Assembly: GCA_963797565.1 (NCBI GenBank)
Contig: CAWCPM010000002.1
Span: 321,560 to 385,559 of the forward strand
Direction of reading: 5' to 3'
Length of the DNA: 64,000 nt
DNA from: an uncultured Actinomycetes bacterium
GTDB taxonomy: Bacteria; Actinomycetota; Thermoleophilia; Gaiellales; JAICJC01
Part shown: piece after piece, positions 1 through 64,000 of the stretch
How positions within the stretch are numbered: the first letter of the stretch is position 1
Layout: every line of letters begins with the position of its first letter
The notes under the pieces: model-generated
Seen by the model: only the letters and a program-made list of their open reading frames with translations
Databases searched by the model: none
Told to the model about the DNA's origin: nothing
Program-made: the position numbers and the translations under genes

Positions 1-2017
1 CGTCGCCTACCTGATGGCGGAACAGCGACCGGTCACAGCCCGCGACGTGAAGAACAACGTCGAGGGCTACGCGAACATGGGCGACGAGGCGTTCGCCCGC
101 CGCTACTACGCCGATCGCTCCGAGCTGCAGGGCCTGGGGGTGCCGATCACGTCCGGCCGCGACGAGTTCACCGGCGAGGAGCTGTACAACCTGCGCCAGG
201 AGCACTACTTCCTGCCGCCGATCGACCTCACCGACGCCGAGCTGGCGGCGCTGCAGACCAGCTTCTACCTGCTCGAGGGCCAGTTCGCCTACGCCGAGCC
301 GCTGCGCCTGGCGCTGCAGAACCTGGCGCTGGGCCGCGCGAACACGGCCGATCCCGGCCCCAAGACGGCCACCATCGACCTGCTCGGCAGCGTCTACACG
401 CCCGAGATCTCGCAGCGCCTGGCCAAGCTGGAGCAGGCCATCAGCAAGCAGCGCACGATCCGCTTCACCTACTGGACGGCGCGCAGCAACGCCACCGCCG
501 AGCGCACCATCAACCCCTACGGCCTGTTCGAGCTGCACGGCGTCTGGTACGTGGTCGGCGACGACTGCAGCCAGGAGGGCCCGGAGGCCCGAAAGACGTT
601 CCGCATCTCGCGCATGCGCGGCGAGATCAAGTTCGCAACCCGGCGCGAGCGGGACTTCCGGATCCCCGCCGACTTCAACGTCACGGCATACCGCGATCGC
701 AAGCCGTGGCAGCTGGAGCGCGAGCCGGCCGGCGTCGCACGCCTGGCGGTCTCGGCCGACGACACCTGGCTGGTGAACCGGCTGTACGGCGGTCACGGCG
801 ACCTCGAGGAGCACGAGGACGGCAGCGCCACGCTCACCACCGAGTACTCCAACCTCGAGGCGCTGTCGCAGGCGGTGCTGCTGATGGAGGGCCGCATGCA
901 GCCGCTCGAGCCGGACGAGCTGGTGGCGATGGTGCAGTCCGACCTCGAGCGCGTGGTGGCGCTGCACACCGGCGACCCCAGCCAGCCGGCCAAGCCGTCG
1001 CGCGGCCGCGCCGCCGTCGACGATGCACCCGGCGTGCTCTCCCGCACGCAGGGCCCGGTGGCGCCGGAGCGGTTCGCCCTCCTGCAGGCGCTGCTCGCGT
1101 TCCTGCTCGAGCGCTGCGGCGATGAAGCCTCCGCGACCGTGTCATCGGCCGACATGCGCGACCGCTTCCACCTGTCGCAGCAGGAGCTCCAGGAGCACCT
1201 CGACCTGCTCAACCTGGTCAACTTCGGCGGCGGCTGTTACGCCGTCTACTGCTCCACCCAGAACGGCTCGATTCTGGTCGACAAGGAGCTCTACGGCGAC
1301 ACCTTCCGCCGCCCTGCGCGCCTGTCACCGCTGGAGGCGAAGGCGCTTCTGCGGGCGCTGGACGTGGTCGCGCCGGTGCTGGCAGCCGAGGCCCACAGCT
1401 CGCTGCAGACCGTGCGCGACAAGATCGCCGGCGCGTTCGGGCAGTACACCCTCTCCGACACGCCGGAGCCCCAGGGCGGCGACGAGGAGTCGGCCGTAAC
1501 CACCCTCAACGAGGGCGTCCGCCAGCAGCGCCTGGTGCGGATCGGCTACCACTCGCGCTCGAGCGACGAGTTCTCAACGCGCGTGATCGAGCCGTATCTG
1601 CTGCGGCGTGACCAGCGCGGCTGGTACGTCGAGGCCTTCGACCGCAGCAAGGATGGCCGGCGCACGTTCAAGGTCTCGTACGTGCGCGACGCCGAGCTCC
1701 TGGATGAGAGCTACGAGCCGCGCGAGGAGATGGCCGACCTGCACCCGGAGCTGGGTGGCGAGGTGGGCACCGCCCGCGTGCTGTTCGCGCCGGAACGTGC
1801 CCGCTACGAGCGCGAGGGCCGGCGCGACGTGACGATGTTGACCGACGGATCGGCCCTGGCCGCCGTCAGCTACGGCTCGCTGCGCTGGCTCGTGCCCGAG
1901 ATCCTGAAGCACCGCGGCTACGCGGAGGTGGTCGACCCACCGCACGTGCGCGAGAGCGTGCTGCAGGCAGCGCAGAAGCTCCAGCGGTTGCTCAGCACCG
2001 CTCCGACCCCGGGCTGA
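1..2017 (+). CDS. PafBC-like fused HTH-WYL transcriptional regulator (5' end outside window)
   Basis: ORF 14..2017. The frame stays open back to position 2 (..VAYL before the first Met), so the N-terminal HTH is probably cut by the window edge. Two successive PafB/PafC-like halves with WYL-type cores (..NPYGLFELHGVWYVVG.. and ..IEPYLLRRDQRGWYVEAFD..) sit in one chain. Confidence 0.6.
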   Translation, partial: VAYLMAEQRPVTARDVKNNVEGYANMGDEAFARRYYADRSELQGLGVPITSGRDEFTGEELYNLRQEHYFLPPIDLTDAELAALQTSFYLLEGQFAYAEPLRLALQNLALGRANTADPGPKTATIDLLGSVYTPEISQRLAKLEQAISKQRTIRFTYWTARSNATAERTINPYGLFELHGVWYVVGDDCSQEGPEARKTFRISRMRGEIKFATRRERDFRIPADFNVTAYRDRKPWQLEREPAGVARLAVSADDTWLVNRLYGGHGDLEEHEDGSATLTTEYSNLEALSQAVLLMEGRMQPLEPDELVAMVQSDLERVVALHTGDPSQPAKPSRGRAAVDDAPGVLSRTQGPVAPERFALLQALLAFLLERCGDEASATVSSADMRDRFHLSQQELQEHLDLLNLVNFGGGCYAVYCSTQNGSILVDKELYGDTFRRPARLSPLEAKALLRALDVVAPVLAAEAHSSLQTVRDKIAGAFGQYTLSDTPEPQGGDEESAVTTLNEGVRQQRLVRIGYHSRSSDEFSTRVIEPYLLRRDQRGWYVEAFDRSKDGRRTFKVSYVRDAELLDESYEPREEMADLHPELGGEVGTARVLFAPERARYEREGRRDVTMLTDGSALAAVSYGSLRWLVPEILKHRGYAEVVDPPHVRESVLQAAQKLQRLLSTAPTPG

Positions 2018-2981
2018 CCTCGAGGTTGTGCAGCGCCGCCCGCGCGTTGCGCTGCAGGTGGCGGCCGTCGTTGTCGGGGATGTAGAGCCGCCGGTACCGA
2101 TCCGCCAGGCGCTCGGGGGACTCCGCCAGCCACTCGGCCAGCGGCGGGAACACGTCGTCCACGGGATCGGCCGGCAGCGACTCGGCGCGGCGCTCGGCAC
2201 CCCGGTTCCAGGGGCACACGTCCTGGCAGATGTCGCAGCCGTAGACCCGGTCCTCGAACGCCTCGGCGAACGGCAGCTGCGGCAGCCGCGACTGGGACAG
2301 ATACGACAGGCAGCTGCGCGCATCCAGCACGCCGGCCTCGACGATGGCGTCGGTCGGGCAGGCATCGATGCAGGCGCGGCACTCCCCGCAGGCGTCCCAT
2401 GCCGGCTGCTCCGGCGCGGCGCTGGTCGGCTCCAGCTCGAGGTCGGTGATCAGCACGCCCAGCACCACCCACGAGCCGTGACGGCGGGTGATGGCAAGCG
2501 TGTTCTTGCCGTAGACGGCGATGCCGGCGCGCACGGCGGCCTCGCGGTCGACGTGCCCGTTGCTGTCGACGTGCACGACGAAGCGGCCGCCCGGCGTCTG
2601 CTCCTGCATCCACCGGCCCAGCTCTCGCAGGCGATCGCGCAGCAACGAGTACTCGTCGCGCCGGGCGTAGCGGGGCATGCGGCCGCGCGGGCGGTCGTCC
2701 GGCTTCGGCGGCTCCGGCCGGGCGTAGCTGTGCGCCGCCACCACCACCGAGCGCGCATTGCGAAGCGCCGACTCGGGGTGGCACGAGATGTCGGGCCGGC
2801 GCATGGTGAAACCCATGTCGGCGAAGTAGCCGCGTGCCGAGCGCTCCTCGATCGCCCGCTCGGTGCCGGTGTACGGCTCGGCCCGGCAGACGCCGCAGGC
2901 ATCGATGCCGGATGCCAGCGCTCGTTCGACCAGCGCTCGGGTAAGCTCGGCCGTGTTCACGGGGCTCAGGGTAGCCCGCAA
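1992..2981 (-). CDS. queG: tRNA epoxyqueuosine(34) reductase
   Basis: 329-aa ORF with two 4Fe-4S ferredoxin motifs (CGECRACIDACPTDAI, CDICQDVCPWN) in the QueG arrangement. Confidence 0.8.
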   Translation of the reverse strand: MRATLSPVNTAELTRALVERALASGIDACGVCRAEPYTGTERAIEERSARGYFADMGFTMRRPDISCHPESALRNARSVVVAAHSYARPEPPKPDDRPRGRMPRYARRDEYSLLRDRLRELGRWMQEQTPGGRFVVHVDSNGHVDREAAVRAGIAVYGKNTLAITRRHGSWVVLGVLITDLELEPTSAAPEQPAWDACGECRACIDACPTDAIVEAGVLDARSCLSYLSQSRLPQLPFAEAFEDRVYGCDICQDVCPWNRGAERRAESLPADPVDDVFPPLAEWLAESPERLADRYRRLYIPDNDGRHLQRNARAALHNLEVSPGSERC

Positions 2982-3000
2982 CCTCTACAAGGATCCTTCC

Positions 3001-3585
3001 ATGCAGTCACGTTCCGTCGCCGTTCCCCGCACCGATGTGCTCGTCAGCACGGTGGCGGTCGTCTCCGTGGCGCTGCTGACGGCGCTGGCGGCCCAGATCT
3101 CGATCACCCTGCCGGGCACTCCCGTGCCCCAGACGCTGCAGACGATGGCGGTGCTGGGAGGATCGGCCTACCTCGGCAGCCGCCGCGGCCTGGCCGCGAT
3201 GCTGCTGTACGTCGGGATGGGCCTGTTCCTGCCGTTCTACGCGGGTGGAGAGCAGGGCTGGAGCCAGGCCACCGGAGCCTCGGGCGGGTACCTCGTCGGC
3301 TTCATCGCGGCCGGATACGTGGTCGGCAGGATGCGAGAGAGGAACGGTTCCCGCTGGATGGCGACCGTGCCGGCGATGCTGCTGGGGAGCGTGGTGCTGT
3401 ACGTGCCCGGCCTGCTCTGGCTGAAGCACTCGGTGCCGTTCGACTGGGGATGGACGATCCACTACGGGCTGACGGTGTTCATCGTCGGTGACCTGCTGAA
3501 GATCGCCGCCGACGCCGCCATCCTCGAACCGCGCGCCCCGTGGGGCAAGCTGTTCGACCGCATCCGGTTCCCCGACCGCTCCTAG
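3001..3585 (+). CDS. bioY: biotin transporter S component BioY
   Basis: Internal ATG at 3001 of ORF 2863..3585. Hydrophobic about 190 aa with BioY-like ..ISITLPGTPVPQTLQTMAVLL..GGYLVGF.. motifs. Confidence 0.75.
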   Translation: MQSRSVAVPRTDVLVSTVAVVSVALLTALAAQISITLPGTPVPQTLQTMAVLGGSAYLGSRRGLAAMLLYVGMGLFLPFYAGGEQGWSQATGASGGYLVGFIAAGYVVGRMRERNGSRWMATVPAMLLGSVVLYVPGLLWLKHSVPFDWGWTIHYGLTVFIVGDLLKIAADAAILEPRAPWGKLFDRIRFPDRS

Positions 3586-4020
3586 TCAACTTCCGCTGGG
3601 CGCGATCGACTGCGCCAGCGGCACCATGCAGTCCCGGCAGATCCTGAGCGTCACCGGCGCTGTGCCGGACGCCGGCAGCGCCACCCAGCGCCCGGTCGTG
3701 CCGGTGACCAGGAAGTAGCGTCGTGGGCGCAGCCCCGACAGCGCGAACCGGCCGTCGGCGTCGGTGGTCGCGGTCGCAACCGGGAGCGGTGGATCGGCCA
3801 TCACCGGGCCCAGCGGGAAGGCCCTCGTGAAGGCCCGCACCTGGACGTGGGGCAGCGGCGCGGTCTGGTGAGGGCTGCCGGAACGGAACGTGACGACGCG
3901 GCCGGAGATGGTCGACGGCGGCCCCGGCTGCGTGCCCGATCCCGATCCGGCCGCCTGACCGCAGCCGGCCGTCGCGAGCGCCGCGATCACGAGCATCGGT
4001 GCGAGTGGTTGAAGTCGCAT
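3586..4020 (-). CDS. small lipoprotein, family not recognised
   Basis: Signal peptide plus lipobox (..ALATAGC), a Gly/Pro linker, then a beta-rich about 100 aa. Confidence 0.45.
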   Translation of the reverse strand: MRLQPLAPMLVIAALATAGCGQAAGSGSGTQPGPPSTISGRVVTFRSGSPHQTAPLPHVQVRAFTRAFPLGPVMADPPLPVATATTDADGRFALSGLRPRRYFLVTGTTGRWVALPASGTAPVTLRICRDCMVPLAQSIAPSGS

Positions 4021-4074
4021 GTGTCCTCTCAGACGCGCGCCGCGGTAATCCGGTTCCTGAGCAGCACCTCTCGA

Positions 4075-5070
4075 TCATCCCACGTGGATCAGAACGACCG
4101 CGAAGGCGATGTACGACGCGATCACCAGCACCGCCTCGGGGCGGCGCATCCCACGCCGGCGCAGCAGCATCGCCACCACCGCCATCGTCATCGCCAGCGC
4201 CCATACCGCCGAGAGGCGGCCCGCGGCCGAGCCGGCCACGCCTCCCAGCAGCGCGGCCGGCAGCAGCAGGCCGGCAACGATGTTCATGCTGTTCGAGTTG
4301 AACGCCTCGCTGACCACGGCCGAGCTGCGGTGGTGCCGCGCCAGGCGGATCGCGGCCACGGCGTTGGGGATGCTGGTCAGGCCGGCCAGCACCAGCGTTC
4401 CCATCACGGCCCCCGATATCGAGAAGTGATGGCCGATCTCGACAGCCGCGTGCACCATGCCCACGCTGGCGCCGATCACCAGGGCGACGGCCGGCACCAC
4501 CACCAGCAGGTCGCCCCGCGTCGCCGGCCGTTCGTGATGGTCAGAACGGGCCGCGCGCTGCTCCTCTGCGACGGCACGCGCGATCCGGCGTCGCAGCCCG
4601 GTCACGCGCTCGCCGTGGGTGATGTCGGCCGGCCGCTGGGCGGCCAGCCACACGTAGGGCACCAGCACGCAGGCGCACAGGACGAGCGCCGGGATGGGAT
4701 CGATCCAGCCGGCCGCGACCGGCACCGCGACGGCCGCCACCGCGATGGCGGTTGCTCCCTCCAGCACCGCCGCTCGGCGGCCGAGGTGGACGCGCCCGGC
4801 GACCAGCGCGCCAAGGCCCAGCAGCGCGGCCAGATTGACCACGTTTGAGCCCAGCACCACGCCCACGCCGATGTCATCGTGCTTGCTCAGCACGGCCGCC
4901 GCGGCGGTTGAGATCTCCGGCGCGTCCGCGCCCAGCGCGGTCAGCATGCCGATCACGGCGTCGGTCAGTCCCAGCCGCACCCCGATCCGGTCGAGCGCGC
5001 GCGCGAGCACGAAGCTGGAGCCGAGGCTGGCGGCCAGACAGACGAGAAAGAGGGAGGCGGCGAGTGGCAT
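4075..5070 (-). CDS. Na+/Ca2+ exchanger (CaCA/YrbG) family membrane protein
   Basis: Polytopic ORF with duplicated alpha-repeat-like motifs (GADAPEISTA.., GSNVVNLAALLG; second copy ..LTSIPNAV..). Confidence 0.7.
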   Translation of the reverse strand: MPLAASLFLVCLAASLGSSFVLARALDRIGVRLGLTDAVIGMLTALGADAPEISTAAAAVLSKHDDIGVGVVLGSNVVNLAALLGLGALVAGRVHLGRRAAVLEGATAIAVAAVAVPVAAGWIDPIPALVLCACVLVPYVWLAAQRPADITHGERVTGLRRRIARAVAEEQRAARSDHHERPATRGDLLVVVPAVALVIGASVGMVHAAVEIGHHFSISGAVMGTLVLAGLTSIPNAVAAIRLARHHRSSAVVSEAFNSNSMNIVAGLLLPAALLGGVAGSAAGRLSAVWALAMTMAVVAMLLRRRGMRRPEAVLVIASYIAFAVVLIHVG

Positions 5071-5173
5071 GGCGAGATGTCGCCGACCCGTCTTCCCGGC
5101 ACACCGCCGACCACACTACACGGGACGTGGACCACCCGTGAGACCGCCTACCCGTAGACTCGGGTTCACCGTG

Positions 5174-5854
5174 ATGGAGCCGCTCGAAAGACTGCTCGAG
5201 GAGGCGCACGACGGCAGGATCCAGGTTCCCGCGTTTCAGCGTGAGCTGATCCTGAAGGACGAGTGGATGAAGAGCCTGCTCGCCAGCGTCTCGCTCGCCT
5301 ATCCGATCGGAGCGGTGACGCTCCTGGAGGCAGGTAGCCGCGAGATGCGGTTCGAGACCATCCCTATCGCAGACCCTCCGTCGTCATCCCGCGAGCCTGA
5401 GCGGCTGCTGATCGACGGTCGGCGGCGCATCACCGGCCTCTACCAGGCACTTGCGTCCGGTCGTCCCGTGCAGATCCGAGACGGCGCCAACGAGCCCGCG
5501 CAACGCGGGTACTACATCGACATCGCCGCTGCGCTCGATCCCGCTGTAGATCGCGACGAGGCGATCATCTCAGTACCCGACCCCAGTGGCGCCGAGTCAG
5601 AGTGGGAGCAATCCCTGTTCCCGCTGCGCCTGGTATTCGGTGCGAAGGCGGAGCGAGGGCGTTGGCTGAAGAGACTCGCCAGCCACTCCGCTGAGCGAAG
5701 CGGCCGGTTCGAGACGGAGGTCCTGGCGGCGTTCGACGGGTACCAGGTGCCGACCATCGTCCTGGACAAGGAGACGACCAGATGGTCGGTGAGGGTGCAC
5801 GGAGGCGCCGAGGGGCGAAGTCTCTCTGACTGGTTTCGCGACGCTGCGATCTAG
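5174..5854 (+). CDS. stand-alone DUF262 (ParB-like nuclease superfamily) protein
   Basis: In-frame ATG at 5174 of ORF 4694..5854. Motifs IQVPAFQRELILKDEW..SV.LAYPIG and DGRRRITGLYQAL resemble the DUF262 FQR / DGQQR signatures. No DUF1524/HNH half is present. Confidence 0.5.
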   Translation: MEPLERLLEEAHDGRIQVPAFQRELILKDEWMKSLLASVSLAYPIGAVTLLEAGSREMRFETIPIADPPSSSREPERLLIDGRRRITGLYQALASGRPVQIRDGANEPAQRGYYIDIAAALDPAVDRDEAIISVPDPSGAESEWEQSLFPLRLVFGAKAERGRWLKRLASHSAERSGRFETEVLAAFDGYQVPTIVLDKETTRWSVRVHGGAEGRSLSDWFRDAAI

Positions 5855-6153
5855 AAGCCGAGCACGAACTTCGCGTCGTCCGACATCATCTCGGGCGACC
5901 ACGGCGGCGTCCAGGTCAGGTCGGTGACGACCTCGCCCACGCCCTCCATCGAAGAGACCACGTCGCGCATCTGCTCCTGGATCATCGCCCCGGCCGGGCA
6001 GCCCATCGACGTCAGCGAATAGGTGACGGTGACCTTGTTCTCGTCCTCCACCCGCACGTCGTAGACCAGGCCGAGGTCGACCACGTCCATCCCCAGCTCC
6101 GGGTCCTCGACCACCCGCAGCGCGTCGAACACCTGCTCCTCGGTGATGCTCAT
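5851..6153 (-). CDS. DUF59 / SufT-like Fe-S assembly protein
   Basis: MSITEEQVFDALRVVEDPELGMDVVDLGLVY..TSMGCPAG.. is typical DUF59. The ATG at 6153 overlaps the upstream stop (6150-6152). Confidence 0.75.
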   Translation of the reverse strand: MSITEEQVFDALRVVEDPELGMDVVDLGLVYDVRVEDENKVTVTYSLTSMGCPAGAMIQEQMRDVVSSMEGVGEVVTDLTWTPPWSPEMMSDDAKFVLGF

Positions 6154-6977
6154 GCCTGCATCGTAGCGTTCGCGTCCCACAGCGCGGCGAACGCCGACTC
6201 GTGCCCCGTCGCCGCCGTCTCGCCCAGCAGCGCCTTCGTCGCGGACACCGCCTCGCGTCCCGCCCGTGCCACCTTCCCGGCCATGCTCTCGGCCCGCCCC
6301 TGCAGCTTCTCGCGCGGCAGCACCGCGTCCACCAGCCCGGTCGTCCGCGCCTCGTCCGCCGACAGCAGGTCACACGTCGCAAACAGCCGTAGCGCCACCC
6401 CCGCACCCAGCAGCCGCGACAGCCGCTGCGCCCCACCCCACGGAGGGCAGTAGCCGAGCTCGTTGTGGATGAAGCGCAGCTTCGCGCCCTGTGCCGCGAT
6501 CCGCCAGTCGCACGCCAGCGCCAGGTCGATCCCGCCGCCCACCGCGTGCCCGTTCATCAGCGCCACGGTCGGAACGCCCGCCGCCGCGATCCGGTCACAC
6601 GCGCGGCTGCCGCGCTCCGTGACCTCCTTGCCGGGAAGCTCGCGCACCCGCTCGAGATCCGCCCCCGAGCAGAAGATGCGGCTGCCGGAGCCGGTGATCG
6701 CGATCATCCGCACCGACTCGTCGGCCGCCAGCCGCTCCACCTCGTCGGCCAGCTGCTCCAGCGTCTCCAGCGCCAGCGCGTTCTCGCCGCCCTGGCCGCG
6801 CAGCATCAGCACCGCCAGCCCGTCCCGCACCGCCGCCGTCTCGACCACCGTCGGCCCCGGCGGAGGCAGATCGCCGACCGCCTCCAACAGCTCCGCCTTC
6901 GACAACAGCCTGTAGCCGTCGATCCCGCGCTCGCGTGCCAGCTCGTGCAGCTCGAACAGCTGTGGCTCGGCCGTCAC
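6150..6977 (-). CDS. enoyl-CoA hydratase/isomerase (crotonase) family protein with Rho_N-like N-terminus
   Basis: Crotonase-fold motifs (..ITGSGSRIFCSGADL.., ..ALMNGHAVGGGIDLALACD..). N-terminal ..LHELARERGIDGYRLLSKAELLEAV.. resembles a Rho N-terminal/SAP-like helix pair. Confidence 0.7.
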   Translation of the reverse strand: MTAEPQLFELHELARERGIDGYRLLSKAELLEAVGDLPPPGPTVVETAAVRDGLAVLMLRGQGGENALALETLEQLADEVERLAADESVRMIAITGSGSRIFCSGADLERVRELPGKEVTERGSRACDRIAAAGVPTVALMNGHAVGGGIDLALACDWRIAAQGAKLRFIHNELGYCPPWGGAQRLSRLLGAGVALRLFATCDLLSADEARTTGLVDAVLPREKLQGRAESMAGKVARAGREAVSATKALLGETAATGHESAFAALWDANATMQA

Positions 6978-7987
6978 AGGCGAATCTCCTCATGTCGGGT
7001 CTTCGAGAACAGATGGATCGAATCGATGAAGCGGACGCGGTTGCAGCGCGAGCACAGCACGATCGACTGCGTGCGGGCGCCCTCCGCGAAGTAGCGCACG
7101 CCGCGCAGCAGGTCGCCGTTCGAGATGCCGGTGCCGACCACCATCTGGTGGCCCCTGACCAGGTCGTCGATGCCGAAGATCTGGTTGATGTCGTCGATGC
7201 CGTACTCGCCGGCCTGCCGGATCTCGGTGCGGCTCATCGGCCACAGCTGGCCCTGGATCTCGCCGCCCAGGCAGTGCAGCGCCGCCGCCGAGATGATGCC
7301 CTCGAACGAGCCGCCGATGCCCACCGCCAGGTGGTCGTTGGTGCCGCGGATGGCGGCATCGATCGTGGCCGTGATGTCGCCGTCGGCGATCACCTTGATG
7401 CGCGCGCCGGCCTCGCGGATCTCGGCGATCAGGTCGTCGTGCCGGGGCCGGTCGAGCACCACCGCGGTGATGTCCCCCACCTGGCGACCGAACGCCTCGG
7501 CGATCGCCTGCAGGTTCTCCGTCACGCCCTGGCGCAGGTCGATCCGGCCCTTCGCGACCGGGCCGACGGCCATCTTCTTCATGTACATCCGCGGCACCCG
7601 CGTGATGCCGCCCGGCTCGCAGGCGGCCAGGATCGAGAGCGCGCCCACCCCGCCTCGCCCGACCACCGCAGCACCTTCGACCGGGTCGCAGGCCAGCTCC
7701 AGCTCCATGCCGCCGCCGCCCATGGTCGCGCCCGGCGCCAGCGGGTGGCCCTGCTCGCTGCGGCCGATCACGACCGTGCCGCTGACGGGCAGCGCGTCGA
7801 TCGCACGCACCATCGCCTCGCAGGCGGCCGTGTCCGCGCCGCGCGGGTCACCCCGACCCAGATAGCGGCCCGCCGCCAGGGCGCTGCGCTCGCTGACCGA
7901 CGCCAGGTCGGTGCAGGGGCAGCGCTCGTCCGACAGCTTCGGCTCCGGCCGCGGCTGCTGCTTGGGGCTACGAGCCTTGGTGGCCAT
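6974..7987 (-). CDS. glpX: class II fructose-1,6-bisphosphatase
   Basis: 337-aa ORF with GlpX-like sequence over its whole length (..ACEAMVRAID.., ..VLDRPRHDDLIAEIREAGARIK..DGD..). Confidence 0.85.
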   Translation of the reverse strand: MATKARSPKQQPRPEPKLSDERCPCTDLASVSERSALAAGRYLGRGDPRGADTAACEAMVRAIDALPVSGTVVIGRSEQGHPLAPGATMGGGGMELELACDPVEGAAVVGRGGVGALSILAACEPGGITRVPRMYMKKMAVGPVAKGRIDLRQGVTENLQAIAEAFGRQVGDITAVVLDRPRHDDLIAEIREAGARIKVIADGDITATIDAAIRGTNDHLAVGIGGSFEGIISAAALHCLGGEIQGQLWPMSRTEIRQAGEYGIDDINQIFGIDDLVRGHQMVVGTGISNGDLLRGVRYFAEGARTQSIVLCSRCNRVRFIDSIHLFSKTRHEEIRL

Positions 7988-8017
7988 GGCCGGCGGTGAC
8001 TCGGTTGCTCATCAGGG

Positions 8018-8962
8018 TCAGGGTACAGCGCCGGGGGCGGCGGTGGCGCGTTCCAGGATCAGGTCGAGCACCGATCGCAGCGCCTCCTCGCCGTCGGTGC
8101 CGTCCACGATCGGCACGTCCATGCGCTCCGCCCGGCCCACCAGGTAGTCCTGGATGCGGCGGATCTCCCCGAAGCTGCGCAGGTAGCGATCCAGCGCGCG
8201 GACGCCGCCGGTGCTGAAGTCGCGGGCCACGAAGTGCGCCTGGTGCGCCTCCTCGTCCTGGATGGTCAGCAGCACCTGCACGACGGTCGCCGCGCGGTGC
8301 TCCGGCACCTCGACCAGCCCCGGCACCAGATGCACGCCCTCGAGCACCGTCGAAAGCCCCTCCAGCACCGCCCGCTCGACCACCGCCGCCGCACCGACCG
8401 CCACCTGCTCGGCCTGCTGGATGAAGCCGTAGAGCGCGCGATCGTCCTGCTCGGGATCGGGCATCGGCATCTTCAGGCCGGCGCCCGCCTCGAACGAGCT
8501 GTAGTGCAGCGCCGGCATCAGGCCGGGCGCGAAGAAGGCGCGCATCACCTGACGCACGACATCCGTGGAGGTGATCCGGCTGATGCCCAGCCGGTAGGCC
8601 AGCTCCGTCGCCAGCGAGCTCTTGCCGGTGCCGGTGGCACCGCCCAGCATCAGCACCAGCGGCCGCTCCCGCCGCAGCACCTTCTGCCAGGCTCGGTAGC
8701 GCTCGACCGCCGCCGGGCCGTCGGCCCGGCGCAGCACGTCCTCGACGATCGAGTGCAGCTCGCTGAGCGCGATCTCCTCGCTGCCCACCTCCTGCACGGC
8801 ACGCTCGATGTCGAGCGCCAGCTCGTAGGCGTGCTCGGCCTCCACGCCGGACAGGAACAGGTTGGTGGCCATGCGGCCCTTCGAGAACGGCAGCGGGTGG
8901 CCGGTGCCGCGAATGCGGGGCTCGCGCTGGTCAGGCACGCAGCGCCACCGCCTCGCTTGCAA
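8018..8962 (-). CDS. 2-phosphoglycerate kinase-like P-loop kinase
   Basis: N-terminal ATP-cone-like segment (PFSKGRMATNLFLSGVEAEHAYELALDIE..) followed by a Walker A (LGGATGTGKSSLATELA). Matches my memory of the archaeal 2PGK family (COG2074). The start codon is uncertain. Confidence 0.6.
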   Translation of the reverse strand: MQARRWRCVPDQREPRIRGTGHPLPFSKGRMATNLFLSGVEAEHAYELALDIERAVQEVGSEEIALSELHSIVEDVLRRADGPAAVERYRAWQKVLRRERPLVLMLGGATGTGKSSLATELAYRLGISRITSTDVVRQVMRAFFAPGLMPALHYSSFEAGAGLKMPMPDPEQDDRALYGFIQQAEQVAVGAAAVVERAVLEGLSTVLEGVHLVPGLVEVPEHRAATVVQVLLTIQDEEAHQAHFVARDFSTGGVRALDRYLRSFGEIRRIQDYLVGRAERMDVPIVDGTDGEEALRSVLDLILERATAAPGAVP

Positions 8963-10234
8963 GCTCGAGCAGTGCGGCGTCCAGGTCGGGCTCGCCCGCG
9001 GCCGGCTCCGGCACGTTGTCGCAGAAGACGACGCGCACTCCGTGTTCGGCCGCGTACTCGCAGACCACGTCGATCGCAGCCGCCTTCACCTCTACCAGGA
9101 ACGTGCCGGCCGCCGCGACGTCGTCCCGCTCCAGCGCCTCACGCAGCGCCCGCCGGTCGGACAGGGCCGGCACCACCGCAACCACGTCGGCCTCGAGCCG
9201 CTCGGCCAGGCCGCCCGCCCGCTCCGGCGGGGCGGTCGTGAAGAACGCCACCGGCCCGTCGCCCAGCGGCTCCGCGGGCGTCGGTCGCAGCGTCACCGCC
9301 ACCGTCGGCCGCCCCGGCGCAACAGCCTCGATCGCCTCGCGGGTCTCGTCGCAGCCGTGCTCGGCCATCGTGATCACGACCAGGTCGCTGCGGAGCACCC
9401 CGCACCGGGCCCAACCCCGCCGTCAGCGCCGCGGCCGGGCGGTGGGCCGACGTGACCAGCACCGTGCGATCGGCACGGAGCGGCGGCACGGCCGCTCCGG
9501 AGCCCTCCAGCAGGATCAGATCAGGGTCGAGCGACCCGGCCAGCCGGGCCGCCTCGGCCACGTTCGAGAGGTACGTGCCTCCCGACAGGCCGCCGCCGCA
9601 ACGGCGCGCGCCGACGGTGGCGACGCCCGTCAGCACCGCGTCCTCAAGGAAGTCGGAGGCCGCGTGCATCCCGGCTCGCGAGCGCTCCAGCAGCTGCTCG
9701 ACGCCGACCGGTCCATCCGACGGCACCACCAGCTCCGGCTCGGCCGGACCGCCGCGGCCCATCGCCACCACCACCACGTCGCGGCCGGCCGCATGCAGCA
9801 GGCGCGCCGCATGCGCCGAGACCGCCGTCTTCCCGACCCGCTTGCCGGTGCCGACGATCGCCAGCGCCGGGTGCTCGAGCGGCTCCGCGCAGGGCGGGCG
9901 CAGCTCGAAGTCAGCGCCCTCGTAGGCCAGCCCGGCGGCAAGCGCGTTCGCGGCCAGCCACAGCCGCCGCTTCTCGCTCAGCACCGGCTCGTCGGACAGG
10001 TCGAGCACGCGGTCCGCAGCCGTGGCGAGCGGCCGCCTCCAGCATCGAGGAAGCGGCGTCGCCGGACAGCTTCTCCAGCGGCACGCCGTAGTCGGGATCG
10101 CCGGCCAGCTTCTCGGTACCGCCCAGCAGCAGCGCCGCGACGACGTCGGCCGTCGCGGAGGCCTGCTCGAGCGCGGCCCGCACCACCTGCGGGTAGTGCT
10201 CGCCGTCGACCAGCGCGAGCACCCGTGGACGCAT
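8931..10234 (-). pseudogene. cyclic 2,3-diphosphoglycerate synthetase-like gene, split over three reading frames
   Basis: N-terminal part MRPRVLALVDGEHYPQVV.. (frame of ORF 9911..10816, from 10234). Middle part ..IVGTGKRVGKTAV.. (ORF 9139..10008). C-terminal part ..LRSDLVVITMAEH.. (ORF 8931..9398). Junctions lie near 10021 and at the C4 run 9398-9401. Confidence 0.6.
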
Positions 10235-11070
10235 CAGCGGCTCCCACGCTGGGGCGGGTGCTTCTCGTAGGCCAGCGTGCGGGTCGAGAAGCGGATGATC
10301 GTCTCGCGGTCGTGGTAGGGGTAGCGGCGGTAGATGTCGACCAGGTCGTCGCCGATCTCGACCACGTTGTAACAGGGCCGCGTGTAGCCGCGCACGCGCA
10401 GCGACGAGACGGTGCCGGCGTTGACAACGAACAGGTCCTCCAGCCGCCAGGCATACGGCACGTGCTTGTGACCCGAGAGCACCAGGTTGACCTTGGCGCG
10501 CTGCAGCACCTCCAGCGTGTCCCCCGCGTCGTGCACCACGTTGCGCTCGCGGCCGGTGCCGGGGATCGGCAGCAGGTGGTGGTGCAGCACGAACACCCGG
10601 AAGTCGGCTTCGGGCAGGAACTGCTCCTCGATCCAGTCGTACCGGCTGCGCCCCACCACGCCGTGGTCGAGGTCGGGCTCCGACGAGTCGATCGCCACGA
10701 ACGTGATGCCGTGCTTGCGCAGCACCGTCGAGCGCGGCCCCACCATCTCCTCGAAGTGCACGTAGCCGACGTTGCGGGAGTCGTGGTTGCCGGGGATCGT
10801 GATCACGTCCGGGCAATCCAGCTTGTCGAGGTAGCTGCGGGCTTGCGTGTACTCCTGCTTGTAGCCGAACGTGGTCAGATCGCCGGAGCAGACGACGACG
10901 TCGGGCCGCATGTCGTTGATCTCGACGATGGCGCGCTCCAGCAGGTTGGCCACGAAGTACGGCGACCCGCAGTGCAGGTCGGAGAGATGCGCGATCACGA
11001 ACGGGCGTTCCGCTGCCATAGGGTGGCGATCATAGACTGCGCTGTCCGCCCTGCGAAGTACAGTTTCCAA
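10234..11070 (-). CDS. metallophosphoesterase (calcineurin-like)
   Basis: ..FVIAHLSDLHCG.., ..CSGDLT.., ..PGNHD.., ..VLHHHL.., ..SGHKHV.. motifs. The stop overlaps the next gene's start (TGATG). Confidence 0.75.
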   Translation of the reverse strand: METVLRRADSAVYDRHPMAAERPFVIAHLSDLHCGSPYFVANLLERAIVEINDMRPDVVVCSGDLTTFGYKQEYTQARSYLDKLDCPDVITIPGNHDSRNVGYVHFEEMVGPRSTVLRKHGITFVAIDSSEPDLDHGVVGRSRYDWIEEQFLPEADFRVFVLHHHLLPIPGTGRERNVVHDAGDTLEVLQRAKVNLVLSGHKHVPYAWRLEDLFVVNAGTVSSLRVRGYTRPCYNVVEIGDDLVDIYRRYPYHDRETIIRFSTRTLAYEKHPPQRGSR

Positions 11071-11075
11071 GCGGA

Positions 11076-11441
11076 ATGCAGGAACAACCTCGGTTCCACG
11101 CCTTCACGGGCGACTCTCCGCCGGCCTTCGCCAACGAGGCCGAGCTCGAGTGTGCGCAGATCCTCGATTTCCACGGCATCCCCTGGGAATACGAGCCGCA
11201 CACCTTCACGCTCGACGTCGACGCGGACGGCAACACGCTCGAGGCGTTCACTCCCGACTTCTATCTGCCCGAGCAGGGGCTCTATCTCGAGATCACCACC
11301 ATGAAGCAATCGCTCGTGACCAAGAAGAACCGCAAGCTGCGCAGGCTGCGCGAGCTGCGACCGGACGTGCGGGTCAAGCTGTTCTACCGGCGCGACGTCG
11401 AGGCCCTTGCCGAGAAATATGAGCTCGGCGAGGCTTCGTGA
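11076..11441 (+). CDS. hypothetical protein, possible PD-(D/E)xK nuclease fold
   Basis: 121-aa ORF. ..TPDFYLPEQGLYLEITTMK.. resembles a PD..E.K core. Translationally coupled to hpt. Confidence 0.45.
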   Translation: MQEQPRFHAFTGDSPPAFANEAELECAQILDFHGIPWEYEPHTFTLDVDADGNTLEAFTPDFYLPEQGLYLEITTMKQSLVTKKNRKLRRLRELRPDVRVKLFYRRDVEALAEKYELGEAS

Positions 11442-11986
11442 GCGTGGCCGCGGAGCGGCTGCTGCCATCGCCCGGTGAGATCGTCTTCGGATCGGATCTG
11501 ATCGCCGGGCGGCTGGACGAGCTGGCACGCCAGATCAGCGGCGACTATCGCGGCCGCGACCTGGTGCTGGTGACCGTGCTGAAGGGCTCCGCGATCTTCC
11601 TGGCCGACCTGTCGCGGCGGCTGACGATCCCCCACCGTCTGGACTTCATCGCGATCTCGGCCTACCGCGGCGCGTCTGCGGGGTCGAGCGGGCGGATCCG
11701 GCTGCTGAAGGACATCGACCGCCCGGTGCGCGACTGGCACGTGCTGATCGTCGAGGACATCGTCGACACCGGCCTCACGCTCAACTATCTGTTCACGACG
11801 CTGCGATTCCGCGGCGCCGCATCCGTCGAGGTGTGCACGCTGCTCGACCGCCCCTACCGGCGGCTGGTCGAGATCGAGCCGCGCTACGTCGGATTCACTG
11901 CCCCCGATGCGTTCGTTGTGGGATACGGGTTCGATCACCGCCAGCGCTTCCGGAACCTGCCGGACATCCACCTGCTCGCGCGCTGA
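11438..11986 (+). CDS. hpt: hypoxanthine phosphoribosyltransferase
   Basis: ..LVLVTVLKGSAIFLADL.. and the PRPP motif ..VLIVEDIVDTGLTL... GTG start. Confidence 0.85.
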   Translation: MSVAAERLLPSPGEIVFGSDLIAGRLDELARQISGDYRGRDLVLVTVLKGSAIFLADLSRRLTIPHRLDFIAISAYRGASAGSSGRIRLLKDIDRPVRDWHVLIVEDIVDTGLTLNYLFTTLRFRGAASVEVCTLLDRPYRRLVEIEPRYVGFTAPDAFVVGYGFDHRQRFRNLPDIHLLAR

Positions 11987-12869
11987 GCTCGTCGCGCACG
12001 ATCGACGCAACCCGCTCGCGGTCCTGGCGCAGCCCGTACGGTCCCGCCCGGTAGGCGTCCCGGTGCAGGTCGACCAGCGCCGGCAGCTCCCGCTCCAGCC
12101 ACTCGAAGTAGTGCTCGCGCACGCCCGGGCGCAGGTGCAGGAGGATCGGGCTGACGTGATCGGCGCCGGCGTCCAGGCAGGTCCGGGTCAGCCGCCGGAT
12201 CTGCTCCTCACCGTCGCTGATCCCGGGCAGGATCGGCGCCATCAGCACGGACGGCCGCAGCCCCGCCGCGGCCAGCCGCGAGATCGCCTCCAGCCGACTG
12301 CTGGGCGACGCTGCACCCGGCTCGCTGATCCGCGCCACCGCATCCTCGTCGGTGCCGATCGACATCGCCACGCTCACACGCGTGCGCCCCGCGGCCTCGC
12401 TCAGCAGGTCGATGTCGCGCACGATCAGCGACGACTTGGTCAGGATCGAGAACGGGTTGCGCCGCCGTGACAGCACCTCCACCAGCCCCCGCGTCAGCCG
12501 GTAGTGGCCCTCGGCCGGCTGGTAGGGGTCGGTGTTCGTGCCCATCGCGATCGAGTCGCCGCCCCAGGCGGGATCCTCCAGCTCGCGGTCGAGCTTCTCG
12601 ACCGCGTTCACCTTGACCACGATCCGCCGCTCGAAGTCCTCGCCCGAGTTCAGGCCCAGGTACTCGTGCGTGGGCCGAGCGAAGCAGTACGTGCAGGCGT
12701 GCCGGCAGCCGCGGTAGACGTTGATGGTGTGGCGGAACGGCATCCGGGACGAGGCCGGCAGCGTGTTGATGATCCGCCGCGCGTTGACCGCCATGTACTC
12801 CACGCTGGGCAGCTCTCGCTGCTCGGGGCCGAACAGCGCCAGCTGCGGTTCATCAGGTAGCCACCGCAT
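11895..12869 (-). CDS. radical SAM protein (Rv2578c-like / SPL-related family)
   Basis: CxxxCxxC cluster motif in ..YRGCRHACTYCFARPTHEY... A perfect LexA box lies 14 nt upstream of the start. Confidence 0.8.
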   Translation of the reverse strand: MRWLPDEPQLALFGPEQRELPSVEYMAVNARRIINTLPASSRMPFRHTINVYRGCRHACTYCFARPTHEYLGLNSGEDFERRIVVKVNAVEKLDRELEDPAWGGDSIAMGTNTDPYQPAEGHYRLTRGLVEVLSRRRNPFSILTKSSLIVRDIDLLSEAAGRTRVSVAMSIGTDEDAVARISEPGAASPSSRLEAISRLAAAGLRPSVLMAPILPGISDGEEQIRRLTRTCLDAGADHVSPILLHLRPGVREHYFEWLERELPALVDLHRDAYRAGPYGLRQDRERVASIVRDELSARAGGCPAGSGSAGGDRTRIPQRTHRGQ

Positions 12870-12882
12870 GCGGGCACTATAG

Positions 12883-12896
12883 CGAACATATGTTCG
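12883..12896. promoter_or_regulatory. LexA (SOS) box, perfect palindrome CGAACATATGTTCG
   Basis: Matches the Gram-positive/actinobacterial GAAC-N4-GTTC consensus exactly. Lies just upstream of the radical SAM gene start (12869). Confidence 0.7.
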
Positions 12897-12923
12897 CCTC
12901 GCACGAGGCGGACGAACGCGGGT

Positions 12924-13730
12924 CTACTGCTCGCGCTCAGGCTCGGCGGCAGGCTGCTCGGCGGGCGCCGCCGCGGGCTGCTCGGCGGGCTGCCCCTCGC
13001 TCAGCTCCCCCGCCGATGCGGCCGGGGCGGCCAGCTCCGTGCGGATCTTGTTCAGCTCGGCATCGACCTGGGCATCCGCCGAGAGCGCCGCGATCTGGCG
13101 ATCGAGCGACGATGTGCCGGACGCGCCCACCTCGTCCAGGGCGCCGGTCGAGACCAGCTCCTCGACGGCGGACGCGCGCGCCCGCATCTGCTCCACCTGA
13201 TCCTGCGCCCGCGCCGTGGCGGCGCCGATGTCCGACAGCTCCGACGAGAGGCCCGCCGTCGCCTCGCCGATCCGCACCTGTGCCTCGGCGGCCGAGTACT
13301 GCGCCTTGATCACTTCCTTCTGGGTGCGGAAGGCCTCGACCTTCTGCGAGAGCTCCTGTTGCTGGGCGACCATCTGGCGCTGCTGCTCCTCGAGCCCGGC
13401 GATCTGCTGGTCGAGCCCCTGCAGCTGCTCCTGCACCAGCACCTTGCGCTCCAGCGCCGTGCGGGCGAGGTCGTCGCGCCCGGCCGAAATCGCCTGGCGG
13501 GCCTGGCCGTCGAGCTTGACGACGCTCTGCTCGAGCCCCTGGGTCTGGTGCTGCAGCCGCTTCTTCGCGGTGACCACGTCGGCCAGCCCGCGCTTGGTCT
13601 TCTGCAGCATCTCCAGCTGCTTCTGATAGCTGTAGTCGAGCGTCTCGCCCGGGTTCTCGACCCGGTCCAGCGTGCGACTGGCCTTGGCCTTGAAGATCAT
13701 CGTGAACCGCTGCCACAACCCCACGGTCAT
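12924..13730 (-). CDS. pspA: PspA/IM30 family protein
   Basis: N-terminal ..IFKAKASRTLDRVENPGETLDYSYQKQLEMLQ.. and a long coiled-coil region typical of PspA/Vipp1. Confidence 0.8.
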   Translation of the reverse strand: MTVGLWQRFTMIFKAKASRTLDRVENPGETLDYSYQKQLEMLQKTKRGLADVVTAKKRLQHQTQGLEQSVVKLDGQARQAISAGRDDLARTALERKVLVQEQLQGLDQQIAGLEEQQRQMVAQQQELSQKVEAFRTQKEVIKAQYSAAEAQVRIGEATAGLSSELSDIGAATARAQDQVEQMRARASAVEELVSTGALDEVGASGTSSLDRQIAALSADAQVDAELNKIRTELAAPAASAGELSEGQPAEQPAAAPAEQPAAEPEREQ

Positions 13731-14050
13731 TCCTCCGGAGACGACGTATCGGGCTCGGAATCTAGCGTATCAAGCCCTCGCAGGGCGGCCGCGGCCTCCG
13801 AGCGCAGTCTCCGCCGCTCGCTCTGGTAGTCCTCGTCGCTGACCTTGCCGGTGCGGTGATCCTGCTCCAGGTCGCGCAGGCCGGCGTATGCGGCGTCGCG
13901 ACGCTCCATCAACTCCAGCCGGTTGCGGTCGCGTGCTGACAGCGCCTGCTCGGGCGCTCCCCGCTCCGGCGACAGGAACGGCCACGCCACCGCCACCACC
14001 ACGGTGGCGACGATGACCGCCACGACGGCGGCCTCGACGGCGGTGCTCAC
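13727..14050 (-). CDS. small membrane-anchored protein downstream of ccmF
   Basis: One N-terminal TM helix then a charged helical tail. Start and stop are coupled to both neighbours. No CXXC motif, so not a recognisable CcmH. Confidence 0.45.
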   Translation of the reverse strand: MSTAVEAAVVAVIVATVVVAVAWPFLSPERGAPEQALSARDRNRLELMERRDAAYAGLRDLEQDHRTGKVSDEDYQSERRRLRSEAAAALRGLDTLDSEPDTSSPEE

Positions 14051-16093
14051 GCCTCTTTGGCCAGCGCGGTCGAGTAGCGTCGCGCGAGCTGGCGTGCCTC
14101 GCGCGGATCGGGCCAGATCGTGATGGCGGCGCCCAGCACGAACACCAGGCCGGCCAGCCAGATCAGGCTCACCATCGGGTTCACCAGCGCCTTGATGACG
14201 ACCTCGTTCTTGCTCGGGTCGGCGCCCTGCAGGATCGTGTAGACGTCGACGCCGCGCAGGTCGTGGCGGATGTCGACCTCGTTTGACTGCGTCTTCACCG
14301 TGTGGTCGGTGAAGTCACGCACGGCCGGATACAGCGTCCCCTGCGTGCTGCCGCCACGGCTCACCACCAGCCGCGCGGCCGTGTCCACGTAGTTGGGGCC
14401 GGTGGTTGACCGCATGCCGGTGTAGGTGAGCGTGTAGCCGCCCACCTGCATCGACTGTCCGGGCTTCAGCGCCGCCTGGCTGACGCTGCCGTAGGCGCCG
14501 GAGGCGGCGATGCCGACCACCAACAACACCACGGCCAGGTGCACGACGTAGCCGCCGTAGCGCCGGCGGTTGCGGCTGACCAGGTCGACCAGCGCCCGCG
14601 GCCAGGAACCGCCGGCGATCGCCCTGCGCGCCGAGGCCCCGCGCGCGAACTCCAGGCCGATCGTGACCGTCACGAAGATGCACAGCGAGAACGCCGTCAG
14701 CCCGGGCCAGCTCGACCCCAGGCCCAGCAGCGCAAGCAGCGCGCCGCCGGCGGCGGCCGAGATCACCGGCCAGCGGAACGTGCGCCAGAGGCTGCCCGGC
14801 GTCGCCCGCCGCCACGCGATCAGCGGACCGATTCCGGTCAGCGCCAGCAGCGGCAGGCCGAACGCGACCAGGAAGAAGTTGTAGTACGGCACCGACACCG
14901 TGCTGCGTACGCCTCGCACCGCCTCGGACAGGAGCGGGAACACCACGCCCCACAGGATCACGAACGCGAACGCCAGCAGCAGCAGGTTGTTGAACAGGAA
15001 CGTCGCCTCGCGCGACACCACCGACTCCAGCTTGTGGTCGCTGCGCAGCAGCGGCAGCCGCCACACCAAAAGCGTCGTCGCGAACGCCAGCACGATCGAC
15101 AGGAACACCAGCAGCGCCGGCCCCACCGGTGACTGCACGAACGAGTGGATCGAGTCGACCACGCCGCTCCGGGTCAGGAACGTGCCGAAGATCGACAGCG
15201 CGAACGTGGCGGTGACCAGCACCACGTTCCAGACCTTCAGCATGCCCCGCTTCTCCTGCACCATCACCGAGTGCAGGTAGGCGGTGCCGGCCAGCCATGG
15301 CATCAGCGCCGCGTTCTCGACGGGATCCCAGCCCCAGTAGCCGCCCCAGCCGATCTCGACGTAGGCCCAGTGCGCCCCCAGCAGCATGCCAACGCCCAGC
15401 GACGCCCATGCGAACAGCGTCCAGCGGCGCACGGACGCCAGCCAGCGGGCGTCGGTGCGGCGCGTGATCAGCGCCGCCATGGCGAACGCGAACGGCACGG
15501 CGAACGAGACGTAGCCGAGGTAGAGGGCCGGGGGGTGCGCGGCCATGTAGGGGTTCTGCAGCGACGGGTCGAGACCGAACCCGTCGTGCGGCACGACCCC
15601 GGCCGTGCGCTCGAACGGCGAGGAGATGATCGTCGCCATCGTTGCGAAGAACACCATGCAGCCGCCCAGCACCGCCGTCACCCACGGCATCAGCTCACGG
15701 TTCTTGTGCCTGTTCTGCAGCGTCACCAGCGAGGAAGCGCCGGTCAGCACCGTCAGCCACAGCAATAGCGAACCGGGCTGGCTGGCCCACAGCGAGGTCA
15801 GCAGGTAGGGCGTCGGCAGCGTGCGGCTGGTGTGCTGCAGGACGACCGCGATCGAGAAGTCGTGGCGCACCAGCGCCACCTCGAGCAGCACCACCGCCGA
15901 CACCGTGCACACGAACGCCGCCATCACGGCGTTGCCGGCGCTGCGCATCAATCGCCGGTCGCGGCGCAACCCGGCCACCACGGACGCCACGAGTGGCGTA
16001 GGTGACCAGCGCCAGCACGAGCAGCAGCAGCGCGCTGCCGACGGTGGCCAAGGTCAGGCCCCCGAGCCGCCGCCCGAGTACTTGCTCGGGCAC
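14047..16093 (-). CDS. ccmF: cytochrome c heme lyase CcmF (apparent frameshift near 15982)
   Basis: ORF 14047..15990 carries the WGGYWGWDPVENAALMPWL tryptophan-rich motif. The expected first TM (..LGGLTLATVGSALLLLVLALVTYATRGV) is in the frame of ORF 15695..16093 and joins ..VVAGLRRDRRLM.. one base out of frame. Confidence 0.8.
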
Positions 16094-16467
16094 TTCGTGA
16101 TCAGCGAGTCGGGGTTGGCCTCGAACTGGCCGTTCACCATGTGCCCGGTGACGATGATCCGCCGGCCCTGCTGGAAGGCGTCGGGCACCGACCCGCCCGA
16201 GTAGCGCACCGGCACGGTCTGCGTCGACCCCTCGTCCTTCACGACCATCGTGAAGGGTGCCTGGGCGGTGGCGCAGTCGACCCGCTCGCAGCTGATCGCG
16301 GTGCCTGTGAGCTGCACCGTGTGCTTGGCGGCGCCGTCCTTGTCGGCGCGCAGCTGGCTGACCGTGACGACCAGCTGCCCGGAGCCTCGGGCGACCTGGT
16401 AGACCAGGAACACCGCCAGCAGAGCTGCGACGGCGAGCGCGATCACCAGGCGCGGAGCGGCAGTCAT
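16054..16467 (-). CDS. ccmE: heme chaperone CcmE, Cys variant (CxxxY)
   Basis: TM anchor plus OB-fold-like body. C-terminal ..SLITKCPSKY.. sits where canonical CcmE has HxxxY. Confidence 0.8.
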   Translation of the reverse strand: MTAAPRLVIALAVAALLAVFLVYQVARGSGQLVVTVSQLRADKDGAAKHTVQLTGTAISCERVDCATAQAPFTMVVKDEGSTQTVPVRYSGGSVPDAFQQGRRIIVTGHMVNGQFEANPDSLITKCPSKYSGGGSGA

Positions 16468-16513
16468 CGCCGTCAGCGTATCAAGGGCGTTCGCCGTTCA
16501 GCCGCAGGCCGGC

Positions 16514-16738
16514 TCACGCCGCGGTGTCGGGCACTGCGTAGCCAAGATCGAGGCACAGCTGCCCGCGCTGCGTCTCGCGCAGGGCGTCGGTGTAGCCCTG
16601 GCCGTAGGCGGCGCGCAGGAACCACCCCAGCAGCTCCATGTCGAGGTGCTCGGGGCGCAGCTCGAACAGCTCAGCCCACAGCTCGGCCAGCCGGACGTCG
16701 ATCGCCATCGCCAACGTGTCTTTGCGCTCGTTTGCCAT
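16514..16738 (-). CDS. hypothetical 74-aa protein
   Basis: In-frame ATG at 16738 in the tail of ORF 16514..17650 (MANERKDTLAMAIDVRLAELW..). The rest of that long ORF is Arg/Pro-rich shadow sequence. Confidence 0.35.
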   Translation of the reverse strand: MANERKDTLAMAIDVRLAELWAELFELRPEHLDMELLGWFLRAAYGQGYTDALRETQRGQLCLDLGYAVPDTAA

Positions 16739-16825
16739 CAAATCACAGCGTAGGTGGGCCATCGGACGGAGTGCCACCCGAATTGGGGCTGCAACCGCGG
16801 CATCCCGCCCCGATAGACTCGCACC

Positions 16826-17461
16826 ATGCCCAATCTCGCCACCTGGCTGGCATTCGTCGCCACGGCGCTGGTGCTGCTCCTGATCCCGGGGCCGGCCGTG
16901 CTCTACATCGTCTCGCAGAGCGTGGAGCACGGACGCCGGGCGGGCCTGATGGCGACGCTCGGCGTGCACTGCGGCACGCTGGTGCACATCACCGCGGCCG
17001 CACTGGGGCTGTCGGCGATCCTGGTGTCCTCCTCGCTCGCGTTCGGGGCGGTGCGCCTGATCGGTGCCGCCTACCTGATCTACCTGGGCGTACGCACCCT
17101 TGCCGACCGAACCGCCCGCACCCAGGCGCCCGCGCCCCGCGAGACGCGGCTCGGCCTGATCTTCCGCCAGGGCATCCTGGTGAACGTCACCAACCCGAAG
17201 ACGGCGCTGTTCTTCTTCGCCTTCCTGCCGCAGTTCGTGAACCGAAACGGCGCGCCGATCCCCGAGCAGATCGTGGTGCTGGGGCTGACCTTCGCCGTGC
17301 TCGGCCTGATCACCGACGGCACCTGGGCGGTCGTGGCGGGCAGCGCGGCCGGCTGGGTGAAGGGGCGTTCGTCGGTGCGCAGCCTGCAGCGCTGGGTGAC
17401 CGGGTGCATCTTCATCGGCCTGGGCGTGGCGACCGCCCTGGTCGGGTCCGAGAAGCGCTAG
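16826..17461 (+). CDS. LysE/RhtB family amino-acid exporter
   Basis: ..LLLIPGPAVLYIVSQS.. N-terminal signature and six hydrophobic segments. Confidence 0.8.
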   Translation: MPNLATWLAFVATALVLLLIPGPAVLYIVSQSVEHGRRAGLMATLGVHCGTLVHITAAALGLSAILVSSSLAFGAVRLIGAAYLIYLGVRTLADRTARTQAPAPRETRLGLIFRQGILVNVTNPKTALFFFAFLPQFVNRNGAPIPEQIVVLGLTFAVLGLITDGTWAVVAGSAAGWVKGRSSVRSLQRWVTGCIFIGLGVATALVGSEKR

Positions 17462-18597
17462 CCGGCGGACGTATCCAGCTCGAGGCCCTCGAAGCGGGCC
17501 AGGGCGGCCGCGTCCTCGAGCAGCAGCCTGGCGTCGTCCGCGGACGGCCGCTCCCACAGCTGTTGCTCGACGACCAGGCGGCGACCGCCGGCGCGCGATG
17601 ACCACACGCCGATCGCGATGCCGGACACCGTCACCACCGACTTGATCCACCCGTCGCGCCGCACCTCACGGGAGTGGATTCCGGGCACGGCGAACTCGCG
17701 GTCCTTCCAGCCGAGCGTGTAGGCGTCGAACGCGCCCAGCAGCCGCGGCGACGGCTCCGCCGTGCGCCGTGCACCGCGGATCAGCATCGCCATCGACCCG
17801 ATCTCGCGCAGCTCGCCGCCGATGGCGGCGAACCCGGCTCGCGCGTCGCGCAGCGGCAGGCCCGCCCACAACGCCAGGTCGGCCGGGGTGGCGGGGCCAT
17901 GGCCGCGCAGGTAACGCCGCGCCAGCTCAGCCAGCGCCTCGTCTCGGTCGGCTCCACGCAGCTCCCCGGCCGGGCTGTTGCCCAGCCAGTCACGGGTGAG
18001 CACGAACGTCTGGCGGCCGCGCACCACCGGGCCGCGCACCGTTGCCCCCGCCTGAGAGGACTGGAACAGCAGGTGCACGAGCGCCTGGCCGCCTGGATCG
18101 AGGTCGCGGCCGGCCAGCATCCGGCCGATCGCGGCTCGTTCCATCGGGCCGTCGGCGAGCGCACGCTCGATCAGGCGCACCGCCCGGTCGGCGCGGCCGG
18201 GCGGGAATCCCTCCTGCAGCAGGCGCCGCGCGTTCGCCTGGCGCTGTGGCGGGCCGGTCAGGCCCAGCAGCCAGGGATAGTCCTCGGGCTCGACCATGTG
18301 CAGCGTGCCGCGGCAGAGCCATCCGATCACGACCTCGCGCCGGCCGATGGCGTCGTTCACGCCGGCTGCCGTGATGCCGGCGCTGCGAGCGCGCACGGCC
18401 AGCCGCACGGCGCGCAGATCCTGCGCCTGCAGGGCCAGCACCTGGCGCGGCACCGCGGCCACGCTGCGGGCGGGAGGGCCGGCCAGGAGCTGGGCGGTCG
18501 CCCGCATGCGCCGGATGCGGGCGGTGTCGGTGGCTGCAGACATGTGCTCGACAATATCCGGATGAAGGGTCGCGCCGGCCCGACTACCCTGAAGCAA
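17458..18597 (-). CDS. winged-helix DNA glycosylase-like protein (YcaQ/AlkZ, DUF1006 family)
   Basis: ..WLCRGTLHMVEPEDYPWLL.. and the overall layout resemble the YcaQ/AlkZ family. The true start may be the internal Met at 18543. Confidence 0.6.
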   Translation of the reverse strand: MLQGSRAGATLHPDIVEHMSAATDTARIRRMRATAQLLAGPPARSVAAVPRQVLALQAQDLRAVRLAVRARSAGITAAGVNDAIGRREVVIGWLCRGTLHMVEPEDYPWLLGLTGPPQRQANARRLLQEGFPPGRADRAVRLIERALADGPMERAAIGRMLAGRDLDPGGQALVHLLFQSSQAGATVRGPVVRGRQTFVLTRDWLGNSPAGELRGADRDEALAELARRYLRGHGPATPADLALWAGLPLRDARAGFAAIGGELREIGSMAMLIRGARRTAEPSPRLLGAFDAYTLGWKDREFAVPGIHSREVRRDGWIKSVVTVSGIAIGVWSSRAGGRRLVVEQQLWERPSADDARLLLEDAAALARFEGLELDTSAG

Positions 18598-18618
18598 TCA
18601 CCGACCAGGGAGGCAGCC

Positions 18619-18987
18619 ATGCCCATCACCATCGAGCGGGTCGACTTCGTGCCCATCGCGAGCCAGGACCGCGAGCGCTCGAAGGCCTTCTACACCGAGA
18701 TGCTGGGGCTGCCGCTGGAGCGCGAAACGCCGACCGGCTTCGAGGTGAGGGCCGGCCAGGTGACGCTGGGCGTGTGGGAGCCTGAGCGGATGGGGCTGTC
18801 GTTCGAGCCGAACCACAACGGCATCTCGCTACGCGTTCCGGACGTCGCCGAGGCGCGGGCGGCCCTCGAGCGGGACGGCATCGAGTTCAGCGGCGAGACG
18901 ATCGATTCCGGCGTCTGCCACATGGCCTTCCTGCATGACCCGGACGGCAACACGATCATGCTGCACCGCCGCTACGCACCGGTGTGA
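18619..18987 (+). CDS. VOC (glyoxalase/bleomycin-resistance) family protein
   Basis: ATG at 18619 preceded by GGGAGG. ..SKAFYTEMLGL.. and ..FLHDPDGNTIML.. motifs. Confidence 0.8.
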   Translation: MPITIERVDFVPIASQDRERSKAFYTEMLGLPLERETPTGFEVRAGQVTLGVWEPERMGLSFEPNHNGISLRVPDVAEARAALERDGIEFSGETIDSGVCHMAFLHDPDGNTIMLHRRYAPV

Positions 18988-19023
18988 TGCCATCGGGGGC
19001 TGGCGAACGTTGATTACCCGCGC

Positions 19024-19857
19024 TTAAACAGCTCTCGACTGCAACCGCGGGCCGAGTTCCACGGCGGTGAACACGACGAAGAAGATCGCGGTTGTCGTGA
19101 GCACCACGGCGCCGCCGGATGCCACGTTCCACCAGAACGAGATGTAGAGGCCGATGACACCGGCCGCCACGCCCAGCGCGGCCGACAGCAGCTGCATGGT
19201 GGCCAGCCGCTGGGTGAGGAGCCGGGCGGTGGCCGCGGGCGTGACCAGCATCGCCAGCACCAGGATGTTGCCGATCGCCTGCAGCGACACCACGATCGCA
19301 AGCGTGATCAGCCCCAGCAGCACCAGGTCGAGCAGGAACACCGGATAGCGCATGGCCAGTGCCATGTCGCGGTCAAAGCCGATCAGCGACAGCTCCTTGT
19401 TCAGCAGCACGGTGGTGACCACCGCGACGGCCGTCGTGCCCGCAGCCAGGTACAGGTCGCTCTGCGACACGGCCAGGATCTGACCGAACAGGAGGTCGGC
19501 CACGTCGCGCTGGTACGCCGCCAGGGTCGAGACCAGCACCACCCCCAGCGCGAACATCGCGGCGAACAGGATGCCGATGGCCGTGTCCTCGCTGACCCGC
19601 CGGCCGCGGCTGACGGTGGCGATGCCGAGCGCCGTGATCAGCCCCACCACCAGCGCCCCCAGCAGGATGCTGCGGCCAAGCGCCACCGCCACCACGATGC
19701 CCGGGAACACCGCATGCGTGAGTGCGTCGCCGATGAACGCCAGCCCGCGCAGCACCACATAGCTGCCGAGCACGCCCGAGGCGATGCCGGTCAGCACGAT
19801 CGCCATCAACGCGCGGCGCATGAACTCGAACTGGAGCGGGTCGGTCAGGTAGTGCAT
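19024..19857 (-). CDS. znuB: metal (Zn/Mn) ABC transporter permease
   Basis: ABC-3 family polytopic protein. In an operon with the ATPase and the Fur-family regulator. Confidence 0.8.
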   Translation of the reverse strand: MHYLTDPLQFEFMRRALMAIVLTGIASGVLGSYVVLRGLAFIGDALTHAVFPGIVVAVALGRSILLGALVVGLITALGIATVSRGRRVSEDTAIGILFAAMFALGVVLVSTLAAYQRDVADLLFGQILAVSQSDLYLAAGTTAVAVVTTVLLNKELSLIGFDRDMALAMRYPVFLLDLVLLGLITLAIVVSLQAIGNILVLAMLVTPAATARLLTQRLATMQLLSAALGVAAGVIGLYISFWWNVASGGAVVLTTTAIFFVVFTAVELGPRLQSRAV

Positions 19858-19858
19858 A

Positions 19859-20626
19859 TCAGTGGCTGTGGTGGCCCTCCGGCGCCAGGATGTGCACTCC
19901 CCCCACCACCAGCATGGCGCCCCCGTAGGCCTCCGCCAGACGGTCGGCGCTGAGCGCCTGCGCCGGCGGCCCGAACGAGATCACGCGGGTCGAGAGCAGG
20001 CACAGCAGGTCGCAGTGGGCGGCCGACCAGCCCAGGTCGTGCGTCGAGACCACGACCGTCCGGCCCTGCTCGCGCAGGCGCCGCAGCGTCTCCAGGAACG
20101 AAGCCTCGGTGGCGGCATCCGCGCCCGACAACGGCTCGTCCAGCAGCAGCAGCGACGCGTCCTGCATCAGCGTTCGGGCCAGCAGCACCCGCTGGCGCTG
20201 GCCTCCGGAGAGCTGGCCGATCTGACGGCCGGCCATGTCCTCGAGCCCGACCGCGCCCAGCGCCTCGCGGGCTGACCGCCGCTCCGCTGCGCCGGGGCGC
20301 CGCAGCCAACCGGTGCGCCGGTAGCCGCCCTGCAGGGCGACGTCGAGCGCGGTCAGCGGAAAGTCCCAGGCGGCCGGGCCCAGCTGTGGCATGTAGCCGA
20401 CCGGCACCGGCACGTCGACGCTGCCGCTGCGCGGCGACAGCATGCCCAGCAGCGTCCGCAGCAGCGTCGTCTTGCCGGCTCCGTTCGGGCCGATCAGGCC
20501 GATGATGCTGCCGCGCGGCAGCTCCAGCGAGACGTCGTCCAGGGCGACGTGCTGGCCGTAGGCGACGGTGACCTCGTCCAGCAGCGCGGCGGCTGTGGCC
20601 GGCGCTGCGCTAGGCGGGCTGCTCAT
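19859..20626 (-). CDS. znuC: metal ABC transporter ATP-binding protein
   Basis: Internal ATG at 20626. Walker A GPNGAGKTTLL, signature LSGGQRQR, Walker B LLLLDEP. Confidence 0.85.
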   Translation of the reverse strand: MSSPPSAAPATAAALLDEVTVAYGQHVALDDVSLELPRGSIIGLIGPNGAGKTTLLRTLLGMLSPRSGSVDVPVPVGYMPQLGPAAWDFPLTALDVALQGGYRRTGWLRRPGAAERRSAREALGAVGLEDMAGRQIGQLSGGQRQRVLLARTLMQDASLLLLDEPLSGADAATEASFLETLRRLREQGRTVVVSTHDLGWSAAHCDLLCLLSTRVISFGPPAQALSADRLAEAYGGAMLVVGGVHILAPEGHHSH

Positions 20627-21017
20627 CGGCCCCGGCACAGGCCTGGCACCGCGCGGGCAGCGAGGCCAGCGCCGCATCGAGCAGGTCGAAGCCGGCGGTG
20701 CGGGCCGACTCGCGGGCCGGCTCGAGCGCGCAGCCCTCGAGCAGCGCGGTGGCGCCGCAGTCGACGCAGACAACGTGATGATGGTGCCCCTGCGCGGCGC
20801 ACAGCACGTAGACGGCCTCACCGCCGCGCGTGCCCGCTTCCTCGGCCCAGCCCTCCTCGCGCCAGCGTTCCATGGTGCGATAGGCGGTTGTCAGCCCCAG
20901 CCTGGGGGCGGCGTCGCGGGCAGCAGTGTGCAGCTCGCGCACGCTGAAGGCGCGGTTCATCGCGCGGCCGGCCTCGAGCAGGACCATGCGGTTCTTGCGG
21001 TTTCGTCCCGGTTCCAC
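20610..21017 (-). CDS. zur: Fur-family metalloregulator (Zur-like)
   Basis: Tail of ORF 20610..21506: a winged-helix part (..FSVRELHTAARDAAPRLGLTTAYRTM..) then HHHHVVCVDCG .. CQAC metal sites. The GTG start at 21017 is my choice. Confidence 0.65.
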   Translation of the reverse strand: MEPGRNRKNRMVLLEAGRAMNRAFSVRELHTAARDAAPRLGLTTAYRTMERWREEGWAEEAGTRGGEAVYVLCAAQGHHHHVVCVDCGATALLEGCALEPARESARTAGFDLLDAALASLPARCQACAGADEQPA

Positions 21018-21064
21018 GAGCCCGGACTCTACCGGTAACGGTGTCCGTTCGCAACAAACGAAAG

Positions 21065-21079
21065 TGAAACCGATTGTCA
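21065..21079. promoter_or_regulatory. candidate Zur box TGAAACCGATTGTCA
   Basis: AT-rich imperfect palindrome resembling the actinobacterial Zur operator (TGAAAATGATTTTCA type), in the divergent zur/znuA intergenic region. Confidence 0.5.
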
Positions 21080-21099
21080 TTATGCTAGGCTGACCGGCC

Positions 21100-22026
21100 G
21101 TGTGCCGGATCCGTCTGTCCCCGCTGCTCGCCCTCTGCCTGCTGTCGCTGGGCTGTACGACCACCCACATCGCGAGCTCGACCCCGGGGCAGATCACCGT
21201 GGTCGCGACCACCACCCAGATGCAGGATCTGGTGCGGCATGTGGGCGGCCAGAACGTGCATCTGGTGGGCATCCTCAAGCCAAACGTCGACCCGCATGAC
21301 TTCGAGCCCAGCCCCAGCACCGCGATCGCCCTGACCGGCGCCAAGCTGGTCGTCGAATCGGGCGTCGGGGTGGACAGCTGGGTCGACGGGCTGGTGGCGA
21401 ACGCCGTCCCCGGGACGCCGGTGTGGGTCGCGTCGCACGGGCTGCCGCTGCGGACGGGCGACTCGTCGGAGCCGGACGGCGACCCCCACTGGTGGCACGA
21501 CCCCACCCTGTTCGAGCGGGCGGCAACCGCGCTGGGCGAGCGGCTGGCGTCGATCGACCCGTCACACGCCGATGCCTACCGAGCGAACGCCCGCCGCTAC
21601 GTGACCGAGATCCGGGCGATGGACGCCGCCAACAAGCGCCTGATCGCGACCGTCCCGCGGGGCGAGCGCAAGCTGGTCACCAACCACGACGCCTTCGGCT
21701 ACTTCGCCGCGCACTACGGGATCACGGTGGTCGGCTCGGTGCTGCCGTCGCTCTCGACCGTGGCCCAGCCCAGCGCCGAGGACGTGGCCAACCTGATCGG
21801 CAAGATCCGGGCGGAGCACGTGCGCGCCATCTTCACCGAGTCGTCGCTGAACCCGGCGCTCGAGCAGCAGATCGCCTCGGAGGCCGGGGTCAAGGTCTAC
21901 GCGAACCTGTACGGCGACACGCTGGGGCCGCCGGGGTCGCCCGGCGCCACGTACATCGGGATGGAGCGCTGGAACATGCGGGCGATGGTGGCCGGGTTCC
22001 TGGGCACTCCCCCGCCCCGGCCCTGA
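21100..22026 (+). CDS. znuA: metal ABC transporter substrate-binding lipoprotein (TroA/ZnuA family)
   Basis: Lipobox ..LLSLGCTT, ..DPHDFEPSP.., ..DPHWWHDP.. motifs. Confidence 0.8.
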   Translation: MCRIRLSPLLALCLLSLGCTTTHIASSTPGQITVVATTTQMQDLVRHVGGQNVHLVGILKPNVDPHDFEPSPSTAIALTGAKLVVESGVGVDSWVDGLVANAVPGTPVWVASHGLPLRTGDSSEPDGDPHWWHDPTLFERAATALGERLASIDPSHADAYRANARRYVTEIRAMDAANKRLIATVPRGERKLVTNHDAFGYFAAHYGITVVGSVLPSLSTVAQPSAEDVANLIGKIRAEHVRAIFTESSLNPALEQQIASEAGVKVYANLYGDTLGPPGSPGATYIGMERWNMRAMVAGFLGTPPPRP

Positions 22027-22030
22027 CCCG

Positions 22031-22387
22031 CTAGGGCGCCGTCGCCACCGTCGCGAGGTGGGTCGCGATCACGACCGCGTCCGCCATGCTGACCAGCAGC
22101 CGCGCGTACTCCTCGCCGGCGACCTCCACGACAACCCCCGGGCCGTGGCCGTGCACCACGGCGAAGTCCTTGCCAAAGCCGCCCCGCCACGTGCCCACCG
22201 CCAGCGTGCCGGGGACGCCCGTGCCGGGCGCCCGCATGCCGCGCAGCTCCTGCCACAGGTCGTCCACGGAGCGGGCACCCGTGACCGACGACAGCGGCAC
22301 CCGCACGTCGCCGTGCAGGCCCTCCATCTTCTCGACCGAGGACAGGTGCAGCACCAGCTCGGCATCCTCGATCTGCAGCTCCGCCAT
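22031..22387 (-). CDS. hypothetical protein (possibly bacterial PH-like)
   Basis: 118-aa ORF with normal composition. No motif recognised. Confidence 0.4.
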   Translation of the reverse strand: MAELQIEDAELVLHLSSVEKMEGLHGDVRVPLSSVTGARSVDDLWQELRGMRAPGTGVPGTLAVGTWRGGFGKDFAVVHGHGPGVVVEVAGEEYARLLVSMADAVVIATHLATVATAP

Positions 22388-22435
22388 GCGCCGAGGGTAG
22401 CACCGGTCCGCTGGCTATCCTGTCGCTCCCCGCCC

Positions 22436-23542
22436 GTGACCAGCCACCTCCAGACTCCCGCCGGAAAGCCGCGCGCCCGCTCGCTGGGCGTGCCGTTCAC
22501 CGGCACCCCCGGCGAGTGGAACGCGATCACCGACGTGCCAGGGGTCGAGGTCGGCTACCGCACGCTGATCCAGGGCGAGAGCGTCCGCACCGGGGTCACC
22601 GCGATCCACCCGCGCGGGCGCGCCCGCAGCGCCGATCCCTGCGCGGCCGGCGTGTTCTCGCTGAACGGCAACGGCGAGATGACCGGAGTGTCGTGGGTCG
22701 AGGAGTCCGGCACCGTTGCATGGCCGATCACCATCACGAACACGCACGCGGTCGGGATCGCGCACGAGGCCACCATCCACTGGGCGGTGCGCCGGCACCC
22801 GGAGCTGGCGGAGCTGTGGCTGCTGCCGGTGGCGGCGGAGACGTACGACGGCTACCTGAACGACATCAACGGCGGGCACGTGACGCGGCAGGTCGTGATC
22901 GATGCGATCGAGGCGGCGGCGTCGGGACCGATCGACGAGGGCTCGGTCGGCGGCGGCACCGGCATGAACTGCTACGCCTTCAAGGGCGGCTCGGGCACCG
23001 CCTCGCGCGTTGTCGACCTGGGCGACAGCGGCTACACGGTGGGTGCCTTCCTGCAGTGCAACTTCGGAAAGAGAGCGGCGCTGACGATCGCCGGGGTGCC
23101 GCTGGGCGCCGAGCTGGCCGAGGACAACCCGATCGAGGAGACGTACCGCACCCAGCCCGGCGCCGGGTCGGTGATCGCGGTCATCGCGACCGATGCGCCG
23201 CTGCTGCCCGGCCAGTGCAAGGCGCTGGCGCGGCGGGTGCCGCTGGGGCTGGCCCGCACCGGCACCAGCGGATCGCACTTCTCGGGCGACCTGTTCCTGG
23301 CCTTCTCGACCGCCAACCCGGGCGCGTTCGAGACCGGCTTCCCGGACAGCGATCCCGCGCCGTCGTCGCTGCGGTTCCTGCAGTGGAAGTGGATGGACGA
23401 GCTCTACCAGGCTGTCGTGGAGTCGGTCGAGGAGGCGACCGTGAACGCGCTGGTCGCCAACGAGGACATGGTCGGACGGGACGGGCACCGGTCGCCAGCG
23501 CTGCCGCTCGACCGCGTGGCCGCGCTGTTCGCAGACCAATAG
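22436..23542 (+). CDS. P1/DmpA (S58) family aminopeptidase
   Basis: GTG at 22436 in ORF 22058..23542. ..ITDVPGVEVGY..TGVTAI.. and ..GGGTGMNCYAFKGGSGTAS.. are typical of DmpA/BapA. Confidence 0.7.
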   Translation: MTSHLQTPAGKPRARSLGVPFTGTPGEWNAITDVPGVEVGYRTLIQGESVRTGVTAIHPRGRARSADPCAAGVFSLNGNGEMTGVSWVEESGTVAWPITITNTHAVGIAHEATIHWAVRRHPELAELWLLPVAAETYDGYLNDINGGHVTRQVVIDAIEAAASGPIDEGSVGGGTGMNCYAFKGGSGTASRVVDLGDSGYTVGAFLQCNFGKRAALTIAGVPLGAELAEDNPIEETYRTQPGAGSVIAVIATDAPLLPGQCKALARRVPLGLARTGTSGSHFSGDLFLAFSTANPGAFETGFPDSDPAPSSLRFLQWKWMDELYQAVVESVEEATVNALVANEDMVGRDGHRSPALPLDRVAALFADQ

Positions 23543-23592
23543 CCGCGACAGCGGAGCGGCGCGAGCGCAATCCGCGCCCTAAGATCCCTGCC

Positions 23593-24008
23593 GTGAACGA
23601 GGCCATCATCGAGGGGCTGCGCACGGTGCCGATCTTCGCGGCGCTCGACGACGACGCGATCGCTCGCGCCGCCGCCATCGCCGGGATCGACGACCACGCC
23701 AAGGGTTCGGTGCTGATCGAGCGCGGCCTGCCCGGCGCCGGCCTGTTCGTGATCCTCGACGGCACCGTGGCGATCGAGCTTCACAACCGCACCGTCGAGC
23801 TGGGTCCGGGCGAGTTCGTGGGCGAGCTGAGCCTGCTCAGCGAGCACACCCCATCCGCAGCGCACGCGTACGCGCCGCCACCGACGTGCGCGCCATCGCC
23901 ATCGCCCGTCACGAGTTCGTCGGGCTGCTGCACGAGCACCCGCAGATCGCCGTCGCCATGCTGCCCTCGCTGGCCCAGCGGCTGCAGGATCTGATCGAGC
24001 ACGCGTAG
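23593..24008 (+). pseudogene. cyclic-nucleotide-binding (CAP effector) domain protein, frameshifted
   Basis: VNEAIIEGLRTVPIFAALDDD..GEFVGELSLLSEHTP then continues in the +1 frame as ..IRSARVRAATDVRAIAIARHEFVGLLHEHPQIAVAMLPSLAQRLQDLIEHA*. The junction is at the C4 run 23849-23852. Confidence 0.6.
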
Positions 24009-24022
24009 GGCGAGCGCCGGCG

Positions 24023-25342
24023 ATGGAGACGGCCGAGCGAGCGGCACGAACCATGCAGCGGCTGTCCCAGCTGGCTGAGATCGGCCGCGAGGGCCGCGAG
24101 GGAGCGCACCGGCCCGGGCTGAGCGCAGCCGAGCAGGAAGCCTGCGAGCTGGTCGCGACCTGGCTGCGGCAGGAGGGCCTGGACGTCAGCTGGGACGCGT
24201 GCGGCAACCTGTACGGACGCCTGGCCGGCAGCGATCCGGCCGCGGGCGAGATCTGGGCCGGCTCGCACCTCGACACCGTCCCCAACGGCGGTCGCTTCGA
24301 CGGGGCTCTGGGTGTCCTGGCCGCGCTGGAGGCGGTCGCGCAGCTGCGCGAGGTGCCGCGGATGGCAACGCTCTGTGTGGCCGTGTTCCGGGACGAGGAG
24401 GGCTGGCGTTTCGGCGAGGGCTGCTTCGGCAGCCGCTGCCTGTGCGGCACCGTGACCGAGGCCGACCTGGAGGCGACCGACGCCGACGGCGTGTCGATTC
24501 GCGAGGCCCTGGCGGCGCTTGGCTACGGGGAGCCGCTCGGCGGTGGCACGCTGCCGGCCGCGTTCGTCGAGGTGCACATCGAGCAGGGCCCGGTGCTGGA
24601 GCGACGGGGGCTGGCGCACGCGGTCGTCACCTCGATCGCGGGCATGTCCGGCTTCACCGCGACGATCACCGGTAGCCCCGGGCACGCGGGCACCACGCCC
24701 ATGGAGGGCCGCCGCGACGCGCTGCTGGCCGCCGCCGAGCTGGCGCTCGCGCTCCGTGAGCGCGCAGCCCCGATCGACGGAGCGGTCGTGACCGTCGGCA
24801 GACTGACCATCGCCGATGCGGCCGCCAACGTGATCCCCGGGCGGGTCACGATCTCGATCGACGCTCGCTGCGCCACCGGCGAAGGCCTCGCGCAGCTGAT
24901 CGACGCCGTGGGCGAGGCGTGCTCGCAGGTCGCGGCGGTCAGCGGCTGTGCTGTCGCGCTCGACCCGGTCTGGCGCAGCCCGCCGGTGCCGATGTCGGCG
25001 CGTGTCGGCGACGCCATCCGGCAGGCGGCCGCGGCCGCCGGGCTGGAGCTGGCCGACCTGGCATCGGGCGGCGGTCACGATGCCGGGATCCTGGCCGAGG
25101 CCGGTGTCGACAGCGGCATGCTGTTCGTCCGCAGCCGCAACGGCGGGGTCAGCCACCGGCCTGAGGAGCTGACCGACGAGGCCGACGTCGCCACCGCCAT
25201 CCAGCTGCTCGCCGGCACCCTGGCGACCCTGGCGGCGCGGGGTAGCGAGCCCGCGCCGCTTCAATGGCAAACGCCTCCATGGAGTCAGCACACGCCCGCC
25301 CCGGAGCCGATGACAATTGATAAGCAGTTTCCCTATGGTTGA
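24023..25342 (+). CDS. M20-family amidohydrolase (allantoate / N-carbamoyl-L-amino-acid amidohydrolase type)
   Basis: ..WDACGNLYGRLAG..GSHLDTVPNGGRFDGALGV.. and the ..GHDAG.. C-terminal motif. Confidence 0.75.
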   Translation: METAERAARTMQRLSQLAEIGREGREGAHRPGLSAAEQEACELVATWLRQEGLDVSWDACGNLYGRLAGSDPAAGEIWAGSHLDTVPNGGRFDGALGVLAALEAVAQLREVPRMATLCVAVFRDEEGWRFGEGCFGSRCLCGTVTEADLEATDADGVSIREALAALGYGEPLGGGTLPAAFVEVHIEQGPVLERRGLAHAVVTSIAGMSGFTATITGSPGHAGTTPMEGRRDALLAAAELALALRERAAPIDGAVVTVGRLTIADAAANVIPGRVTISIDARCATGEGLAQLIDAVGEACSQVAAVSGCAVALDPVWRSPPVPMSARVGDAIRQAAAAAGLELADLASGGGHDAGILAEAGVDSGMLFVRSRNGGVSHRPEELTDEADVATAIQLLAGTLATLAARGSEPAPLQWQTPPWSQHTPAPEPMTIDKQFPYG

Positions 25343-25355
25343 CGCTGACGCCTAG

Positions 25356-25940
25356 GCCCAGGGTAGGCGAGCCCAGCTTGGCGGTCTCTCCCGCCGGAAC
25401 GGTTCGACCGTCGCGTACGCCTGCCGACAGGTCGGAGGTCTCCTCTGCCACGCTCGCGCCGTAGGCGCGCCGCGAGCTCCGACACCGGGTAGCGCACTCC
25501 CGGGCTCGAGCGCGATCCGAGCATCAGGATCACGCACGGCATCATCGCCGGCGCCTACGAAGGCGTGCTCAGTCCAGGGAGGGGAGTGGAAGAAGTCCCA
25601 GGGTCGCAGGCGTCGCTACTCGTCCTCGACGAGAAGCTCACACTCCCCGGAGAAGGATGAGGAACGCCTCCTGGTTTTCCTCGGCGTGGTAAAGGCCGGT
25701 CTCGCCGGGCTCCAGAACGGTGACATTGATTCCGAGCTGGGCGAACTCGACCGGCGGGTCGCCGTACTCGTTGTCGAAGGCGCACCTCGCACCCCTCCGT
25801 GCCGAGTTCCACCACTCGGCGTCGCCCACGTTGACGACGAACCATCCCTCGGTGACGGGCGAGAGCCCCGATCCGAAGTCCTCGAGCTGCGCTTCGGGCA
25901 CAAACGGGATTTTCGCACACCAGGCGACGACAGGTCTCTG
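25356..25940 (-). pseudogene. decayed cupin gene (paralog of 57993..58553)
   Basis: Pieces align to the intact paralog across three frames. ..VTEGWFVVNVGDAE..EENQEAFLILL (ORF 25638..25997), then GECELLVEDE*RRLRPWDFFHSPPWTEHAFVGAGDD (in-frame TAG), then ..MPCVILMLG.., then ..ASVAEETSD... Confidence 0.6.
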
Positions 25941-26039
25941 AGGTGAGCCAGGTTGCCTAACCGGATCAGGTGTCGCGCGTAGCCTGGTGCAGGGCACCCT
26001 GGCGACCCTGGACGGCGCTTGCTAGGCTCGGTCCCGGCC

Positions 26040-27470
26040 ATGCCACGACACAAGACACTCCCCATCGTGAGCGGCAAGCGCACCGTGATCGCCGGCGGCA
26101 CGCTGGCCACCGACTACGGCGTGTTCGCGGCGGACGTCGTGATCGAGGACGGCCGCGTCGCCGCGATCGCCGAGCAGGCCGACCGCAGCGGCGCCGACGA
26201 GCTGATCGACGCCTCCGGCCTGGTGGTGCTGCCCGGCGCCATCGACATGCACGCCCACTTCGAGGATCCCGGGCACACCGAGCGCGAGGACTTCACCACC
26301 GGCACCATGTCGGCCGCGGCCGGTGGAATGACCACGGTGATCGAGCACCCCCTCACCTATCCGCCCGTGACCACCGCCCAGCTCTACCGCGAGAAGCGGG
26401 AGATGGCGAAGCAGAAGGTGGTCACCGACTTCGGCCTGTGGGGTGCGCTGACCGCGCCCTCGATCCCCGAGATCAAGGATCAGTGGGCCGAGGGGGCGGC
26501 CGGGTTCAAGGCCTTCATGCCGATCTCCGATCCCTCCTACCCCCACGTCACCGACGCCGAGTTCCTGGACGGCATGCGCGAGGTGCAGGCCGTCGGCGGC
26601 CTGGTGCTCGTCCACGCCGAGAGCGACTCCCTGCTGCAGGCCGGCCTGGCGCGGATGCAGCAGCAGGGCCGCACCGACCCGATGGCGCACCACGAGGCAC
26701 GACCGCCGTTCGTCGAGGAGGAGGCCGTCCACCGGGCGCTGTACCTGGCCGCGCACGCCGACGTGCGGATCCAGATCGTGCACGTCTCCAGCCCGGTCAG
26801 CGCCCAGCTCGTCCGCGACGAGAAGCGGCGCGGGCGGCCGGTGACGATGGAGATCTGCCCCCACCACCTGCTGCTCGACCTCGACGACCTCGTCCGCCTC
26901 GGCCCCTACGGCATGTGCGCGCCGGCGCTGCGTGACCGCGCCCTCGTGGAGCGGCTGTGGTCGTTCGTGCTGGACGGAACCGCCGACTGCCTGATCTCCG
27001 ACCACTCCGCCTACACCCTGGAGGAGAAGGAGCCGGGCTGGGACAACATCTTCGACGCGCCACTCGGCTGCCAGGTGATCCAGGAGACGGTGCCGCTGGT
27101 GCTGGACGAGGCCTACCACCGTCGCGGCATGACGCTGGATGCGTTCGCGCGCTTCTCGTCCACCAACCCGGCCCGCATCGCCGGGCTGTATCCCCGCAAG
27201 GGCACGCTCGTGCCCGGCTCGGACGCCGACCTGGCGCTCTACGACCTCGAGACCGAGTGGACGGTGGACGCCCGCTCGCAGCAGTTCTCGAAGAACCCCT
27301 GGTCGCCGTTCGACGGACGGCGCGTGCGGGCGCGCGTGGTACGCACGGTGGTGCGCGGCGAGACGGTGTACGCCGACGGCGAGATCCTGGCCGAGCCGGG
27401 GTCTGGACGCTTCCTGTCCTGCCAGGAGGATCACTCCCTGGGCGGACAGCGGACGGCGACGGCGGGCTGA
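26040..27470 (+). CDS. cyclic amidohydrolase (hydantoinase / allantoinase / dihydropyrimidinase family)
   Basis: ..VLPGAIDMHAHF.., ..GFKAFM.., ..VHAE.., ..VHVSS.. metal-ligand pattern of the amidohydrolase superfamily. Confidence 0.75.
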   Translation: MPRHKTLPIVSGKRTVIAGGTLATDYGVFAADVVIEDGRVAAIAEQADRSGADELIDASGLVVLPGAIDMHAHFEDPGHTEREDFTTGTMSAAAGGMTTVIEHPLTYPPVTTAQLYREKREMAKQKVVTDFGLWGALTAPSIPEIKDQWAEGAAGFKAFMPISDPSYPHVTDAEFLDGMREVQAVGGLVLVHAESDSLLQAGLARMQQQGRTDPMAHHEARPPFVEEEAVHRALYLAAHADVRIQIVHVSSPVSAQLVRDEKRRGRPVTMEICPHHLLLDLDDLVRLGPYGMCAPALRDRALVERLWSFVLDGTADCLISDHSAYTLEEKEPGWDNIFDAPLGCQVIQETVPLVLDEAYHRRGMTLDAFARFSSTNPARIAGLYPRKGTLVPGSDADLALYDLETEWTVDARSQQFSKNPWSPFDGRRVRARVVRTVVRGETVYADGEILAEPGSGRFLSCQEDHSLGGQRTATAG

Positions 27471-27472
27471 CC

Positions 27473-28189
27473 GTGTTCCGGCTGGCGCTGATCAACCCCA
27501 ACACCGACGAGCACCACACCGAGGCGATGGCCGGTGTTGCGCGCGCGGCGCTGCCGGACGGGTGTGATGTGACGGGGGTCAACCCGAACCGCGGCCCCAC
27601 GTCGATCGAGAGCGCGGCCGACTCGGTGGTGGCCGCGGCCGAGGTGGCGGCGCTGGTGCAGTCGCTGCCCGAGTACGACGCCTATCTGATCGCCTGCTTC
27701 GGCGATCCCGGCCTCGACGCCGCCCGCGAGCTGGCCGCCGCACCCGTGGTCGGCATCGGCGAGGCCGCCTACATCGCGGCATCGCTCGTGGCCAAGCGGT
27801 TTGGCGTGATCACCACCCTGCCGCGCAGCATTCCCGCGCTCGAGGAGGGCATCGACGCGCTCGGCCTGCGGACCCGCTGCGCCGGGATCGTGCCGCTGAA
27901 CATCCCCGTCGCCGAGCAGGGCAGCGGCCACCCGGACACGACCGCGGCGATCGTCGCGCTGGGCAAGCGCCTGGCCGCCGACCACGGCGCCGACGCCCTG
28001 ATCCTGGCCTGCGGGGGCATGGCCGACGTGGCGCGAGCGGTCGAGCACGAGGTGGGCGTGCCGGTGTGCGACGGCGTGTCGTTCGGAGCCGGCCTCGCCC
28101 ACTCGCTCTGGCGGAGCGGCCTTCGCACCAGCAAGGCCGCCGCGTACGCGGCGCCGGAGCCGATCCCATACGTCGGCATGCAGGGCTGA
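27473..28189 (+). CDS. Asp/Glu/hydantoin racemase family protein
   Basis: GTG at 27473 in ORF 26957..28189. ..LINPNT.., ..IACFGDPGL.., ..ILACGGM.. motifs. Confidence 0.7.
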   Translation: MFRLALINPNTDEHHTEAMAGVARAALPDGCDVTGVNPNRGPTSIESAADSVVAAAEVAALVQSLPEYDAYLIACFGDPGLDAARELAAAPVVGIGEAAYIAASLVAKRFGVITTLPRSIPALEEGIDALGLRTRCAGIVPLNIPVAEQGSGHPDTTAAIVALGKRLAADHGADALILACGGMADVARAVEHEVGVPVCDGVSFGAGLAHSLWRSGLRTSKAAAYAAPEPIPYVGMQG

Positions 28190-28192
28190 CAC

Positions 28193-29224
28193 ATGCGGGC
28201 CGCGACCTTCCGCGAGTACGGCGGCCCCGAGGTGATGCGCTGGGAGCACTTGGACGATCCGGCCTGCGGGCGCGACGAGGTGATCGTGCGCGCGCACGCC
28301 TGCGGCCTCAACCACAGCGACCTCGACTCGCGGGCGGGCAGCTCACGCTGGCCGTTCACGATGCCCTGGGTGCTGGGCGCCGAGTTCGCGGGCACCGTGG
28401 TCGCGGTGGGGGCCGACGTCGAGGGCATCGCCGACGGCGACCCGGTCACGGCCTACCAGCAGTTCGCATGCGGCACCTGCGCCGCGTGCGGGCGCTGGCG
28501 GCCCGACCTGTGCGAGCGGTTCGTGGTGTTCGGCACCGATCGCTGGGGCGGCTATGCGGAGCTGGTTGCGGTGCCGGCCCGTGCGGTGATCCCGCTGCGC
28601 TCGCCGGACGACTTCGTGACGGCAGCCGCCGCCCAGTGCGTGGTCTCGACCGCGTGGTCGATGGTGGTGTCGGTCGCGGCCGTGCGGGCGGGCGAGACGG
28701 TGCTGGTGCCCTCAGCGTCGGGCGGCGTGGCGAGCGCGGCCGTGCAGGCGGCGCGTCTGTCCGGTGCGCGCGTGATCGCCTCGGTGGGAGCGCCCGACAA
28801 GGCCGACGCCGTGCGCAAGCTGGGCGCGGACCTGGTCTTCTGCTACCGCGACACGCCGGTGGCCGAAGCGGTGGCCGATGCCACCGACGGCCGTGGCGTG
28901 GATGCGGTGATCGACACGACCGGCGGCCCTCGATTCGGGGAGCACCTCGCGGCGATGGCGCCGGACGGGCGGCTGGTCACCTGCGGCGCGCACGCCGGCG
29001 AGGTGGTGCCGCTCGACATCGTCGAGCTGTTCCGCCACGGCCACCGCATCCTCGGCTTCCGCGTGGCCACGCCGGACGAGATCCGAACGTCGCTTGCGAT
29101 GGCGCTCGACGGTGCGATCACGGTGCCGGTCGACCGCACGTTCCCGACGGCGGAGGCAGCGGCCGCGCACGCCTATATGGACGAGCGAAGGCACGTCGGC
29201 AAGATCGTGCTGGTGTCGGAATGA
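28193..29224 (+). CDS. zinc-type alcohol dehydrogenase / quinone oxidoreductase (MDR family)
   Basis: ..HACGLNHSD.., ..CGTCAACG.., ..SASGGVASAAVQ.. motifs. Confidence 0.8.
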   Translation: MRAATFREYGGPEVMRWEHLDDPACGRDEVIVRAHACGLNHSDLDSRAGSSRWPFTMPWVLGAEFAGTVVAVGADVEGIADGDPVTAYQQFACGTCAACGRWRPDLCERFVVFGTDRWGGYAELVAVPARAVIPLRSPDDFVTAAAAQCVVSTAWSMVVSVAAVRAGETVLVPSASGGVASAAVQAARLSGARVIASVGAPDKADAVRKLGADLVFCYRDTPVAEAVADATDGRGVDAVIDTTGGPRFGEHLAAMAPDGRLVTCGAHAGEVVPLDIVELFRHGHRILGFRVATPDEIRTSLAMALDGAITVPVDRTFPTAEAAAAHAYMDERRHVGKIVLVSE

Positions 29225-29775
29225 GGACGGTCTGTTACCTGGCGCACTGCCTGCTGAACGCCAATGCCAAGGTGGACGAGGGCGCGCGCTGCGCGGGCGT
29301 GTCGGCGCCCGTGCTGGGGCTGCTCCGCGAGCACGGCGCCACGATCCGGCAGATGCCCTGCCCGGAGCTGGCCTTCGCCGGCACCCGGCGATTCTGGGCG
29401 GTGCGCGAGCAATACGACACGCCGGCCTTCCGGGCGCATTGCCGGACGCTGGCCGAGCCGGTGGCGGAGCAGATCCGGGCCGACCTCGGCTCCGGCGCGA
29501 GGGTGGTGATCATCGGGATCGACGGCAGCCCCAGCATGGGCGTCGAGCTGACGGCCAGCGCCGGTGACTGGGGCGGCCGGCCGGACAAGCCGCGCGACGA
29601 GGACTACCCGGTCACGCCGGGACCGGGCCTGTTCACCGAGACGCTGCTGGGACTGCTGGGAGACGGCGTGGCGCGGGCGCGCGTGGTCGGGATCGGACAG
29701 GACCTGTTCGACTACGACGAGCCGGCGGAGCTGGCCAAGCTGGCGGCGGCCGTGGAGGACCCCGGTGCGGGGTGA
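29221..29775 (+). CDS. hypothetical protein, DUF523-like
   Basis: ATG at 29221 overlaps the upstream stop. ..YLAHCLLNANAKV..CPELAF.. resembles DUF523-type proteins. Weak call. Confidence 0.4.
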   Translation: MRTVCYLAHCLLNANAKVDEGARCAGVSAPVLGLLREHGATIRQMPCPELAFAGTRRFWAVREQYDTPAFRAHCRTLAEPVAEQIRADLGSGARVVIIGIDGSPSMGVELTASAGDWGGRPDKPRDEDYPVTPGPGLFTETLLGLLGDGVARARVVGIGQDLFDYDEPAELAKLAAAVEDPGAG

Positions 29776-30079
29776 CCTTCGTTCGCGGCGGGTGGCGGTG
29801 GTGGCCGACTCGGTGCTGAACCCGCCCGCGGGCGCGACCGATCACCTGACGCCGCTGACAGACGCCGGCTGGGGCCTCGTGGTGCTGCCGCCGGCGGGGC
29901 TGCCGGCCGCCACCGAGCGGGCGATGATCGCCGCCATCGCCGACCAGGTGGTGACGTTCCTGGACGATGACTACGAGGTCGCCCTGGGATGGCCGGGCGA
30001 TGAGCGCTCGGAACGGCTGATCGAGGCGCTGTCCGCTGTCGGGCGGCGCATCGAACGGCGGATCGACCTGCTGGACTAA
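29765..30079 (+). CDS. hypothetical protein
   Basis: GTG at 29765 in the tail of ORF 29564..30079. Ordinary composition, no motif recognised. Confidence 0.35.
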   Translation: MRGDLRSRRVAVVADSVLNPPAGATDHLTPLTDAGWGLVVLPPAGLPAATERAMIAAIADQVVTFLDDDYEVALGWPGDERSERLIEALSAVGRRIERRIDLLD

Positions 30080-30083
30080 CGGC

Positions 30084-30266
30084 TCAAGCGGTGGCCTCGT
30101 TCGAGCGTGCGATCCGCAGCTCGAGCGGGGTTGATTGGCGCGTGCGTCCGGCCTCCATGTTGCGTCGCTTCTCGGCCATCCGCAGCAGCTCCTCGTGCTC
30201 GTGCGGGATGTACCCCCAGTCGGTCGAGGAGGCCACCGTCACGCTGTTGCGCTTCTCGTCCTTCAT
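30084..30266 (-). CDS. hypothetical 60-aa protein
   Basis: ORF with lower GC and Lys/Glu-rich composition, preceded by GGAGGA. Lies beside an AT-rich intergenic region. Confidence 0.4.
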   Translation of the reverse strand: MKDEKRNSVTVASSTDWGYIPHEHEELLRMAEKRRNMEAGRTRQSTPLELRIARSNEATA

Positions 30267-30412
30267 CCCAATCCTCCGTGCTTGTGGCTCGCGTCCGAAA
30301 CACTACCTAGTTGAGAAAGCAAGTGTAAGGGCAATTGTCGATTTCCAGGTCTTTTCCTGTTTGACACCCCTTCGCCACCCCACCTCTCCGGTGCCTCCGC
30401 GACCATACCGGC

Positions 30413-31147
30413 ATGAGCAGCTCGCGCGGCACGAGGGTGGTCGGGGGCGGTCTCCTGTGCGAGCTGCACGCGCATTCGCGCTGGAGCGACGGCGATCTCG
30501 AGCTGGTGGACGTCGTCGACCTCTACGGCCGTGCCGGGTTCGACGTGCTGTGCATCACGGACCACGTCGTGCGAGACGGAGGGATGGTCACATCCGCCGT
30601 CCACGCCGAGTACCTGGCCGAGATCCGCCACCAGGCCGAACGTGCCCGGCGCCGTCATGGTCTGCTGGTGCTGCCGGGACTGGAGCTGACCTGGGACGAC
30701 GCCGACTCGGAGCAGGCCGCACACGCCCTGGCGGTCGGCCTGGACAGGTTCGTCGGCCTCGAGAACGGGCTCGATGCGGCGGTCGAGACGGCGCGCGACC
30801 ACGGTGCGGCGATCATCGCCGCGCACCCGCACGGTGCCCGGCGCGACAGCATTCCCAGCCGCACCACCCAGCGCTGGTGGCGCGACCCCGCCCTCCGCTC
30901 GCTGGCGCACCGGTTCGAGCTGATCAACCGCACGCAGGTGTTCGACTGGGTGGCCGAGGCCGGCCTGCCGGCGGTCGCGAACGGCGACTTCCACCAGCCC
31001 GGGCACCTGGCCACCTGGAAGACGGTGCTGCCGGTGGAACCTGACGCGGACGCGGTGGTGGCATACCTGCGGTCCCAGGCGCCGGCCATGATCACGCGGC
31101 CGGCGGTGCTGCAAGCGCTGGCGCAGCCCGCCGGCGTCGCAGCCTGA
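30413..31147 (+). CDS. PHP-domain phosphoesterase
   Basis: ..CELHAHSRWSDG.., ..LCITDH.., ..IIAAHP.. His/Asp motifs. Confidence 0.7.
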   Translation: MSSSRGTRVVGGGLLCELHAHSRWSDGDLELVDVVDLYGRAGFDVLCITDHVVRDGGMVTSAVHAEYLAEIRHQAERARRRHGLLVLPGLELTWDDADSEQAAHALAVGLDRFVGLENGLDAAVETARDHGAAIIAAHPHGARRDSIPSRTTQRWWRDPALRSLAHRFELINRTQVFDWVAEAGLPAVANGDFHQPGHLATWKTVLPVEPDADAVVAYLRSQAPAMITRPAVLQALAQPAGVAA

Positions 31148-31289
31148 CCGGCCTCGAGGTGCTTCGCCTGGCTCGATCGCTCGTAGTGCTTCTGCCGGTC
31201 CGCAACCAACGCCTCGAGGTACCTCACCGAGCTCGATGGCTCGTCGCGCGCTGACCGCCACTCACACGCCTGCCATCTAGTCTCCATCG

Positions 31290-33134
31290 GTGAGCCCGCA
31301 CACACACAAGCTCCGCGATGACATCCGAAACATCGCGATCATCGCCCACGTTGACCATGGCAAGACCACCCTCGTGGACGCGCTGCTGCAGCAGTCAGGC
31401 ACGTTCGCGGCGCACGCCGAGGTGGTCGACCGGATCATGGACGCCGGGCTCGAGCGCGAGCGCGGCATCACGATCCTGGCCAAGAACGCGGCCTGCCGCT
31501 ACCACGGCACCAAGATCAACATCATCGACACTCCCGGGCATGCCGACTTCGGCGGCGAGGTCGAGCGCGGCCTGACGATGGTTGACGGGGTGCTGCTGCT
31601 GGTCGACGCCAGCGAGGGGCCGCTGCCGCAGACCCGGTTCGTGCTGCGCAAGGCGCTGGCCGCGCGGCTGCCGGTGATCCTGGTCGTGAACAAGGTCGAC
31701 CGGCCCGATGCCCGCGCCGCCGAGGTGGTGAACGAGATCTACCAGCTGTTCTTCGATCTCGACGCCGACGAGTCGCAGATCGATTTCCCGATCGTCTACA
31801 CGATCGCCCGCGACGGCCTGGCCTCACTCACGGAAGACGATCAGGGTACCGACATGCATCCGCTGTTCGAGTTGATCCTCGACCGGGTGCCGCCGCCGCG
31901 CTACCACGAGGGCTCCCCGTTCCAGGCCCGCGTTGCCAACCTCGACTCCTCCCCCTACCTGGGCCGGCTCGCGCTCTGCCGCGTGCACGAGGGCGAGCTC
32001 AACAAGGGCGAGATGGTGGCGTGGTGCAAGGCCGACGGCACGATCACGCGCACCAAGATCACCGAGATGTTCGTTGCTGAGGGGCTCGATCGGGTGGCGG
32101 CCGATCACGTCGGGCCGGGCGAGGTGATGGCCGTCGCCGGCCTCCAGGAGATCATGATCGGCGAGACGATCGCCGACGCCGAGGACCCCCATCCGCTGCC
32201 GGTGATCAAGGTGGACGAGCCGTCGCTGGCGATGACGCTTGGCACCAACTCCTCGCCGTTCGCAGGCCGCAGCGGCTCGAAGCTGACGGCGCGCATGATC
32301 AAGGACCGGCTCGACCGCGAGCTGGTCGGGAACGTCAGCCTGCGGGTGTTCGACACCGACCGGCCGGACACGTGGGAGGTGCAGGGTCGCGGCGAGCTGC
32401 AGCTGGCGGTGCTGATCGAGCTGATGCGGCGCGAGGGCTTCGAACTCACGATCGGCAAGCCGCAGGTGGTCACGCGCGAGGTGAACGGCAAGGTCTGCGA
32501 GCCGGTGGAGCGGGTCACGATCGACGTGCCGGAGGAGTACTCGGGCACGGTGATCCAGGCGCTGGCGGTGCGTAAGGGGCGGATGGAGCAGATGACCAAC
32601 CACGGGTCGGGATGGGTGCGGCTGGACTATGTGATCCCGGCCCGCGGCCTGCTCGGGTTCCGTACCGAGTTTCTGACCGAGACGCGCGGCACCGGCATCC
32701 TGCACCACGTGTTCGATCGCTACGAGCCCTGGCACGGCGAGATCAGCGGCCGCCAGAACGGCTCGCTGATCGCTGACCGCGTCGGGCCGGCGTCGAGCTA
32801 CGCGATGACCAACCTGCAGGAGCGCGGAGTGCTGTTCGTGTCCCCCAGTGAGGACTGCTACGAGGGCATGCTGGTCGGCGAGAACGCCCGCGCGGACGAC
32901 CTCGACGTGAACATCGCCAAGGCCAAGCAGATGACCAACGTCCGTTCCAACGCCGATGTGCTGGTGCGCCTGGCGCCGCCACGCCTGCTCAGCCTCGACC
33001 AGGCGCTCGAGTACATCGAGGAGGACGAGTGCGTCGAGGTCACGCCCGACGTGATCCGCCTGCGCAAGGTCGAGCTGTCGGCGTCGAGGCGTCAGAGCCA
33101 GCGGTCGAAGAGCAAGCGCGACGCGCGTGAGTGA
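31290..33134 (+). CDS. typA: translational GTPase TypA/BipA
   Basis: ..IRNIAIIAHVDHGKTTLVD.., ..DTPGHADFGGEVER.., ..NKVDR... Full-length similarity to BipA. GTG start. Confidence 0.9.
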   Translation: MSPHTHKLRDDIRNIAIIAHVDHGKTTLVDALLQQSGTFAAHAEVVDRIMDAGLERERGITILAKNAACRYHGTKINIIDTPGHADFGGEVERGLTMVDGVLLLVDASEGPLPQTRFVLRKALAARLPVILVVNKVDRPDARAAEVVNEIYQLFFDLDADESQIDFPIVYTIARDGLASLTEDDQGTDMHPLFELILDRVPPPRYHEGSPFQARVANLDSSPYLGRLALCRVHEGELNKGEMVAWCKADGTITRTKITEMFVAEGLDRVAADHVGPGEVMAVAGLQEIMIGETIADAEDPHPLPVIKVDEPSLAMTLGTNSSPFAGRSGSKLTARMIKDRLDRELVGNVSLRVFDTDRPDTWEVQGRGELQLAVLIELMRREGFELTIGKPQVVTREVNGKVCEPVERVTIDVPEEYSGTVIQALAVRKGRMEQMTNHGSGWVRLDYVIPARGLLGFRTEFLTETRGTGILHHVFDRYEPWHGEISGRQNGSLIADRVGPASSYAMTNLQERGVLFVSPSEDCYEGMLVGENARADDLDVNIAKAKQMTNVRSNADVLVRLAPPRLLSLDQALEYIEEDECVEVTPDVIRLRKVELSASRRQSQRSKSKRDARE

Positions 33135-33186
33135 CCATGCGAACCGATAACGCTCAACCGTCGTACAACAATTACCGACGGAATAG

Positions 33187-33215
33187 TTGCGTTTGCCCGA
33201 AACGTTCTGTATGTT
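33187..33215 (+). promoter_or_regulatory. candidate sigma-70-type promoter TTGCGT-17-TATGTT
   Basis: The -35/-10-like hexamers have 17-nt spacing and sit in the AT-rich stretch after typA, 10 nt before a small ORF (ATG 33226). Confidence 0.35.
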
Positions 33216-33225
33216 GGGAGTCGCA

Positions 33226-33333
33226 ATGACGAAATTGTCTGACATCGAAATGTTCGCCGCCCGATCGACCTCCGTCGATCCGGTGACACATGGCCGGCTG
33301 GATAGCCAGCCCGGCACGGAGGCCCTCGCCTAG
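33226..33333 (+). CDS. possible 35-aa small ORF (MTKLSDIEMFAARSTSVDPVTHGRLDSQPGTEALA)
   Basis: Below the ORF-track cutoff. GGGAG lies 5 nt upstream of the ATG. Followed by hairpin repeat R1. No homology judgement is possible. Confidence 0.25.
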   Translation: MTKLSDIEMFAARSTSVDPVTHGRLDSQPGTEALA

Positions 33334-33371
33334 GACCTGGATTCGAGCAACAGCTCACCACAGGACCACGC

Positions 33372-33397
33372 GAGGGCGACTCACACGAGTCGCCCTC
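33372..33397 (+). repeat. hairpin repeat R1 (gagggcgact-cacacg-agtcgccctc)
   Basis: 10-bp perfect stem. Shares the core GAGGGCGA..TCGCCCTCA(R)TCGTT with R2. Confidence 0.6.
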
Positions 33398-33643
33398 AGT
33401 CGTTAACAACACATCACGCGCGATCCGAACGAAGGACACGAACACCACCATGACCGCGACAACCTTGAACACCGCCATGCTGACCGGCGCCTGGGCGAAA
33501 CACCTCGCCCCTGCGACGCCGCCGCATGCCTGTGATCGGGGTGTCGAAGCCTCTGATACCAGCGTGCAGCCCCGCGCGGACACCCTCATCTCAAGGAGCG
33601 TGCAGACCTAGAAACGGGTCAACGACACGCAATCCGGCGAGAT

Positions 33644-33669
33644 GAGGGCGATCCCAAGGGGTCGCCCTC
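33644..33669 (+). repeat. hairpin repeat R2 (gagggcga-tcccaagggg-tcgccctc)
   Basis: 8-bp outer stem with the same arms as R1. Followed by aatcgttta (R1 is followed by agtcgttaa). Confidence 0.6.
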
Positions 33670-33742
33670 AATCGTTTAAGCCCTCCCAGGTCGGGAGCAT
33701 CAGCAGAGAGGCTCGAATCCTCTCAAGGGCAATCCGGGAAAA

Positions 33743-33856
33743 CCCTGGCGCTGCTGGGGAGGACTCGCACAGTGCCGCAAGGCGTGCGGGGGCCGGCCCT
33801 CCACGAGGAGGAGTCCGGTTGGGAACTCGGGGACCTGACGAGAGAAAACGCCAGGG
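33743..33856 (+). ncRNA. candidate structured RNA of unknown class
   Basis: Nested helices seen by eye: ccctggcg(33743-50)/cgccaggg(33849-56); ggactc(33761-66)/gagtcc(33811-16), which encloses gcc-GCAA-ggc (a GNRA tetraloop hairpin) and cctcc-acga-ggagg. Confidence 0.3.
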
Positions 33857-33916
33857 GACCGATACCGACGGCTGAGAGGGAACTGGAGCTGATGTGCACG
33901 TGGTGAAGTTATTCGC

Positions 33917-33989
33917 GGCGCCGTGACCGAGTGGCTCAGGTAGCAGGTTGCAACCCTGCTCTAGGACGGTTCGATTCCGTCCGGCGCCT
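33917..33989 (+). tRNA. tRNA-Cys(GCA)
   Basis: Acceptor ggcgccg/cggcgcc, anticodon stem gcagg/cctgc with loop ttGCAac, T arm gacgg-ttcgatt-ccgtc. No encoded CCA. Confidence 0.85.
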
Positions 33990-34031
33990 CTCCGGATCCG
34001 CGGGATAGTTGATAGGTAACACCGATACCGT

Positions 34032-34104
34032 GGGGTGGTAGCTGAGACGGTCCAAGCGCCCGGTTGAAGCCCGGGAGACGAGGATTCGAGCGCCTCTCAC
34101 CCCA
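34032..34104 (+). tRNA. tRNA-Phe(GAA), atypical T stem
   Basis: Acceptor ggggtgg/tcacccc, anticodon stem cccgg/ccggg with loop ttGAAgc. T arm gagga-ttcgagc-gcctc has an A-G mismatch at the normally G53-C61 pair. Confidence 0.65.
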
Positions 34105-34119
34105 CCTTTTGACACCTTT

Positions 34120-34191
34120 GGGGGTGTGGCTCAGTGGCAGAGCATCCGCTTGTCGAGCGGTAGGTCGCGAGTTCGATTCTCGCCATCCCCG
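34120..34191 (+). tRNA. tRNA-Asp(GTC)
   Basis: Acceptor gggggtg/catcccc, D stem gctc/gagc, loop ttGTCga, T arm gcgag-ttcgatt-ctcgc. Confidence 0.8.
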
Positions 34192-34216
34192 TGCAGTAAC
34201 GGACGTTTCACCACAC

Positions 34217-34299
34217 ACCGGCATGGCGGAATGGGTAGACGCGCTGGTCTCAGAAACCAGTGGAGATTCTCCGTGGGGGTTCGACTCCCTCTGCCGGTA
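34217..34299 (+). tRNA. tRNA-Leu(CAG), type II
   Basis: Acceptor accggca/tgccggt (A1-U72), D region gcggaatgggtagacgc, anticodon stem ctggt/accag with loop ctCAGaa, long variable arm ggagattctcc, T arm ggggg-ttcgact-ccctc. Confidence 0.85.
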
Positions 34300-34312
34300 C
34301 TCGCTGAGCTTC

Positions 34313-34388
34313 GGGGGATGGGACTGCTGGGAGTGGTCACTCGGTTTGCACCCGGGACTACAGGCGGGTTCGATGCCCGCATCCTCCA
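34313..34388 (+). tRNA. tRNA-Ala(TGC), atypical variable region
   Basis: Acceptor gggggat/atcctcc, anticodon stem ctcgg/ccggg with loop ttTGCac, T arm gcggg-ttcgatg-cccgc. The 7-nt variable region and a one-nt 8-9 connector are unusual. Confidence 0.65.
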
Positions 34389-34408
34389 CTCGCACGTGCA
34401 CGACACTT

Positions 34409-34482
34409 GCCCTCGTAGCTCAATGGACCAGAGTGCCAGGCTTCGAACCTGGTGGTTGGAGGTTCGAATCCTCCCGAGGGCT
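34409..34482 (+). tRNA. tRNA-Arg(TCG)
   Basis: Acceptor gccctcg/cgagggc, D arm tagctcaatggaccagagt, anticodon stem ccagg/cctgg with loop ctTCGaa, T arm ggagg-ttcgaat-cctcc. Confidence 0.88.
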
Positions 34483-34489
34483 TCGCGAT

Positions 34490-34573
34490 GGGGATGCACT
34501 GGGAATGCGGCGATCCCAAGTGGCTGTAAACCACCCGCCTCCGGCTCTGGCAGTTCGACTCTGTCCGTCCCCA
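34490..34573 (+). tRNA. tRNA-Tyr(GTA), type II
   Basis: Acceptor ggggatg/cgtcccc, loop ctGTAaa, variable arm gcc-tcc-ggc, T arm ggcag-ttcgact-ctgtc. Confidence 0.8.
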
Positions 34574-34583
34574 CTCATCAAAT

Positions 34584-34656
34584 GCCTCTGTAGTTCACTG
34601 GACAGAACGCGAGCGTGCGAAGCTCGAGGCCGGAGGTTCGATTCCTCCCAGAGGCG
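34584..34656 (+). tRNA. tRNA-Arg(GCG)
   Basis: Acceptor gcctctg/cagaggc, anticodon stem cgagc/gctcg with loop gtGCGaa, T arm ggagg-ttcgatt-cctcc. G34 rather than the usual bacterial A34. Confidence 0.8.
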
Positions 34657-34666
34657 TGCACCCCAC

Positions 34667-34738
34667 GGCGAGTGGGGTCTGGCGATCCGGCAGCTCTCAT
34701 ACGGCTGCGCCAAGCCGGTTCGATTCCGGCGCTCGCTA
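34667..34738 (+). tRNA. tRNA-Met(CAT)-like, atypical D arm
   Basis: Acceptor ggcgagt/gctcgct (G1-U72 and U7-G66 wobbles), anticodon stem cagct/ggctg with loop ctCATac, T arm gccgg-ttcgatt-ccggc. The D arm folds as 5 bp plus a 4-nt loop. Initiator, elongator or Ile2 identity cannot be decided. Confidence 0.55.
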
Positions 34739-34743
34739 TCCAT

Positions 34744-34818
34744 GGTGGCCGTAGCTCAAAACGGTAGAGCCCCTGGTTGTGGACCAGGCGGTTGCCGGTT
34801 CGAACCCGGCCGGTCACC
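34744..34818 (+). tRNA. tRNA-His(GTG) with encoded G-1
   Basis: G-1 at 34744 opposite C73. Acceptor gtggccg/cggtcac, D stem gctc/gagc, loop ttGTGga, T arm gccgg-ttcgaac-ccggc. Confidence 0.88.
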
Positions 34819-34831
34819 CCTCCTGACACCC

Positions 34832-34903
34832 AGGGGCGTGATGTAAAGGCCAGCATGCGAGGCTCCAACCCTCGTCGTCCGGGTTCGACCCCTGGCGCCC
34901 CTG
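34832..34903 (+). tRNA. tRNA-Trp(CCA)
   Basis: Acceptor aggggcg/cgcccct (A1-U72), anticodon stem cgagg/cctcg with loop ctCCAac, T arm ccggg-ttcgacc-cctgg. The only member followed by CCA (34904-34906). Confidence 0.8.
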
Positions 34904-34923
34904 CCAAGCGCTGCACCACCCCA

Positions 34924-35017
34924 GTCGCGGGCCGACGCACGTCGGTTCTCGTGGACCCACTCACAATGGGGCCGGGTTCGATCCCCGGCATTCCGGCATG
35001 CACCTCATGACCGCGAC
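34924..35017 (+). ncRNA. tRNA-derived RNA 1 (Y-RNA-like paralog; not a functional tRNA fold)
   Basis: Has a 5' acceptor-like strand gggccga, D arm cacg-tcggttct-cgtg, a hairpin with loop ctcacaa and T arm ccggg-ttcgatc-cccgg. It has no variable region and no 3' acceptor strand. The ends gtcgcgg/ccgcgac pair 7/7, and the flanks are shared with element 2. Confidence 0.5.
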
Positions 35018-35036
35018 GCTGACGACGCAAACGCCC

Positions 35037-35170
35037 GACGCGGGCCGACGCGCACTGGTTACCACTGTGAATGGTCCAGGTAGCAGGTTCGACTCCTGCC
35101 CGGCCGGAGCGATCCGGCCAGTAGCTCAACGGTAGAGCGGGAACTCCAGTCCGCACCACATGACCGCGTC
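35037..35170 (+). ncRNA. YrlA-type Y RNA candidate (circularly permuted tRNA-like RNA)
   Basis: Order along the strand: ggtcc, 5-nt aggta, T arm gcagg-ttcgact-cctgc (35083-99), ccggccg, loop gagcgatc, cggccag (a closed acceptor-like helix), ta, D arm gctc-aacggta-gagc (35124-38), g, ggaac. The terminal stem gacgcgg/ccgcgtc pairs 7/7. It ends 36 nt before the rsr ATG. Confidence 0.7.
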
Positions 35171-35206
35171 ATTCCATCCACTCGATCTCCCGAAAGGAGG
35201 CCACCC

Positions 35207-36871
35207 ATGTCGTATCTGACCCGACTCCACAACCTCGCGACCACACAGCGCGAGCGCCTGCGCACCGACCAGGTGCCGAACTCCGAGGGCGGCTACGTCT
35301 GGGAGGTCGACATCTGGACGCGGCTGCGCCGGTTCCTGATCCTCGGCTCCGAGGCCGGCTCGTTCTACGCGTCGGAGCGGAAGCTGACGATCGCAAACAC
35401 ACGAGCGCTCGATGCCTGCATCGAACAGGACGGCGCCCGCACCGTCGAGCTGATCGCCGAGATCAGCGAGGCCGGCCGGGCACCGAAGAACGACCCGGCC
35501 GTGTACGCGCTGGCACGATGCGCGTCGGCGGCCGACGTCGTCACACGCCGGGCGGCGCTGGCAGCCCTGCCGCGAGTGTGCCGAACCGGCACCCACCTGT
35601 TCCAGTTCGCGACCATCGTGAACGAGCAGCGCGGATGGGGCCGGGCGCTGCGGCGCGCGGTGGGAGCGTGGTACGCAGCACGGGACGCGGACGCGATCGC
35701 CTACCAGGCGGTCAAGTACCGCCAGCGGGAGGGGTTCACCCACCGCGACGTGCTGCGGCTCGCGCACCCGGCGCGGCTGGTCTCGGCCGGCAACCCGACG
35801 CTGGACATCTCGACCGAGCAGGCTCGCCTGTTCGAGTGGATCGTCCGGGGCGGGGACACCGACGGGCTGCCGCGCATCGTCGAGGGCTACACCCGCGCAC
35901 AGCGGGCCGGATCGGCCGATGAGGCCGCCCGGCTGGTGCGTGAGTACCAGCTGCCGCGGGAGGCGCTGCCGTCGGAGCACCTGACCAGCTCCGCGGTTTG
36001 GGAGGCGCTGCTCGAGACGATGCCGATGACGGCGATGATCCGGAACCTGGCGACGATGACGCGCGTGGGCCTGCTCACGCCGGGATCGCCGTCGGTGCGG
36101 CTGATCACCGAGCGGCTGTCGGATGGCGCGCGGATCCGCAAGGCCCGCGTCCACCCGATCGCGCTGCTGGTGGCGGCGCGCACCTACGCCTCCGGGCGGG
36201 GTGTCCGCGGCCACGCCTCCTGGACGCCGGTAACCGCCATCGTCGACGCGCTCGACGAGGCCTTCTACCTCGCGTTCGGGAACGTCCAGCCGACCGGCAA
36301 GCGGCTGCTGCTCGCGCTCGACGTGTCGGGGTCGATGACCTTCGGCTCGATTGCGGGCATGCCGGGGCTCACGCCCCGGGACGCATCGGCAGCGATGGCG
36401 CTGGTCACGCTGGCCGTCGAGCGACACGTCGAGGTGGTCGGCTTCCACGCCGGCCGCGGCGGCTGGGTCGCTCGTCGTCGGGGACGGTTCCAGGGGCGCG
36501 CCGACGCCCTCACGCCGCTCCCGCTGTCGGCTCGGCAGCGCCTGGACGACGCGGTCCGCCGCGTGTCCGACCTGCCGTTCGGCGGCACCGACTGTGCCCT
36601 GCCGATGCGCTACGCGCTGGAGCAGGGACGGGCGGTCGACACGTTCGTGATCTACACCGACTCGGAGACCTGGGCTGGGGACATGCACCCGGCCGAGGCG
36701 CTGCGCCGCTACCGCCAGAGCACCGGCATCGCGGCACGGCTGGTCGTGGTCGGAATGGTCGCGAACCGCTTCACCATCGCCGACCCGAACGACGCCGGCA
36801 TGCTCGACGTCGTCGGGTTCGACACCTCGACACCGCAGGTGATCGGCGGGTTCGCCCGTGGCGAGCTGTAA
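35207..36871 (+). CDS. rsr: Ro60-related protein Rsr (TROVE + vWA domains)
   Basis: ..QVPNSEGGYVWEVDIWTRLRRFLILGSEAGSFYASERKLT..ISEAGRAPKNDPAVYALA.. closely follows the Rsr/Ro60 N-terminus as I remember it. The C-terminal vWA domain has a MIDAS motif, LLLALDVSGSM. SD GGAGG is upstream. Confidence 0.85.
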   Translation: MSYLTRLHNLATTQRERLRTDQVPNSEGGYVWEVDIWTRLRRFLILGSEAGSFYASERKLTIANTRALDACIEQDGARTVELIAEISEAGRAPKNDPAVYALARCASAADVVTRRAALAALPRVCRTGTHLFQFATIVNEQRGWGRALRRAVGAWYAARDADAIAYQAVKYRQREGFTHRDVLRLAHPARLVSAGNPTLDISTEQARLFEWIVRGGDTDGLPRIVEGYTRAQRAGSADEAARLVREYQLPREALPSEHLTSSAVWEALLETMPMTAMIRNLATMTRVGLLTPGSPSVRLITERLSDGARIRKARVHPIALLVAARTYASGRGVRGHASWTPVTAIVDALDEAFYLAFGNVQPTGKRLLLALDVSGSMTFGSIAGMPGLTPRDASAAMALVTLAVERHVEVVGFHAGRGGWVARRRGRFQGRADALTPLPLSARQRLDDAVRRVSDLPFGGTDCALPMRYALEQGRAVDTFVIYTDSETWAGDMHPAEALRRYRQSTGIAARLVVVGMVANRFTIADPNDAGMLDVVGFDTSTPQVIGGFARGEL

Positions 36872-36876
36872 CACGG

Positions 36877-36911
36877 CCCGGGCAGGGAGCGTTCGTGACT
36901 CCCTGCCCGGG
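36877..36911 (+). terminator. 13-bp perfect hairpin after rsr (cccgggcagggag-N9-ctccctgcccggg)
   Basis: Starts 6 nt after the rsr stop. No U-tract follows, so it could be a terminator, an attenuator or a processing/stability element. Confidence 0.5.
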
Positions 36912-36933
36912 GGCGGTCGAACGGCACGCACCT

Positions 36934-37006
36934 GGACGCATAGCTCAGCAGGTAGAGCGCTCGCCCGACATGCGAGAGGTGCCAGGTTCGACCCCTGGTG
37001 CGTCCA
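36934..37006 (+). tRNA. tRNA-Val(GAC) with C33
   Basis: Acceptor ggacgca/tgcgtcc, D arm tagctcagcaggtagagc, anticodon stem ctcgc/gcgag with loop ccGACat (C rather than U at position 33), T arm ccagg-ttcgacc-cctgg. Confidence 0.7.
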
Positions 37007-37008
37007 TT

Positions 37009-37082
37009 GCCCGCGTAGCTCAGAGGATGAGAGCGCTCCGCTCCTACCGGAGAAGCCGCACGTTCGAGTCGTGCCGCGGGCG
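37009..37082 (+). tRNA. tRNA-Arg(CCT)
   Basis: Acceptor gcccgcg/cgcgggc, anticodon stem ctccg/cggag with loop ctCCTac, T arm gcacg-ttcgagt-cgtgc. Only 2 nt after tRNA-Val. Confidence 0.88.
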
Positions 37083-37085
37083 CCT

Positions 37086-37158
37086 GGGGTCATAGCTCAA
37101 CTGGCAGAGCGCCCGGCTCTTAACCGGGAGGTTGGGGGATCGTTGCCCTCTGACCCCA
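37086..37158 (+). tRNA. tRNA-Lys(CTT), non-canonical T loop
   Basis: Acceptor ggggtca/tgacccc, D arm tagctcaactggcagagc, anticodon stem cccgg/ccggg with loop ctCTTaa. T arm ggggg-atcgttg-ccctc, where A and U replace the usual T54 and A58. Confidence 0.7.
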
Positions 37159-37178
37159 TCTGCGGGTCTGCACATCGT

Positions 37179-37262
37179 GGAAGCGATCCGGCTGGATCAG
37201 GAGCCTGTCTCGAAAACAGGTAGGAGGGTCACCTCTTGGGCGTTCGAGTCGCCCCGCTTCCG
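37179..37262 (+). tRNA. tRNA-Ser(CGA), type II
   Basis: Acceptor ggaagcg/cgcttcc, anticodon stem cctgt/acagg with loop ctCGAaa, long variable arm aggagggtcacctctt, T arm gggcg-ttcgagt-cgccc. Confidence 0.85.
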
Positions 37263-37321
37263 CTCGCCTTCGCGGTCTTCGACGGCATCCGGCCGACGCG
37301 GTGGCCCGGTAGAGTCGCGCG

Positions 37322-37909
37322 ATGGCAGACTTTGAGTGCGCAGTCGTTGCCGAGTCTGAGCGAGATCGGGCGACTCGCGTCCTGGTGTCGGCGTTCGAGG
37401 ATGACCCTGTTGAGCGCTGGCTCTATCCGGATGACGCCGTCTATCGAGACCATTTTCCGGCGTTCATCGCGGCGTTCGGCGGTGACGCGTTCCACGATCA
37501 GACCGTCTGGCGGCTGGGGGATTTCGACGCGGTGGCGTTCTGGTTTGCGCCGGGGCGCGAGCCAGATGGCGCCGCGGTGGTACGAGTACTGGTGGAGACG
37601 ACTGCCGAACATCTGCACGCTGATTCGTTCGCGACGTTGGAGCAGATGGCCGAGGGGCATCCCGCAGGCCAGCACTGGTACCTGCCGTGGTTTGGAGTGC
37701 AGCGCACCCTCCAGGGACGGGGACTCGGCACGCATCTCATGCGCCACTGCCTGGAGATCGTGGACGCGAGTGGCTTCCCGGCGTACCTGGAGACGCCGAA
37801 CCCGCGAACCGTGCCGTTCTACGAGCGCGCCGGATTCACGGTCACCGGGACTGCTCAGGCGGGAGCCTGCCCTCCGATCACCATGATGCAGCGGGCCCCG
37901 CGCAGATAG
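37322..37909 (+). CDS. GNAT family N-acetyltransferase
   Basis: Acetyl-CoA motif ..VQRTLQGRGLGTHLM.. and C-terminal ..YLETPNPRTVPFYERAGF... Confidence 0.8.
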   Translation: MADFECAVVAESERDRATRVLVSAFEDDPVERWLYPDDAVYRDHFPAFIAAFGGDAFHDQTVWRLGDFDAVAFWFAPGREPDGAAVVRVLVETTAEHLHADSFATLEQMAEGHPAGQHWYLPWFGVQRTLQGRGLGTHLMRHCLEIVDASGFPAYLETPNPRTVPFYERAGFTVTGTAQAGACPPITMMQRAPRR

Positions 37910-37954
37910 CGCGACTGCACGCGCGAGGCGCCCTTGACGACGGTGCCGGGAACG

Positions 37955-38042
37955 GGATGGGTGGCAGAGTGGGAATGCAGCGCCCTGCTACGGCGTAGGC
38001 CGGCCGCGAGCCGGTCCGCGGGTTCGATCCCCGCCCCATCCG
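37955..38042 (+). tRNA. tRNA-Ser(GCT), type II
   Basis: Acceptor ggatggg/cccatcc, anticodon stem gcgcc/ggcgt with loop ctGCTac, long variable arm ggccggccgcgagccggtc, T arm gcggg-ttcgatc-cccgc. Confidence 0.85.
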
Positions 38043-38056
38043 TCGACGCATGACTT

Positions 38057-38128
38057 TCCGGAGTGGCCGAGTGGACAGGCGCACGGTTGTTACCCGTGAC
38101 CACGTGGGTTCGATCCCTACCTCCGGAG
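38057..38128 (+). tRNA. tRNA-Asn(GTT)
   Basis: Acceptor tccggag/ctccgga (U1-A72), anticodon stem cacgg/ccgtg with loop ttGTTac, T arm gtggg-ttcgatc-cctac. Confidence 0.8.
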
Positions 38129-38139
38129 CTGGCTCAAAA

Positions 38140-38215
38140 GGGGGGCAGGTGTCCGTGGTCTTCGGCACGCTCGTCTGATACGCGAGAGGGCTTGGTTCGA
38201 CTCCAGGGTCCCCCA
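38140..38215 (+). tRNA. tRNA-Ile(GAT)
   Basis: Acceptor ggggggc/gtccccc, large 12-nt D loop, anticodon stem ctcgt/gcgag with loop ctGATac, T arm cttgg-ttcgact-ccagg. Confidence 0.78.
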
Positions 38216-38220
38216 CTCGA

Positions 38221-38291
38221 TGCGAGGTCGTCTAACGGCAGGACGCCTGGCTCTGACCCAGGTAATCGGGGTTCGAAACCCTGCCTCGCAG
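38221..38291 (+). tRNA. tRNA-Gln(CTG)
   Basis: Acceptor tgcgagg/cctcgca (U1-A72, as in bacterial tRNA-Gln), anticodon stem cctgg/ccagg with loop ctCTGac, T arm cgggg-ttcgaaa-ccctg. Confidence 0.82.
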
Positions 38292-38298
38292 CCATCAC

Positions 38299-38370
38299 GG
38301 CACCATCGGCTAACGGATAGGCCGCCGGGTTCTCAGTCCGGAGATCGGAGTTCGAATCTCCGTGGTGCTA
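38299..38370 (+). tRNA. tRNA-Glu(CTC)
   Basis: Acceptor ggcacca/tggtgct (G1-U72), anticodon stem ccggg/tccgg with loop ttCTCag, T arm cggag-ttcgaat-ctccg. Confidence 0.8.
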
Positions 38371-38377
38371 TCACCCT

Positions 38378-38450
38378 CGGGATGTGGCGCAGTTGGCAGC
38401 GCGCGCGGTTCGGGACCGCGAGGCCGCACGTTCGAATCGTGCCATCCCGA
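38378..38450 (+). tRNA. tRNA-Pro(CGG)
   Basis: Acceptor cgggatg/catcccg (C1-G72, typical of bacterial tRNA-Pro), D stem gcgc/gcgc, anticodon stem cgcgg/ccgcg with loop ttCGGga, T arm gcacg-ttcgaat-cgtgc. Confidence 0.88.
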
Positions 38451-38477
38451 CTCTAAAGAGTCGAAATCCCTAGACCC

Positions 38478-38549
38478 GCCTCCGATGTGTTTCTGGCAGC
38501 ACGCTCGGTTTGTACCCGAGAAGATACGGTTCGACTCCGTACGGAGGCT
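38478..38549 (+). tRNA. tRNA-Thr(TGT)
   Basis: Acceptor gcctccg/cggaggc, anticodon stem ctcgg/ccgag with loop ttTGTac, T arm tacgg-ttcgact-ccgta. Confidence 0.85.
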
Positions 38550-38551
38550 CT

Positions 38552-38884
38552 GGTGTCATCCGGAGGGCATCCCATCGCGGGCCGCGGCAGCGCGGCTCGA
38601 GGAAGGTCCGGACTCGCATGCGCGGGCGACCGCGCATCAAACCGCCCCGGGCGAATACCCCGGGCGACGCGCAGGTGGCGCTGCGCGGACGTGCCTGGCA
38701 ACAGCGACGATGACCGCCCCGGCCGCTCTGGCCGCGGATGCCGCGGGTGAAACGGGCTACAGGCAGCGGGCGAGCAACCCCAAGCGTCCGGTCTCACGAA
38801 GACCGGCAGGTCGGGGGCATAGATGGATGATGGGACGCGCCTCGGCGCCGACAGAATCCGGCCTATCGCCCCCCGGCTGACACC
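38552..38884 (+). ncRNA. rnpB: RNase P RNA, bacterial type A
   Basis: P1 ggtgtcatccggaggg / ccccccggctgacacc. Conserved blocks: cGAGGAAgGTCCGGaCtC (P4 5' strand), atCAAACCGCC, GGGTGAAACGGG, GGCAACAG, GAGCAACCCCAA, TAGATGGATGA, ACAGAATCCGGCCTATCG. About 333 nt. Confidence 0.85.
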
Positions 38885-38894
38885 GCATCACCGA

Positions 38895-38966
38895 GCGACC
38901 GTGGTCAAACGGCAACGACTCCTGGCCTCCAACCAGGCGATACGGGTTCGATCCCCGTCGGTCGCT
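38895..38966 (+). tRNA. tRNA-Gly(TCC) with C33
   Basis: Acceptor gcgaccg/cggtcgc, anticodon stem cctgg/ccagg with loop ccTCCaa (C at position 33), T arm acggg-ttcgatc-cccgt. Confidence 0.7.
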
Positions 38967-39030
38967 CCTCGTTCTCGATCGGTACCGGCGCGACCGCCGT
39001 CGCGATAGGCTGGTTCGGGGTGATCGTGCG

Positions 39031-40266
39031 ATGGAGGACCTTCCCAGCGGAACCGTCACACTCCTCTTCACCGACGTCGAAGGGTCGACGTTGCTCGTCC
39101 AGGCGCTGGGTGCCGCCTACCAGTACGCGCTGGACGGGCACCGCCAGATCCTGAGGGACGCGGTCGCGTCGCACGCGGGCCGCGAGGTGGATTGCCGCGC
39201 CGACGAGTTCCTGGCCTGCTTCCCACGCGCATCCGACGGCCTGGCGGCGGCGATCGCCGCGCAGCTGGCGCTGACGTCGGAGGATTCCCAGCTGCGGGTG
39301 CGGATGGGACTTCACACCGGTGAGCCGGAGCTGATCGGCAACGCGTACATCGGGATCGATGTCAACCGGGCATCGCGAATCTGCGCGGCCGGCCACGGCG
39401 GGCAGATCCTGGTGTCCCAGACCACCCGCGATCTGGCGTCGACAGCCGTCCAGTTCCGCGATCTCGGCACCTACCTGCTCGCCGGCGTCGAGCAGGCCGA
39501 GCGGATCTTCGAGGTGCGCGCCCCCGGTCTGCGCACCTCGTCGCTGCCGCTCCGGGCCGAGCACGACACGGGTACCCCGGTCCGCCGCCGGCGTGGCCTG
39601 CGGCCGCGGCGCGCGCCGGCCTCGTCGCAGCTCGCCGAGACCGCCTGGCGGGCACGGAAGCTGGTCGAGCCGGGGCCGCTCCGTGACGCGCTCACGGGGC
39701 TTGCGGCGGCGCTGTTCGACGCCGACCGCGCCGTCCACCGAGCCGAAGCGCTGCTGGGGAAGATCGACCGCCACCGCATCGCCCGCAGGTTGGCCGAGCA
39801 GCGCGAGCTGTCGCTCGTGTCTCCCCCGGTGGCCGAGCTTGCCGCCGGGACAGACGCGAAGCTGGCCTGCCTCGACCGTCTCGGCGATGACGCCCAGGTC
39901 GTATCCGACCTGGGCGCCGAGGCTGCCGCGCTGCTCGATCGGTCATTCAGCGCCCACGCGGTCGAGCAGATCTGTGAACGGCTGAACCTGGCGATAGGCA
40001 CCCTGGACGGGCAGATCACGGTCACCGCCCGCGCGCACGACGCGCTCAGCTACCGGTTGGCGCGCACCCGCTGGCGCGGCGTGTACCGGCTGGACGCGCT
40101 CTACGTCGTCCCCTACCACGACGAGCTGGGGATCGAGCGCCAGCCCGAGTTCACGGACGCCGGTGAGGCCCGCCGCTTCCGCGAAGGCGTCAAGCTGGCC
40201 CGCCAGGCCAGGAATCGAGGACTCGGCTTCGACCTTCCATGGGATGGATCATCGGGTGGGTCCTGA
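39031..40266 (+). CDS. class III adenylate/guanylate cyclase-domain protein with uncharacterised C-terminal half
   Basis: N-terminal ..GTVTLLFTDVEGSTLLVQ..DEFLACF..RVRMGLHTGEP..GIDVNRASRICAAGHGGQILVS.. is a CYTH-unrelated class III cyclase fold. Residues from about 190 to 411 are helical and Arg/Ala-rich with no motif recognised. Confidence 0.65.
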   Translation: MEDLPSGTVTLLFTDVEGSTLLVQALGAAYQYALDGHRQILRDAVASHAGREVDCRADEFLACFPRASDGLAAAIAAQLALTSEDSQLRVRMGLHTGEPELIGNAYIGIDVNRASRICAAGHGGQILVSQTTRDLASTAVQFRDLGTYLLAGVEQAERIFEVRAPGLRTSSLPLRAEHDTGTPVRRRRGLRPRRAPASSQLAETAWRARKLVEPGPLRDALTGLAAALFDADRAVHRAEALLGKIDRHRIARRLAEQRELSLVSPPVAELAAGTDAKLACLDRLGDDAQVVSDLGAEAAALLDRSFSAHAVEQICERLNLAIGTLDGQITVTARAHDALSYRLARTRWRGVYRLDALYVVPYHDELGIERQPEFTDAGEARRFREGVKLARQARNRGLGFDLPWDGSSGGS

Positions 40267-40295
40267 CTCAAACGGGTCGCCGGCCGCCCGTGCTC

Positions 40296-40369
40296 GCGCG
40301 AGTAGCTCAGCCAGGTAGAGCACCTGCGCCACATGCAGGGTGCCGGCGGTTCGAACCCGTCCTCGCGCA
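40296..40369 (+). tRNA. tRNA-Val(CAC) with C33
   Basis: Acceptor gcgcgag/ctcgcgc, D arm tagctcagccaggtagagc, anticodon stem cctgc/gcagg with loop gcCACat (C at position 33), T arm ggcgg-ttcgaac-ccgtc. Abuts the protease gene stop. Confidence 0.7.
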
Positions 40370-43300
40370 TTACGACAGGGAGACGGTTGCGCTGCCCGTG
40401 TAGTCGTTGTACGGGTCGAGCACGATCGTGTAGGTGCCGGCCACCGGCGCCGTCAGCCCGAACGAGGTCGAGCCCAGCACCCACGACGGCGACAGCAGCG
40501 CCGTGCCGTCCGGACGCAGCACCGAGACGCGCATGATCGGGACGCTGACCGCGCTCAGGTTCAGCATCAGCGACTGCCCGGCCGTGGCAGTGAACGTGAC
40601 CGCCCCACCCTGGCCGGGAGCATTCATCGCAGCCGTGAACCCAGGCCCGCCCTGCGTGATCGACCCGGCCGCATCCGGCGGCACGTCGTAGACGGTCACC
40701 GACAACGGTCCTGTTGAGGCGTCGAACGGATCCACGGCGATGGTGTAGGTGCCGGACACCGGCAGCGTGGTCACGTCGATGAAGGTGTTACCCGGCGCCA
40801 TGGTCGCGAGCAGGATCGTGGCGTCCGGCTTGCTGACGGTGAACCGCACCGACATCGCCGTCGTGAGGCGGAAGCTGACCCGCTCGCCGGCCACGCCGTT
40901 GAAGCTGACGAGCCCGTTCTGGCCGGGCACCGTGATCGGGATCGAGGCCGCGGCGCCGCCGGGCGTGGTCGTCGCAGACGCGTCGGCCGGGACGCTGAAG
41001 GCGGTCAGCGTCATCGTCACCGCCGAGCCGCCCGACGGGTCGATCACGATCGTGTAGGTGCCGGTGGCCGGCAGCGTGTGGGTGTCGAGGAAACCGCCCG
41101 ACGAGGAGACGTAGAAGGTCGCGAAGATGGAGCCGTCCGGCGCGCGCACATCGAGCCGCGTCTGCGGCAGCGCGCTGCCGGTGACCGTCATGCTCATCCG
41201 CGTGCCGGCCACCCCGGCGAACGTGATGCCGGCGTTCTGTCCGGCGCCCAGCGAGATCGTGAGCGGCGCTCCGCCCACGGTGATGCTGCCGGTGAGATCG
41301 ACCGGCACACCCAGCACCTGGACGGTGGCGCTGCCCACCGCCGCCCCCTGCGGATCGATGCGGATCGTGTAGGTGCCGCTGGCCGGAAGCGCGATCGCGT
41401 CGATGAAGCCGCCCGAGCCGTAGGCGATGGTGGAGCCCGCAGGTGACACCAGCGTCACCGACGTGGCGGCCATGCCGGAGGTGCTGTAGCTGACGCTGAC
41501 CGACTGGCCGGCCGCGCCCGGGAACGTGACCGAGGCGTTCTGGCCGGGCACCGTGGTGGTGAGCGTGACCGGTGCTGCTGCCACCGAGGTGGTCGCCGTC
41601 GGATCGGGCGGCACGTCGTACAGCGTGTAGCTGACGCTGCCGGTGCCGACGTCCTGGGGGTCGGCCACCACCGTGTAGGTGCCGGTCTGCTTGAGCGTGG
41701 CCGCGTCCACGAACGAGGTGCCGGCGCCGGTGTAGCCCGGCCCCGCGAGCACCGTGCCGTCCGGGTTCAGGATCGACGTCTTCAGCAGGTAGAAGGTGGA
41801 GCTGACACCGAGGCTGACGCGCCGGCCGGCCACGCCGCTGAACGTGAACAGCGCGTTCTGGCCCGCCGCCGTTGTGGTGGCCGACGCGGGAGCGCCGCCC
41901 GGCGTGATGGTGGTCGTGACGTCGGGCGGCACGTCGTAGAGCGTCAGCGTGACCGGCCCGGTGCGCTCGTCCTGTGGGTCGGCCAGGATCGTGTACGTGC
42001 CGTCGGAGGGCAGCTGCACGGTGTCGATGAAACCGTTGCCGGCGCTCGTGTAGAGCGGCCCCGCCAGCTGCGTCCCGCCCGGCCCGATGATGATCGTCTT
42101 CAGGAAGCTGATGCTGCTGGACGTGGCCAGCGCCACCCGCCGCCCGGCCGCGCCCGTGAAGCTGGCGACCGCGTTCTGGCCGGGCACGGTGGTGGTCAGC
42201 GTCACCGGAGGCCCGCCGGGGCTGATCGCCGCCGTCGCATCCGGCGGCACGTTGAAGAGCTGGATCGCCATGCTGCCGCCGCCCGCCTGCAGCGGGTGCA
42301 CGCGCACCACGTAGCTGCCGGACTGCTGCAGCGTGAACGAGTCGATGAACGCGCTGCCGGTGGACAGCGTCTTCGAGGCGGCCGTGGACCCGTCCGGGTT
42401 GCTGATGGTGACGGTGCTGCTGGTGATCGTCGACGCCGACAGCAGGGCGCTCACGCGCGTGCCGGCGGTGCCGTCGAAGGCGAGCAGCTGGTCCTCGCCG
42501 GCACCCGAGGTGACGGTGACCGGCGCTCCGCCGATCACGATCGGGCTCGGCGATACGCCGGTGACGCTGCCGCTGTCGGTGCCGCCGCTGCTGGTGGCCG
42601 TGGCGGTAACGGTGGTGCTGCCCGGGGCGGGCGTGAACTGGCCGGTGTAGCTGCCGTCGCCCTGGGCCGTCAGCGCGACCGGCTGGCCGTTGGCGGCCGC
42701 GGTGACGGTCACGCCCGCGAGGTCGCCGCAGACGCCGGCCAGCAGGCGCACGGTCACCGGGTGGCCGGCGGCGGCCACGAAGCCCTGGCCGGGAGCGTCG
42801 ATCACCAGCTGCGGCTTGTTGCTGCAGGTGAGCGCGTTTCCGGCGTCGAGACGGCCCTGGCTGGCGCTGGTGCCGGCGAGTGCCGCGGGGCGGTCGACCG
42901 TGCGCAGCAGCAGCGCCTTGATGGTGTCGGCGGTGGCGGCCGGATGCGCGGCCAGCACCAGCGCGGCCGCACCGGCCACGTGAGGCGAGGCCATCGAGGT
43001 GCCGCTCTCGGACTTGTAGGCCTTGCCCGGCCAGGTCGAGTAGATGCTGACGCCGGGCGCCGCCAGATCGACGCTGCTCTGCCCGTAGTTCGAGAAGTAG
43101 GCGAGATGGTCGGTCGAGTCGCTGGCACCCACCGAGATGATGTTGGGCAGATCGAAGTCGGCCGGGTAGGTGGGCGTCGTATCGCTGTTCGTGCCGTCGT
43201 TGCCTGCAGCGGCAACGAACAGGTCGCCGTGCGCGTTCGCGTCGGCGATGGCGTCATACAGGGCCTGCGAGTACTCGGTGTCGCCCCAGGAGTTGTTCGT

Positions 43301-44209
43301 GATGCGCACGCCCATGGCGGTCGCATACCGCAGCGCGGCGACCGCGCCGGCCACGTCGCCGGTGCCGTCGGCGCCGATGAACTTGAGCGGCATCAGCTGC
43401 ACGTTCCAGTTGACCCCGGTGACGCCGGTGCCGTTGTTGCCGACCGCACCGATGGTGCCGGACACGTGGGTGCCGTGCCCGTTGTCGTCGGTCGGGTTGT
43501 TGTCGTTGTTGATGAAGTCCCAGCCGCGCCAGTCATCGACGTAGCCGTTGTGGTCGTTGTCGATGCCGTCGTTGCGGCAGCCGGGGCAGTTCTCGCCGGG
43601 GTTGATCCACATGTTCGCGGCCAGGTCGGGATGGGCGGCATCGATGCCGGTGTCGATCACGCCCACGACCACCGACTTCTTGCCCGTGGTGACGCCCCAG
43701 GCCCGCTCCGCTCCGATGTCGGCGCCCGGCGTGCCGGCTGCGAAGTCGACGGTCTGGCCGGTGTTGTTGAGGCCCCACTCCTTCTTGAACTGGGGATCGT
43801 TCGGCACCGGGTTGGCGAATAGGTGGATCGTGCGGTCGGGCTCGACGTAGCTGACGTCGGCGTTGCCCTCGAGCAGCGAGATGGCGCGCGCGGACGCGCG
43901 CGGCGCGACCGTTGCCAGCTGCACGCGGGCGCTGCCCAGAGCGGTGCCGGTGCCGGCTCCGGCCGCAGCCAGCGCCTGCTTGCGGTCGCCGGCCGAAACG
44001 CCGTGCCGGAAGCCCACGATCAGCTTGCCCGGTATCACCACGGACGCCTGCGGCGCCGGTGCGCACGGGGGCATGGCGCACACCGGCCGTCGCCCGTCCG
44101 CCTGCGCCGGACACGACAACCGAGAGCACGACCACCAAAGCGGCAACGCGAAGACCCCGAGCCATGCTCCCACGCTACATGTGCAACATGGGCGTGGCAA
44201 TCCTCGCAT
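40370..44209 (-). CDS. secreted S8 (subtilisin) family serine peptidase with about seven tandem C-terminal beta-domains
   Basis: Catalytic motifs VGVIDTGID, HGTHVSG and GTSMASPHVAG, followed by repeated modules of about 100 aa. Confidence 0.85.
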   Translation of the reverse strand: MRGLPRPCCTCSVGAWLGVFALPLWWSCSRLSCPAQADGRRPVCAMPPCAPAPQASVVIPGKLIVGFRHGVSAGDRKQALAAAGAGTGTALGSARVQLATVAPRASARAISLLEGNADVSYVEPDRTIHLFANPVPNDPQFKKEWGLNNTGQTVDFAAGTPGADIGAERAWGVTTGKKSVVVGVIDTGIDAAHPDLAANMWINPGENCPGCRNDGIDNDHNGYVDDWRGWDFINNDNNPTDDNGHGTHVSGTIGAVGNNGTGVTGVNWNVQLMPLKFIGADGTGDVAGAVAALRYATAMGVRITNNSWGDTEYSQALYDAIADANAHGDLFVAAAGNDGTNSDTTPTYPADFDLPNIISVGASDSTDHLAYFSNYGQSSVDLAAPGVSIYSTWPGKAYKSESGTSMASPHVAGAAALVLAAHPAATADTIKALLLRTVDRPAALAGTSASQGRLDAGNALTCSNKPQLVIDAPGQGFVAAAGHPVTVRLLAGVCGDLAGVTVTAAANGQPVALTAQGDGSYTGQFTPAPGSTTVTATATSSGGTDSGSVTGVSPSPIVIGGAPVTVTSGAGEDQLLAFDGTAGTRVSALLSASTITSSTVTISNPDGSTAASKTLSTGSAFIDSFTLQQSGSYVVRVHPLQAGGGSMAIQLFNVPPDATAAISPGGPPVTLTTTVPGQNAVASFTGAAGRRVALATSSSISFLKTIIIGPGGTQLAGPLYTSAGNGFIDTVQLPSDGTYTILADPQDERTGPVTLTLYDVPPDVTTTITPGGAPASATTTAAGQNALFTFSGVAGRRVSLGVSSTFYLLKTSILNPDGTVLAGPGYTGAGTSFVDAATLKQTGTYTVVADPQDVGTGSVSYTLYDVPPDPTATTSVAAAPVTLTTTVPGQNASVTFPGAAGQSVSVSYSTSGMAATSVTLVSPAGSTIAYGSGGFIDAIALPASGTYTIRIDPQGAAVGSATVQVLGVPVDLTGSITVGGAPLTISLGAGQNAGITFAGVAGTRMSMTVTGSALPQTRLDVRAPDGSIFATFYVSSSGGFLDTHTLPATGTYTIVIDPSGGSAVTMTLTAFSVPADASATTTPGGAAASIPITVPGQNGLVSFNGVAGERVSFRLTTAMSVRFTVSKPDATILLATMAPGNTFIDVTTLPVSGTYTIAVDPFDASTGPLSVTVYDVPPDAAGSITQGGPGFTAAMNAPGQGGAVTFTATAGQSLMLNLSAVSVPIMRVSVLRPDGTALLSPSWVLGSTSFGLTAPVAGTYTIVLDPYNDYTGSATVSLS
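40373..42560 (-). repeat. tandem coding repeats (about 7 x about 300 bp) inside the S8 peptidase gene
   Basis: The protein-level period is ..[YF][DNS]VP[PAV]D..[ST]I..GG.P......PGQN....F.G.AG.R.S...........PDG.........FID...L...GTYT...DP.....G...... Confidence 0.7.
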
Positions 44210-44312
44210 GGGGGATCATTCGGGGCACTCGGATCGGTTGACGTTGGGTGAATGCGGGTACTCCGATCTGGTGATGGTGAACGGCCTCGAACATCGGCAC
44301 ACTGGCGCCTCA

Positions 44313-44882
44313 ATGAGGCTCCAAACTCAACGCTCCGCCGGCGATCCGGCAACCGTCGCCGCGGCCGTACGCGACGCTGCGCTGGTGCTGGTCGCCGTGC
44401 AGCAGGTCGACCAGCGGGCGGCGCTCGACCGCGAGCGGCCCGCTCCGACGCCGTCGGAGGTGGCGGAACTGCGCGACGCCGCGCGAGCGGCCGGCGCGCG
44501 CCTGGCCGGCCTCACCGACGGCGGGTCAGCCGTGCTGCTCGAGTATCTGCATGCAAGCCGGGCTCACCTCGCCGGCCGGGCAGGGGCACAGGATGCCATC
44601 CAGGTCGCCACCCACGAGCTGTGGCGCTGCTTCGACCGGCCGATCGCGGCCCTGGTCGGGTTCTGCGCGAACGCGGACGTCGACCTCACGCGCTCGCTGG
44701 ACGCGCCGGGTCGGATCACGCTCTGCTCTACCGACGACTTCATCGTCTGCTGCTGCCGCCTGGCCGAGCAGGGCGCGTACGCCACCTGGCCGTCGGTGGC
44801 GATGGCGCTGCGTCACACCATGCAGCTGATGATCAGCACGCACGCGGCCATGGACGCGGCGTACCCCGACGCGGCCGTCTGA
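44313..44882 (+). CDS. hypothetical 189-aa protein upstream of rtcB
   Basis: ATG at 44313 in ORF 43863..44882. Ala/Leu-rich and helical, with a Cys cluster ..FIVCCCRL... No family recognised. Confidence 0.4.
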   Translation: MRLQTQRSAGDPATVAAAVRDAALVLVAVQQVDQRAALDRERPAPTPSEVAELRDAARAAGARLAGLTDGGSAVLLEYLHASRAHLAGRAGAQDAIQVATHELWRCFDRPIAALVGFCANADVDLTRSLDAPGRITLCSTDDFIVCCCRLAEQGAYATWPSVAMALRHTMQLMISTHAAMDAAYPDAAV

Positions 44883-44930
44883 CCGCGAGATCATCCACAA
44901 TCGGATATCAACGCCCCGGAAGGAGGCGAC

Positions 44931-46283
44931 ATGACCGACCGGCCGGCAACCACGATGGTGGTCGAGGATCGGCCCTACCGCGAGCTCGACGACGGGCTGA
45001 TCGGTGTCTACGGCTACACCTACGACGAGCAGGCGATCACCCAGATCCGCACCGTGTCGCGGCACGGCTGGGTGGCCGGCGCGTCGCTGATGGCCGACAA
45101 CCACGTCGGCTACTCGATGCCGATCGGCGGAGTCGCCGCGTACCGCGAGATGGTCTCGCCCTCGGGCGTCGGCTACGACATCGGCTGCGGCGTGATGGCG
45201 GTGCGCACGGCGCTATCGATCGACGAGGTGCGGGGCGACCTGGGACGGCTGGCCGACGAGATCGCGCGCGGCCTCAGCTTCGGGGTCGGCCGCAAGAATG
45301 CCACCCGCGTCGAGCACCGGCTGTTCGACTCGGAGACATGGGCCGCGGTCCCGGAGCTGACCGAGCAGGTCGCCGGGCGCAAGGGCTCGTGGTCGCTGCG
45401 GGAGCGCGCGGAGGCGCAGCTGGGCACGGTCGGATCCGGCAACCACTACGTCGACCTGCTGGTCGAGCCGGCCGACGGCGCGGTCTGGATCGCCGCACAC
45501 TTCGGCAGCCGCGGCTTCGGCCACGGTGTGGCGACGGGCTTCCTGAACGTCGCAGCGGGCCGCGAGTTCCACGCCGGGCAGATCAGCGGCGAGTCGATGC
45601 ACGCCGTGCCGTCGCTGCTGCCGCTATCGGAGGCGGCGGCGGTCGAGCTCGGCTACGCCGACCCGGCCTGGGCGGCGGAGCAGGGCCGCCGGTATCAGCA
45701 GGCGATGGTGCTGGCCGGCGAGTACGCCTATGCCGGGCGGGAGTACGTGATCTCGGAGGTGCTGGGCATGTTGGGAGCTCCGGAGGTGGTCGAGACGGTG
45801 CACAACCACCACAACTACGCGTGGGATGAGGAGCACGCCGGCGAGCAGCTGCACGTGGTTCGCAAGGGCGCGACGCCCGCGTTCCCGGGCCAGACCGGGT
45901 TCATCGGCGGCTCGATGGGTGACTGGGCGGTCGTGGTCGAGGGCGTCGAGTCGGACCTGGCGGCACGGACCTTCCGCTCGACGGTGCACGGGGCGGGACG
46001 GGTTATGAGCCGCTCCAAGGCTAAGGGCAACCGCAAGGGCACCTTCAAGGGCCTGATCAGCCGGCAGATGATGGCCGAGCGGCTGCATGAGTTCCGAGCC
46101 GAAACCGGCTCGCCGCTCGAGGTGCGAGGCGGCGACGTGGACGAGTCGCCGTTCGTGTACCGGAAGCTGGACGAGGTCGTGCGGGCGCACGAGCAGACCG
46201 ACACCATCAAGGTCACCCATCGGCTGCTGCCGATCGTGGTCGTGATGGCGGGCGCCGACGTGCACGATCCGTTCAAGGACTAG
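44931..46283 (+). CDS. rtcB: RNA 3'-phosphate/5'-OH ligase RtcB
   Basis: ..ADNHVGYSMPIGGV.., ..GYDIGCG.., ..GSGNHY.., ..HNHHNY.., ..GSMG.. metal and guanylylation-site motifs. SD GGAAGGAGG is upstream. Confidence 0.9.
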   Translation: MTDRPATTMVVEDRPYRELDDGLIGVYGYTYDEQAITQIRTVSRHGWVAGASLMADNHVGYSMPIGGVAAYREMVSPSGVGYDIGCGVMAVRTALSIDEVRGDLGRLADEIARGLSFGVGRKNATRVEHRLFDSETWAAVPELTEQVAGRKGSWSLRERAEAQLGTVGSGNHYVDLLVEPADGAVWIAAHFGSRGFGHGVATGFLNVAAGREFHAGQISGESMHAVPSLLPLSEAAAVELGYADPAWAAEQGRRYQQAMVLAGEYAYAGREYVISEVLGMLGAPEVVETVHNHHNYAWDEEHAGEQLHVVRKGATPAFPGQTGFIGGSMGDWAVVVEGVESDLAARTFRSTVHGAGRVMSRSKAKGNRKGTFKGLISRQMMAERLHEFRAETGSPLEVRGGDVDESPFVYRKLDEVVRAHEQTDTIKVTHRLLPIVVVMAGADVHDPFKD

Positions 46284-46447
46284 GGAGCCCTCCCCACTCC
46301 GCGCCGTCGCCCTACCTCAATCCGTGGGGCAATCTCAGTAACCGGCCAGCGCTCCGGCACCCGTCGGAGGGCCTGACCGGACACGCAGTCGGTCGATCCA
46401 TATGACGTCCCGCGCCGTGCGGGACGAGGGGTCTAACTCGTAGTCAT

Positions 46448-48091
46448 ATGGGGGTCATCATGGCGAATCGCCATGTGCTGGCCACGCGCATGCTTGCGCT
46501 GGTCCTGCTCATCGTGGTGACGGTCGGCGGCGTGTCCGCAAACGCCGCCGGTCAAACCAATTCAACTACCGGATACGTGTCGTACGGCGGGACGCGCTCG
46601 CAGTCCCGGACGTTCACCGCTCCGGCCGGCGCGCACGTGTCCTTGAAGCTCACCTGGAGGAACACCGCGGCCGACCTGCACCTCACCGTGCGTCGGCCGG
46701 ACGGCACCGTGGTCACCGCGGCCCGCCGCACGATCCGCCCGCAGACGGCCAGCTTCGCCGTCCCCGAGGCGCAGACCTACACCGCGGTGGTGAGGGCCAT
46801 GAGCGGTCATTCGCACTACACCCTCGACGTAACCGTGGTGCGAAACCACGCACCGACGGCGGTCGCCGACACGGCCTCGACCACCCAGGGCGCTGCGGTG
46901 ACCGTGAGCCCGCTGGCCAACGACACCGACCCGGACGGCGACGCGCTATCGCTGACCAACGTCGGCACTGCGGCCAACGGCACGGTGGCGATGGGCTCGG
47001 CAGGAGCGGTCACCTACACGCCGGCCGCCGGATTCACGGGGTCCGACTGGTTCTCCTACACCGTCTGTGACAACCGCACGCCCAGCGCCTGTGCGAGCTC
47101 GACCGTCACGGTCACCGTCACGCCCATCGTCACGCCTCCGCCGAACGCCCTGCGCTGGGCACCGCCCGTGCTGACGAACCCGGTCACGATCACGCTTCCG
47201 GCGACCGGCGACCAGACGCTGAACCTGGACAACTCGCGCGACTATCTGATCCGCTACCCGGCGGTCAGGCGGGTCGGCGAGCTGCACCTGATCGGCGGGC
47301 GAAACATCGTGATCATCGGCGGGGCCTCCACCATCGCACCGCACGCCGGTACCGGCGTGCGCAACATCCAGATCTCCGACAAGCCGGGAGTGATGGACGG
47401 GCGAGTGATCCACATCGAGGGGCTCGACATCGACGGCTCGGGCGGCGGCGAGGCCGACGGCATCGGCATCGGCGCGCCCAGCGCGATCGTCCAGATCGAG
47501 AACGTCCGGATCACCGGCCTGATCGGGCACCTCAGCTCGACCCACGCCGATGTGATCCAGACCTGGGGTGGCGTCAAGGAGCTGCGCGTCTACGACCTGA
47601 CCGGCGCCAGCCATTACAACAACCTCTACCTGCGGCGTGAGAACAGCCCGCTTGGTCCGGCCATCGGCCCCGTCACGCTCGATCACGTCAACATGTTCGG
47701 CTACGTCAACCCGGCCGGCTGGGACATCCCGTCCACGCTGCGGGCGCTCGCGATCGGCACCCAGCCCGCCGACACAGACTGCGACGGGAAGGGCCACTGC
47801 GGGCCGTCGAACCCCGACAGCACCACCAACTGCCAGCTGTCATCGCCGATGACGCTGAACCAGTTCTACGGCGCGCCGCCCGCCGGCTCGCTGCAGCGGT
47901 TCATGTGGCCGACGGACTACGGCGTGGCGGCCGGATGCCCGTCCGCACTGTCGGCCGACGGCCAGAGCGCCTACTGGCCGGCGCTCACCAGTCTCATCAC
48001 CGGGGTGATGCAGCTGGGACCGCCGCCGGGCGGCGACTTCGTGCCGGCCGGCTCGGTCGGCGTCGGGTACGTGTCGCCCGGGTACCAGTAG
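46448..48091 (+). CDS. secreted protein with PPC-like, cadherin-like (DTDPDGD) and beta-helix-like regions
   Basis: Signal peptide. ..APTAVADTASTTQGAAVTVSPLANDTDPDGDALSLT..VTYTPAAGFTGSDWFSYTV.. is a cadherin-like/VCBS-type module. Confidence 0.55.
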   Translation: MGVIMANRHVLATRMLALVLLIVVTVGGVSANAAGQTNSTTGYVSYGGTRSQSRTFTAPAGAHVSLKLTWRNTAADLHLTVRRPDGTVVTAARRTIRPQTASFAVPEAQTYTAVVRAMSGHSHYTLDVTVVRNHAPTAVADTASTTQGAAVTVSPLANDTDPDGDALSLTNVGTAANGTVAMGSAGAVTYTPAAGFTGSDWFSYTVCDNRTPSACASSTVTVTVTPIVTPPPNALRWAPPVLTNPVTITLPATGDQTLNLDNSRDYLIRYPAVRRVGELHLIGGRNIVIIGGASTIAPHAGTGVRNIQISDKPGVMDGRVIHIEGLDIDGSGGGEADGIGIGAPSAIVQIENVRITGLIGHLSSTHADVIQTWGGVKELRVYDLTGASHYNNLYLRRENSPLGPAIGPVTLDHVNMFGYVNPAGWDIPSTLRALAIGTQPADTDCDGKGHCGPSNPDSTTNCQLSSPMTLNQFYGAPPAGSLQRFMWPTDYGVAAGCPSALSADGQSAYWPALTSLITGVMQLGPPPGGDFVPAGSVGVGYVSPGYQ

Positions 48092-48149
48092 TCCTCAGAA
48101 AAGGAGCGGTCGCCCTTCACGGGGCGGCCGCTCGTTTCGTTCGTTCCGG

Positions 48150-48437
48150 CTACGAGCTGGGCGGCGGCGCCGTCTCGGTCACGGTCACGGTGTTGGTGAC
48201 CGTGCTGGGCGGCGACGTCTGGGTCTGGGTGATCGTCTGAGTGCCGCCGGTGATCACCGTCGTCTGCGCTCCGCCGTTGCTGTCGCCCGCGACCAGCACG
48301 CCGACCAGGACGCCGATCACCAGGGCGGCCACCATCCCGGCCACCGCCAGCGCGATCCGCGGCGACGTCCATCCGTCGTTCGACGGTGCCGGTGGCTGAG
48401 GAGGCCCGGGCTGCGGCGGTGGCGGCTGGTAGGTCAT
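48150..48437 (-). CDS. Pro-rich small membrane protein
   Basis: N-terminal PPPPQPGPP tract, one TM helix, and a Thr-rich tail. Confidence 0.4.
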   Translation of the reverse strand: MTYQPPPPQPGPPQPPAPSNDGWTSPRIALAVAGMVAALVIGVLVGVLVAGDSNGGAQTTVITGGTQTITQTQTSPPSTVTNTVTVTETAPPPSS

Positions 48438-48495
48438 GCCGGCCCGATGGTACCCAAACGGCCACCCGACCTCCGGTTTGGAGCAGCCCGGGTGT

Positions 48496-49797
48496 TCAGG
48501 CCCGGGAACGGCGAGCGGCGCGGGCCAGCTCGACGTAGCGGGCCAGGGCCTGATCGGCCTCGCCGGCGTCGCGGTCGCGCAGCGCGGCGCGCACGGCCCT
48601 GCCGGCCGTGTCGACGTGCACGGTGGCCAGGTTCAGCCGCCGCTGCACCGGCCCCTGCACGCGCCGCAGGCTCTGCACCTTCTCCAGCGGCACCCAGCAG
48701 GTGGTGCGCCGCAGGCGCCCGCTGGTGGTGACCACGCAGGTATCCGTGCCGCCCCAGGCCAGCATGCGGTAGCGGAGCGGGCTCTTGAACCGGACGCGAC
48801 GGGGCGGCGGCGACTGGCGCTGCGGGCGATCGGGCACGATCCGGTCGAGCACCTGCTCGACCAGCGGCCGGCGACCGACCGGCAGCACGACGCGGAGCTG
48901 GCGCCGCTGCGCGGTGCCGTCCCCGTCCGACGGCTGGCGTCCGCCCGCCAGGTCGACCTGGAGCCGGCACCACCCGAACGGCCGCCACAGCAGCGGCTCC
49001 ACCATCCGCACGGCCTGCACACGGCCGGGCCGGATCGTCTCGGATGTGAGCGAGACGAGCCCGCCGCTCAGACGCAGCCCGTCGGGCGCATCGGCGACGG
49101 TCAGCCGGTATTCCAGGTTGAACCGGCGCCAGGTGACGGTGACGACGCCGAGCAGCCAGACCAGGCCGCCGCCGCTGATCACGGCAGAGGCGACCGCAGG
49201 GGCCAGCAGCGCTGTCACGACCAGCGCCGCCAGCACCGCCTCGGCGTAGAAGCCGACGTCGCTGATCAGGATCGACGCGACCAGCCGGGCGGTGGGAACC
49301 GTCGTCAGCACGTGCTCCGCGGCCGGCACCACGGCCGGCGCCGCCTGGTCGGGCGGCGCTCCGTGGGCGAGCGCCAGCAGCTGGGCGCGGAGCGCCTCGA
49401 CCTCGCCGGCCGCGACGTACGAGAGCCGGGCGGCGCCGCCGGACGAGCCTCCCATCCGCAGCCGCAGCTCGGCGGCGCCCAGCAGGCGCCCCAGCCCCGG
49501 ACGCAGGACGTCGATCGCCTGCACCTGCGACAGCGGGAACCGCAGCGAGCGGCGCCGCAGCACCCCGGTCTCGATCCGCAGATCGTCACCGTCGATCATC
49601 CAGCGGGTGACGAACCATGAGACGAACCCGAGGATGGTGATGAGGGCGATCACGCCCAGCGGGACGAGGTCGCCGGCCGAGATGCCGCCGCGCAGCAGCG
49701 CCGGCAGCAGCAGGATCGCGATGCCGATCGTGCCGCGGCCGCCGCGTACGATCGGGGACAGCGGGTACAGCCGCCGCCACGCGCCCGGCTCGCTCAT
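48496..49797 (-). CDS. membrane protein with repeated bacterial PH (YdbT-like) domains
   Basis: Alternating TM pairs and PH-like modules. Coupled to the YdbS-like gene upstream. Confidence 0.65.
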   Translation of the reverse strand: MSEPGAWRRLYPLSPIVRGGRGTIGIAILLLPALLRGGISAGDLVPLGVIALITILGFVSWFVTRWMIDGDDLRIETGVLRRRSLRFPLSQVQAIDVLRPGLGRLLGAAELRLRMGGSSGGAARLSYVAAGEVEALRAQLLALAHGAPPDQAAPAVVPAAEHVLTTVPTARLVASILISDVGFYAEAVLAALVVTALLAPAVASAVISGGGLVWLLGVVTVTWRRFNLEYRLTVADAPDGLRLSGGLVSLTSETIRPGRVQAVRMVEPLLWRPFGWCRLQVDLAGGRQPSDGDGTAQRRQLRVVLPVGRRPLVEQVLDRIVPDRPQRQSPPPRRVRFKSPLRYRMLAWGGTDTCVVTTSGRLRRTTCWVPLEKVQSLRRVQGPVQRRLNLATVHVDTAGRAVRAALRDRDAGEADQALARYVELARAARRSRA

Positions 49798-50291
49798 ATC
49801 CCGGCCGCCTGCGCCTCCCCCAGCTCGGCCAGCCGGTCGCGCAGGCGGGCCGCCTCCTCGCGCTCCAGCCCGGGTATGCGCGCATCGCTGGCGGCCGCGG
49901 CCGTGTGCATCTTGACGGTGGCGAGCCGGAACGACCGCTCCAGCGGGCCGGCAGTGACGTCGACGAACTGCATGCGGCCGTAGGGCACCACCGAGAGCCT
50001 CGAGAACAGCACGCCGCGCCGAACCAGCAGGTCGTCCTCGCGCTCGGCGTACCCCCAGGACGAGAAGCGGCGCCGCACGACCCGCTCCGCGACCAGCCCC
50101 GCGATCACCACCAGCAGGGCGGCGCCGGCACCGAGCCAGGCCGAGAAGTTGAGCCAGCCGAGGACGGCGGCGGCGACCGCAGCTGCCACCGTCAGGCCCG
50201 CCACCTCCAGCCGGCGCAGCACGAGCAGTCGCGCCGACGGCGTCCGCCAGTGCAAGTCCGTGCGCACGCTCAGTTCGGGCCCAGAGACCAT
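49794..50291 (-). CDS. YdbS-like bacterial PH-domain membrane protein
   Basis: Two TM helices followed by ..RRGVLFSRLSVVPYGRMQFVDV.. (bPH_2 type). Confidence 0.65.
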   Translation of the reverse strand: MVSGPELSVRTDLHWRTPSARLLVLRRLEVAGLTVAAAVAAAVLGWLNFSAWLGAGAALLVVIAGLVAERVVRRRFSSWGYAEREDDLLVRRGVLFSRLSVVPYGRMQFVDVTAGPLERSFRLATVKMHTAAAASDARIPGLEREEAARLRDRLAELGEAQAAGI

Positions 50292-50348
50292 TTCGCGGAG
50301 TCTATGCCCGGACCCGTGCGTGCCCAGTCACCGGAACGGTGAGGGCCG

Positions 50349-50687
50349 CTACGCCTCGACGGCCGTCGACTTGCGTCCGGCCAGGACCAGTACCAGCACG
50401 GCAGCCACGATCACCGCGGTCAGGAACTGGCCAAACCAGCCGACGTCGAGCACGTCGTTCGCGATGATGCCGCCGAGCAGCGAGCCGACGATGCCGATCA
50501 GGATGGTGCTGAGCACCCCCAGGCTGCGGTTGCCCGATACGACCGCCCGGCCGAGGCTGCCGATCACCAGGCCGACAATGGCGTACCAGATCAGCGACCA
50601 GGCCACCGACAGCGCGAATCCGAGCAGGCCGAACCCGAACGCCATCATCAGCACGACCAGGACCAGCAGGATCAGAACCACGGACAT
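50349..50687 (-). CDS. GlsB/YeaQ/YmgE family stress membrane protein
   Basis: Small Gly-rich 3-4 TM protein with ..IVGLVIGSLGR.. and ..IVGSLLGGII.. repeats. Confidence 0.7.
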   Translation of the reverse strand: MSVVLILLVLVVLMMAFGFGLLGFALSVAWSLIWYAIVGLVIGSLGRAVVSGNRSLGVLSTILIGIVGSLLGGIIANDVLDVGWFGQFLTAVIVAAVLVLVLAGRKSTAVEA

Positions 50688-50794
50688 GTCTGAAGTCTAG
50701 ATCAGGGTTCACCGATCCGCGCCTCGCTTCGCGAGCAGCAATCTACTCTGTTATCGAGTAGAAACCTTCTCGACTTGCGAGTAGACTGCGACGC

Positions 50795-51931
50795 ATGAAC
50801 CCGTTCCCCTACCAGCGGCCGATCCTCCCCGAGCAGGTTATCGACCGCGACCTCGAGGTGCAGAAGCTGCTGTCCTGGTGCGACTCGGCCATGCTCGTGC
50901 GGCTGGACGCGCCCCGGCGCTACGGCAAGACCAGCCTCGTTCGCAAGGTGTTCCACGAGGCCGGCAAGCACGGCACCGTCGGCGTCCTCTGCGACCTCAA
51001 GGGCGTGCTCACCCTGTCCGACGTGATCACCAGGCTGGGCCGCTCCTACGCGCAGCTGCGCGGCCCGCTCGAGAAGATGCTGCGCCCGGTGCTGACGTCG
51101 ATCGAGCTTGAGTTCAACGTCAGCTTCATGGGCGCGGGCGCCGGCGCGAAGCTGGGCGCGAGACCGGGCAACGAGGAGGCGGCGCTGTTCGCGCTGCTCG
51201 ACCTGCCGCAGCGATTCGCCGGTAAGGGGTGGCAGGCGGTGATCGTCTGCTTCGACGAGTTTCAGGACGTGCTGGCCGTGCCCGCGGCGGACGACAAGCT
51301 GCGCGCGGCGATCCAGCACCACTCGGACGGCTGTGCCTACATCTTTGCCGGTTCGGAGCCGCGGCTGATGAACGCGCTCTTCTCCGACAAGCGGCGCGCG
51401 TTCTGGAACCAGGCCGAGCCGCTGGAGCTGGGCCCGCTGGCCCCCGCCGACGTGGCCGGGTACGTGACCGGGCAGTTCGCGGCTGACGACAGGGACGTCG
51501 GCCCGGTTCTGCGGCTCGTGCTGTCGACGGCGCAGGGCCACCCGCAGCGGACGATGTTCCTCTGCTCGAAGCTGTGGGAGCGGTCGCAGCCGGGCGAGCC
51601 GGTGACGATCGAGGCCTGGCAGGCGGCGCTGGATGCCGCAAAGCTCCAGGAGGAGCACGCACTCGACGCCGAGTGGCGAAACCTGACCGGCTCGGCCCAG
51701 CGGGTGCTGCGTGCGGTCACGCTGAACGGCGGCCGACCCTTCCAGAAGCACGCGGCCGAGGCCGTCGGCGTCCCGATCGGGAGCGTCGACCGGGTCAGCG
51801 ACGCGCTGGTCGGGTCGTACATCCTGCGGCAGACCGGCAAGGGAGAGTTCGCGTTCGTCGACCCGATGCTCGAGCTGTACGTCCGCGACCTGGCCGGGTC
51901 ATCGCTGCCTGAGTCCGACGCGGACGGCTGA
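50795..51931 (+). CDS. AAA/archaeal-type ATPase (PF01637-like) protein
   Basis: ..FPYQRPILPEQVIDRDLEVQKL.. then Walker A APRRYGKTSL and Walker B VIVCFDEFQ. Confidence 0.6.
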   Translation: MNPFPYQRPILPEQVIDRDLEVQKLLSWCDSAMLVRLDAPRRYGKTSLVRKVFHEAGKHGTVGVLCDLKGVLTLSDVITRLGRSYAQLRGPLEKMLRPVLTSIELEFNVSFMGAGAGAKLGARPGNEEAALFALLDLPQRFAGKGWQAVIVCFDEFQDVLAVPAADDKLRAAIQHHSDGCAYIFAGSEPRLMNALFSDKRRAFWNQAEPLELGPLAPADVAGYVTGQFAADDRDVGPVLRLVLSTAQGHPQRTMFLCSKLWERSQPGEPVTIEAWQAALDAAKLQEEHALDAEWRNLTGSAQRVLRAVTLNGGRPFQKHAAEAVGVPIGSVDRVSDALVGSYILRQTGKGEFAFVDPMLELYVRDLAGSSLPESDADG

Positions 51932-52094
51932 TGGTTGATTCCACGGGATGCGTGGATGCTGGGCGCAGGATGGGGCGGGCTGGACGACGGGAGCGTCCGC
52001 AGGGCAGGCTGGGCATGTCCTGGCCAAGGACGATCGTGGCGTCCAGCGTGTCCCAGACAAGTCCAGCGCCGCGTAGCTCGTGGAATCAATCATC
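51930..52094. repeat. 165-bp element bounded by 16-nt inverted repeats (15/16 match)
   Basis: gatgGttgattccacg (51930-45) versus the reverse complement of cgtggaatcaatcatc (52079-94). Lies in a lower-GC intergenic region. Confidence 0.5.
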
Positions 52095-52181
52095 TAGCAT
52101 CCGCGCCTGGAGCTCCTGAAACATGTGCGCCCCTCTTCACCCGCGGAACATCGATAGCGCAGGCCGGCCGGAGTCGCCGGC

Positions 52182-53405
52182 GTGACGTGGGCGGGACGCT
52201 GGTCCGTGGCGGCGGTGCTTGCCCTGCTCGCGGCCACGCCGGCCGCAGCGCTGGGGACGGCGGCCACGCAAGGCCCGGCGGTGGATGCCGCGAAGTCTGC
52301 CGGGATCGCCCAGATCACGCAGTCGATCGGCTCCACGATCGGCGACTTCAACCGCGACGGCCGCGCCGACGTGCTGTTGAACCGGGCCTACAAGGCGCCC
52401 GCGGGTGAGTACCTGAACACCGGCGGCCATTTCAGGGCGGTCAATCTCAAGACCTTCGTGCGGGACGACCGCCACGGCTGCGCGGTCGCCGATGTGAACC
52501 ACGACGGGCGACGGGACATCTACTGCACCGTCGGCGCCTCGCACGGCGTCAAGATCAAGTCGAACGAGCTCTGGATGCAGCAGCGCGACGGCGACTTCGT
52601 CAACGAGGCCGCGAAGTACCACGTCGTCGATCCGTACGGGCGCAGCCGGGGGGCCGTCTTCTTCGACGCCAACAAGGACGGCTGGCCCGACCTGTTCGTC
52701 AGCAACTACTACCCGCGCCCGGACGGGTTGCCCACGCCGAACCGCTTGTACCTGAACGACCACGGCAAGGGCTTCGTCTCGGCGCGCGGCTACGGCCTCA
52801 ATCGGACGGTCGGCGGCCTGGCGCTGGCGCCCGGCTGCCAGCAGGGCGGCGACTACAACAACGACGGGTTCCCTGACCTGCTGGTGTGTGGCAAGGCCGG
52901 CATCCATCTGTACCGCAACAACGGCGGCCACTCGTTCACCGACGTCACGGCCGCGGTCGGGCTGTCGGGCGTCTGGTACGGCGCGCGCATGGTCGACGTC
53001 AACCGAGACGGCCGGCTCGACCTCGTCATGGTCAACCGGCGGCGGCTGCAGGTGCGGATCCAGCAGCCCGACGGAAGCTTCGGGGTGGTGTCGATCGCGA
53101 GGCGACTGGTGGGCGGCCGGGCGGTCGCGACCGGCGACGTGAACGGCGACGGATACCCCGACATCTACGTGGTGCAGGGCGCGACCGGTGCGCACGAGGT
53201 CGCGAACCCGCCGGACATCATGTACCTGAACGACGGCGGAACGGCCCTCACGCAGGTGCCGATCCCGGAGACGTCACGCGGCAACGGGGCGTCCGTGTCA
53301 GCGCTCGACTACAACGACGACGGGACCGTTGACTTCCTGGTCACCAACGGCGCGCGCGGGCTGGCGGGACCGGTGCAGCTGATCTCGTTCCCGCCGCCGG
53401 CGTAG
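52182..53405 (+). CDS. secreted FG-GAP/VCBS repeat (CRTAC1/ASPIC-like) protein
   Basis: Signal peptide. Repeated ..D[FV]N[RHN]DG..D.. calcium-binding FG-GAP motifs. Confidence 0.7.
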   Translation: MTWAGRWSVAAVLALLAATPAAALGTAATQGPAVDAAKSAGIAQITQSIGSTIGDFNRDGRADVLLNRAYKAPAGEYLNTGGHFRAVNLKTFVRDDRHGCAVADVNHDGRRDIYCTVGASHGVKIKSNELWMQQRDGDFVNEAAKYHVVDPYGRSRGAVFFDANKDGWPDLFVSNYYPRPDGLPTPNRLYLNDHGKGFVSARGYGLNRTVGGLALAPGCQQGGDYNNDGFPDLLVCGKAGIHLYRNNGGHSFTDVTAAVGLSGVWYGARMVDVNRDGRLDLVMVNRRRLQVRIQQPDGSFGVVSIARRLVGGRAVATGDVNGDGYPDIYVVQGATGAHEVANPPDIMYLNDGGTALTQVPIPETSRGNGASVSALDYNDDGTVDFLVTNGARGLAGPVQLISFPPPA

Positions 53406-53437
53406 GCTCGCCGGTAGCGGGGCCGGGGCGGCGCCGC

Positions 53438-53626
53438 CTACAGGCCGTCGTGCCGGCGTCCGGCGACGGCTTCCACCGTCTGGCGCGACAGCCCGGTGAT
53501 GCGGCAGACCTCGTCATCCGGCCACCCCGCGCGGCGAGCCTCGTCGATCGCGATCTCGAAGGCGCGGCGTGTGGTGACGAAGTTCAGAGAGGTGGCGATC
53601 AGCTGGGTGGCGAGGTGCTCCGGCAC
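53438..53626 (-). CDS. small HTH protein, LexA-box associated
   Basis: 62-aa ORF with ..DEVCRITGLSRQTVEAV.. HTH-like helices. A perfect LexA box lies 20 nt upstream. Confidence 0.45.
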   Translation of the reverse strand: MPEHLATQLIATSLNFVTTRRAFEIAIDEARRAGWPDDEVCRITGLSRQTVEAVAGRRHDGL

Positions 53627-53645
53627 GAGCGGGATACTGGCACAC

Positions 53646-53659
53646 CGAACATATGTTCG
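53646..53659. promoter_or_regulatory. LexA (SOS) box, CGAACATATGTTCG
   Basis: The 14-mer is identical to the box at 12883-12896. It sits between the small HTH gene start and the methyltransferase stop. Confidence 0.65.
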
Positions 53660-54413
53660 TCAAGTCTCCTTGTGCCAGACCGAGATGTGCTTGCGGCTCT
53701 CGCTCGTGAACGGCTCGCGGTTCCAGCCGCTCCAGCGCTCGCGCAGCGTCATCCCGGCCAGCCTCGCCATCAGGTCGAGCTCGGCCGGCCAGACGTAGCG
53801 AAACGGCACCGACAAGCCGCGGAACCGGTCGCCGTCCATCCAGTAGTGGTGCGAGATCAGGCCCTGGGTGGCGATGTCGTACTCGTCGAAGCCGAGCCTC
53901 GAGGGAGTGACCGTGAACGGGTCGCGCCGTCTCGCCGGGAGGCAGCCGCTGGAGCTGAGGGACGCCGACCTCGACCACGAAACATCCGCCGGGCCGGAGG
54001 TGCGCGGCGGCGTTCTGGAAGCAGGTCACCTGATCGTCCTGCGTGGTCAGGTTGTTGATCGTGTTGTAGACCAGGTAGGCCAGCGTGAACTCGCCCGGCA
54101 CCCTGGTGGTGGCGAAGTCGCCCAGCGCGACCTCGATCCGATCGGCGCCGGGCTTGGCCCTGAGCTGCTCCACCATCTCGCTCGAGAGGTCGATGCCGCA
54201 CACCGTGACGCCGCGCCGGGAGAGCGGCAGCGCGACCCGGCCGGTGCCGATGCCGAGCTCCAGCGCAGCGCCGTCTCCGGCCAGCCCGGCCAGGAAGTCG
54301 ACGGTCGGCTCGATCACCGCGGGGTCGAACATCTCGGAGCTGCTGTCGTCGTAGCGCTCGGCCACACCCTCACCGAAGTAGTTGTGGCGCTTCTGGCTGC
54401 TCATGCTCGGCAC
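53660..54413 (-). pseudogene. class I SAM-dependent methyltransferase, frameshifted near 53920
   Basis: N-terminal part with the ..ALELGIGTGRVALPL.. motif I is in ORF 53514..54413. The C-terminal part ..DPFTVTPSRLGFDEYDIATQGLISHHYWMDGDRF..SVWHKET* reads in another frame and ends at 53660. Confidence 0.6.
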
Positions 54414-54462
54414 AGTACCCCGGCGTGTCGCGGCGCAGCTGCGAACGGTTGCAGCTGCGGCG

Positions 54463-55611
54463 CTATTTCCCGTTTACGCCTGAGCCTTGCAACGACCGGT
54501 CGTCGGGGATCACCACCCGAAACACCGAGCCACCGCCCGGCCCGCTGAGAGCATGGATCTCGCCCCCGAGTGCGTGGGTGATGCGCTGCGCGAGCGTCAG
54601 TCCGAGGCCGGAGCCTCTCGTCGAGCGCGAACCGTCGCCCCTCCAAAACGGCTCGAATACGCGGTCGCGCTGCCCTCCCGTGAGCCCCATCCCGGAGTCC
54701 TGCACGCTCAGCTCGAGCGCGCCGTTGACGGTGGTCGCGGTGACGGTCACGGAGCCACCGGTCGGCGTGTAGCGGACGGCATTGTCCACCAGCGAGTCGA
54801 GCACCCTTGCGAGCTTTGCCGAGCAGCGGGCGTCCGCGGCCGACGTCAGATCGGTGTGCACGCCGATCGACTTGGCTCGTGCATCGTGGTCGCACAGCTC
54901 CACCGCGTGGCGCACGGCGTCGGCCACGGCGATCGACCGCGCGTCGGTACGGAACGCGGCGGCATCCACCTGCGAAAGGTCGAAGAGATCCTCCACCATC
55001 GCCACCAGCGTCTGGATCGAGCGCAGCATCTGCGCCGAGTATTCGCGCACGATCCCCGGGTCGTCGACCACGCCGTCGTCGATCGCCTCCACCATCGCCC
55101 GCAGGTTGGCGAGTGGCGTGCGCAGGTCGTGAGAGATCGAGGTCATCAGGTCGCGCCGGGCGGCCTCGGTGCGGCGCTCCGTCTCGATCAGGTCGGAGAT
55201 CCGCTGCGCCGCCAGGTCGAGCGCGGCTCCCACCTGCCGCAGCTCGGGGCTGGCCCGCAGATCGCCCACTCGGGCGTCCAGCTGGTTCTCGCCCAGCCGC
55301 CGTGCCACGCTGGTCAGCCGGGTCAGCGCGCGCGTGGTGGTGTGACCCACGATCAGCGCGGCTACGACGCCGGCCGACAGGGAGTAGCCGGCCACCAGCA
55401 CCACTTCGATGCGGTCGCTGGGGCTGATCAGCATGAAGTGGTTCAACGCCACCAGATCGATCACCGTCACCAGCGATGCCACCACAGCGATCGCGATCAT
55501 GGTGGCGGCCAGACCGGCGCGGGCCACAAGCCGGCTTGCCACCAGCGCGGTGAGGCAGGTGGCGACCGTGATCGGGCCGATCAGGGCCAGGATGCGGATC
55601 GTCTCGCTCAC
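54463..55611 (-). CDS. sensor histidine kinase
   Basis: Two TM helices, an H box ..SISHDLRTPL.., an N box ..DNAVRYTP.., and a G box ..DSGMGL..GSGLGL... Confidence 0.8.
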   Translation of the reverse strand: MSETIRILALIGPITVATCLTALVASRLVARAGLAATMIAIAVVASLVTVIDLVALNHFMLISPSDRIEVVLVAGYSLSAGVVAALIVGHTTTRALTRLTSVARRLGENQLDARVGDLRASPELRQVGAALDLAAQRISDLIETERRTEAARRDLMTSISHDLRTPLANLRAMVEAIDDGVVDDPGIVREYSAQMLRSIQTLVAMVEDLFDLSQVDAAAFRTDARSIAVADAVRHAVELCDHDARAKSIGVHTDLTSAADARCSAKLARVLDSLVDNAVRYTPTGGSVTVTATTVNGALELSVQDSGMGLTGGQRDRVFEPFWRGDGSRSTRGSGLGLTLAQRITHALGGEIHALSGPGGGSVFRVVIPDDRSLQGSGVNGK

Positions 55612-56282
55612 GGATCGAACCGGTAGCCGACGCCGTGCACGGTGACCAGGTGGCGCGGGTTGGATGGATCGACCTCGATCTTCGACCGCAGCCGCCGCAC
55701 ATGGACGGTCACCGTATCGGTGGGGCCGATCCAGTCGTAGCCCCAGACATCCTCAAGCAGGTCGGCTCGGCTCAGGGTGCGGCCTGGGTGGCATGCCAGC
55801 ACGTGCAGCAGCGCGAACTCCTTGCGCGTGGTGTGGACGACCTGCCCCGACAGCAGCACCTCGCGCCGCTCACCGTCCACCACCAGGTCGCCATGGCAGA
55901 TGCGGCGCCCGCTCTGGCGGCTGTCCGAGCGGCGCAGCACCGCTCGCACCCGCTCGACCACCTCGCGCGGCGAGTAGGGCTTGACGATGTAGTCGTCTGC
56001 GCCCAGTTGCAGGCCGTTGATGCGCTCCGCCTCGGATGCTCGGGCCGACAGGATGATGACCGGCAGGTCGCTCTCCAGCCGCACCAGCTTCAGCACGTCC
56101 AGCCCGCTCAGGCGCGGCAGCATCAGGTCGAGCACCACCGCCTGGGGCGGGTCGCTGCGGATTGCGCTGAGCGCCTCCTCGCCGTCGGCGGCCTCAGACA
56201 CCGTGTACCCCTCGCGGGTCAGGTAGCGGCTGAGAACGTCGCGCACGACCGGCTCGTCGTCCACCACCAAGATGCTTCCCAT
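55608..56282 (-). CDS. OmpR/PhoB-family response regulator
   Basis: Internal ATG at 56282 (MGSILVVDDEP..). Receiver domain D..D..K residues and a winged-helix C-terminus ..LVTVHGVGYRF... Confidence 0.85.
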   Translation of the reverse strand: MGSILVVDDEPVVRDVLSRYLTREGYTVSEAADGEEALSAIRSDPPQAVVLDLMLPRLSGLDVLKLVRLESDLPVIILSARASEAERINGLQLGADDYIVKPYSPREVVERVRAVLRRSDSRQSGRRICHGDLVVDGERREVLLSGQVVHTTRKEFALLHVLACHPGRTLSRADLLEDVWGYDWIGPTDTVTVHVRRLRSKIEVDPSNPRHLVTVHGVGYRFDP

Positions 56283-56431
56283 CCCGAGAGCGTACATGTG
56301 GCGCGCCTCCGAGCCATCGTGAGTTTCGCGTCTCGTAATGGCTCGGACACAGGTCGGTAAGACGCGTTGGCCTAGCTTAGACACGTTTGCCGGTCTCTCG
56401 GCAAGCGGAGTCCACGATCTGAGGGGGAAGC

Positions 56432-57580
56432 ATGAAGCTGAGAACACGAGCCCTGAGTGTCTGCCTGCTGGCGGCACTCGCGGGAGCAGCCGCAATCGGC
56501 TCCGGCACCGCAGCCGCGGCGACCAGCCCGGTGGTGGGACACGTCTACGTGAACGACGACACGGCCGGCACCAACACCATCGCCGGGTTCAACCGCCACG
56601 CCGACGGGACGCTGACGCCCATGACAGGCTCCCCGTTCCCGGCCGGCGGAGCAGGCGCGGGCAGCGGCCTGGCGAGCCAGGGCGCGCTGCAGGTTGCGGC
56701 GGGTGGCCGCCTGCTGCTCGCGGTCGACCCCGGCAGCAACCAGATCTCGGTGCTTCGGATCGGGGCAGGCGGAGCGCTCACTCCGCGCGGCGTCGTGTCG
56801 TCGCGCGGCATTCAGCCGGTCAGCATCGCTGTTCACGGAAACCTCGTCTACGTCGCCAACGCCGGCAACGGCGGCAGCAACTACACCGGCTTCCGGCTCG
56901 GGCAGTTCGGCCACCTGCGGCACCTGCGGGGATCGACCGTGGGCCTGCCCGACGGCTCGCAGCCTGGGGACGTGCTGTTCAACTCGACCGGCACCAACCT
57001 GGCCGGCACGCGGGTCGGCACCTCGCTGATCGACAGCTTCAGGGTCACGTCGACCGGCCGGCTGGCAGCGGCACCCGGTTCGCCGTACGCCGCCCAGGGC
57101 CCCGGCCCGTTCGGCAGCGAGTTTCGGCCGACCAATCCACGCCAGCTGTTCGTCTCCAACGCGCACGGCGGTGCCAACGTCGGCACCGTGTCGGCCTTCC
57201 GTGTGGCCGGCAACGGCGTCCTGTCGTCGATCGGATCCTCGCCCTTCCCCGACCTCCAGACGGCTCCCTGCTGGGTGGAGATCAGCCACGACGGCAGCTA
57301 CCTGTTCGCCGTCAACACCGCGGTGCCCAGCATCTCGCGGTACCGGATCGCGGCGGGCGGCTCGCTGACGCTGCTTGGCAGCACGGTGTTCAACCTGCCC
57401 ACCGGCCTGGGGCCGCTGGACGCACGGCTCGCGCCTGACGGCAAGACGCTGTGGGTGGTCGACTCCGGCGCCGCCAAGGTCAGCGGGTTCCGGGTGAACG
57501 GTGGCAACCTGACCGAACTCGGCAGCTCGCCGACGGCCCTGCCCGCCGGCGCGACCGCCTTCGGCATCGTCGTCACCTAG
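56432..57580 (+). CDS. secreted lactonase-type 7-bladed beta-propeller protein
   Basis: Signal peptide. Repeated ..G.L......P.G..P..I......L.V.N.. blades, as in the 6-phosphogluconolactonase/YVTN family. Confidence 0.65.
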   Translation: MKLRTRALSVCLLAALAGAAAIGSGTAAAATSPVVGHVYVNDDTAGTNTIAGFNRHADGTLTPMTGSPFPAGGAGAGSGLASQGALQVAAGGRLLLAVDPGSNQISVLRIGAGGALTPRGVVSSRGIQPVSIAVHGNLVYVANAGNGGSNYTGFRLGQFGHLRHLRGSTVGLPDGSQPGDVLFNSTGTNLAGTRVGTSLIDSFRVTSTGRLAAAPGSPYAAQGPGPFGSEFRPTNPRQLFVSNAHGGANVGTVSAFRVAGNGVLSSIGSSPFPDLQTAPCWVEISHDGSYLFAVNTAVPSISRYRIAAGGSLTLLGSTVFNLPTGLGPLDARLAPDGKTLWVVDSGAAKVSGFRVNGGNLTELGSSPTALPAGATAFGIVVT

Positions 57581-57603
57581 CACGCAAACCAAGGAAGGGA
57601 CAC

Positions 57604-57634
57604 GGGGAGCGGGCGTCACAGACGCCCGCTCCCC
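57604..57634. terminator. 14-bp perfect hairpin (ggggagcgggcgtc-aca-gacgcccgctcccc)
   Basis: Starts 24 nt after the lactonase stop, between convergent genes. No clear U-tract. Confidence 0.55.
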
Positions 57635-57992
57635 ACGCCTCGAGTGGTCGTGCGTTTGTGAGCAGGCAAGCATCCTCCCAGCAAGTAGGCTCCGCGGTGG
57701 ACGCAAGCGCTGTCCTCCAAGACCCCTTTGGGCAGCCCGTCCGACAACTAGGGGCCGCCGACTGCCACGGGCGCAACCGGCGGCCCTTCCAACGCGCGAA
57801 CGAACCGCGCACACACTCCTAACATCCGGGGCGTACGATCGCGATCGGAGTGTCGGCCTGTTCGCCGTGCCGATGGGACAGCTGACCCCTAATCGAGGGC
57901 CCGTCGGTGGCGTCGGAGCCGTCCACCGACGGGCCAACTCGGTTGTCGATGGATCTGGCTCAACCCGACGCGAGCGCGCAGCTATCAGGCAG

Positions 57993-58553
57993 TCACCCCG
58001 TGGGCGGCCACGGTAGTCGACTCGGCTGGCTGTCCGGTATGTCGGCGTAGGCGCCCTTCGGAGAGTCGGTCGCCACCACAACGCTGGCGTCGTAGCGGGC
58101 GGCGATGGCGTCGACCGGGAAGCCCTCGCCCTCGCACCACTCCTGCGTGCGGCCGCCCACCATCACGATCGTGCACGGCCCGTCGCCTGCGCCGACAAAC
58201 ACGTGGCCTGTCAGCGGCGGGCTGTGAAAGAAGTCGCCCGACCGAAGCAGTCGTTCCTGGCCCTCGACGATGAGGATGCACTCACCGAACAGCACCAGGA
58301 ACGCTTCCTGGTCGTTCTCGCGGTGGTAGCGCGCGTTGAACTGTCCCGGCTCGAGCACGCGCAGGTTGAACCCGAACTCCGGAAACCGGGCATCCTCCGG
58401 CTCCGGCGAACACGTGATGCCCATCCGCTCGTTGCGCCGTGCCGCCAACTCCGCCACGTTGACGACAAACCACCCCTCGCCGACCGGTCGAAGCCCTTCG
58501 TCCGACCGCTCGACCGTCGCCTCCCCCACCCGCGGTTGATCGGCACCAGCCAT
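57993..58553 (-). CDS. cupin domain protein
   Basis: ..GWFVVNV.., ..YHRENDQEAFLVLFGECILIVEGQERLLRSGDFFHSPP..HVF.. cupin motifs. It is the intact paralog of the pseudogene at 25356..25940. Confidence 0.7.
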   Translation of the reverse strand: MAGADQPRVGEATVERSDEGLRPVGEGWFVVNVAELAARRNERMGITCSPEPEDARFPEFGFNLRVLEPGQFNARYHRENDQEAFLVLFGECILIVEGQERLLRSGDFFHSPPLTGHVFVGAGDGPCTIVMVGGRTQEWCEGEGFPVDAIAARYDASVVVATDSPKGAYADIPDSQPSRLPWPPTG

Positions 58554-58589
58554 CGTCCCCTCCCGACGTGTGATCGGAGGCTAGCCGGA

Positions 58590-59786
58590 TCAACCCCGGC
58601 TACGCGGCGGAATGCGCGCCGCGTAGCCGGGGGAGTGGGCCGAGCTAAGGAGTAACCGGGTGGGTGCCCCAGCCCGACGCTTCCTCAAAGTCAAAGGGTC
58701 GGGCGTGTCGGTGACCTGGGTCAGGTCGCTGCCGTCTGCGTTGGCGATCCACAGGTCCTCCTGCCCCATGCCGTTCGTGAAGTGCGTCCGCGAGAACAGC
58801 AGCTTCGTGCTGTCGGGTGACCACACCGGCTCGAAGGAGATGTCCTTGTTGGTGGGGTCGGTCACTCGCGTCAGCCCGCTGCCGTCGGGATGCACGACGT
58901 ACACCTGGGTCGAGCCCTTGCTGAACACCTGAAGCTCGTTGTTGAACGCGATCAGGCGACCATCGGGCGACCACTTGGGATGCTTCGCGCCCAGGCCATC
59001 TGGCGTCAGCTGGTGAAGGCCGCTGCCATCGACGTTGACCACGAATGCCGCGCTCTGCGATCCCGATCCGGTCGAGGACTTGAAGAAGGCGGCGAACACC
59101 ACCCGCGTACCATCCGGAGACCAGTCCGCGTTGCAGCAGGAGACGCGAAGGCTGGGCGGATTCAACTGCATCCGCCCACTGCCGTCCGCGTTCACGACGA
59201 ACAGGTCGCCGTTGTCGCAGGCCGCCCCGCCACAACCCGCGGGGAAGAGGCGGTCAAAGAGGATCCGGGAGCCGTCGGGGGAATAGCCCCACGGGTAGTC
59301 GTCGCCACCTGGATTCTTGGTGACGCGGACGAGGCCGCCTCCGTCCGACGAACGCATGGTGTAGATGCCGTTTCGTCCCGGCTTCGCGTCGTCTAGACCC
59401 TCGGCCGTGAGGCGGCGCATGTTGGGGGACCAGTTGCCGCATCCCAGCCACAGATCGGGGTCAGGGTTGTCCAGCAGCTTGAAGCCCGACCCGTCCGGGT
59501 TGACCGTGGCTGGCCGGGCGAGTCCCTCTGGGTTGGATGTAGTCTCTTGGACCTTGGTCCCGTCGGGTGACCAGCTGCCACACTCGCCGCCCGCGGACAG
59601 GGGTGCGAGTTGGACCACGTGTGACCCGTCGGGGTTGGCCGTGAAGAGGTGGTCGTCGTCGATCGCCGGGTCATATCGGCTGAACAGGATCTGACCGTTC
59701 GGGCCGGTGCCTGTGGCCTGGGCGGCCGGCGCACCAAGCGCCGCCAGCCCGACGCCGAGAATCGCCAGCTTGAAGAGCGTGTGCAT
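58590..59786 (-). CDS. secreted TolB-like WD40/beta-propeller protein
   Basis: Internal ATG at 59786 gives the signal peptide MHTLFKLAILGVGLAALGAPAAQA. Repeated ..WSPDG..I.F.. blades. Confidence 0.7.
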   Translation of the reverse strand: MHTLFKLAILGVGLAALGAPAAQATGTGPNGQILFSRYDPAIDDDHLFTANPDGSHVVQLAPLSAGGECGSWSPDGTKVQETTSNPEGLARPATVNPDGSGFKLLDNPDPDLWLGCGNWSPNMRRLTAEGLDDAKPGRNGIYTMRSSDGGGLVRVTKNPGGDDYPWGYSPDGSRILFDRLFPAGCGGAACDNGDLFVVNADGSGRMQLNPPSLRVSCCNADWSPDGTRVVFAAFFKSSTGSGSQSAAFVVNVDGSGLHQLTPDGLGAKHPKWSPDGRLIAFNNELQVFSKGSTQVYVVHPDGSGLTRVTDPTNKDISFEPVWSPDSTKLLFSRTHFTNGMGQEDLWIANADGSDLTQVTDTPDPLTLRKRRAGAPTRLLLSSAHSPGYAARIPPRSRG

Positions 59787-59862
59787 GCCTGGTTCCTTTC
59801 GATGGTTTGGTGGAGATGAACACCCGGCGCTCGTGCCGGGGTGTCGGTTGGTTGACCCGCGG

Positions 59863-60490
59863 CTAGGCACCGAGGGCGGTGCACAGCTTCTGGGTGACGG
59901 TCGGGTCGCCGTTGATCAGGTCGAGGACCTCGTGTGGGCCCGCCTGGAACTCGGTGAACCCGTCCGCGGCCCGTTGCACGACTCGGCCGACGTTCAGGAG
60001 CAGCGCTCCGGCTCCGGGCAGGGTGACGGTGAACTGGCCGGTGGTGGTCTCGGTGGCGGAGCTTCCGTCACCGGGGACGGCGAGGACGTCGGAGATGACG
60101 TCGTGGGCGGTGACCGGGAAGGGACGCGCCTGTGACTCGAGTTGACGAACCCCGCCGACGTGTAGCGCTCTTCGATGAAGCGGTTGGTCAGGTTGCCGTC
60201 CAGGTTGTAGGTCCGGCTGGCGACCTGGTCGATCGTGTCGCCGTAGTAGATGTCGAACGCGCTCGCGCCGCTGCCACAGACGAGTCCCGGTATCAAAGAC
60301 CGGCTCCACAAGAACGCGCGACCCCTGACAGAGGGTTCCGCTGCCGATCGCCTTGCATGATCTCGAATGCGGGCGGCGGCGGGGTCAGCGTCTGCGTGAC
60401 CGGCTGTCCGGCCAGCGCCGACCCCGGTAGCAGTGCCGCTGCCGTTGCCAGCACCGCAAACAGCCCGATGGTGGTGAGGATCTTGCGCAT
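59863..60490 (-). pseudogene. secreted protein gene apparently split over three frames
   Basis: Signal peptide ORF 60293..60490 (MRKILTTIGLFAVLATAAALLPGSALA..). It continues plausibly as ..LVCGSGASAFDIYYGDTIDQVASRTYNLDGN.. (ORF 59994..60311) and ..ARPFPVTAHDVISDVLAVPGDG.. (ORF 59863..60309). Confidence 0.4.
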
Positions 60491-60491
60491 G

Positions 60492-60800
60492 TCACTCTCC
60501 TTCGTTCATGTAGACAGAGGGTGTTGTCACGGCCGCGATCGAGATCGATTCGACGATCCGGTCGAACGGCAGTTGGATCCGCTCTCCGACGTCTCGAATC
60601 AGATCCGCTGACGGGCTTGCGACCAGGAACAGCGCCAGCCCGTCCGGCGGCACCAGGATGCAGCCGAGCGGCCACACCCGATCGGCGGTGCTGACCCCCT
60701 CCTGCGATCGCGCGATTCCGGCCAGCGCCGCCTTGGCCTGGCGCTGGGAGATCGCGGGCCAGTAGCACTCGACGACGTAGGTTGGTGTCGGCGGCTCCAT
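60492..60800 (-). CDS. hypothetical 102-aa protein
   Basis: ORF with ordinary composition. No motif recognised. Confidence 0.35.
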   Translation of the reverse strand: MEPPTPTYVVECYWPAISQRQAKAALAGIARSQEGVSTADRVWPLGCILVPPDGLALFLVASPSADLIRDVGERIQLPFDRIVESISIAAVTTPSVYMNEGE

Positions 60801-60929
60801 CGCCAGGAGGCTCCACCACCCGGCTCGAGAAACGCCCGCAAGACACCCGCAGAACGCTCGAACGACCGCGGTGGGGCTATGAGAGAATCAGCCGCGACAG
60901 GCGCCGTTTGGCGCCAGAAGGGGGCTTCC

Positions 60930-63900
60930 GTGGAGTTCCTCGTCCTGGGTCCGCTCGAGGTCAGAGACGGCGACAGGATCCTCCCGCTCGGCGGTGCCAA
61001 GCAGCGGGCGGCGCTCGCCATCCTGCTGCTCCACCACGACCAGGTCGTCTCGCGCGACCGCTTGGTGGATGGGATCTGGGGAGACGCTCCGCCGGCAAGC
61101 GCCGCCCACACACTCGAGACCTACATCTCGCGCCTGCGAAAGGCGCTCCACCAGGACGGCCACGCGGAACGGCTGCTGACGCGCGCACCCGGGTATCTGT
61201 TGGTGGTAGATGACGGCGATCTCGACCTCCAGCGGTTGGAAGCTCATGTCGATCAAGGCCGGCGAGCGCTTGCGGCCGATGATCCGGAGGCGGCGTCGGA
61301 GGAGCTCGCGCGAGGGCTCGCCCTGTTCAGAGGCGCGCCGCTCGAGGATCTTGCCTACGCCCCCTTCGCACAGGCCGAGCTGGGACGGCTGGACGACCTG
61401 CGGGCCACGGCGCTCGAGCAGCGAATCGACGCAGACCTCGCCCTGGGCCGCCATGCCGATCTGATCGGCGAGCTGGAGTCGCTGGTCGCCGACTACCCGC
61501 TGCGAGAACACGCCTGGGGCCAGCTGATGCTCGCCGAGTACCGGTCGGGTCGCCAGGGCGAAGCACTGGCGACCTTCGACCATGCGCGCCACAAGCTGGC
61601 CGACGAACTGGGCATCGACCCCGGACAATCACTCCAGCAACTCCACCAGCAGATCCTCCGCCAGGATCCCGCCTTGCGACTGTCGCCAACCGCCGACGAG
61701 GCGAAGCGTGTCGCGCCGACGTCCCTCCAGAGCTCGACTTCCCCAGGCGGCCACGCGCTGGGCCACCGTCGCACGCGCCTGCTCCTCGCCGCGACGGGCG
61801 TCGTCGTAGTCGCCGCCATCACAGCCGGGCTGCTCTCCACACGCGGAGCCAGCCGAGCCGGCACGGTGGCATCGCTGACAACCCCGAACTCAGTCGCGGT
61901 GATCGATTCGCGCACCGGGCGGTTCGTTTCCGATGTACCCATCCATGACAGCGCAGATGCGCTGTCATACGGGTATGGGGCGATCTGGGCAGTGACGGAT
62001 GGAGGCGTGCGGCGGATCAATGTCAGCACCCACCAGGTCACCGATATCCCAGTCGCGCCGAACTACCTTGCCATCGGCGCGGGTGCAGCATGGGTGTCGG
62101 TCGGCGGAGAACCCGAGGTCGTGCGCATCGACCCGACGTACGGCACGCGGACAATCAAGCTGCGAACGAACGACTTCCCCGCCGATTGGGGCGGTACCGA
62201 CACGCCCGGCGGCCTGGTGGTCGCAGACGGCTCGCTGTGGGTCGCTCAGGGCGCCCGGTTCGTGCGCAGGATCAATCCGGCCACCGGCAAGGTCAAGGCC
62301 ACCATCACGGTGCCCGGCGCCGAGCACCTCGCCGCCGCCGATGGCGCTGTATACGTCGACGGGCTTCGGCAGGTACAGAGGATCAACCCCGCAAACAACA
62401 CCGTCGCCTGGAAGGCGACCGCCGTCCAATCCGAGATAACCAGCGTCGCTGCGGCCGGCGGCTTTGTGTGGCTGACCACCAGCGCCGACGATGGGGTGAT
62501 CAAGCTCAGCGCCGACACCGGGCAGACGGTCGGCACCAGTCTCCCCATCAACGGAGGCGCGGAGAAAGTCGTCGCCGGCGACGACGCGGTTTGGGTCAGC
62601 AACGAACGCGCCGGCACCGTCACCCGAATCGACACCTCCACCAACGCGAAGACGACGCTCGCGACCGGCCATGCACCGTTCGGCATGGCCGTCCACGGAG
62701 ACCAGCTGTGGGTCAGCCTTTGGCCGGACTCCAACGACGAGCTGCGCGCCGCCGGGATCACAGGCGCCACGCGAGTCGCCCACATGTCGCTGCCCCGCGA
62801 CTACGTCGAGGGCAGCGCCGACCCGGCCATGATCACGAGCCTGATCGGACAACAGCTCGAATACGCGACCGAAGCAAAGCTCTACAACTATCCCGACCAA
62901 AACGGCACCGCCGGCGCGACCGTGGTGCCGGAGGTGGCGGCCGCGATGCCCATCGTGTCAGCCGACGGCCGCACCGTGACCATCCGCGTCCGGTCGGGCT
63001 TCCGCTTCTCGCCGGGCCCGCTCGGCGGTGGCACGCCCGTCACAGCGGACACGTTCCGCTACACGATCGAGCGCAGCTTCTCCGGCGGTGGCGATACGGG
63101 CCTCGGCAGGAACGGGTACTTCCTGTTGCCACAGCTCGTAGGCGGCCACGCTTTCGCCTACGGGAAGTCCGATCGGCTGCCAGGAGTAAGCGTCCGGGGC
63201 GACACTCTCGTCCTCCACCTCACCCAGGCCGTGCCTGACCTGCCAGAGATCCTGGCCTCACCGATCTTCAGCGCCGTCCCACAAGGCACGCCTCACACCT
63301 GGATCTTCTACCCATCTGCTCCATCCGCCGGCCCCTACTACCTCACCCAACCACTCTCTCCGATCCAGTCTCAGCTGATCCTCAAGCGCAACCCCTACTA
63401 CCGCGGACCGCGCCCGCACAGCTTTGACGCGATCGTCGACGACCAGGACCTTCAGACCAGCGTTGCCGCCGACGAAGCGCTCCACGGCCGCGTCGACGTT
63501 GTGTTCGACCCCCTGGGCGAGGTGCTCTCCCCCACCGGCGACATCGCCCACAGCTACGCCTCGTTCCAGCCGGGTCAGCCCCGCTACGTGCGGATACCGT
63601 GGCGGGAGATGCGGTACTTCTCGCTGAACACCGACCGGGGTCCGCTGCGCGACCCATCGATCCGGCGCGCCGTCAACGAGGCGCTCGACCGGCCCGGACT
63701 CGCGGCGATCGACGGCAGCATCCCCACCGACCACTACCTGCCGCCCGGCATGCCCGGCGTCCAGTCCGAACACCACGTCTACCCCATCGCCGAACCCACC
63801 CTGGCCAAGGCACGAGCGCTGATGCACGGCCGCACGCCGCATCTCACGCTTTGGACATGCACCAGCGCGCAATGCCGGCAGCGCGCGACCATCCTCCGCA

Positions 63901-64000
63901 ACAACCTGGCGGCGATCGGGATCACCCTCCGCACACGGCCCATGACCGACCAGTACGCCGGCGGCAACGGCTACGACATCCGTGACGACTCATGGCCCCT
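60930..64000 (+). CDS. SARP/BTAD transcriptional regulator fused to TM helix, beta-propeller-like repeats and family-5 solute-binding domain (3' end outside window)
   Basis: Not in the ORF track because it has no stop in the window. I read it from GTG 60930 to the window end without an in-frame stop. VEFLVLGPLEV..TLETYISRLRKAL (winged helix), ..LALGRHADLIGELESLVADYPLREHAWGQLMLAEY.. (BTAD), a TM segment ..LLLAATGVVVVAAITAGLL, repeated ..G.VWV.. blades, then an SBP_bac_5-like ..RNPYYRGPRP.. region. Confidence 0.75.
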   Translation, partial: MEFLVLGPLEVRDGDRILPLGGAKQRAALAILLLHHDQVVSRDRLVDGIWGDAPPASAAHTLETYISRLRKALHQDGHAERLLTRAPGYLLVVDDGDLDLQRLEAHVDQGRRALAADDPEAASEELARGLALFRGAPLEDLAYAPFAQAELGRLDDLRATALEQRIDADLALGRHADLIGELESLVADYPLREHAWGQLMLAEYRSGRQGEALATFDHARHKLADELGIDPGQSLQQLHQQILRQDPALRLSPTADEAKRVAPTSLQSSTSPGGHALGHRRTRLLLAATGVVVVAAITAGLLSTRGASRAGTVASLTTPNSVAVIDSRTGRFVSDVPIHDSADALSYGYGAIWAVTDGGVRRINVSTHQVTDIPVAPNYLAIGAGAAWVSVGGEPEVVRIDPTYGTRTIKLRTNDFPADWGGTDTPGGLVVADGSLWVAQGARFVRRINPATGKVKATITVPGAEHLAAADGAVYVDGLRQVQRINPANNTVAWKATAVQSEITSVAAAGGFVWLTTSADDGVIKLSADTGQTVGTSLPINGGAEKVVAGDDAVWVSNERAGTVTRIDTSTNAKTTLATGHAPFGMAVHGDQLWVSLWPDSNDELRAAGITGATRVAHMSLPRDYVEGSADPAMITSLIGQQLEYATEAKLYNYPDQNGTAGATVVPEVAAAMPIVSADGRTVTIRVRSGFRFSPGPLGGGTPVTADTFRYTIERSFSGGGDTGLGRNGYFLLPQLVGGHAFAYGKSDRLPGVSVRGDTLVLHLTQAVPDLPEILASPIFSAVPQGTPHTWIFYPSAPSAGPYYLTQPLSPIQSQLILKRNPYYRGPRPHSFDAIVDDQDLQTSVAADEALHGRVDVVFDPLGEVLSPTGDIAHSYASFQPGQPRYVRIPWREMRYFSLNTDRGPLRDPSIRRAVNEALDRPGLAAIDGSIPTDHYLPPGMPGVQSEHHVYPIAEPTLAKARALMHGRTPHLTLWTCTSAQCRQRATILRNNLAAIGITLRTRPMTDQYAGGNGYDIRDDSWP

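What the first reader, a model, noticed from the sequence alone, without database searches (positions are those of the whole stretch)
34924..35170. Two tandem tRNA-derived RNAs with conserved ends and a compensatory base change, sitting as members of a tRNA array
Seen: elements 1 (34924-35017) and 2 (35037-35170) share the 5' block g[t/a]cgcgggccgacgc and the 3' block gcacc[t/a]catgaccgcg[a/t]c. The terminal helix is gTcgcgg/ccgcgAc in element 1 and gAcgcgg/ccgcgTc in element 2, a T-A to A-T swap that preserves pairing.

Element 1 keeps normal tRNA order (5' acceptor strand gggccga, D arm cacg-tcggttct-cgtg, a hairpin with loop ctcacaa, T arm ccggg-ttcgatc-cccgg). It lacks a variable region and any 3' acceptor strand. 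Element 2 is permuted.

Known: Salmonella carries two Y RNAs (yrlB, yrlA) in the rsr-yrlBA-rtcBA operon, and the tRNA-like module of Y RNAs has been proposed to derive from tRNA.

Inference: two Y-RNA-like genes lying in series with bona fide tRNAs would be a snapshot of that origin. Element 1 could be a second Y RNA or a decaying intermediate.
Basis: partly seen in the sequence, partly recalled or inferred. Interest (0 to 1): 0.8.

Follow-up and report, generated by a model that had tools for sequence, protein, structure and literature searches.

The report
Two Y RNA genes beside Ro60
The two elements are real: they are a pair of Y RNAs, the small RNAs that dock onto the Ro60/Rsr RNA quality-control protein, lying just upstream of the rsr gene inside a long tRNA gene array, which is a new example of a known arrangement, not a new kind of RNA.

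Summary
Elements 1 (34924-35017) and 2 (35037-35170) share their ends exactly as described, and those ends occur nowhere else in the 64 kb window.

The shared ends are not tRNA acceptor remnants. They are the two strands of the conserved Ro60-binding stem of bacterial Y RNAs. The gene 37 nt downstream (35207-36871) encodes Rsr/Ro60 (TROVE plus vWA_Ro60 domains). RtcB lies at 44931-46283.

Element 2 is a YrlA-type Y RNA with a T arm, a closed acceptor-like stem and a D arm. Covariation in 25 homologues supports this structure. Element 2 scores below Rfam's YrlA threshold.

Element 1 is a second Y RNA with the same stem, one small hairpin and a T arm. This resembles M. smegmatis YrlB and D. radiodurans Yrn1.

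The T-A to A-T "swap" is present in the window, but the five closest relatives have A·C at that position.

Tandem Y RNAs next to rsr, sometimes adjacent to tRNAs, are already published (Chen 2014; Wang 2018). Among 159 related rsr loci, 54 lie in same-strand arrays of at least 8 tRNAs. Neither element resembles a neighbouring tRNA specifically, so this is not a "snapshot" of origin.

Verdict: new member of a known kind, with moderate interest.

The parts
33917..34906 (+). First block of the tRNA array. It holds 10 tRNAs called by ARAGORN (Cys, Phe, Asp, Leu, Ala, Arg, Arg, Met, His, Trp). An uncalled tRNA-Tyr(gta) homologue lies at about 34490-34574.
   Evidence: ARAGORN. Rfam tRNA matches. 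The Tyr homologue aligns with tRNA-Tyr genes called in L005 and L001.
34924..35017 (+). Element 1: a Y RNA of the short, T-arm-only type (YrlB/Yrn1-like).
   Evidence: Model R1 matches it end to end at 44.4 bits, E 4e-8, and it was not in the seed. Rfam Deinococcus_Y_RNA aligns end to end but weakly: 21.4 bits, E 0.18. It is conserved in L005, L161, L162, L168, L165, L160, L002 and L090.
34924..34945 (+). El1 5' strand of the Ro60-binding stem. It has the terminal helix GUCGCGG, the motif GGCCGA with a bulged C10, and the inner stem GCACGUCGG.
   Evidence: Sequence. Same register as the family consensus. Protected positions in Yrn1 from Chen 2014.
34956..34970 (+). El1 small hairpin CCCA-CUCACAA-UGGG with a 7-nt anticodon-like loop.
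   Evidence: Sequence and fold. The loop varies between C and G in close relatives. Deeper relatives have a hairpin of different sequence at this place.
34972..34988 (+). El1 T-arm mimic CCGGG-UUCGAUC-CCCGG.
   Evidence: Compensatory change to CCAGG/CCUGG in L005, L161, L162 and L168. G-C to C-G flips in L160, L002 and L090.
34993..35017 (+). El1 3' strand of the stem (CCGGCAUGCACCUCAUGACCGCGAC).
35037..35170 (+). Element 2: a YrlA-type Y RNA, consisting of the Ro60-binding stem plus a permuted tRNA-like domain.
   Evidence: Rfam YrlA matches 35075-35143 at 35.4 bits, E 3e-6, below the gathering score of 69. R1 scores it at 117.8 bits. The structure is supported by covariation in 25 homologues.
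35037..35058 (+). El2 5' strand of the Ro60-binding stem.
35061..35075 (+). El2 'V' hairpin ACCA-CUGUGAA-UGGU.
   Evidence: Compensatory variants are seen by eye: CCG/CGG in L082 and CGA/UCG in L084, L002 and L090. The formal count on the MAFFT columns gives only 36% paired, because this part is poorly aligned and is absent in Verrucomicrobia.
35083..35099 (+). El2 T arm GCAGG-UUCGACU-CCUGC.
   Evidence: 99% of cells paired. Two of its five pairs each have 12 of 25 sequences changed on both sides.
35100..35121 (+). El2 closed acceptor-like stem: 9 positions with one C·A mismatch, capped by a GCGA tetraloop.
   Evidence: All 5 tested pairs covary and 95% of cells are paired.
35124..35138 (+). 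El2 D arm GCUC-AACGGUA-GAGC.
   Evidence: Invariant in all 25 homologues. Matches the YrlA consensus.
35146..35170 (+). El2 3' strand of the stem (CCAGUCCGCACCACAUGACCGCGUC).
35207..36871 (+). rsr, the Ro60 orthologue (554 aa). A GGAGG ribosome-binding site lies 8 nt upstream.
   Evidence: Pfam TROVE 7e-46 and vWA_Ro60 2e-60. Homologues are named 60 kDa SS-A/Ro ribonucleoprotein or TROVE protein, from Gaiellales.
36933..40369 (+). Second part of the tRNA array, with 12 tRNAs. It is interrupted by a GNAT gene (37322-37909), an RNase P RNA-like element (38559-38881) and a cyclase-domain gene (39031-40266).
44931..46283 (+). RtcB RNA ligase, the usual partner of rsr and Y RNAs. Here a subtilase gene on the opposite strand (40370-44209) separates it from the array.
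   Evidence: Pfam RtcB 1.4e-70. In the 97%-identical relative L162, RtcB follows the cyclase gene directly.

Best explanation
El1 and El2 are two paralogous Y RNA genes belonging to an rsr (Ro60) and RtcB RNA quality-control and repair module. That module is embedded in a long tRNA gene array of a Gaiellales-like actinobacterium.

Proposed mechanism:
- Both RNAs are probably transcribed together with the neighbouring tRNAs and rsr as one same-strand precursor, then trimmed (inferred).
- Each folds so that its 5' and 3' ends pair into a long stem. This stem carries the conserved GGGCCGA / YGACC helix with a bulged C, which is the docking site for the outer surface of the Rsr ring (inferred from homology).
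- The distal ends differ. El2 carries a circularly permuted tRNA mimic, with a T arm, a closed acceptor-like stem and a D arm. El1 carries only a small hairpin and a T arm.
- By analogy with D. radiodurans, S. Typhimurium and M. smegmatis, these distal modules recruit or gate different partners, such as PNPase or tRNA-binding enzymes. In this way they set which damaged or misfolded RNAs Rsr handles (inferred).

Shown here: sequence anatomy, conservation, covariation and gene neighbourhood. Not shown: expression, processing, Rsr binding and function.
For: - Rsr is encoded 37 nt downstream on the same strand, and RtcB lies at 44931-46283.
- El2 hits Rfam YrlA over the T, acceptor-like and D arm core with E 3e-6.
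- A model built from 25 YrlA-type relatives scores El1, which was not in the seed, at 44.4 bits, end to end. The next hits in the 64 kb window are only tRNA-tRNA junctions at 26.8 bits or less.
- The proposed structure is 85% paired, against 36-50% for slid controls. Its covariation score is 0.388 against at most 0.11. It has 136 doubly changed cells against at most 27.
- The 5' motif G-Y-R-G-G-Y-Y-G...GGUU(A/C/U)(C/U)C occurs 194 times in 159 rsr loci, always on the rsr strand.
- Model hits number 155 in 62 of 79 genome loci, all on the rsr strand.
- The same model finds unannotated tandem Y RNAs 5' of Ro in Gordonia phage Cashline (104 and 81 bits) and mycobacteriophage Catera (81 and 27 bits).
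- El1's T stem shows a compensatory change within the species-level clade and G-C to C-G flips in deeper relatives.
- Positions G7, G8, C9, G11 and A12 coincide with the nucleotides Rsr protects in Yrn1 (Chen 2014).
- Published precedent: M. smegmatis YrlA and YrlB are processed from one precursor 5' of rsr, and D. radiodurans makes a Yrn2-tRNAAsp-Yrn1 polycistron.
Against: - There are no expression or binding data.
- Both Rfam matches are below their gathering scores: YrlA 35.4 against 69, and Deinococcus_Y_RNA 21.4 against 80.
- The motif reads GCCGACG, not the published GNCGAAN0-1G.
- G8 faces an A (G·A) in this clade, where other phyla have G-C or G·U.
- The comparative structures are less stable than the computed minimum-energy folds: -28.7 against -40.7 kcal/mol for El1 and -46.2 against -55.6 kcal/mol for El2. 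Fold z-scores are only -1.6.
- At the shortest distances El1 diverges by 5-7%, about as fast as rsr third codon positions at 8%. Constraint on El1 therefore rests on the pattern of changes and on deeper relatives, not on rate.
- No promoter-like or terminator-like sites were found, so co-transcription is only inferred.
Confidence: 0.85

Rival explanations
1. El1 (or both elements) is a decaying tRNA or Y RNA pseudogene left in the array, with no function of its own.
For: El1 lacks the acceptor-like stem and the D arm. Among 96-99% relatives it diverges by 5-7%, close to the 8% seen at rsr third codon positions. Its Rfam match is weak.
Against: There are no indels in El1 among close relatives. 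Two of the five differences from L005 form a compensatory pair in the T stem. An element with the same terminal helix GUCGCGG/CCGCGAC, a hairpin and a T arm persists in L160 (87% Rsr identity) and in L002 and L090 (67-68%), with T-stem flips. T-arm-only Y RNAs make up about a quarter of the family, 50 of 194. M. smegmatis YrlB is an Rsr-bound RNA of this kind.
Confidence: 0.05
2. The two elements are cis-acting structures in the rsr mRNA leader, for example sites where Rsr binds to regulate its own synthesis, and not free RNAs.
For: They lie directly 5' of rsr on the same strand. No promoter or terminator was detected between them and rsr. El2 ends only 25 nt before the ribosome-binding site.
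Against: In related loci, elements with the same motif lie downstream of rsr (L018 at 7735 and 8063; L012 at 7847) or are separated from it by another ORF (L002). In M. smegmatis, D. radiodurans and S. Typhimurium the homologues accumulate as discrete Rsr-bound RNAs.
Confidence: 0.07
3. El2 is a permuted pre-tRNA that is processed into a real, chargeable tRNA, as happens with the permuted tRNA genes of some algae.
For: It has complete T and D arms and a long closed acceptor-like stem of 9 positions. M. smegmatis YrlA is cut by RNase P and receives CCA. Wang 2018 raise this possibility. An RNase P RNA-like gene lies in the same array.
Against: El2 has no anticodon arm in the tRNA position. The stem that would have to be excised is the most conserved part of the RNA and carries the Ro60 motif. 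No bacterial splicing endonuclease is known for this step.
Confidence: 0.03
4. The shared flanks are a generic genomic repeat (REP- or MITE-like) unrelated to rsr.
For: None beyond the fact that the block occurs twice.
Against: There are only two copies in 64 kb, and near-matches are fewer than chance predicts. In 159 related loci every one of the 194 motif hits is on the rsr strand.
Confidence: 0.01

Closest known systems
Mycobacterium smegmatis YrlA and YrlB (Chen et al. 2014, RNA 20:1715)
   Same: An actinobacterium with two Y RNAs 5' of rsr on the same strand. One has a T arm, a long (7 bp) acceptor-like stem and a D arm (YrlA, like El2). The other has only a T arm (YrlB, like El1). They are processed from one precursor. 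The published YrlB probe target matches the first element of relative L001.
   Different: The order is reversed: here the short element comes first and the YrlA type second. Here the pair is flanked by tRNA genes on both sides of the rsr module. The motif reads GCCGACG instead of GNCGAA(N)G. Similarity of the window's own El1 to YrlB is architectural only.
Salmonella Typhimurium rsr-yrlBA-rtcBA operon; Rfam YrlA RF02553
   Same: Rsr, two Y RNAs and RtcB occur in one neighbourhood. El2 aligns to the YrlA T, acceptor-like and D arm core. YrlA has a permuted tRNA fold shown by crystallography (Wang 2018).
   Different: The Y RNAs are upstream of rsr here, not downstream. The score is below Rfam's gathering threshold, and the stem part of the Rfam model does not align. 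No RtcR or sigma-54 context was seen. RtcB lies 8 kb away, behind an inserted protease gene.
Deinococcus radiodurans Yrn1/Yrn2 (Rfam RF01053)
   Same: El1 has the Yrn1 layout: a long stem, a single-stranded stretch, a small hairpin, then a T arm followed by CAU. It shares the T-arm sequence CCGGGUUCGAU(U/C)CCCGGCAU and the numbering of the Rsr-protected nucleotides. In D. radiodurans the Y RNAs are co-transcribed with a tRNA.
   Different: The match is only 21.4 bits (E 0.18). The 3' strand of the binding helix has G·A instead of G-C. A stronger Yrn1-like element (48.5 bits) lies in the verrucomicrobial locus L023, not in this window.
Y RNAs of actinobacteriophages that encode Ro (mycobacteriophage Bxz1/Catera/ET08 group, Gordonia phages)
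   Same: Two tandem Y RNAs lie immediately 5' of the Ro gene and are found by the same model at 81-104 bits. The Rsr proteins are 47-51% identical.
   Different: In Catera only two tRNA genes lie within 5 kb of Ro (about 2.8 kb upstream), so Ro is not embedded among them. The window looks chromosomal, with TypA/BipA and metabolic genes nearby.
Long tRNA arrays ('L-arrays', Santamaria-Gomez et al. 2021; 'tRNA array units', Tran et al. 2015)
   Same: 22-23 same-strand tRNAs in 6.5 kb meet the definition of at least 20 genes at 2 or more per kb. L-arrays are reported in Actinobacteria and Verrucomicrobia and are often linked to rtcB and other RNA-processing genes.
   Different: The papers on arrays that could be searched do not mention Ro60, TROVE or Y RNAs. 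Here rsr and its Y RNAs sit inside the array.

Membership tests
Bacterial Y RNA (Ro60-associated ncRNA) | Encoded within about 4 kb of a Ro60/TROVE gene and on the same strand (the criterion of Chen 2014). | tested here: met
   El1 ends 189 nt and El2 ends 36 nt before the rsr start codon, on the same strand.
Bacterial Y RNA (Ro60-associated ncRNA) | The 5' and 3' ends pair into a long stem carrying the conserved Ro-binding helix (5' strand GNCGAAN0-1G, with a bulged C). | tested here: met
   Both elements have GGGCCGACG, one base off the published motif; L005's El2 has GCCGAAG. C10 is unpaired between C9-G and G11·U. The stem register is conserved and covaries in 25 homologues.
Bacterial Y RNA (Ro60-associated ncRNA) | Accumulates as a stable RNA bound by Ro60/Rsr. 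| not testable with these tools
   No transcript or binding data are available.
YrlA (Rfam RF02553) | Effector module in the order T arm, closed acceptor-like stem, D arm, with near-invariant T and D sequences. | tested here: met
   Met for El2 (T arm 35083-35099, acceptor-like stem 35100-35121, D arm 35124-35138). El1 lacks the acceptor-like stem and the D arm, so El1 is not a YrlA.
YrlA (Rfam RF02553) | Reaches Rfam's gathering score (69 bits). | tested here: not met
   35.4 bits over model positions 23-86 only. Relatives also fall below it, at 39-50 bits. The Rfam model does not fit the stem of this clade.
YrlA (Rfam RF02553) | [quoted passage not shown] | not testable with these tools
   Requires experiment.
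Deinococcus Yrn1 (Rfam RF01053) | Stem, single-stranded stretch, small hairpin and T arm in tRNA order, with a significant match to the model. | tested here: inconclusive
   El1 aligns end to end (model 1-126) with the same layout and a near-identical T arm. The score is only 21.4 bits, E 0.18, against a gathering score of 80.
M. smegmatis YrlB-type (second Y RNA with a T arm only) | Rsr-binding stem plus a T arm without a D arm, encoded next to YrlA. | tested here: met
   The architecture is met for El1. Sequence similarity to the published YrlB probe target is clear for relative L001 but weak for the window's El1.
tRNA | Cloverleaf with a paired acceptor stem and an anticodon arm, recognised by tRNA finders. 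| tested here: not met
   Neither element is called by ARAGORN or by Rfam tRNA, even at E up to 10.
tRNA array unit / L-array | At least 20 tRNA genes at a density of at least 2 per kb, on one strand. | tested here: met
   22 called tRNAs plus 1 uncalled Tyr lie in 33917-40369 (6.45 kb), all on the + strand. The definition comes from Tran 2015 as quoted.

The most novel reading that the evidence does not exclude
The Rsr, Y RNA and RtcB module may be a regular built-in component of long, horizontally spreading tRNA arrays in many phyla (Actinobacteria, Verrucomicrobia, Polyangia, Chloroflexi and others).

On this reading, such arrays are self-contained 'spare tRNA set plus tRNA quality-control and repair' cassettes. 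They would also be the place where new Y RNA variants keep being made from tRNA parts. Two observations fit this:
- Some variants consist of a whole tRNA permuted within its D loop (L160, L087, L090).
- The YrlA model also hits tRNA-tRNA junctions.

In the window's lineage the cassette additionally carries its own divergent RNase P RNA.

The array papers I could search do not mention Ro60 or Y RNAs. The Y RNA papers mention only 'one or more' adjacent tRNAs.
Probability: 0.3. Interest if true: 0.6.

Novelty: new member of a known kind. Interest (0 to 1): 0.35.

Why it matters
**Annotation.** The elements add an unannotated pair of Y RNAs, from a poorly studied soil actinobacterial order, to a family that current annotation misses. 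Every YrlA match in these loci is below Rfam's threshold.

**Y RNA evolution.** A YrlA-type and a Yrn1/YrlB-type Y RNA sit side by side here with the same Ro60-binding stem. This links two classes that Chen 2014 treated as independently evolved.

**tRNA arrays.** Many rsr relatives sit inside long tRNA arrays together with RtcB. This gives a concrete, testable idea for what both the cryptic arrays and bacterial Ro60 do: supply and police tRNAs when translation or tRNAs are under attack.

Tried and rejected
- **Rfam at gathering thresholds** found only tRNAs. Permissive searches were needed.
- **Single-sequence folding** was uninformative. Fold z-scores were -1.6. The minimum-energy folds contain pairs that sequester the Ro motif and are not conserved.
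- **RNAalifold on the MAFFT alignment** missed the inner stem. It also proposed an invariant GCC/GGU pairing that has no covariation, so I tested a hand-derived structure instead.
- **Finding 3' ends by complementarity alone** gave wrong ends. It was replaced by an anchor on the invariant CCGC.
- **The El1 D arm** was rejected.
- **A specific link between El1's anticodon-like loop (CAC/GAC) or T stem and the neighbouring tRNA-Val genes** was checked and rejected. The tRNA-Val(cac) T arm differs. Local alignment scores of El1 and El2 against all 23 array tRNAs are generic, at 13-21.
- **Promoter and terminator scans** found nothing.
- **Literature.** The reviews by Sim & Wolin (2018) and Sim et al. 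(2020), which may already describe tRNA-array contexts, are not held in the library. The supplementary tables of Chen 2014 are not held either. I therefore could not check whether any Thermoleophilia or Gaiellales species is already on their list.

Full report
**What is in the sequence**

The window carries a dense same-strand tRNA array at 33917-40369, with 22 tRNAs called by ARAGORN. A 23rd gene, a tRNA-Tyr homologue at about 34490-34574, was not called in the window. It is one base different from the gene called in relative L005.

Eighteen nucleotides after tRNA-Trp comes El1 (34924-35017). Nineteen nucleotides later comes El2 (35037-35170). Thirty-six nucleotides after El2, behind a GGAGG ribosome-binding site, a 554-aa ORF begins (35207-36871). 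Pfam identifies this ORF as Ro60/Rsr, with TROVE at 7e-46 and vWA_Ro60 at 2e-60.

The array continues after rsr. It is interrupted by a GNAT gene, an RNase P RNA-like element and a cyclase-domain gene. RtcB lies at 44931-46283. In the relative L162, whose Rsr is 97% identical, RtcB follows the cyclase gene directly. In the window, then, RtcB has been separated from the array by an inserted subtilase gene on the other strand.

Upstream genes include TypA/BipA and metabolic enzymes. The closest Rsr proteins are named as coming from Gaiellales. The window therefore looks like the chromosome of a soil actinobacterium.

**Check of the observation**

They are not a dispersed repeat. Each has only its two copies in 64 kb, and looser matches are fewer than chance predicts.

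**What the shared ends are**

The 5' block GCGGGCCGA...GGUU(A/C)(U/C)C is a motif found 194 times in 159 loci that encode relatives of this Rsr. Every occurrence is on the rsr strand. The phyla include Actinobacteria, Verrucomicrobia, Chloroflexi, Polyangia and others.

The motif corresponds to the GNCGAAN0-1G Ro60-binding motif of Chen et al. 2014. Positions G7, G8, C9, G11 and A12 of both elements match the nucleotides that Rsr protects in D. radiodurans Yrn1.

The 3' block...CA(U/C)GACCGCG, is the partner strand. Across the family it reads (U/C)(U/C)G-N-CCGC.

To test pairing without circularity, I placed each 3' end only by the invariant CCGC. With ends defined this way, the first two positions outside the invariant core pair in 72% and 63% of 135 distinct elements. 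Shuffles give 44% and 41%, and none of 500 shuffles reached the observed values. The third position is not above the range of the shuffles.

**El2**

Rfam's YrlA model aligns to 35075-35143 across the T arm, acceptor-like stem and D arm. The match is 35.4 bits with E 3e-6, below the gathering score of 69.

I aligned 25 YrlA-type elements from related loci and tested a structure derived by inspection:
- 85% of cells are paired, against 36-50% when the partners are slid by 1-3 columns.
- 136 cells have changes on both sides, against 11-27 in the slid controls.
- The covariation score is 0.388, against 0.06-0.11.

The T arm, the acceptor-like stem, both parts of the inner stem and the innermost variable pair of the terminal helix all covary. 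The D arm is invariant.

El2's acceptor-like stem has 9 positions, with one C·A mismatch, and is closed by a GCGA loop. In this it resembles M. smegmatis YrlA, whose 7-bp stem makes it an RNase P substrate. Whether El2 is cleaved is unknown.

**El1**

The model built from those 25 sequences did not include El1. It nevertheless matches El1 end to end at 44.4 bits (E 4e-8). It aligns both stem strands in the family register and skips the missing acceptor-like stem and D arm.

El1 has the layout: stem, ten unpaired bases, a 4-bp hairpin with a 7-nt loop, a T arm, CAUU, then the 3' strand. This is the layout of D. radiodurans Yrn1. Rfam's Yrn1 model aligns end to end, though at only 21.4 bits. The T arm plus CAU is nearly identical to that of Yrn1 and to a stronger Yrn1-like element in the verrucomicrobial locus L023 (48.5 bits). 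It also fits the description of M. smegmatis YrlB, an Rsr-bound RNA with a T arm.

- Three close relatives have CGGU in place of CGUG.
- CACG belongs to the inner stem, which pairs with CAUG on the 3' strand.

El1 is not a decaying copy:
- Among relatives with 96-99% identical Rsr it has no indels.
- Two of its five differences from L005 form a compensatory pair (CCGGG/CCCGG to CCAGG/CCUGG).
- Elements with the same terminal helix, a hairpin and a T arm occur in L160 (87% Rsr identity) and in L002 and L090 (67-68%), with G-C to C-G flips in the T stem.

Rate alone does not show constraint at the shortest distances. El1 differs by 5-7%, against 8% at rsr third codon positions.

**The 'compensatory swap'**

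It is true in the window that helix position 2 is U-A in El1 and A-U in El2. However, El2 has A·C at that position in L005, L161, L162, L168 and L165. That column pairs in only 14 of 25 YrlA-type sequences. The stem is real and covaries, but this particular pair is weak evidence for it.

**Context and comparison with what is known**

Two or more Y RNAs next to rsr is the normal state:
- 63 of 159 loci have at least two motif hits.
- The model gives 155 hits in 62 of 79 genome loci, all on the rsr strand, with up to five or six per locus.
- Unannotated tandem pairs sit 5' of Ro in Gordonia phage Cashline and mycobacteriophage Catera.

Chen 2014 reported YrlA-like RNAs near Ro60 in 254 bacteria and 22 phages. 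That paper also reported at least two Y RNAs in each species studied, and a Yrn2-tRNAAsp-Yrn1 polycistron in D. radiodurans. [quoted passage not shown] They discuss an origin from dimeric tRNA transcripts.

It is not a snapshot of origin, for two reasons:
- The stem and the T/D modules are shared across phyla.
- El1 and El2 show no special similarity to any of the 23 neighbouring tRNAs.

The YrlA model does give weak hits on tRNA-tRNA junctions in the array, for example Met-His at 26.8 bits. This illustrates, but does not prove, the dimeric-tRNA model.

**A broader pattern**

Of the 159 rsr-related loci, 76 carry at least 3 same-strand tRNA genes and 54 carry at least 8. Polyangium loci reach 26-29.

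Within the window's own clade the Y-rsr module sits at different places in otherwise syntenic arrays. It lies after Trp in the window but after Pro in L001 and L064.

Long tRNA arrays are known, and their linkage to rtcB has been reported. The array papers I could search do not mention Ro60 or Y RNAs. I could not read the two Wolin-laboratory reviews that might cover this.

**Mechanism**

Shown here: anatomy, conservation, covariation and neighbourhood.

Inferred from characterised homologues:
- co-transcription with the tRNAs and rsr, followed by processing;
- docking of the conserved stem on Rsr;
- use of the two different distal modules to recruit or gate different partners, such as PNPase or tRNA-binding enzymes, in a module that also includes RtcB.

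No promoter-like or terminator-like sites were detected. This neither supports nor contradicts co-transcription in a high-GC actinobacterium.

**Verdict**

The finding is real and the reading as Y RNAs is right. The details about a D arm, an acceptor strand, a decisive compensatory pair and a 'snapshot of origin' are not supported. These are new members of a known kind. The finding is moderately interesting, mainly because of the array-wide association noticed along the way.

Noticed in passing
window 38559-38881 (+): An RNase P RNA-like gene lies inside the tRNA array, between tRNA-Thr and tRNA-Gly. It aligns full length to bacterial class A RNase P RNA, but at only 23.5 bits against a gathering score of 100. 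P1-P4 and the 3' P4 strand are conserved (GAGGAAgGUCCGGaCUC ... ACAGAAuCCGGCcUA). The specificity domain cannot be aligned. The element is also present in L080 (30.1 bits) but not in five other arrays searched. It may be either the organism's only, divergent, rnpB or an extra array-borne copy.
   Followed up: partly
159 related loci (L001-L159): Relatives of this Rsr very often sit inside same-strand tRNA arrays. 54 loci have at least 8 tRNAs and 76 have at least 3. Polyangium loci have 26-29. The searchable tRNA-array papers do not mention Ro60 or Y RNAs.
   Followed up: partly
L160 341-475; L087 284-418; L090 2055-2188: These are Y RNA variants in which a nearly complete tRNA appears to be permuted within the D loop and inserted in the Ro-binding stem. 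The order is D-stem 3' half, anticodon arm, variable loop, T arm, closed acceptor stem, then D-stem 5' half (GGUUAUC|GGUAGAGC ... UAGCUCA). ARAGORN calls part of one homologue as a tRNA.
   Followed up: no
L023 4695-5878: One verrucomicrobial rsr locus carries about six Y-RNA-like genes. They include a Yrn1-like element (Rfam Deinococcus_Y_RNA, 48.5 bits) and several YrlA-like ones. A 70-nt element reaches the gathering score of the nematode sbRNA family ceN72-3_ceN74-2 (39.4 against 38).
   Followed up: partly
window 44931-46283 and 40370-44209: An RtcB ligase gene belongs to the module. A 1279-aa subtilase gene on the opposite strand separates it from the array in the window. The relative L162, whose Rsr is 97% identical, has RtcB directly after the cyclase-domain gene.
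   Followed up: partly
window 34490-34574: A tRNA-Tyr(gta) homologue with a long variable arm is missed by ARAGORN in the window. It differs by one base from the tRNA-Tyr called in L005. Three tRNAs called by ARAGORN (Ala 34313, Met 34667, Ile 38140) are not found by Rfam's tRNA model even at E up to 0.1. This suggests that the array holds atypical tRNAs.
   Followed up: partly
L165 versus window, L161: L165 has an El1 identical to the window's, but its El2 and rsr differ from the window much as those of L161, L162 and L168 do. This suggests recombination within the module between closely related strains.
   Followed up: no
L001, L064 versus window: The Y-RNA-rsr module occupies different positions in otherwise syntenic arrays. 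It lies between Trp and Val(gac) in the window but after Pro in L001 and L064. In those relatives the second element is only about 72-76 nt long and lacks any tRNA-like domain.
   Followed up: no

Follow-up and report, generated by a model that had tools for sequence, protein, structure and literature searches.

A YrlA-type Y RNA candidate beside rsr in a tRNA gene array of an uncultured Gaiellales-like actinobacterium

Positions 35037-35170 (+) of the 64-kb stretch of DNA analysed here (the window) very probably encode a YrlA-type bacterial Y RNA, the non-coding partner of the Rsr protein encoded 36 nt downstream, as judged from sequence and comparative evidence. The element, hereafter e2, comes from an uncultured Gaiellales-like actinobacterium and belongs to a published class: it is a full-length, high-scoring member of a family of RNAs, each built of a T arm, a closed acceptor-like hairpin and a D arm, that flank Ro genes in many phyla. 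By homology to studied systems we infer that e2 binds the adjacent Rsr, and the processing and function discussed below are drawn from the same comparison. An earlier note on this DNA had proposed the YrlA-type identity, which agrees with the published YrlA layout, with an independent covariance model scoring 91.7 bits and with an end-to-end family alignment. The permuted-tRNA reading of YrlA is not new and already is the literature's description; the inference was therefore correct yet already known, since Chen et al. 2014 and Wang et al. 2018 describe YrlA in this way.

Read from 5' to 3' on the forward strand, e2 starts with the 5' strand of a putative Rsr-binding stem module (35037-35063), delimited in the family alignment, where it aligns with the consensus GnCGGGCCGAAG....UGGGUUAUC. 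The P1 5' strand GACGCGG (35037-43) pairs 7/7 with CCGCGUC (35164-70), which confirms the pairing of the outer ends claimed before, and this terminal helix places the predicted ends of the gene. It is followed by the motif GCCGACG (35044-50), which has a single mismatch to the published GNCGAAN0-1G, a C replacing the second A; its position agrees with the family consensus, and the e2 orthologue on the Gaiellales MAG contig L034 has an exact GCCGAAG. The P2 5' strand GCG-C-ACUGG (35050-58), whose partner is CCAGU-C-CGC (35146-54), leads into the conserved GGUUACC (35057-63; family alignment) and a small V hairpin, ACCA-CUGUGAA-UGGU (35061-35075), seen by sequence reading, in the family alignment and in the minimum free energy fold. 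The 7-nt loop of this hairpin has the form YU-NNN-AA common across the family, and in e2 the hairpin is an alternative to part of the anticodon-like stem.

The tRNA-like part then runs in permuted order. GGUCC (35073-77), equivalent to tRNA positions 39-43, pairs at 4/5 positions with GGAAC (35140-44) as the anticodon-stem equivalent and is followed by the 5-nt variable-like AGGTA (35078-82; sequence reading) and by the T arm GCAGG-UUCGACU-CCUGC (35083-99), in which G53-C61, U54, U55, C56 and A58 are all present. The closed acceptor-like hairpin (35100-35121) consists of CCGGCCG (35100-06; tRNA 66-72, the acceptor-like 3'-half strand), the 8-nt loop GAGCGATC (RNA: GAGCGAUC; 35107-14) and CGGCCAG (35115-21; tRNA 1-7), which pairs with CCGGCCG over 7 positions, 6 of them Watson-Crick and one A-C. 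Sequence reading places the UA connector (U8, A9) at 35122-23; next come the D arm GCUC-AACGGUA-GAGC (35124-38) with A14, G18, G19 and A21, a single G (35139) and the GGAAC that is the partner of GGUCC. The 3' strand of the stem module (35145-35170; family consensus CCCA...C(U/A)UGnCCGnC) holds CCAGU-C-CGC, the internal loop ACCACAUGA with the conserved CAUG (35159-62), and finally CCGCGUC, which closes P1. The two ends of e2 are thereby joined in a long end-to-end stem made of the 7-bp P1, a conserved bulged helix and the 8-bp P2. A G-A in the conserved helix of e2 is invariant in its clade; most family members have G-U or G-C there.

On re-reading, every segment and pairing listed in the earlier note proved exact, and its statement that the spacers have the lengths of a real tRNA was borne out by the segment reading: all are identical to those of tRNA, and the acceptor-like stem has 7 bp. 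Its description of a chain opened at the anticodon loop and closed at the acceptor end stood in one part only. The closed acceptor hairpin is there, but the simple opening is not, as the anticodon-stem equivalent runs on into the stem module of 26-27 nt per strand. e2 keeps nearly all tRNA core and elbow nucleotides: direct reading found U8, A14, G18, G19, A21, G53-C61, U54-A58, U55 and C56, and the D stem GCUC/GAGC, G52-C62 and G53-C61 agree with invariant columns of the family. The Levitt pair 15-48 (G15-C48 or A15-U48, with a pyrimidine ending the variable loop) is absent from e2, which has A15 (35129) and A48 (35082), and likewise from the L034 orthologue; in a metagenome variant (L112), A35082 is changed to U, restoring the canonical A15-U48. 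Most, not all, YrlA RNAs keep this pair (Wang et al., bioRxiv 10.1101/312249), and A15/A48 in e2 is a minor deviation from YrlA. Between e2 and the 96%-identical L034 locus, 6/8 differences fall at unpaired positions and one turns a G-U into a G-C.

YrlA was defined by Chen et al. (2014, RNA 20:1715; PMC4201824) as a Ro60-adjacent RNA with a 5' GNCGAAN0-1G motif, an end-paired stem and the domain order T arm, acceptor-like stem-loop, D arm, and was reported in 254 bacteria and 22 phages including mycobacteriophage ET08; the structure of its tRNA-like domain has since been solved (Wang et al. 2018; bioRxiv 10.1101/312249). In agreement with this definition, e2 lies 36 nt from a Ro60/Rsr gene, well inside the limit of about 4 kb, and on the same strand, its T arm is 5' of its D arm with a closed acceptor-like hairpin and UA between them, and it passes the filter of Chen et al. 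against overlap with tandem tRNA genes. Members of the class are further expected to be stable RNAs that Rsr binds in vivo and to bear tRNA modifications (pseudouridine 55, dihydrouridine).

The Rfam YrlA model (RF02553), which the earlier note named as a check, recognised the core alone: it matches 35075-35143 with 35.4 bits (E 2.8e-6 in a 351-nt search) over model positions 23-86 only and stays below its gathering score of 69, and Rfam at gathering thresholds gave tRNAs only. Because e2 scored only 35.4 against 69, we built a family model of our own. Loci with relatives of this Rsr were gathered from 29 viral and 79 genome contigs, and tandem-tRNA matches among the pattern hits were stripped with ARAGORN, leaving 85 non-tRNA elements of the T arm-hairpin-D arm kind from 56 of 109 sources. 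The covariance model R1 was built from 40 such elements near other Ro genes, with the window and its nearest relative L034 left out. Against the 64-kb window R1 finds 35033-35175 over all 141 model positions with 91.7 bits (E about 4e-21), and its next matches in the 64 kb are tandem-tRNA artefacts of at most 28.5 bits. Family members in other loci score about 85-115 bits, which places e2 mid-range. Upstream of phage Ro genes, R1 gives 84 bits in Mycobacterium phage Nappy and 99.8 and 76.9 bits in Gordonia phage Cashline, and these matches tie R1 to the published phage YrlA set. Nappy is a Bixzunavirus, and the first reports of YrlA in phages include mycobacteriophages that encode Ro. RF02553 is low on other members as well (36.1 bits for Nappy and 30-43 bits for the elements of L016, L110, L012 and L033, all of which reach 84-115 bits with R1), and the Rfam cut-off appears to be too strict for lineages far from its seed alignment. 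Since the seed is narrow and R1-positive members miss the threshold too, the missed threshold is not evidence against membership.

The family shares one order of parts. In a sequence-only MAFFT alignment (n=47), e2 matches the L034 orthologue and 45 elements of other Ro loci along its whole length, and the common order is a 5' CGGGCCGAAG-like motif, GGUUAUC, the small V hairpin, GGUC with the T arm (GGUUCGA), a closed hairpin of variable sequence, UAGCUCA..GGUAGAGC, and a 3' CCCA...C(U/A)UGnCCG that pairs with the 5' end. A CUCAUAA loop before the T arm in Verrucomicrobia was considered as the anticodon arm of a tRNA-Met and rejected, its context being that of the YrlA V hairpin after GGUUAUC.

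The helices described in the earlier note have covariation support in the family. RNAalifold predicted the outer stem and the T, acceptor-like and D helices from the sequence-only alignment, with 18/24 pairs compensatory. When the proposed structure and stem module are applied to the 47-element alignment, pairing amounts to 85.7% of cells, and sliding the 3' partners lowers it to 37-45%; the covariation score likewise drops from 0.55 to at most 0.17. Compensatory changes on both sides occur in 30/39 pairs, and 0/500 shuffles reach the observed values. As the T, acceptor-like and D pairings were built into the selection pattern, so that the family was preselected for them, an unbiased test is offered only by the outer stem, P2 and the anticodon-like stem. 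Across the family, pairing in the outer helix stands at 87.6%, with 7/10 pairs compensatory, and the stem module in nine close relatives is 88.9% paired against 27-43% when slid. The anticodon-like stem has two strongly covarying core-side pairs (90.6% paired), its lower three pairs being poorly aligned and 55% paired. For the preselected helices, pairing reaches 99.1% in the T stem (4/5 pairs compensatory) and 94.8% in the acceptor-like stem (7/7 pairs compensatory), and the D stem is near-invariant.

Single-sequence folding of e2 recovered neither the D arm nor the inner stem, the minimum free energy being -55.6 kcal/mol against -40.8 kcal/mol for the proposed fold; support for both is consequently comparative, not thermodynamic. 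The e2 fold is also no better than that of shuffled sequences (z -1.6), and the region just upstream, which holds a second Y RNA candidate (e1, described below), has z -0.25.

The gene downstream is what the earlier note took it to be. The ORF at 35207-36871 (+) encodes a 554-aa Ro60/Rsr orthologue with TROVE (E 7e-46) and Ro60 vWA (E 2e-60) domains in Pfam, and among PDB entries it matches D. radiodurans Rsr (2NVO, E 4e-128) and Xenopus Ro60 (1YVP, E 4e-122). e2 ends 36 nt before its ATG (35207) and 21 nt before the ribosome-binding site GAAAGGAGG (35192-35200, +). The nearest relatives of the protein are on the L034 contig (98% over the 289 residues present there), followed by the Actinomycetes MAGs L030 and L093 (about 75%) and Solirubrobacter deserti (65%). 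An identical Rsr protein recurs in several ENA metagenome assemblies; on one short contig (L114) with an identical Rsr, the upstream DNA is unrelated and coding-like, and this contig may be a chimeric assembly.

The rsr-Y RNA cassette is embedded in an array of about 23 tRNA genes, 22 of them called, all on the strand of rsr, and the array tRNAs cover all amino acids. Its upstream part (33917-34906, +) has ten tRNA genes (ARAGORN, Rfam tRNA) and an uncalled tRNA-Tyr-like sequence at about 34489-34573 (+) that is 96% identical to a tRNA-Tyr called in L034; the downstream part (36933-40369, +) has 12 tRNA genes and is broken by a GNAT gene and a cyclase-domain gene. Actinophage origin, which 22 tRNAs and a Ro gene suggested, was rejected: 50,697 phage records gave no DNA match, and the genes nearby are chromosomal ones (TypA/BipA, CcmF, a PafBC-like regulator, a subtilase and amidohydrolases). 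At 40 of the 109 Ro loci, five or more tRNA genes lie within 3 kb. Across the family the acceptor-like stem has a modal length of 7 bp, and in 23 of 78 distinct acceptor-like hairpins CCA stands exactly at tRNA positions 74-76, mostly at loci whose tRNA genes likewise encode CCA in about half of the cases. Of the tRNA genes in this window, 1/22 encodes CCA, and the e2 hairpin is without it. A limited check of the tRNA-array literature found no mention of a link between tRNA arrays and Ro/Y RNA.

The dense array around e2 invites the reading that it is a decaying remnant or a chance juxtaposition, with the T arm of one tRNA gene beside the D arm of the next and without function. Real tandem tRNAs of the window likewise give hits to the R1 core, Chen et al. 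warn of the tandem-tRNA false positive (PMC4201824), and a dimeric-tRNA origin has been proposed for YrlA itself (bioRxiv 10.1101/312249). Such a remnant is nonetheless very improbable. The tRNA dimers reach at most 28.5 bits against 91.7 for e2; ARAGORN and Rfam call no canonical tRNA in 34907-36932, and 34907-35206 is blank on both strands; the acceptor strands of e2 pair with each other as a closed hairpin; the sequences on either side build the conserved Rsr-binding stem, in which family motifs and covariation are seen; and the architecture recurs beside Ro genes at more than 50 loci in several phyla. It is the score gap together with the conserved stem module that excludes a tRNA-dimer remnant. 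Still harder to credit is a circularly permuted tRNA gene of the Cyanidioschyzon type that matures to a decoding tRNA, which would account for the order of 3' half, closed acceptor loop and 5' half, for the tRNA-exact spacers and for the 7-bp acceptor. Past the 5-bp GGUCC/GGAAC stem, however, the strands run on for 36 and 26 nt into a helix with the Ro-binding motif, so that no anticodon loop can form at the junction, which excludes a genuine permuted tRNA gene; in addition, the splicing endonuclease and circularisation pathway are unreported in bacteria (bioRxiv 10.1101/312249), and the array already supplies tRNAs for all amino acids.

A further account takes e2 mainly as a cis-acting structured leader of the rsr mRNA, for example an Rsr-binding autoregulatory site, and not as an RNA released to act in trans. 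The distances of 36 nt to the rsr start codon and 21 nt to the ribosome-binding site are short, and a consensus scan for sigma-70 promoters and intrinsic terminators found nothing in 33000-41000, although such a scan is weak evidence in an actinobacterium at the roughly 70% GC of the window and says nothing about transcript ends. The short gap and the scan together make co-transcription with rsr likely. Against a leader acting mainly in cis, the Y RNAs upstream of rsr in M. smegmatis and D. radiodurans are processed into stable Rsr-bound RNAs (PMC4201824), family members elsewhere lie hundreds of nt from rsr or downstream of it, and a cis-acting role is not the family precedent. We consider it unlikely and prefer the reading of e2 as a released YrlA-type Y RNA.

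A second candidate Y RNA, e1, lies at 34924-35017 (+), 19 nt upstream of e2. It shares with e2 the P1 stem (34924-30/35011-17, +), the motif GCCGACG (34931-37, +) and P2 (34937-45/34993-35001, +); its ends, GUCGCGGGCCGACG... and ...CAUGACCGCGAC, are near-identical to those of e2 and differ by compensatory changes in P1 and P2, and the stems of the two RNAs covary. The effector part is different, being made of the hairpin CCCA-CUCACAA-UGGG (34956-70, +) and the T arm GCCGGG-UUCGAUC-CCCGGC (34971-89, +), with neither an acceptor-like hairpin nor a D arm. R1 accordingly matches only the stem module of e1 (28 bits), the 79-position tRNA-like core being swapped for 41 nt. In the L034 orthologue a G-C of the T stem has become A-U, a compensatory change. 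The Rfam model Deinococcus_Y_RNA (RF01053) runs over e1 along model positions 1-126 with 21.4 bits (E 0.15), below its gathering score of 80, and we class e1 from its sequence as a putative Y RNA through the stem module and do not place it in Yrn1. With e1, the same Rsr would probably acquire a second specificity for partners.

The Y RNAs of the sister clade L030 and L093, whose Ro proteins are about 75% identical, are built differently again. Two of them precede rsr, one consisting of a T arm and an acceptor-like hairpin and the other of a plain hairpin, and neither has a D arm. Since the closest sister clade has no D-arm Y RNA, the full tRNA-like module is not indispensable, and the effector end turns over quickly on a fixed Rsr-binding stem.

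From the studied Y RNAs of D. radiodurans, S. Typhimurium and M. smegmatis, the following course may be proposed. e2 would probably be cut out of a long tRNA-Y RNA-rsr transcript; the gaps along this series are 17-62 nt. The end helix with its bulged GGGCCGACG/CAUGACC segment would dock on the outer surface of the Rsr ring, and the distal module would form a tRNA-like L shape as the effector-binding end, showing its elbow to the effector. In Deinococcus and Salmonella, the effector of Y RNA is PNPase. e2 could tether Rsr to a partner of this kind and gate the Rsr cavity, for the decay or repair of structured RNA. RNase P would probably open the acceptor-like stem between 35114 and 35115 (predicted site), because this stem, like that of M. 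smegmatis YrlA, is as long as a tRNA acceptor stem (7 bp); after the cut the 5' fragment may be trimmed and given CCA in an M. smegmatis-like manner.

A wider proposal, which we hold only tentatively and regard as doubtful, is that the rsr-Y RNA cassette is an integral, co-transcribed part of complete tRNA arrays in several phyla, and that YrlA RNAs with a 7-bp stem, e2 included, are RNase P-opened, two-piece, CCA-tailed tRNA mimics held on Rsr and not closed permuted tRNAs. The proposal is hinted at by the tRNA-rich Ro loci (40/109), the 7-bp mode and the encoded CCA (23/78). If it is true, the cassette would serve tRNA surveillance or anti-defence as a module that moves together with a back-up set of tRNAs.

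In itself, e2 carries little weight: one further YrlA/Rsr pair, from an uncultured and little-studied Gaiellales-like lineage, joins a family known from over 250 species. Neither e2 nor a phage YrlA of the kind already published reaches the Rfam YrlA threshold, so that annotation pipelines will not mark such genes. Furthermore, e1 and e2, which put different effector ends on one stem, and the sister clade without a D arm exemplify how fast the effector domain turns over in modular fashion. The position in a tRNA array and the position-specific CCA offer a testable lead, namely whether YrlA commonly functions in an opened, CCA-ended state and whether a functional link exists between Rsr/Y RNA and tRNA arrays.

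Among the known systems, permuted tRNA genes (Cyanidioschyzon merolae and others) and two-piece tmRNA share with e2 the permuted order and the closed acceptor loop. For permuted tRNA and tmRNA to gain tRNA-like ends, this loop has to be cut by RNase P or RNase Z. The mature products there are decoding tRNAs or functional tmRNA, whereas e2 has no junction anticodon loop and carries a Ro-binding stem. With Salmonella Typhimurium YrlA (RF02553; PDB 6CU1), e2 shares the modular plan and the conserved elbow and core nucleotides. The Salmonella RNA differs in its 6-bp acceptor-like stem, which is uncut by RNase P (7 bp in e2), and in belonging to an RtcR-controlled rsr-yrlBA-rtcBA operon, no rtcB being seen in this window; the stem module of e2 also fails to align with the Rfam model, on which e2 scores only 35.4 bits.

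Deinococcus radiodurans Yrn1 (RF01053) is to be compared with e1: both have a terminal Rsr-binding stem, a small hairpin, a T arm and then CAU, and the e1 T arm CCGGGUUCGAUCCCCGGCAU agrees with the Rfam consensus CCGGGUUCGAUUCCCGGCAU at 19/20 positions, but e1 falls about 30 nt short of the 126 positions of the Rfam model and is without the other stem-loop of Yrn1. The phage YrlA RNAs of Nappy and Cashline resemble e2 in their R1 scores (84-100 bits) and in their place upstream of a Ro-like gene, whose proteins are 48-51% identical to this Rsr; e2 differs in lying on a bacterial chromosome without DNA similarity to any deposited phage. In M. smegmatis, YrlA has an acceptor-like stem of 7 bp; RNase P cuts this RNA and CCA is added to it, and a second Rsr-bound RNA of that species, YrlB, carries a T arm (PMC4201824). 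Compared by description, YrlB lies between YrlA and rsr in M. smegmatis, whereas here the T-arm-only RNA is upstream of YrlA, and the e2 locus differs further in being embedded in a tRNA array. The likeness between the two extends to their actinobacterial hosts, the position upstream of rsr, the second, T-arm-only Y RNA, the order of the arms and the 7-bp stem.

Among the YrlA-type elements collected from the sampled Ro/Rsr loci, the closed stem-loop between the T arm and the D arm resembles a tRNA acceptor end in its modal stem length of 7 bp and, in 23 of 78 distinct hairpins, in a CCA placed in the loop exactly after the 7-nt strand and one discriminator base (e.g., CUCCGGC-UCCAGAU-GCCGGGG), five other offsets that we checked giving counts of 0 to 7. 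These CCA-bearing hairpins were found at L033, L035, L044, L051-L053, L056, L058, L060, L061, L063, L065, L066, L068, L074, L078 and L101, mostly loci with an encoded CCA in roughly half of their tRNA genes. In the window, one of 22 tRNA genes encodes CCA, and the acceptor-like hairpin of the window YrlA is without it. No mention of an encoded CCA was found in the accessible YrlA literature (PMC4201824; bioRxiv 10.1101/312249).

A further small hairpin, termed the V hairpin, sits between GGUUAUC and the T arm in our alignment of YrlA-type elements (window copy at 35061-35075), and its loop is usually 7 nt long and of the form YU-NNN-AA, resembling an anticodon loop (CUGUGAA in the window; CUCAUAA, CUGUUAA and CUUGUAA elsewhere). 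Under a dimeric-tRNA origin model, its position is that of the anticodon arm of the first tRNA.

YrlA elements are also present in phages. With a covariance model from 40 YrlA-type elements, built without the window and its nearest relative, we detected elements at 77-100 bits in the regions 5’ of the Ro-like genes of Mycobacterium phage Nappy (L109, 1129-1283) and Gordonia phage Cashline (L110, 1189-1472), regions that carry no RNA feature in the deposited annotations. These elements fall below Rfam's own threshold and are missed with it. The Rfam model RF01656, which describes the nematode stem-bulge RNAs, matches stem modules of bacterial and phage Y RNAs (L033 2505-2627, L016 2778-2849 and L110 1340-1467), one match, a hairpin-type Y RNA adjoining a Ro gene, reaching the gathering score (38 bits). 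Stem-bulge RNAs are homologues of Y RNAs.

In the window, rsr and its Y RNAs are enclosed by a tRNA array (33917-40369, plus strand) of 22 called genes and a tRNA-Tyr(GUA)-like sequence (34487-34573, plus strand) whose acceptor stem is 7 bp and whose D region is unusually long. ARAGORN left this sequence uncalled, whereas the 96%-identical copy in the nearest relative, a Gaiellales MAG (L034), was called; once it is counted, each of the 20 amino acids is represented in the array. rsr also lies within tRNA arrays at L030, L031, L034, L052, L093, L098 and other loci, and at least five tRNA genes occur within 3 kb of rsr at 40 of the 109 Ro loci in our sample, which is skewed to relatives of the window Rsr. 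The tRNA-array literature examined, a small sample, yielded no mention of Ro or Y RNAs.

The array is largely syntenic between the window and its sister clade (L030 and L093), the Rsr of which is approximately 75% identical to that of the window, whereas the rsr cassette differs in position, following tRNA-Pro in the sister clade and tRNA-Trp in the window. The counterparts of window 34924-35170 lie at 2762-2966 (L030) and 2764-2968 (L093), and because the D arm is absent from both Y RNAs at these two loci, the sister clade has no full YrlA. Variation was also found beside the same Rsr protein. In the YrlA of a population variant with an identical Rsr (L112, ENA ERZ25421756), tRNA position 48 (equivalent to window 35082) is U rather than A, by which the unusual A15/A48 of the window becomes a canonical A15-U48 Levitt pair; a further change in this variant is A35158G in the internal loop. 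On a 2175-bp contig encoding the same 554-aa Rsr (L114, ENA ERZ23877683), the Y RNAs are replaced by unrelated DNA (positions 1-152), which reaches to approximately 28 nt before the start codon and which we take to be coding-like in appearance, possibly from a glycosyltransferase gene; the two explanations for this contig are a chimeric assembly of short reads and a genuine rearrangement.

A second Y RNA (34924-35017, plus strand) lies 19 nt upstream of the window YrlA and has in common with it the stem GUCGCGGGCCGACG...CAUGACCGCGAC, through which both are predicted to bind Rsr. Its effector part consists solely of a small hairpin (CCCA-CUCACAA-UGGG) and a T arm, with neither acceptor-like hairpin nor D arm, and this T arm is nearly identical to that of D. 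radiodurans Yrn1.

Follow-up and report, generated by a model that had tools for sequence, protein, structure and literature searches.

A divergent RNase P RNA homologue between two tRNA genes of an actinobacterial tRNA array, with counterparts in phage arrays

Introduction

The bacterial gene for RNase P RNA, rnpB, usually stands alone, and the 5' ends of tRNAs are made by RNase P. To our knowledge, the general view is that a bacterium has a single stand-alone rnpB and that a phage depends on the RNase P of its host. A literature search, in which subscription journals were thinly covered, yielded no report that contradicts either view, and none of a bacterial RNase P RNA that is duplicated, embedded in a tRNA array or encoded by a phage. 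Class A RNase P RNA cleaves the 5' leaders of pre-tRNAs, either by itself in high salt or together with the protein RnpA. In the tRNA punctuation of mitochondrial transcripts, processing of the flanking tRNAs makes the ends of non-tRNA genes, and in engineered conjugates of RNase P RNA with pre-tRNA the substrate-tethered ribozyme can cleave in cis. The Salmonella RNA-repair locus rsr-yrlBA-rtcBA comprises Ro60/Rsr, the Y RNA YrlA and RtcB.

RNase P RNAs of class B possess helices P5.1, P10.1 and P15.1 and lack P13, P14, P16, P17 and P6; a convergent origin has been described for the loss of P13/P14 and for P5.1-type features (PMC2858038). The tRNA arrays of Mycobacterium include tmRNA and an unnamed structured RNA of ~430 nt, and RNase P, Ro60 and RtcB are unmentioned in their descriptions (PMC5966550; PMC12803027). 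Here we describe a locus in which an RNase P RNA homologue, a Ro60 orthologue and a dense tRNA array occur together, with an RtcB gene at the edge of the island.

An RNase P RNA homologue inside a tRNA array

The homologue, 333 nt long, lies inside an array of 22–23 tRNA genes in the 64-kb stretch of DNA, part of a 385,878-bp contig, that was analysed (hereafter the window; Table 1). It shares its strand with both neighbouring tRNA genes and is separated from tRNA-Thr(tgt) by 1–2 nt and from tRNA-Gly(tcc) by 10 nt, which agrees with the 2 and 10 nt given in an initial sequence-only reading; the coordinates and all of the sequence blocks quoted there are likewise present in the sequence. In a permissive cmscan search, the RF00010 model aligned over its whole length (1–367) to positions 38559–38881 with 23.5 bits (E = 2e-5 in a 651-nt search and 2.1e-4 in a 7.1-kb search). 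This end-to-end alignment and the presence of the core blocks bear out the identification of the RNA as an RNase P RNA homologue.

The same two tRNA genes bracket the RNA in every window-type copy. A scan of 33100–40500 for sigma-70-like promoters and intrinsic terminators, which is weak for an actinobacterium of 70% GC, was negative; this result and the tight tRNA flanks fit the earlier remark that there is no room for a promoter or terminator of its own. The sequence-only reading had further proposed that the RNA is released by tRNA-processing nucleases, a suggestion strengthened by 13 phage arrays in which an RNase P RNA is similarly bracketed and starts 0–6 nt after a tRNA.

The array consists of blocks at 33917–34906, 36933–37160, 37955–38968 and 40296–40369, all on the + strand. 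Spacers within blocks measure 0–26 nt, except for one 41-nt spacer and a 100-nt gap holding a tRNA-Tyr gene that was missed in the initial calls, and none of the tRNA genes encodes CCA. With 22 tRNAs plus this one within 6.5 kb on one strand, the array shows the high number and density of genes by which tRNA array units are recognised (PMC5966550). The ~300 nt around the Y-RNA-like match upstream of the Ro60 gene are conserved and contain two T-arm-like motifs. An RtcB gene adjoins the array on contig L057 too.

The flanks of the window consist of ordinary chromosomal genes, and its GlpX protein clusters at 90% identity or more with Gaiellales proteins; the host, a soil actinobacterium, probably belongs to the Gaiellales. 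The content of the chromosomal island that carries the RNA varies: the window has a GNAT gene and L050 a different ORF, and L056 has a partial inverted duplication.

Table 1. Positions of the RNA, its predicted structural elements and the neighbouring genes in the window
Feature	Position	Strand	Evidence or remark
TypA/BipA-like translational GTPase, upstream island edge	31290–33134	+	Pfam; gene order kept on L001
tRNA array	33917–40369	+	22 called tRNAs and one missed tRNA-Tyr
Y-RNA-like (YrlA) match upstream of Ro60	35075–35143	+	RF02553, 35.4 bits, below gathering score 69
Ro60/Rsr orthologue inside array	35207–36871	+	Pfam TROVE 7e-46, vWA_Ro60 2e-60
tRNA-Thr(tgt)	38478–38550	+	ARAGORN; Rfam puts 3' end at 38549
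Whole RNA, P1 5' end to P1 3' end	38552–38884	+	RF00010 alignment and manual 101-pair model
P1 5' strand	38552–38569	+	partner P1 3' strand 38866–38884
P2 5' strand	38570–38576	+	partner P2 3' strand 38829–38835; 7/7 pairs
P3 hairpin, 9 bp, GCAG loop	38578–38599	+	loop variable among copies
CR-I / P4 5' strand GAGGAAGGUCCGGA	38599–38612	+	8/8 pairs with 38857–38864
P5 5' strand	38613–38616	+	directly before inserted P5.1-like hairpin
P5.1-like inserted hairpin, GNRA (GCGA) loop	38618–38637	+	class B model aligns to P5.1
P7-like 5' strand CCGC	38642–38645	+	class B model and manual model
P8-like hairpin	38646–38664	+	class B model and manual model
P9-like hairpin	38668–38687	+	class B model and manual model
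P10/11-like helix UGCCUG/CAGGCA	38692–38697 with 38760–38765	+	class B model and manual model
J11/12 GCAACAGCGACGAUGA	38698–38713	+	class B model and manual model
P12	38714–38746	+	loop length varies among copies
GUGAAAC junction	38747–38759	+	followed by P10/11 3' strand
P7-like 3' strand	38766–38769	+	class B model and manual model
P5 3' strand CGAG, J5/15 CAA, P15 (CCCC/GGGG), P16 hairpin	38771–38816	+	RF00010 alignment and manual model
J18/2 equivalent GCAUAGAUGGAU, P2 3' strand, P19-like hairpin (38837–38848), CR-V / P4 3' strand ACAGAAUCCGGCCUA	38817–38864	+	
tRNA-Gly(tcc)	38895–38968	+	ARAGORN
RtcB RNA ligase, downstream island edge	44931–46283	+	Pfam PF01139, 1.4e-70

Predicted structure and class

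All 101 pairs of the manual secondary structure model are canonical in the window sequence. Across the nine independent metagenome copies of alignment A4 (window, L001, L009–L011, L050 and L056–L058), 98.8% of the cells are paired under this model, compared with ~40% when the partners are slid.

The catalytic domain is framed by P1, P2 and P3. P1 has 9 of 11 pairs in the Rfam register and seven outer pairs, 16 pairs in all. Compared with the phage copy on contig L007, both strands of P2 differ at five of the seven pairs, and pairing is kept. CR-I GAGGAAAGUCCGG and CR-V ACAGAAnCCGGCUUA form the P4 pseudoknot with its bulged U, which is invariant in the nine copies and carries a family-specific A-U to G-C swap at the seventh pair. 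The J5/15 motif GAGCAA and the GGU-containing loop of P15, which serves the 3'-CCA of pre-tRNA, are recognisable at the level of sequence (GAGCAA-CCCC...CAGGUC-GGGG), in an array with CCA-less tRNA genes; the GGU lies in the 3' internal loop of the P15-P16 region, the stems of which are invariant and the P16 loop variable. Judged by these motifs and pairings, the catalytic core appears intact, comprising P1, P2, P3, P4, P5, J5/15, P15-P16 with GGU and the J18/2 equivalent.

The middle of the molecule is predicted to be remodelled. P13 and P14 are absent, as only GGGC separates GUGAAAC from the 3' strand of P10/11, and the local ends of the covariance model skip this region. P17 and P6 are also lacking: P16 is a plain 7-bp hairpin, and the inserted P5.1-like hairpin occupies the J5/7 partner site of P6. 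Six inner pairs of the inserted hairpin are invariant and the two at its foot are lost in some copies; mismatches in some copies affect this foot and P3. At the position of P18 there are 0 nt, and the housekeeping rnpB genes of Solirubrobacterales likewise lack this helix. Candidates for J11/12 (GCAACAGCGACGAUGA) and J12/13 (GGGUGAAAC), the CR-II/CR-III segments used in T-loop recognition, are diverged and nearer to the class B consensus, with no covariation to fix their fold. The fold proposed for the specificity domain is a model, built on homology and manual pairing.

The sole compensatory pair within the family is in the P9-like hairpin (C-G, U-G and U-A at A4 columns 120/135); within-family covariation is not significant, as 46 of 500 shuffles equal it, the copies being too similar. 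A long-range pair between A4 columns 137 and 195 (G-C changed to A-U in L011/L013) was not adopted and would form a pseudoknot with P10/11. An alternative mapping, with hairpin A as P8 and hairpin B, which resembles the P9 of the lineage, as P9, was rejected on two grounds: it puts P9 inside the closing helix CCGC/GCGG and leaves P8 outside, and P5.1/P7/P8 are backed by the class B model.

A default gathering-threshold Rfam scan of the whole window did not report an RNase P RNA. The RF00010 scores of the window RNA (23.5 bits) and of L011/L013 (30.1 bits) are below the gathering score of 100 bits, and L001, a near-identical copy, scores 34.2 bits on RF00011, for which the gathering score is 97 bits. 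The low RF00010 score arises because the model skips the specificity domain. As for the helices diagnostic of class B, the RNA has the P5.1-like hairpin and lacks P13, P14, P17 and P6, but it has neither P10.1 nor P15.1 and keeps P16.

The sequence-only reading had counted a poor covariance score and a missing P4 3' strand as grounds for refutation; by the score the RNA would fail, and the P4 3' strand is present with all eight pairs. Its description of the RNA as a compact type-A molecule has to be revised, given that the RNA passes neither Rfam threshold, lacks P13/P14 and contains the P5.1-like insert. Similarly, CAAACCGCC, cited there as a type-A block, appears to be a single-stranded linker with the 5' strand of the P7-like helix and not J11/12-P12. 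On the present model, it is not a standard class A RNA, the core being intact and the specificity domain remodelled.

Conservation and phage counterparts

In the nine A4 copies, the RNA occupies the same place in the array and mean column identity is 95%; further copies are L013, which was aligned, and L059/L060, which were found as nhmmer matches. Between the window and L050, the RNA is 95.3% identical, compared with 97.3–97.7% for the tRNA blocks, 89.7% for the Ro60 coding sequence and 76.9% for spacer. L056 encodes a Ro60 protein only 77% identical, yet its RNA is almost identical. Conservation near the level of the tRNAs spans the specificity domain as well as the core. Variable columns are fewer in paired (11 of 202) than in unpaired positions (25 of 136; Fisher p = 2.4e-4). 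The indels among the copies are 1–2 nt long, lie in loops and break reading frames, which rules out a conserved ORF. Judged by its conservation and substitution pattern, the RNA appears to be under purifying selection.

RNase P RNAs inside tRNA arrays were also found in phages. At least 13 IMG/VR phage contigs (L006/L007, L066, L069, L078, L082, L085, L087, L090, L092, L096, L102 and L104) have RF00010 matches of 181–280 bits inside tRNA arrays, with upstream gaps of 0–6 nt. These RNAs have a tRNA gene on both sides, their arrays contain 10–36 tRNAs, and some of the contigs exceed 100 kb. The order in high-GC phage contigs is Thr(ggt)-RNA-Gly(gcc), and on L006 a Mu-type portal gene lies beside the array. 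The L007 RNA, as read from its sequence, lacks P18 and has a P19-like hairpin; those of L066, L069 and L078 seem to lack P13/P14 too. Arrays of three further phages (L074, L097 and L106) contain sub-threshold, still more divergent RNAs of which the P1-P4 frame alone is retained.

In sequence comparisons, the window RNA shows no clear preference for the phage copies: its best partial matches are the stand-alone gene L021 and the phage copy L007, at ~65–80% over segments. Megablast with the whole window array found no counterpart in PLSDB plasmids or INPHARED phages, and neither a distant blastn search of the window RNA against plasmids nor a search of viral contigs with a strict window-type pattern produced a hit. 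Among GenBank phages, the L007 RNA matched only two unannotated metagenomic records.

Competing explanations

We consider it fairly likely that the RNA is the product of an accessory RNase P RNA gene, part of a tRNA-array island that entered a Gaiellales chromosome by horizontal transfer, probably from a phage, and we infer a separate housekeeping rnpB in the same genome. The sequence-only reading had raised the possibility of a second, island-borne copy, for which the support is indirect. Alternatively, the RNA could be the only, housekeeping RNase P RNA of the organism, if the genome acquired the array copy and then lost its original rnpB. The intact-looking, strongly conserved core agrees with this, as does the Rfam scan, in which there was no other RNase P RNA within the 64-kb window. 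However, the related Ro60/tRNA islands L051 and L052, with very similar arrays, lack the RNA, so that their hosts must process tRNAs with another gene. The variable content of the island and the Thr-RNA-Gly order shared with phages argue in the same direction. So does a survey of 185,579 species-representative genomes with a 3' core pattern: each of the 35 matches, which come mostly from Solirubrobacterales MAGs, is a stand-alone gene whose nearest tRNA, if any, is more than 300 nt away, and the six that were scored reach 153–221 bits on RF00010. We therefore regard a housekeeping role as distinctly improbable. The pair L022/L023 might suggest two rnpB genes in one genome, but with equal Rfam score and length and a shared tRNA ~1 kb upstream it has the look of a duplicate made in assembly.

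It is unlikely, though less so, that the RNA is a relic of RNase P, decaying or put to another use, that no longer cleaves pre-tRNA in trans. It might then serve as a structured spacer that helps to fold or punctuate the precursor, act solely in cis on the adjacent tRNA-Gly, or sequester RnpA or Ro60 as a sponge. The specificity domain, which usually serves to recognise the T-loop, is extensively changed, with P13/P14, P18 and P6/P17 all missing; the phage RNAs reduced to the P1-P4 frame suggest relaxed constraint in the middle of the molecule; and genes for Ro60 and a Y-RNA-like element, binders of structured RNAs, are nearby. Against a relic, conservation near the tRNA level includes the specificity domain, and all elements known to be needed for catalysis (P4, J5/15, the J18/2 equivalent and the L15 GGU) are kept with compensatory changes. 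Moreover, the natural types B and C, which also lack P13/P14, are active enzymes (PMC2858038). A chance resemblance or a protein-coding region with no RNA gene might be invoked in view of the overlapping ORFs (such as 38362–38880 on the + strand), the sub-threshold Rfam score and a folding z-score of only -2.26. This is effectively refuted by the end-to-end RF00010 alignment, the frame-breaking indels among conserved copies, the loss of pairing with slid partners and the depletion of substitutions in stems.

Discussion

If the RNA is an accessory RNase P RNA, as we favour, its maturation and action may be pictured as follows. The array would be transcribed as long precursors; removal of the tRNA-Thr 3' trailer by RNase Z or an equivalent would generate the 5' end of the RNA, and its 3' end, with 10 additional nucleotides, would arise when RNase P cuts in front of tRNA-Gly. 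Because the catalytic domain is complete, the released 333-nt RNA is predicted to bind host RnpA and cleave 5' leaders. It could supply extra processing capacity for ~23 tightly packed, CCA-less tRNAs made simultaneously. Its substrate-recognition domain would have been rebuilt, with a P5.1-like brace in place of P13/P14, P18 and P6/P17.

A broader reading joins several proposals, and we put it forward as possible rather than probable when taken whole. Array-embedded RNase P RNAs would be an undescribed recurrent accessory of large phages and phage-derived islands, making the arrays self-sufficient in 5' processing. The window RNA would be a new structural variant, matured by tRNA punctuation and perhaps acting in cis on its own precursor. 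The island, in which the RNA is joined by a full tRNA set, the BipA-like GTPase, Ro60/Y RNA and RtcB, would be a back-up for translation and RNA repair.

A conserved and remodelled second RNase P RNA embedded in an array would, if confirmed as such, mean that mobile elements carry their own copy of the ribozyme; the full-scoring array copies of at least 13 phage contigs would show the same. RNAs of this kind would be natural experiments on the extent to which the specificity domain tolerates rebuilding, and natural analogues of ribozyme-substrate conjugates; the loss of P13/P14 may be another independent one, besides those of types B and C. The island would provide a concrete functional link between tRNA arrays, which have been proposed to be anti-defence devices, Ro60/Y RNA and RtcB. 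A back-up island, if it is one, could help when phages or toxins attack the tRNAs or RNase P of the host. Threshold-based Rfam annotation misses such RNAs.

Among known systems, mitochondrial tRNA punctuation belongs to a different biological setting and the RNase P RNA-pre-tRNA conjugates are artificial constructs; the window RNA would parallel the former in the formation of its ends and perhaps the latter in cis cleavage. The RNAs of the IMG/VR phage arrays share the tRNA bracketing, including the Thr-RNA-Gly order in high-GC phages, whereas the window RNA has diverged much further and lies in a chromosome, in linkage with Ro60 and RtcB, and the phage RNAs pass the Rfam threshold. Like the Salmonella rsr-yrlBA-rtcBA locus, the window has RtcB in the vicinity of a Ro60 orthologue that is directly preceded by a tRNA-like, Y-RNA-like element; it differs in the full tRNA array with the interleaved RNase P RNA, and its Y RNA match is sub-threshold (35.4 versus 69 bits). 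The tRNA array units of Mycobacterium, found on chromosomes, plasmids and phages, are, like the window array, dense, actinobacterial and associated with mobile DNA, cover nearly all amino acids and have other non-coding RNAs interleaved (PMC5966550; PMC12803027).

Among RNase P RNAs, class B of the Bacillus type (RF00011) and type C of Thermomicrobium resemble the window RNA in the absence of P13/P14, and type B also in a hairpin at the P5.1 position; J11/12 ACAGCGACGAUG and the stretch after P12 of the window RNA resemble the class B consensus. In contrast to class B, P10.1, P15.1 and P18 are unrecognisable in it and a class-A-type P15-P16 is kept; its host is an actinobacterium, whereas those of class B and type C are Firmicutes or Chloroflexi. 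With class A (RF00010; E. coli M1 RNA, Thermotoga maritima), the window RNA shares P1-P2-P3, the P4 pseudoknot with CR-I/CR-V, P5, the J5/15 motif GAGCAA, P15-P16 with its GGU-containing internal loop and the AGAUGGAUGA junction. It departs from that class in lacking P13, P14, P17 and P6, in the extra GNRA hairpin after P5, in one helix that replaces P7 plus P10, and in being embedded among tRNA genes instead of standing alone.

An RNase P-like RNA within a chromosomal tRNA array

As the sequence-only reading had proposed, the RNase P-like RNA of the window lies between tRNA-Thr(tgt) and tRNA-Gly(tcc), and all of the sequence blocks quoted in that reading are present. The RNA starts 1–2 nt past tRNA-Thr and ends 10 nt ahead of tRNA-Gly, gaps that follow from the tRNA ends placed by ARAGORN and Rfam. 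The surrounding array contains 22 called tRNAs; within its blocks, most spacers measure 0–26 nt and one measures 41 nt. None of its tRNA genes encodes the 3' CCA, a U follows within 1–2 nt of the discriminator in almost all of them, and neither a sigma-70-like promoter nor an intrinsic terminator was found on either strand of 33100–40500. Spacers shrink to 0–1 nt in the Val-Arg-Lys stretch. A tRNA-Tyr-like sequence, called neither by ARAGORN nor by Rfam at gathering score, fills a 100-nt gap between two tRNA-Arg genes and differs by 1 nt from the tRNA-Tyr(gta) called on L057, a related locus that also carries the RNA. The tRNA-Gly(gcc) that follows tRNA-Trp in related arrays is missing from the window at 34906/34907, a clean deletion of ~70 nt.

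Positions of features in the window and in related loci
Sequence	Feature	Position	Strand	Remark
Window	667-aa protein	14-2017	+	
Window	tRNA array	33917-40369	+	ARAGORN
Window	tRNA-Tyr-like sequence	~34490-34575		gap 34483-34582
Window	spacer ahead of Ro60	34907-35206		~300 nt
Window	YrlA match	35075-35143		sub-threshold
Window	Val-Arg-Lys	36933-37160	+	
Window	tRNA-Thr(tgt)	38478-38550	+	ARAGORN; Rfam end 38549
Window	RNase P-like RNA	38552-38884	+	
Window	GNRA-capped hairpin	38618-38637	+	immediately past P5
Window	tRNA-Gly(tcc)	38895-38968	+	ARAGORN and Rfam
L057	tRNA-Gly(gcc)	2104-2177		
L051	tRNA-Ro60 island	8026-11850		
L052	tRNA-Ro60 island	7956-11922		
L053	Hen1-Pnkp-Ro60	4662-8608		GCA_036273515.1
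L056	array first part, copies	1438-4851; 8639-12050	-; +	inverted
L022	rnpB match	5940-6284		
L023	rnpB match	3381-3725		
L074	divergent element	4314-4598	-	phage array
L097	divergent element	6813-7110	-	phage array
L106	divergent element	9054-9392	-	phage array

The window genes are those of an ordinary chromosome (a PafBC-like regulator, QueG, GlpX, CcmF, ZnuABC, peptidases and a histidine kinase), and none of them is a phage or plasmid hallmark. The GC content is ~0.70, somewhat lower (0.65–0.69) around the array, and GlpX clusters at 90% identity or more with Gaiellales bacterium proteins, which makes the host a probable member of Gaiellales (Thermoleophilia, Actinomycetota). One protein, 667 aa long, combines two WYL/WCX units with a PafC-type HTH and is apparently a PafB-PafC-like fusion regulator.

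The island itself consists, in order, of a PHP-domain protein, a TypA/BipA-like GTPase, ten called tRNAs and the uncalled tRNA-Tyr, a Y-RNA-like region, Ro60, three tRNAs, a GNAT acetyltransferase, seven tRNAs, the RNase P-like RNA, tRNA-Gly, an adenylate-cyclase-domain protein, tRNA-Val, an S8 protease on the opposite strand, a 212-aa ORF without a Pfam match, and RtcB. Its full tRNA set, BipA-like GTPase, Ro60/Y RNA and RtcB give it the appearance of a set for translation back-up and RNA repair; tRNA arrays have been proposed to act as anti-defence devices (PMC12803027). The spacer ahead of Ro60 is highly conserved relative to L057, contains two tRNA T-arm-like motifs and holds a YrlA match of 35.4 bits (gathering score 69), which makes one or two Y-RNA-like genes probable there.

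Anatomy of the RNA and its scores against Rfam models

The default whole-window Rfam scan reported tRNAs alone and no RNase P RNA. Under permissive filters, positions 1–367 of RF00010 (bacterial RNase P class A) aligned at 38559–38881, scoring 23.5 bits (gathering score 100; E = 2e-5 for a search of 651 nt). The alignment covers P1, P2, P3, the P4 5' block, J5/15, the P15/P16 hairpin, the AGAUGGAUGA junction, the P4 3' block and the P1 3' strand, skips the specificity domain and leaves the P18 position empty. On L001, a near-identical copy, the class B model scored 34.2 bits (gathering score 97). In its alignment the inserted hairpin corresponds to P5.1, CCGC/GCGG to P7 and the following hairpin to P8, and for J11/12 (ACAGCGACGAUG) and the stretch past P12 its fit is closer than that of the class A model. 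The RNA therefore falls below both class A and class B thresholds, and its earlier assignment to type A is not upheld.

The catalytic domain is complete, comprising P1, P2, P3 (a 9-bp hairpin), P4, P5 (CUCG/CGAG), J5/15 (CAA), P15 (CCCC/GGGG), P16 (a 7-bp hairpin whose 3' internal loop has GGU) and, in the 3' part, the GCAUAGAUGGAU junction, a P19-like hairpin and CR-V. The RNA lacks P13/P14, P18, and P17 together with the P6 pseudoknot; between GUGAAAC and the P10/11 3' strand there is just GGGC. A GNRA-capped hairpin is inserted immediately past P5. P2 (UCCCAUC/GAUGGGA) is fully paired, and both sides are changed at five of seven pairs relative to the phage copy L007 (GACGGCC/GGCCGUC). All eight P4 pairs form; the seventh is swapped from A-U to G-C, a state present in four Bipolaricaulota genes and in no compared actinobacterial relative or phage copy. 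We regard comparison with canonical relatives as stronger structural evidence than within-family covariation.

Conservation among related copies

Further copies came from public metagenomes by DNA pattern (L009, L010, L011 and L013) or via the neighbouring Ro60 gene (L001, L050 and L056–L060), and the order tRNA-Thr(tgt)-RNA-tRNA-Gly(tcc) is found in every copy whose contig extends far enough. Between the window and L050, identity is 95.3% in the RNA, 97.3–97.7% in the tRNA blocks, 89.7% in the Ro60 coding sequence and 76.9% in the spacer; L056 has an RNA almost identical to that of the window, though its Ro60 protein is just 77% identical. Differences among nine aligned copies are concentrated in hairpin loops and the P1 bulge, and their 1–2-nt indels exclude a conserved reading frame. 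In our own secondary-structure model (93 nested pairs plus eight P4 pairs, 100% canonical in the window), variable columns number 11 of 202 where paired and 25 of 136 where unpaired (Fisher p = 2.4e-4). Pairing over all copies is 98.8%, compared with ~40% once partners are slid by 1–3 columns. The relative conservation, the location of the changes and the pairing point to constraint on the RNA. Within-family covariation is weak, amounting to one compensatory pair (C-G / U-G / U-A, in a P9-like hairpin) that was equalled in 46 of 500 shuffles, and the specificity-domain fold is proposed from the model, covariation within the family giving no proof of it. At alignment columns 137 and 195 (window 38687 and 38741), G->A and C->U occur jointly in L011 and L013; the two positions may pair at long range, in a pseudoknot with P10/11, or the joint change may be coincidental.

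Phage counterparts

Searching IMG/VR with a pattern of both P4 strands returned 47 contigs, on at least 16 of which tRNAs abut the match, in arrays of 10–36 tRNAs. Thirteen of these tRNA-abutted matches (L006, L007, L066, L069, L078, L082, L085, L087, L090, L092, L096, L102 and L104) score 181–280 bits with RF00010, on contigs of up to 463 kb, and in all 13 the RNA starts 0–6 nt past the upstream tRNA. A Mu-type portal gene (PF06074, 3.6e-31; phrog_113) adjoins the L006 array, so L006 is a real phage. Three arrangements are conserved. The high-GC phages L006, L007, L087 and L104 have Thr(ggt)-RNA-Gly(gcc), of which L082 shows just the upstream Thr; the other two are Leu(cag)-RNA-Arg(tcg) and Cys(gca)-RNA-Gly(tcc). 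The copies in L066, L069 and L078 appear to lack P13/P14. The elements in L074, L097 and L106, which are not among the RF00010 matches at gathering score, retain only the P1-P4 5' part and, on the 3' side, the J18/2-P4 frame, with unrelated sequence between them. Divergence in the middle of the molecule thus recurs in arrays, and these elements may make up a second, highly divergent family of RNase P-like RNAs in arrays.

A full-text literature search, with subscription journals mostly outside it, found no report of phage-encoded RNase P RNA, RNase P RNA in a tRNA array or duplicated bacterial rnpB, and no mention of RNase P in the jumbo-phage papers it listed, major reviews included. For mycobacterial tRNA arrays, tmRNA and an unnamed ~430-nt structured RNA are listed and RNase P is not (PMC5966550; PMC12803027). 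Among GenBank phages, L007 has just two matches, both unannotated metagenomic records. As far as the literature found goes, array-embedded RNase P RNA may not have been described before, an earlier description being possible. The rnpB matches on two contigs of the MAG MFD04967.bin.2.153 (L022 and L023; both 220.8 bits, 345 nt, with the same tRNA ~1 kb upstream) are probably an assembly duplicate and not two genes.

Probable accessory status and proposed release

Two Thermoleophilia islands, L051 and L052, have 20 tRNAs directly upstream of Ro60, two or three downstream, and no RNase P-like sequence. The RNase P RNA is therefore optional in Thermoleophilia tRNA-Ro60 islands, and linkage of tRNA arrays to Ro60 seems common in this group. 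In the Gaiellales loci L053 and L054, the RNA-repair pair of Hen1 methyltransferase and Pnkp adjoins Ro60; on L053 the pair lies directly upstream, with a few tRNAs flanking Ro60, which is another pairing of Ro60 with RNA-repair genes. On L056, the array's first part (Cys...Gly, Val-Arg-Lys-Ser), together with a truncated Ro60 and a BipA fragment, occurs in two copies in inverted orientation.

Indirect evidence favours an accessory copy beside a canonical host rnpB, because relatives have the island without the RNA, island gene content differs between copies, the tRNA-bracketed arrangement is common to phages, and none of 35 matches of the RNA's 3' core pattern in 185,579 species-representative genomes is tRNA-flanked.

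The array would yield long precursor transcripts. Endonuclease removal of the tRNA-Thr 3' trailer would create the RNA 5' end with at most 2 extra nt, and an RNase P cut at the tRNA-Gly 5' end would create its 3' end with at most 10 extra nt; since the tRNAs are so closely spaced and lack CCA, one RNase P cut would largely define two ends. Given an intact catalytic domain, RnpA binding and RNase P activity would be expected of the released RNA, whether in trans on the many precursors of the array or at first in cis on the adjacent tRNA-Gly. A plausible benefit is added RNase P capacity, stoichiometric with its substrates. We infer catalysis, RnpA binding, co-transcription and the exact fold of the specificity domain.

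Comparison with known RNase P RNAs

The window shares its Thr-RNA-Gly order with the high-GC phages; like the L007 copy, the RNA has a P19-like hairpin and no P18. Loss of P18 is also seen in the stand-alone Solirubrobacterales rnpB genes scored, in which P15 runs straight into GCAUAGAUGGAUG and full-length matches reach 206–221 bits. Type B RNAs have P5.1, P10.1 and P15.1 and lack P6, P13, P14, P16 and P17, and loss of P13/P14 in type C (Thermomicrobium) is convergent (PMC2858038). Compared with types B and C, the window RNA presents yet another combination of elements; as it also fails both Rfam thresholds, we place it in neither class A nor class B and regard it as a structurally new variant of RNase P RNA.
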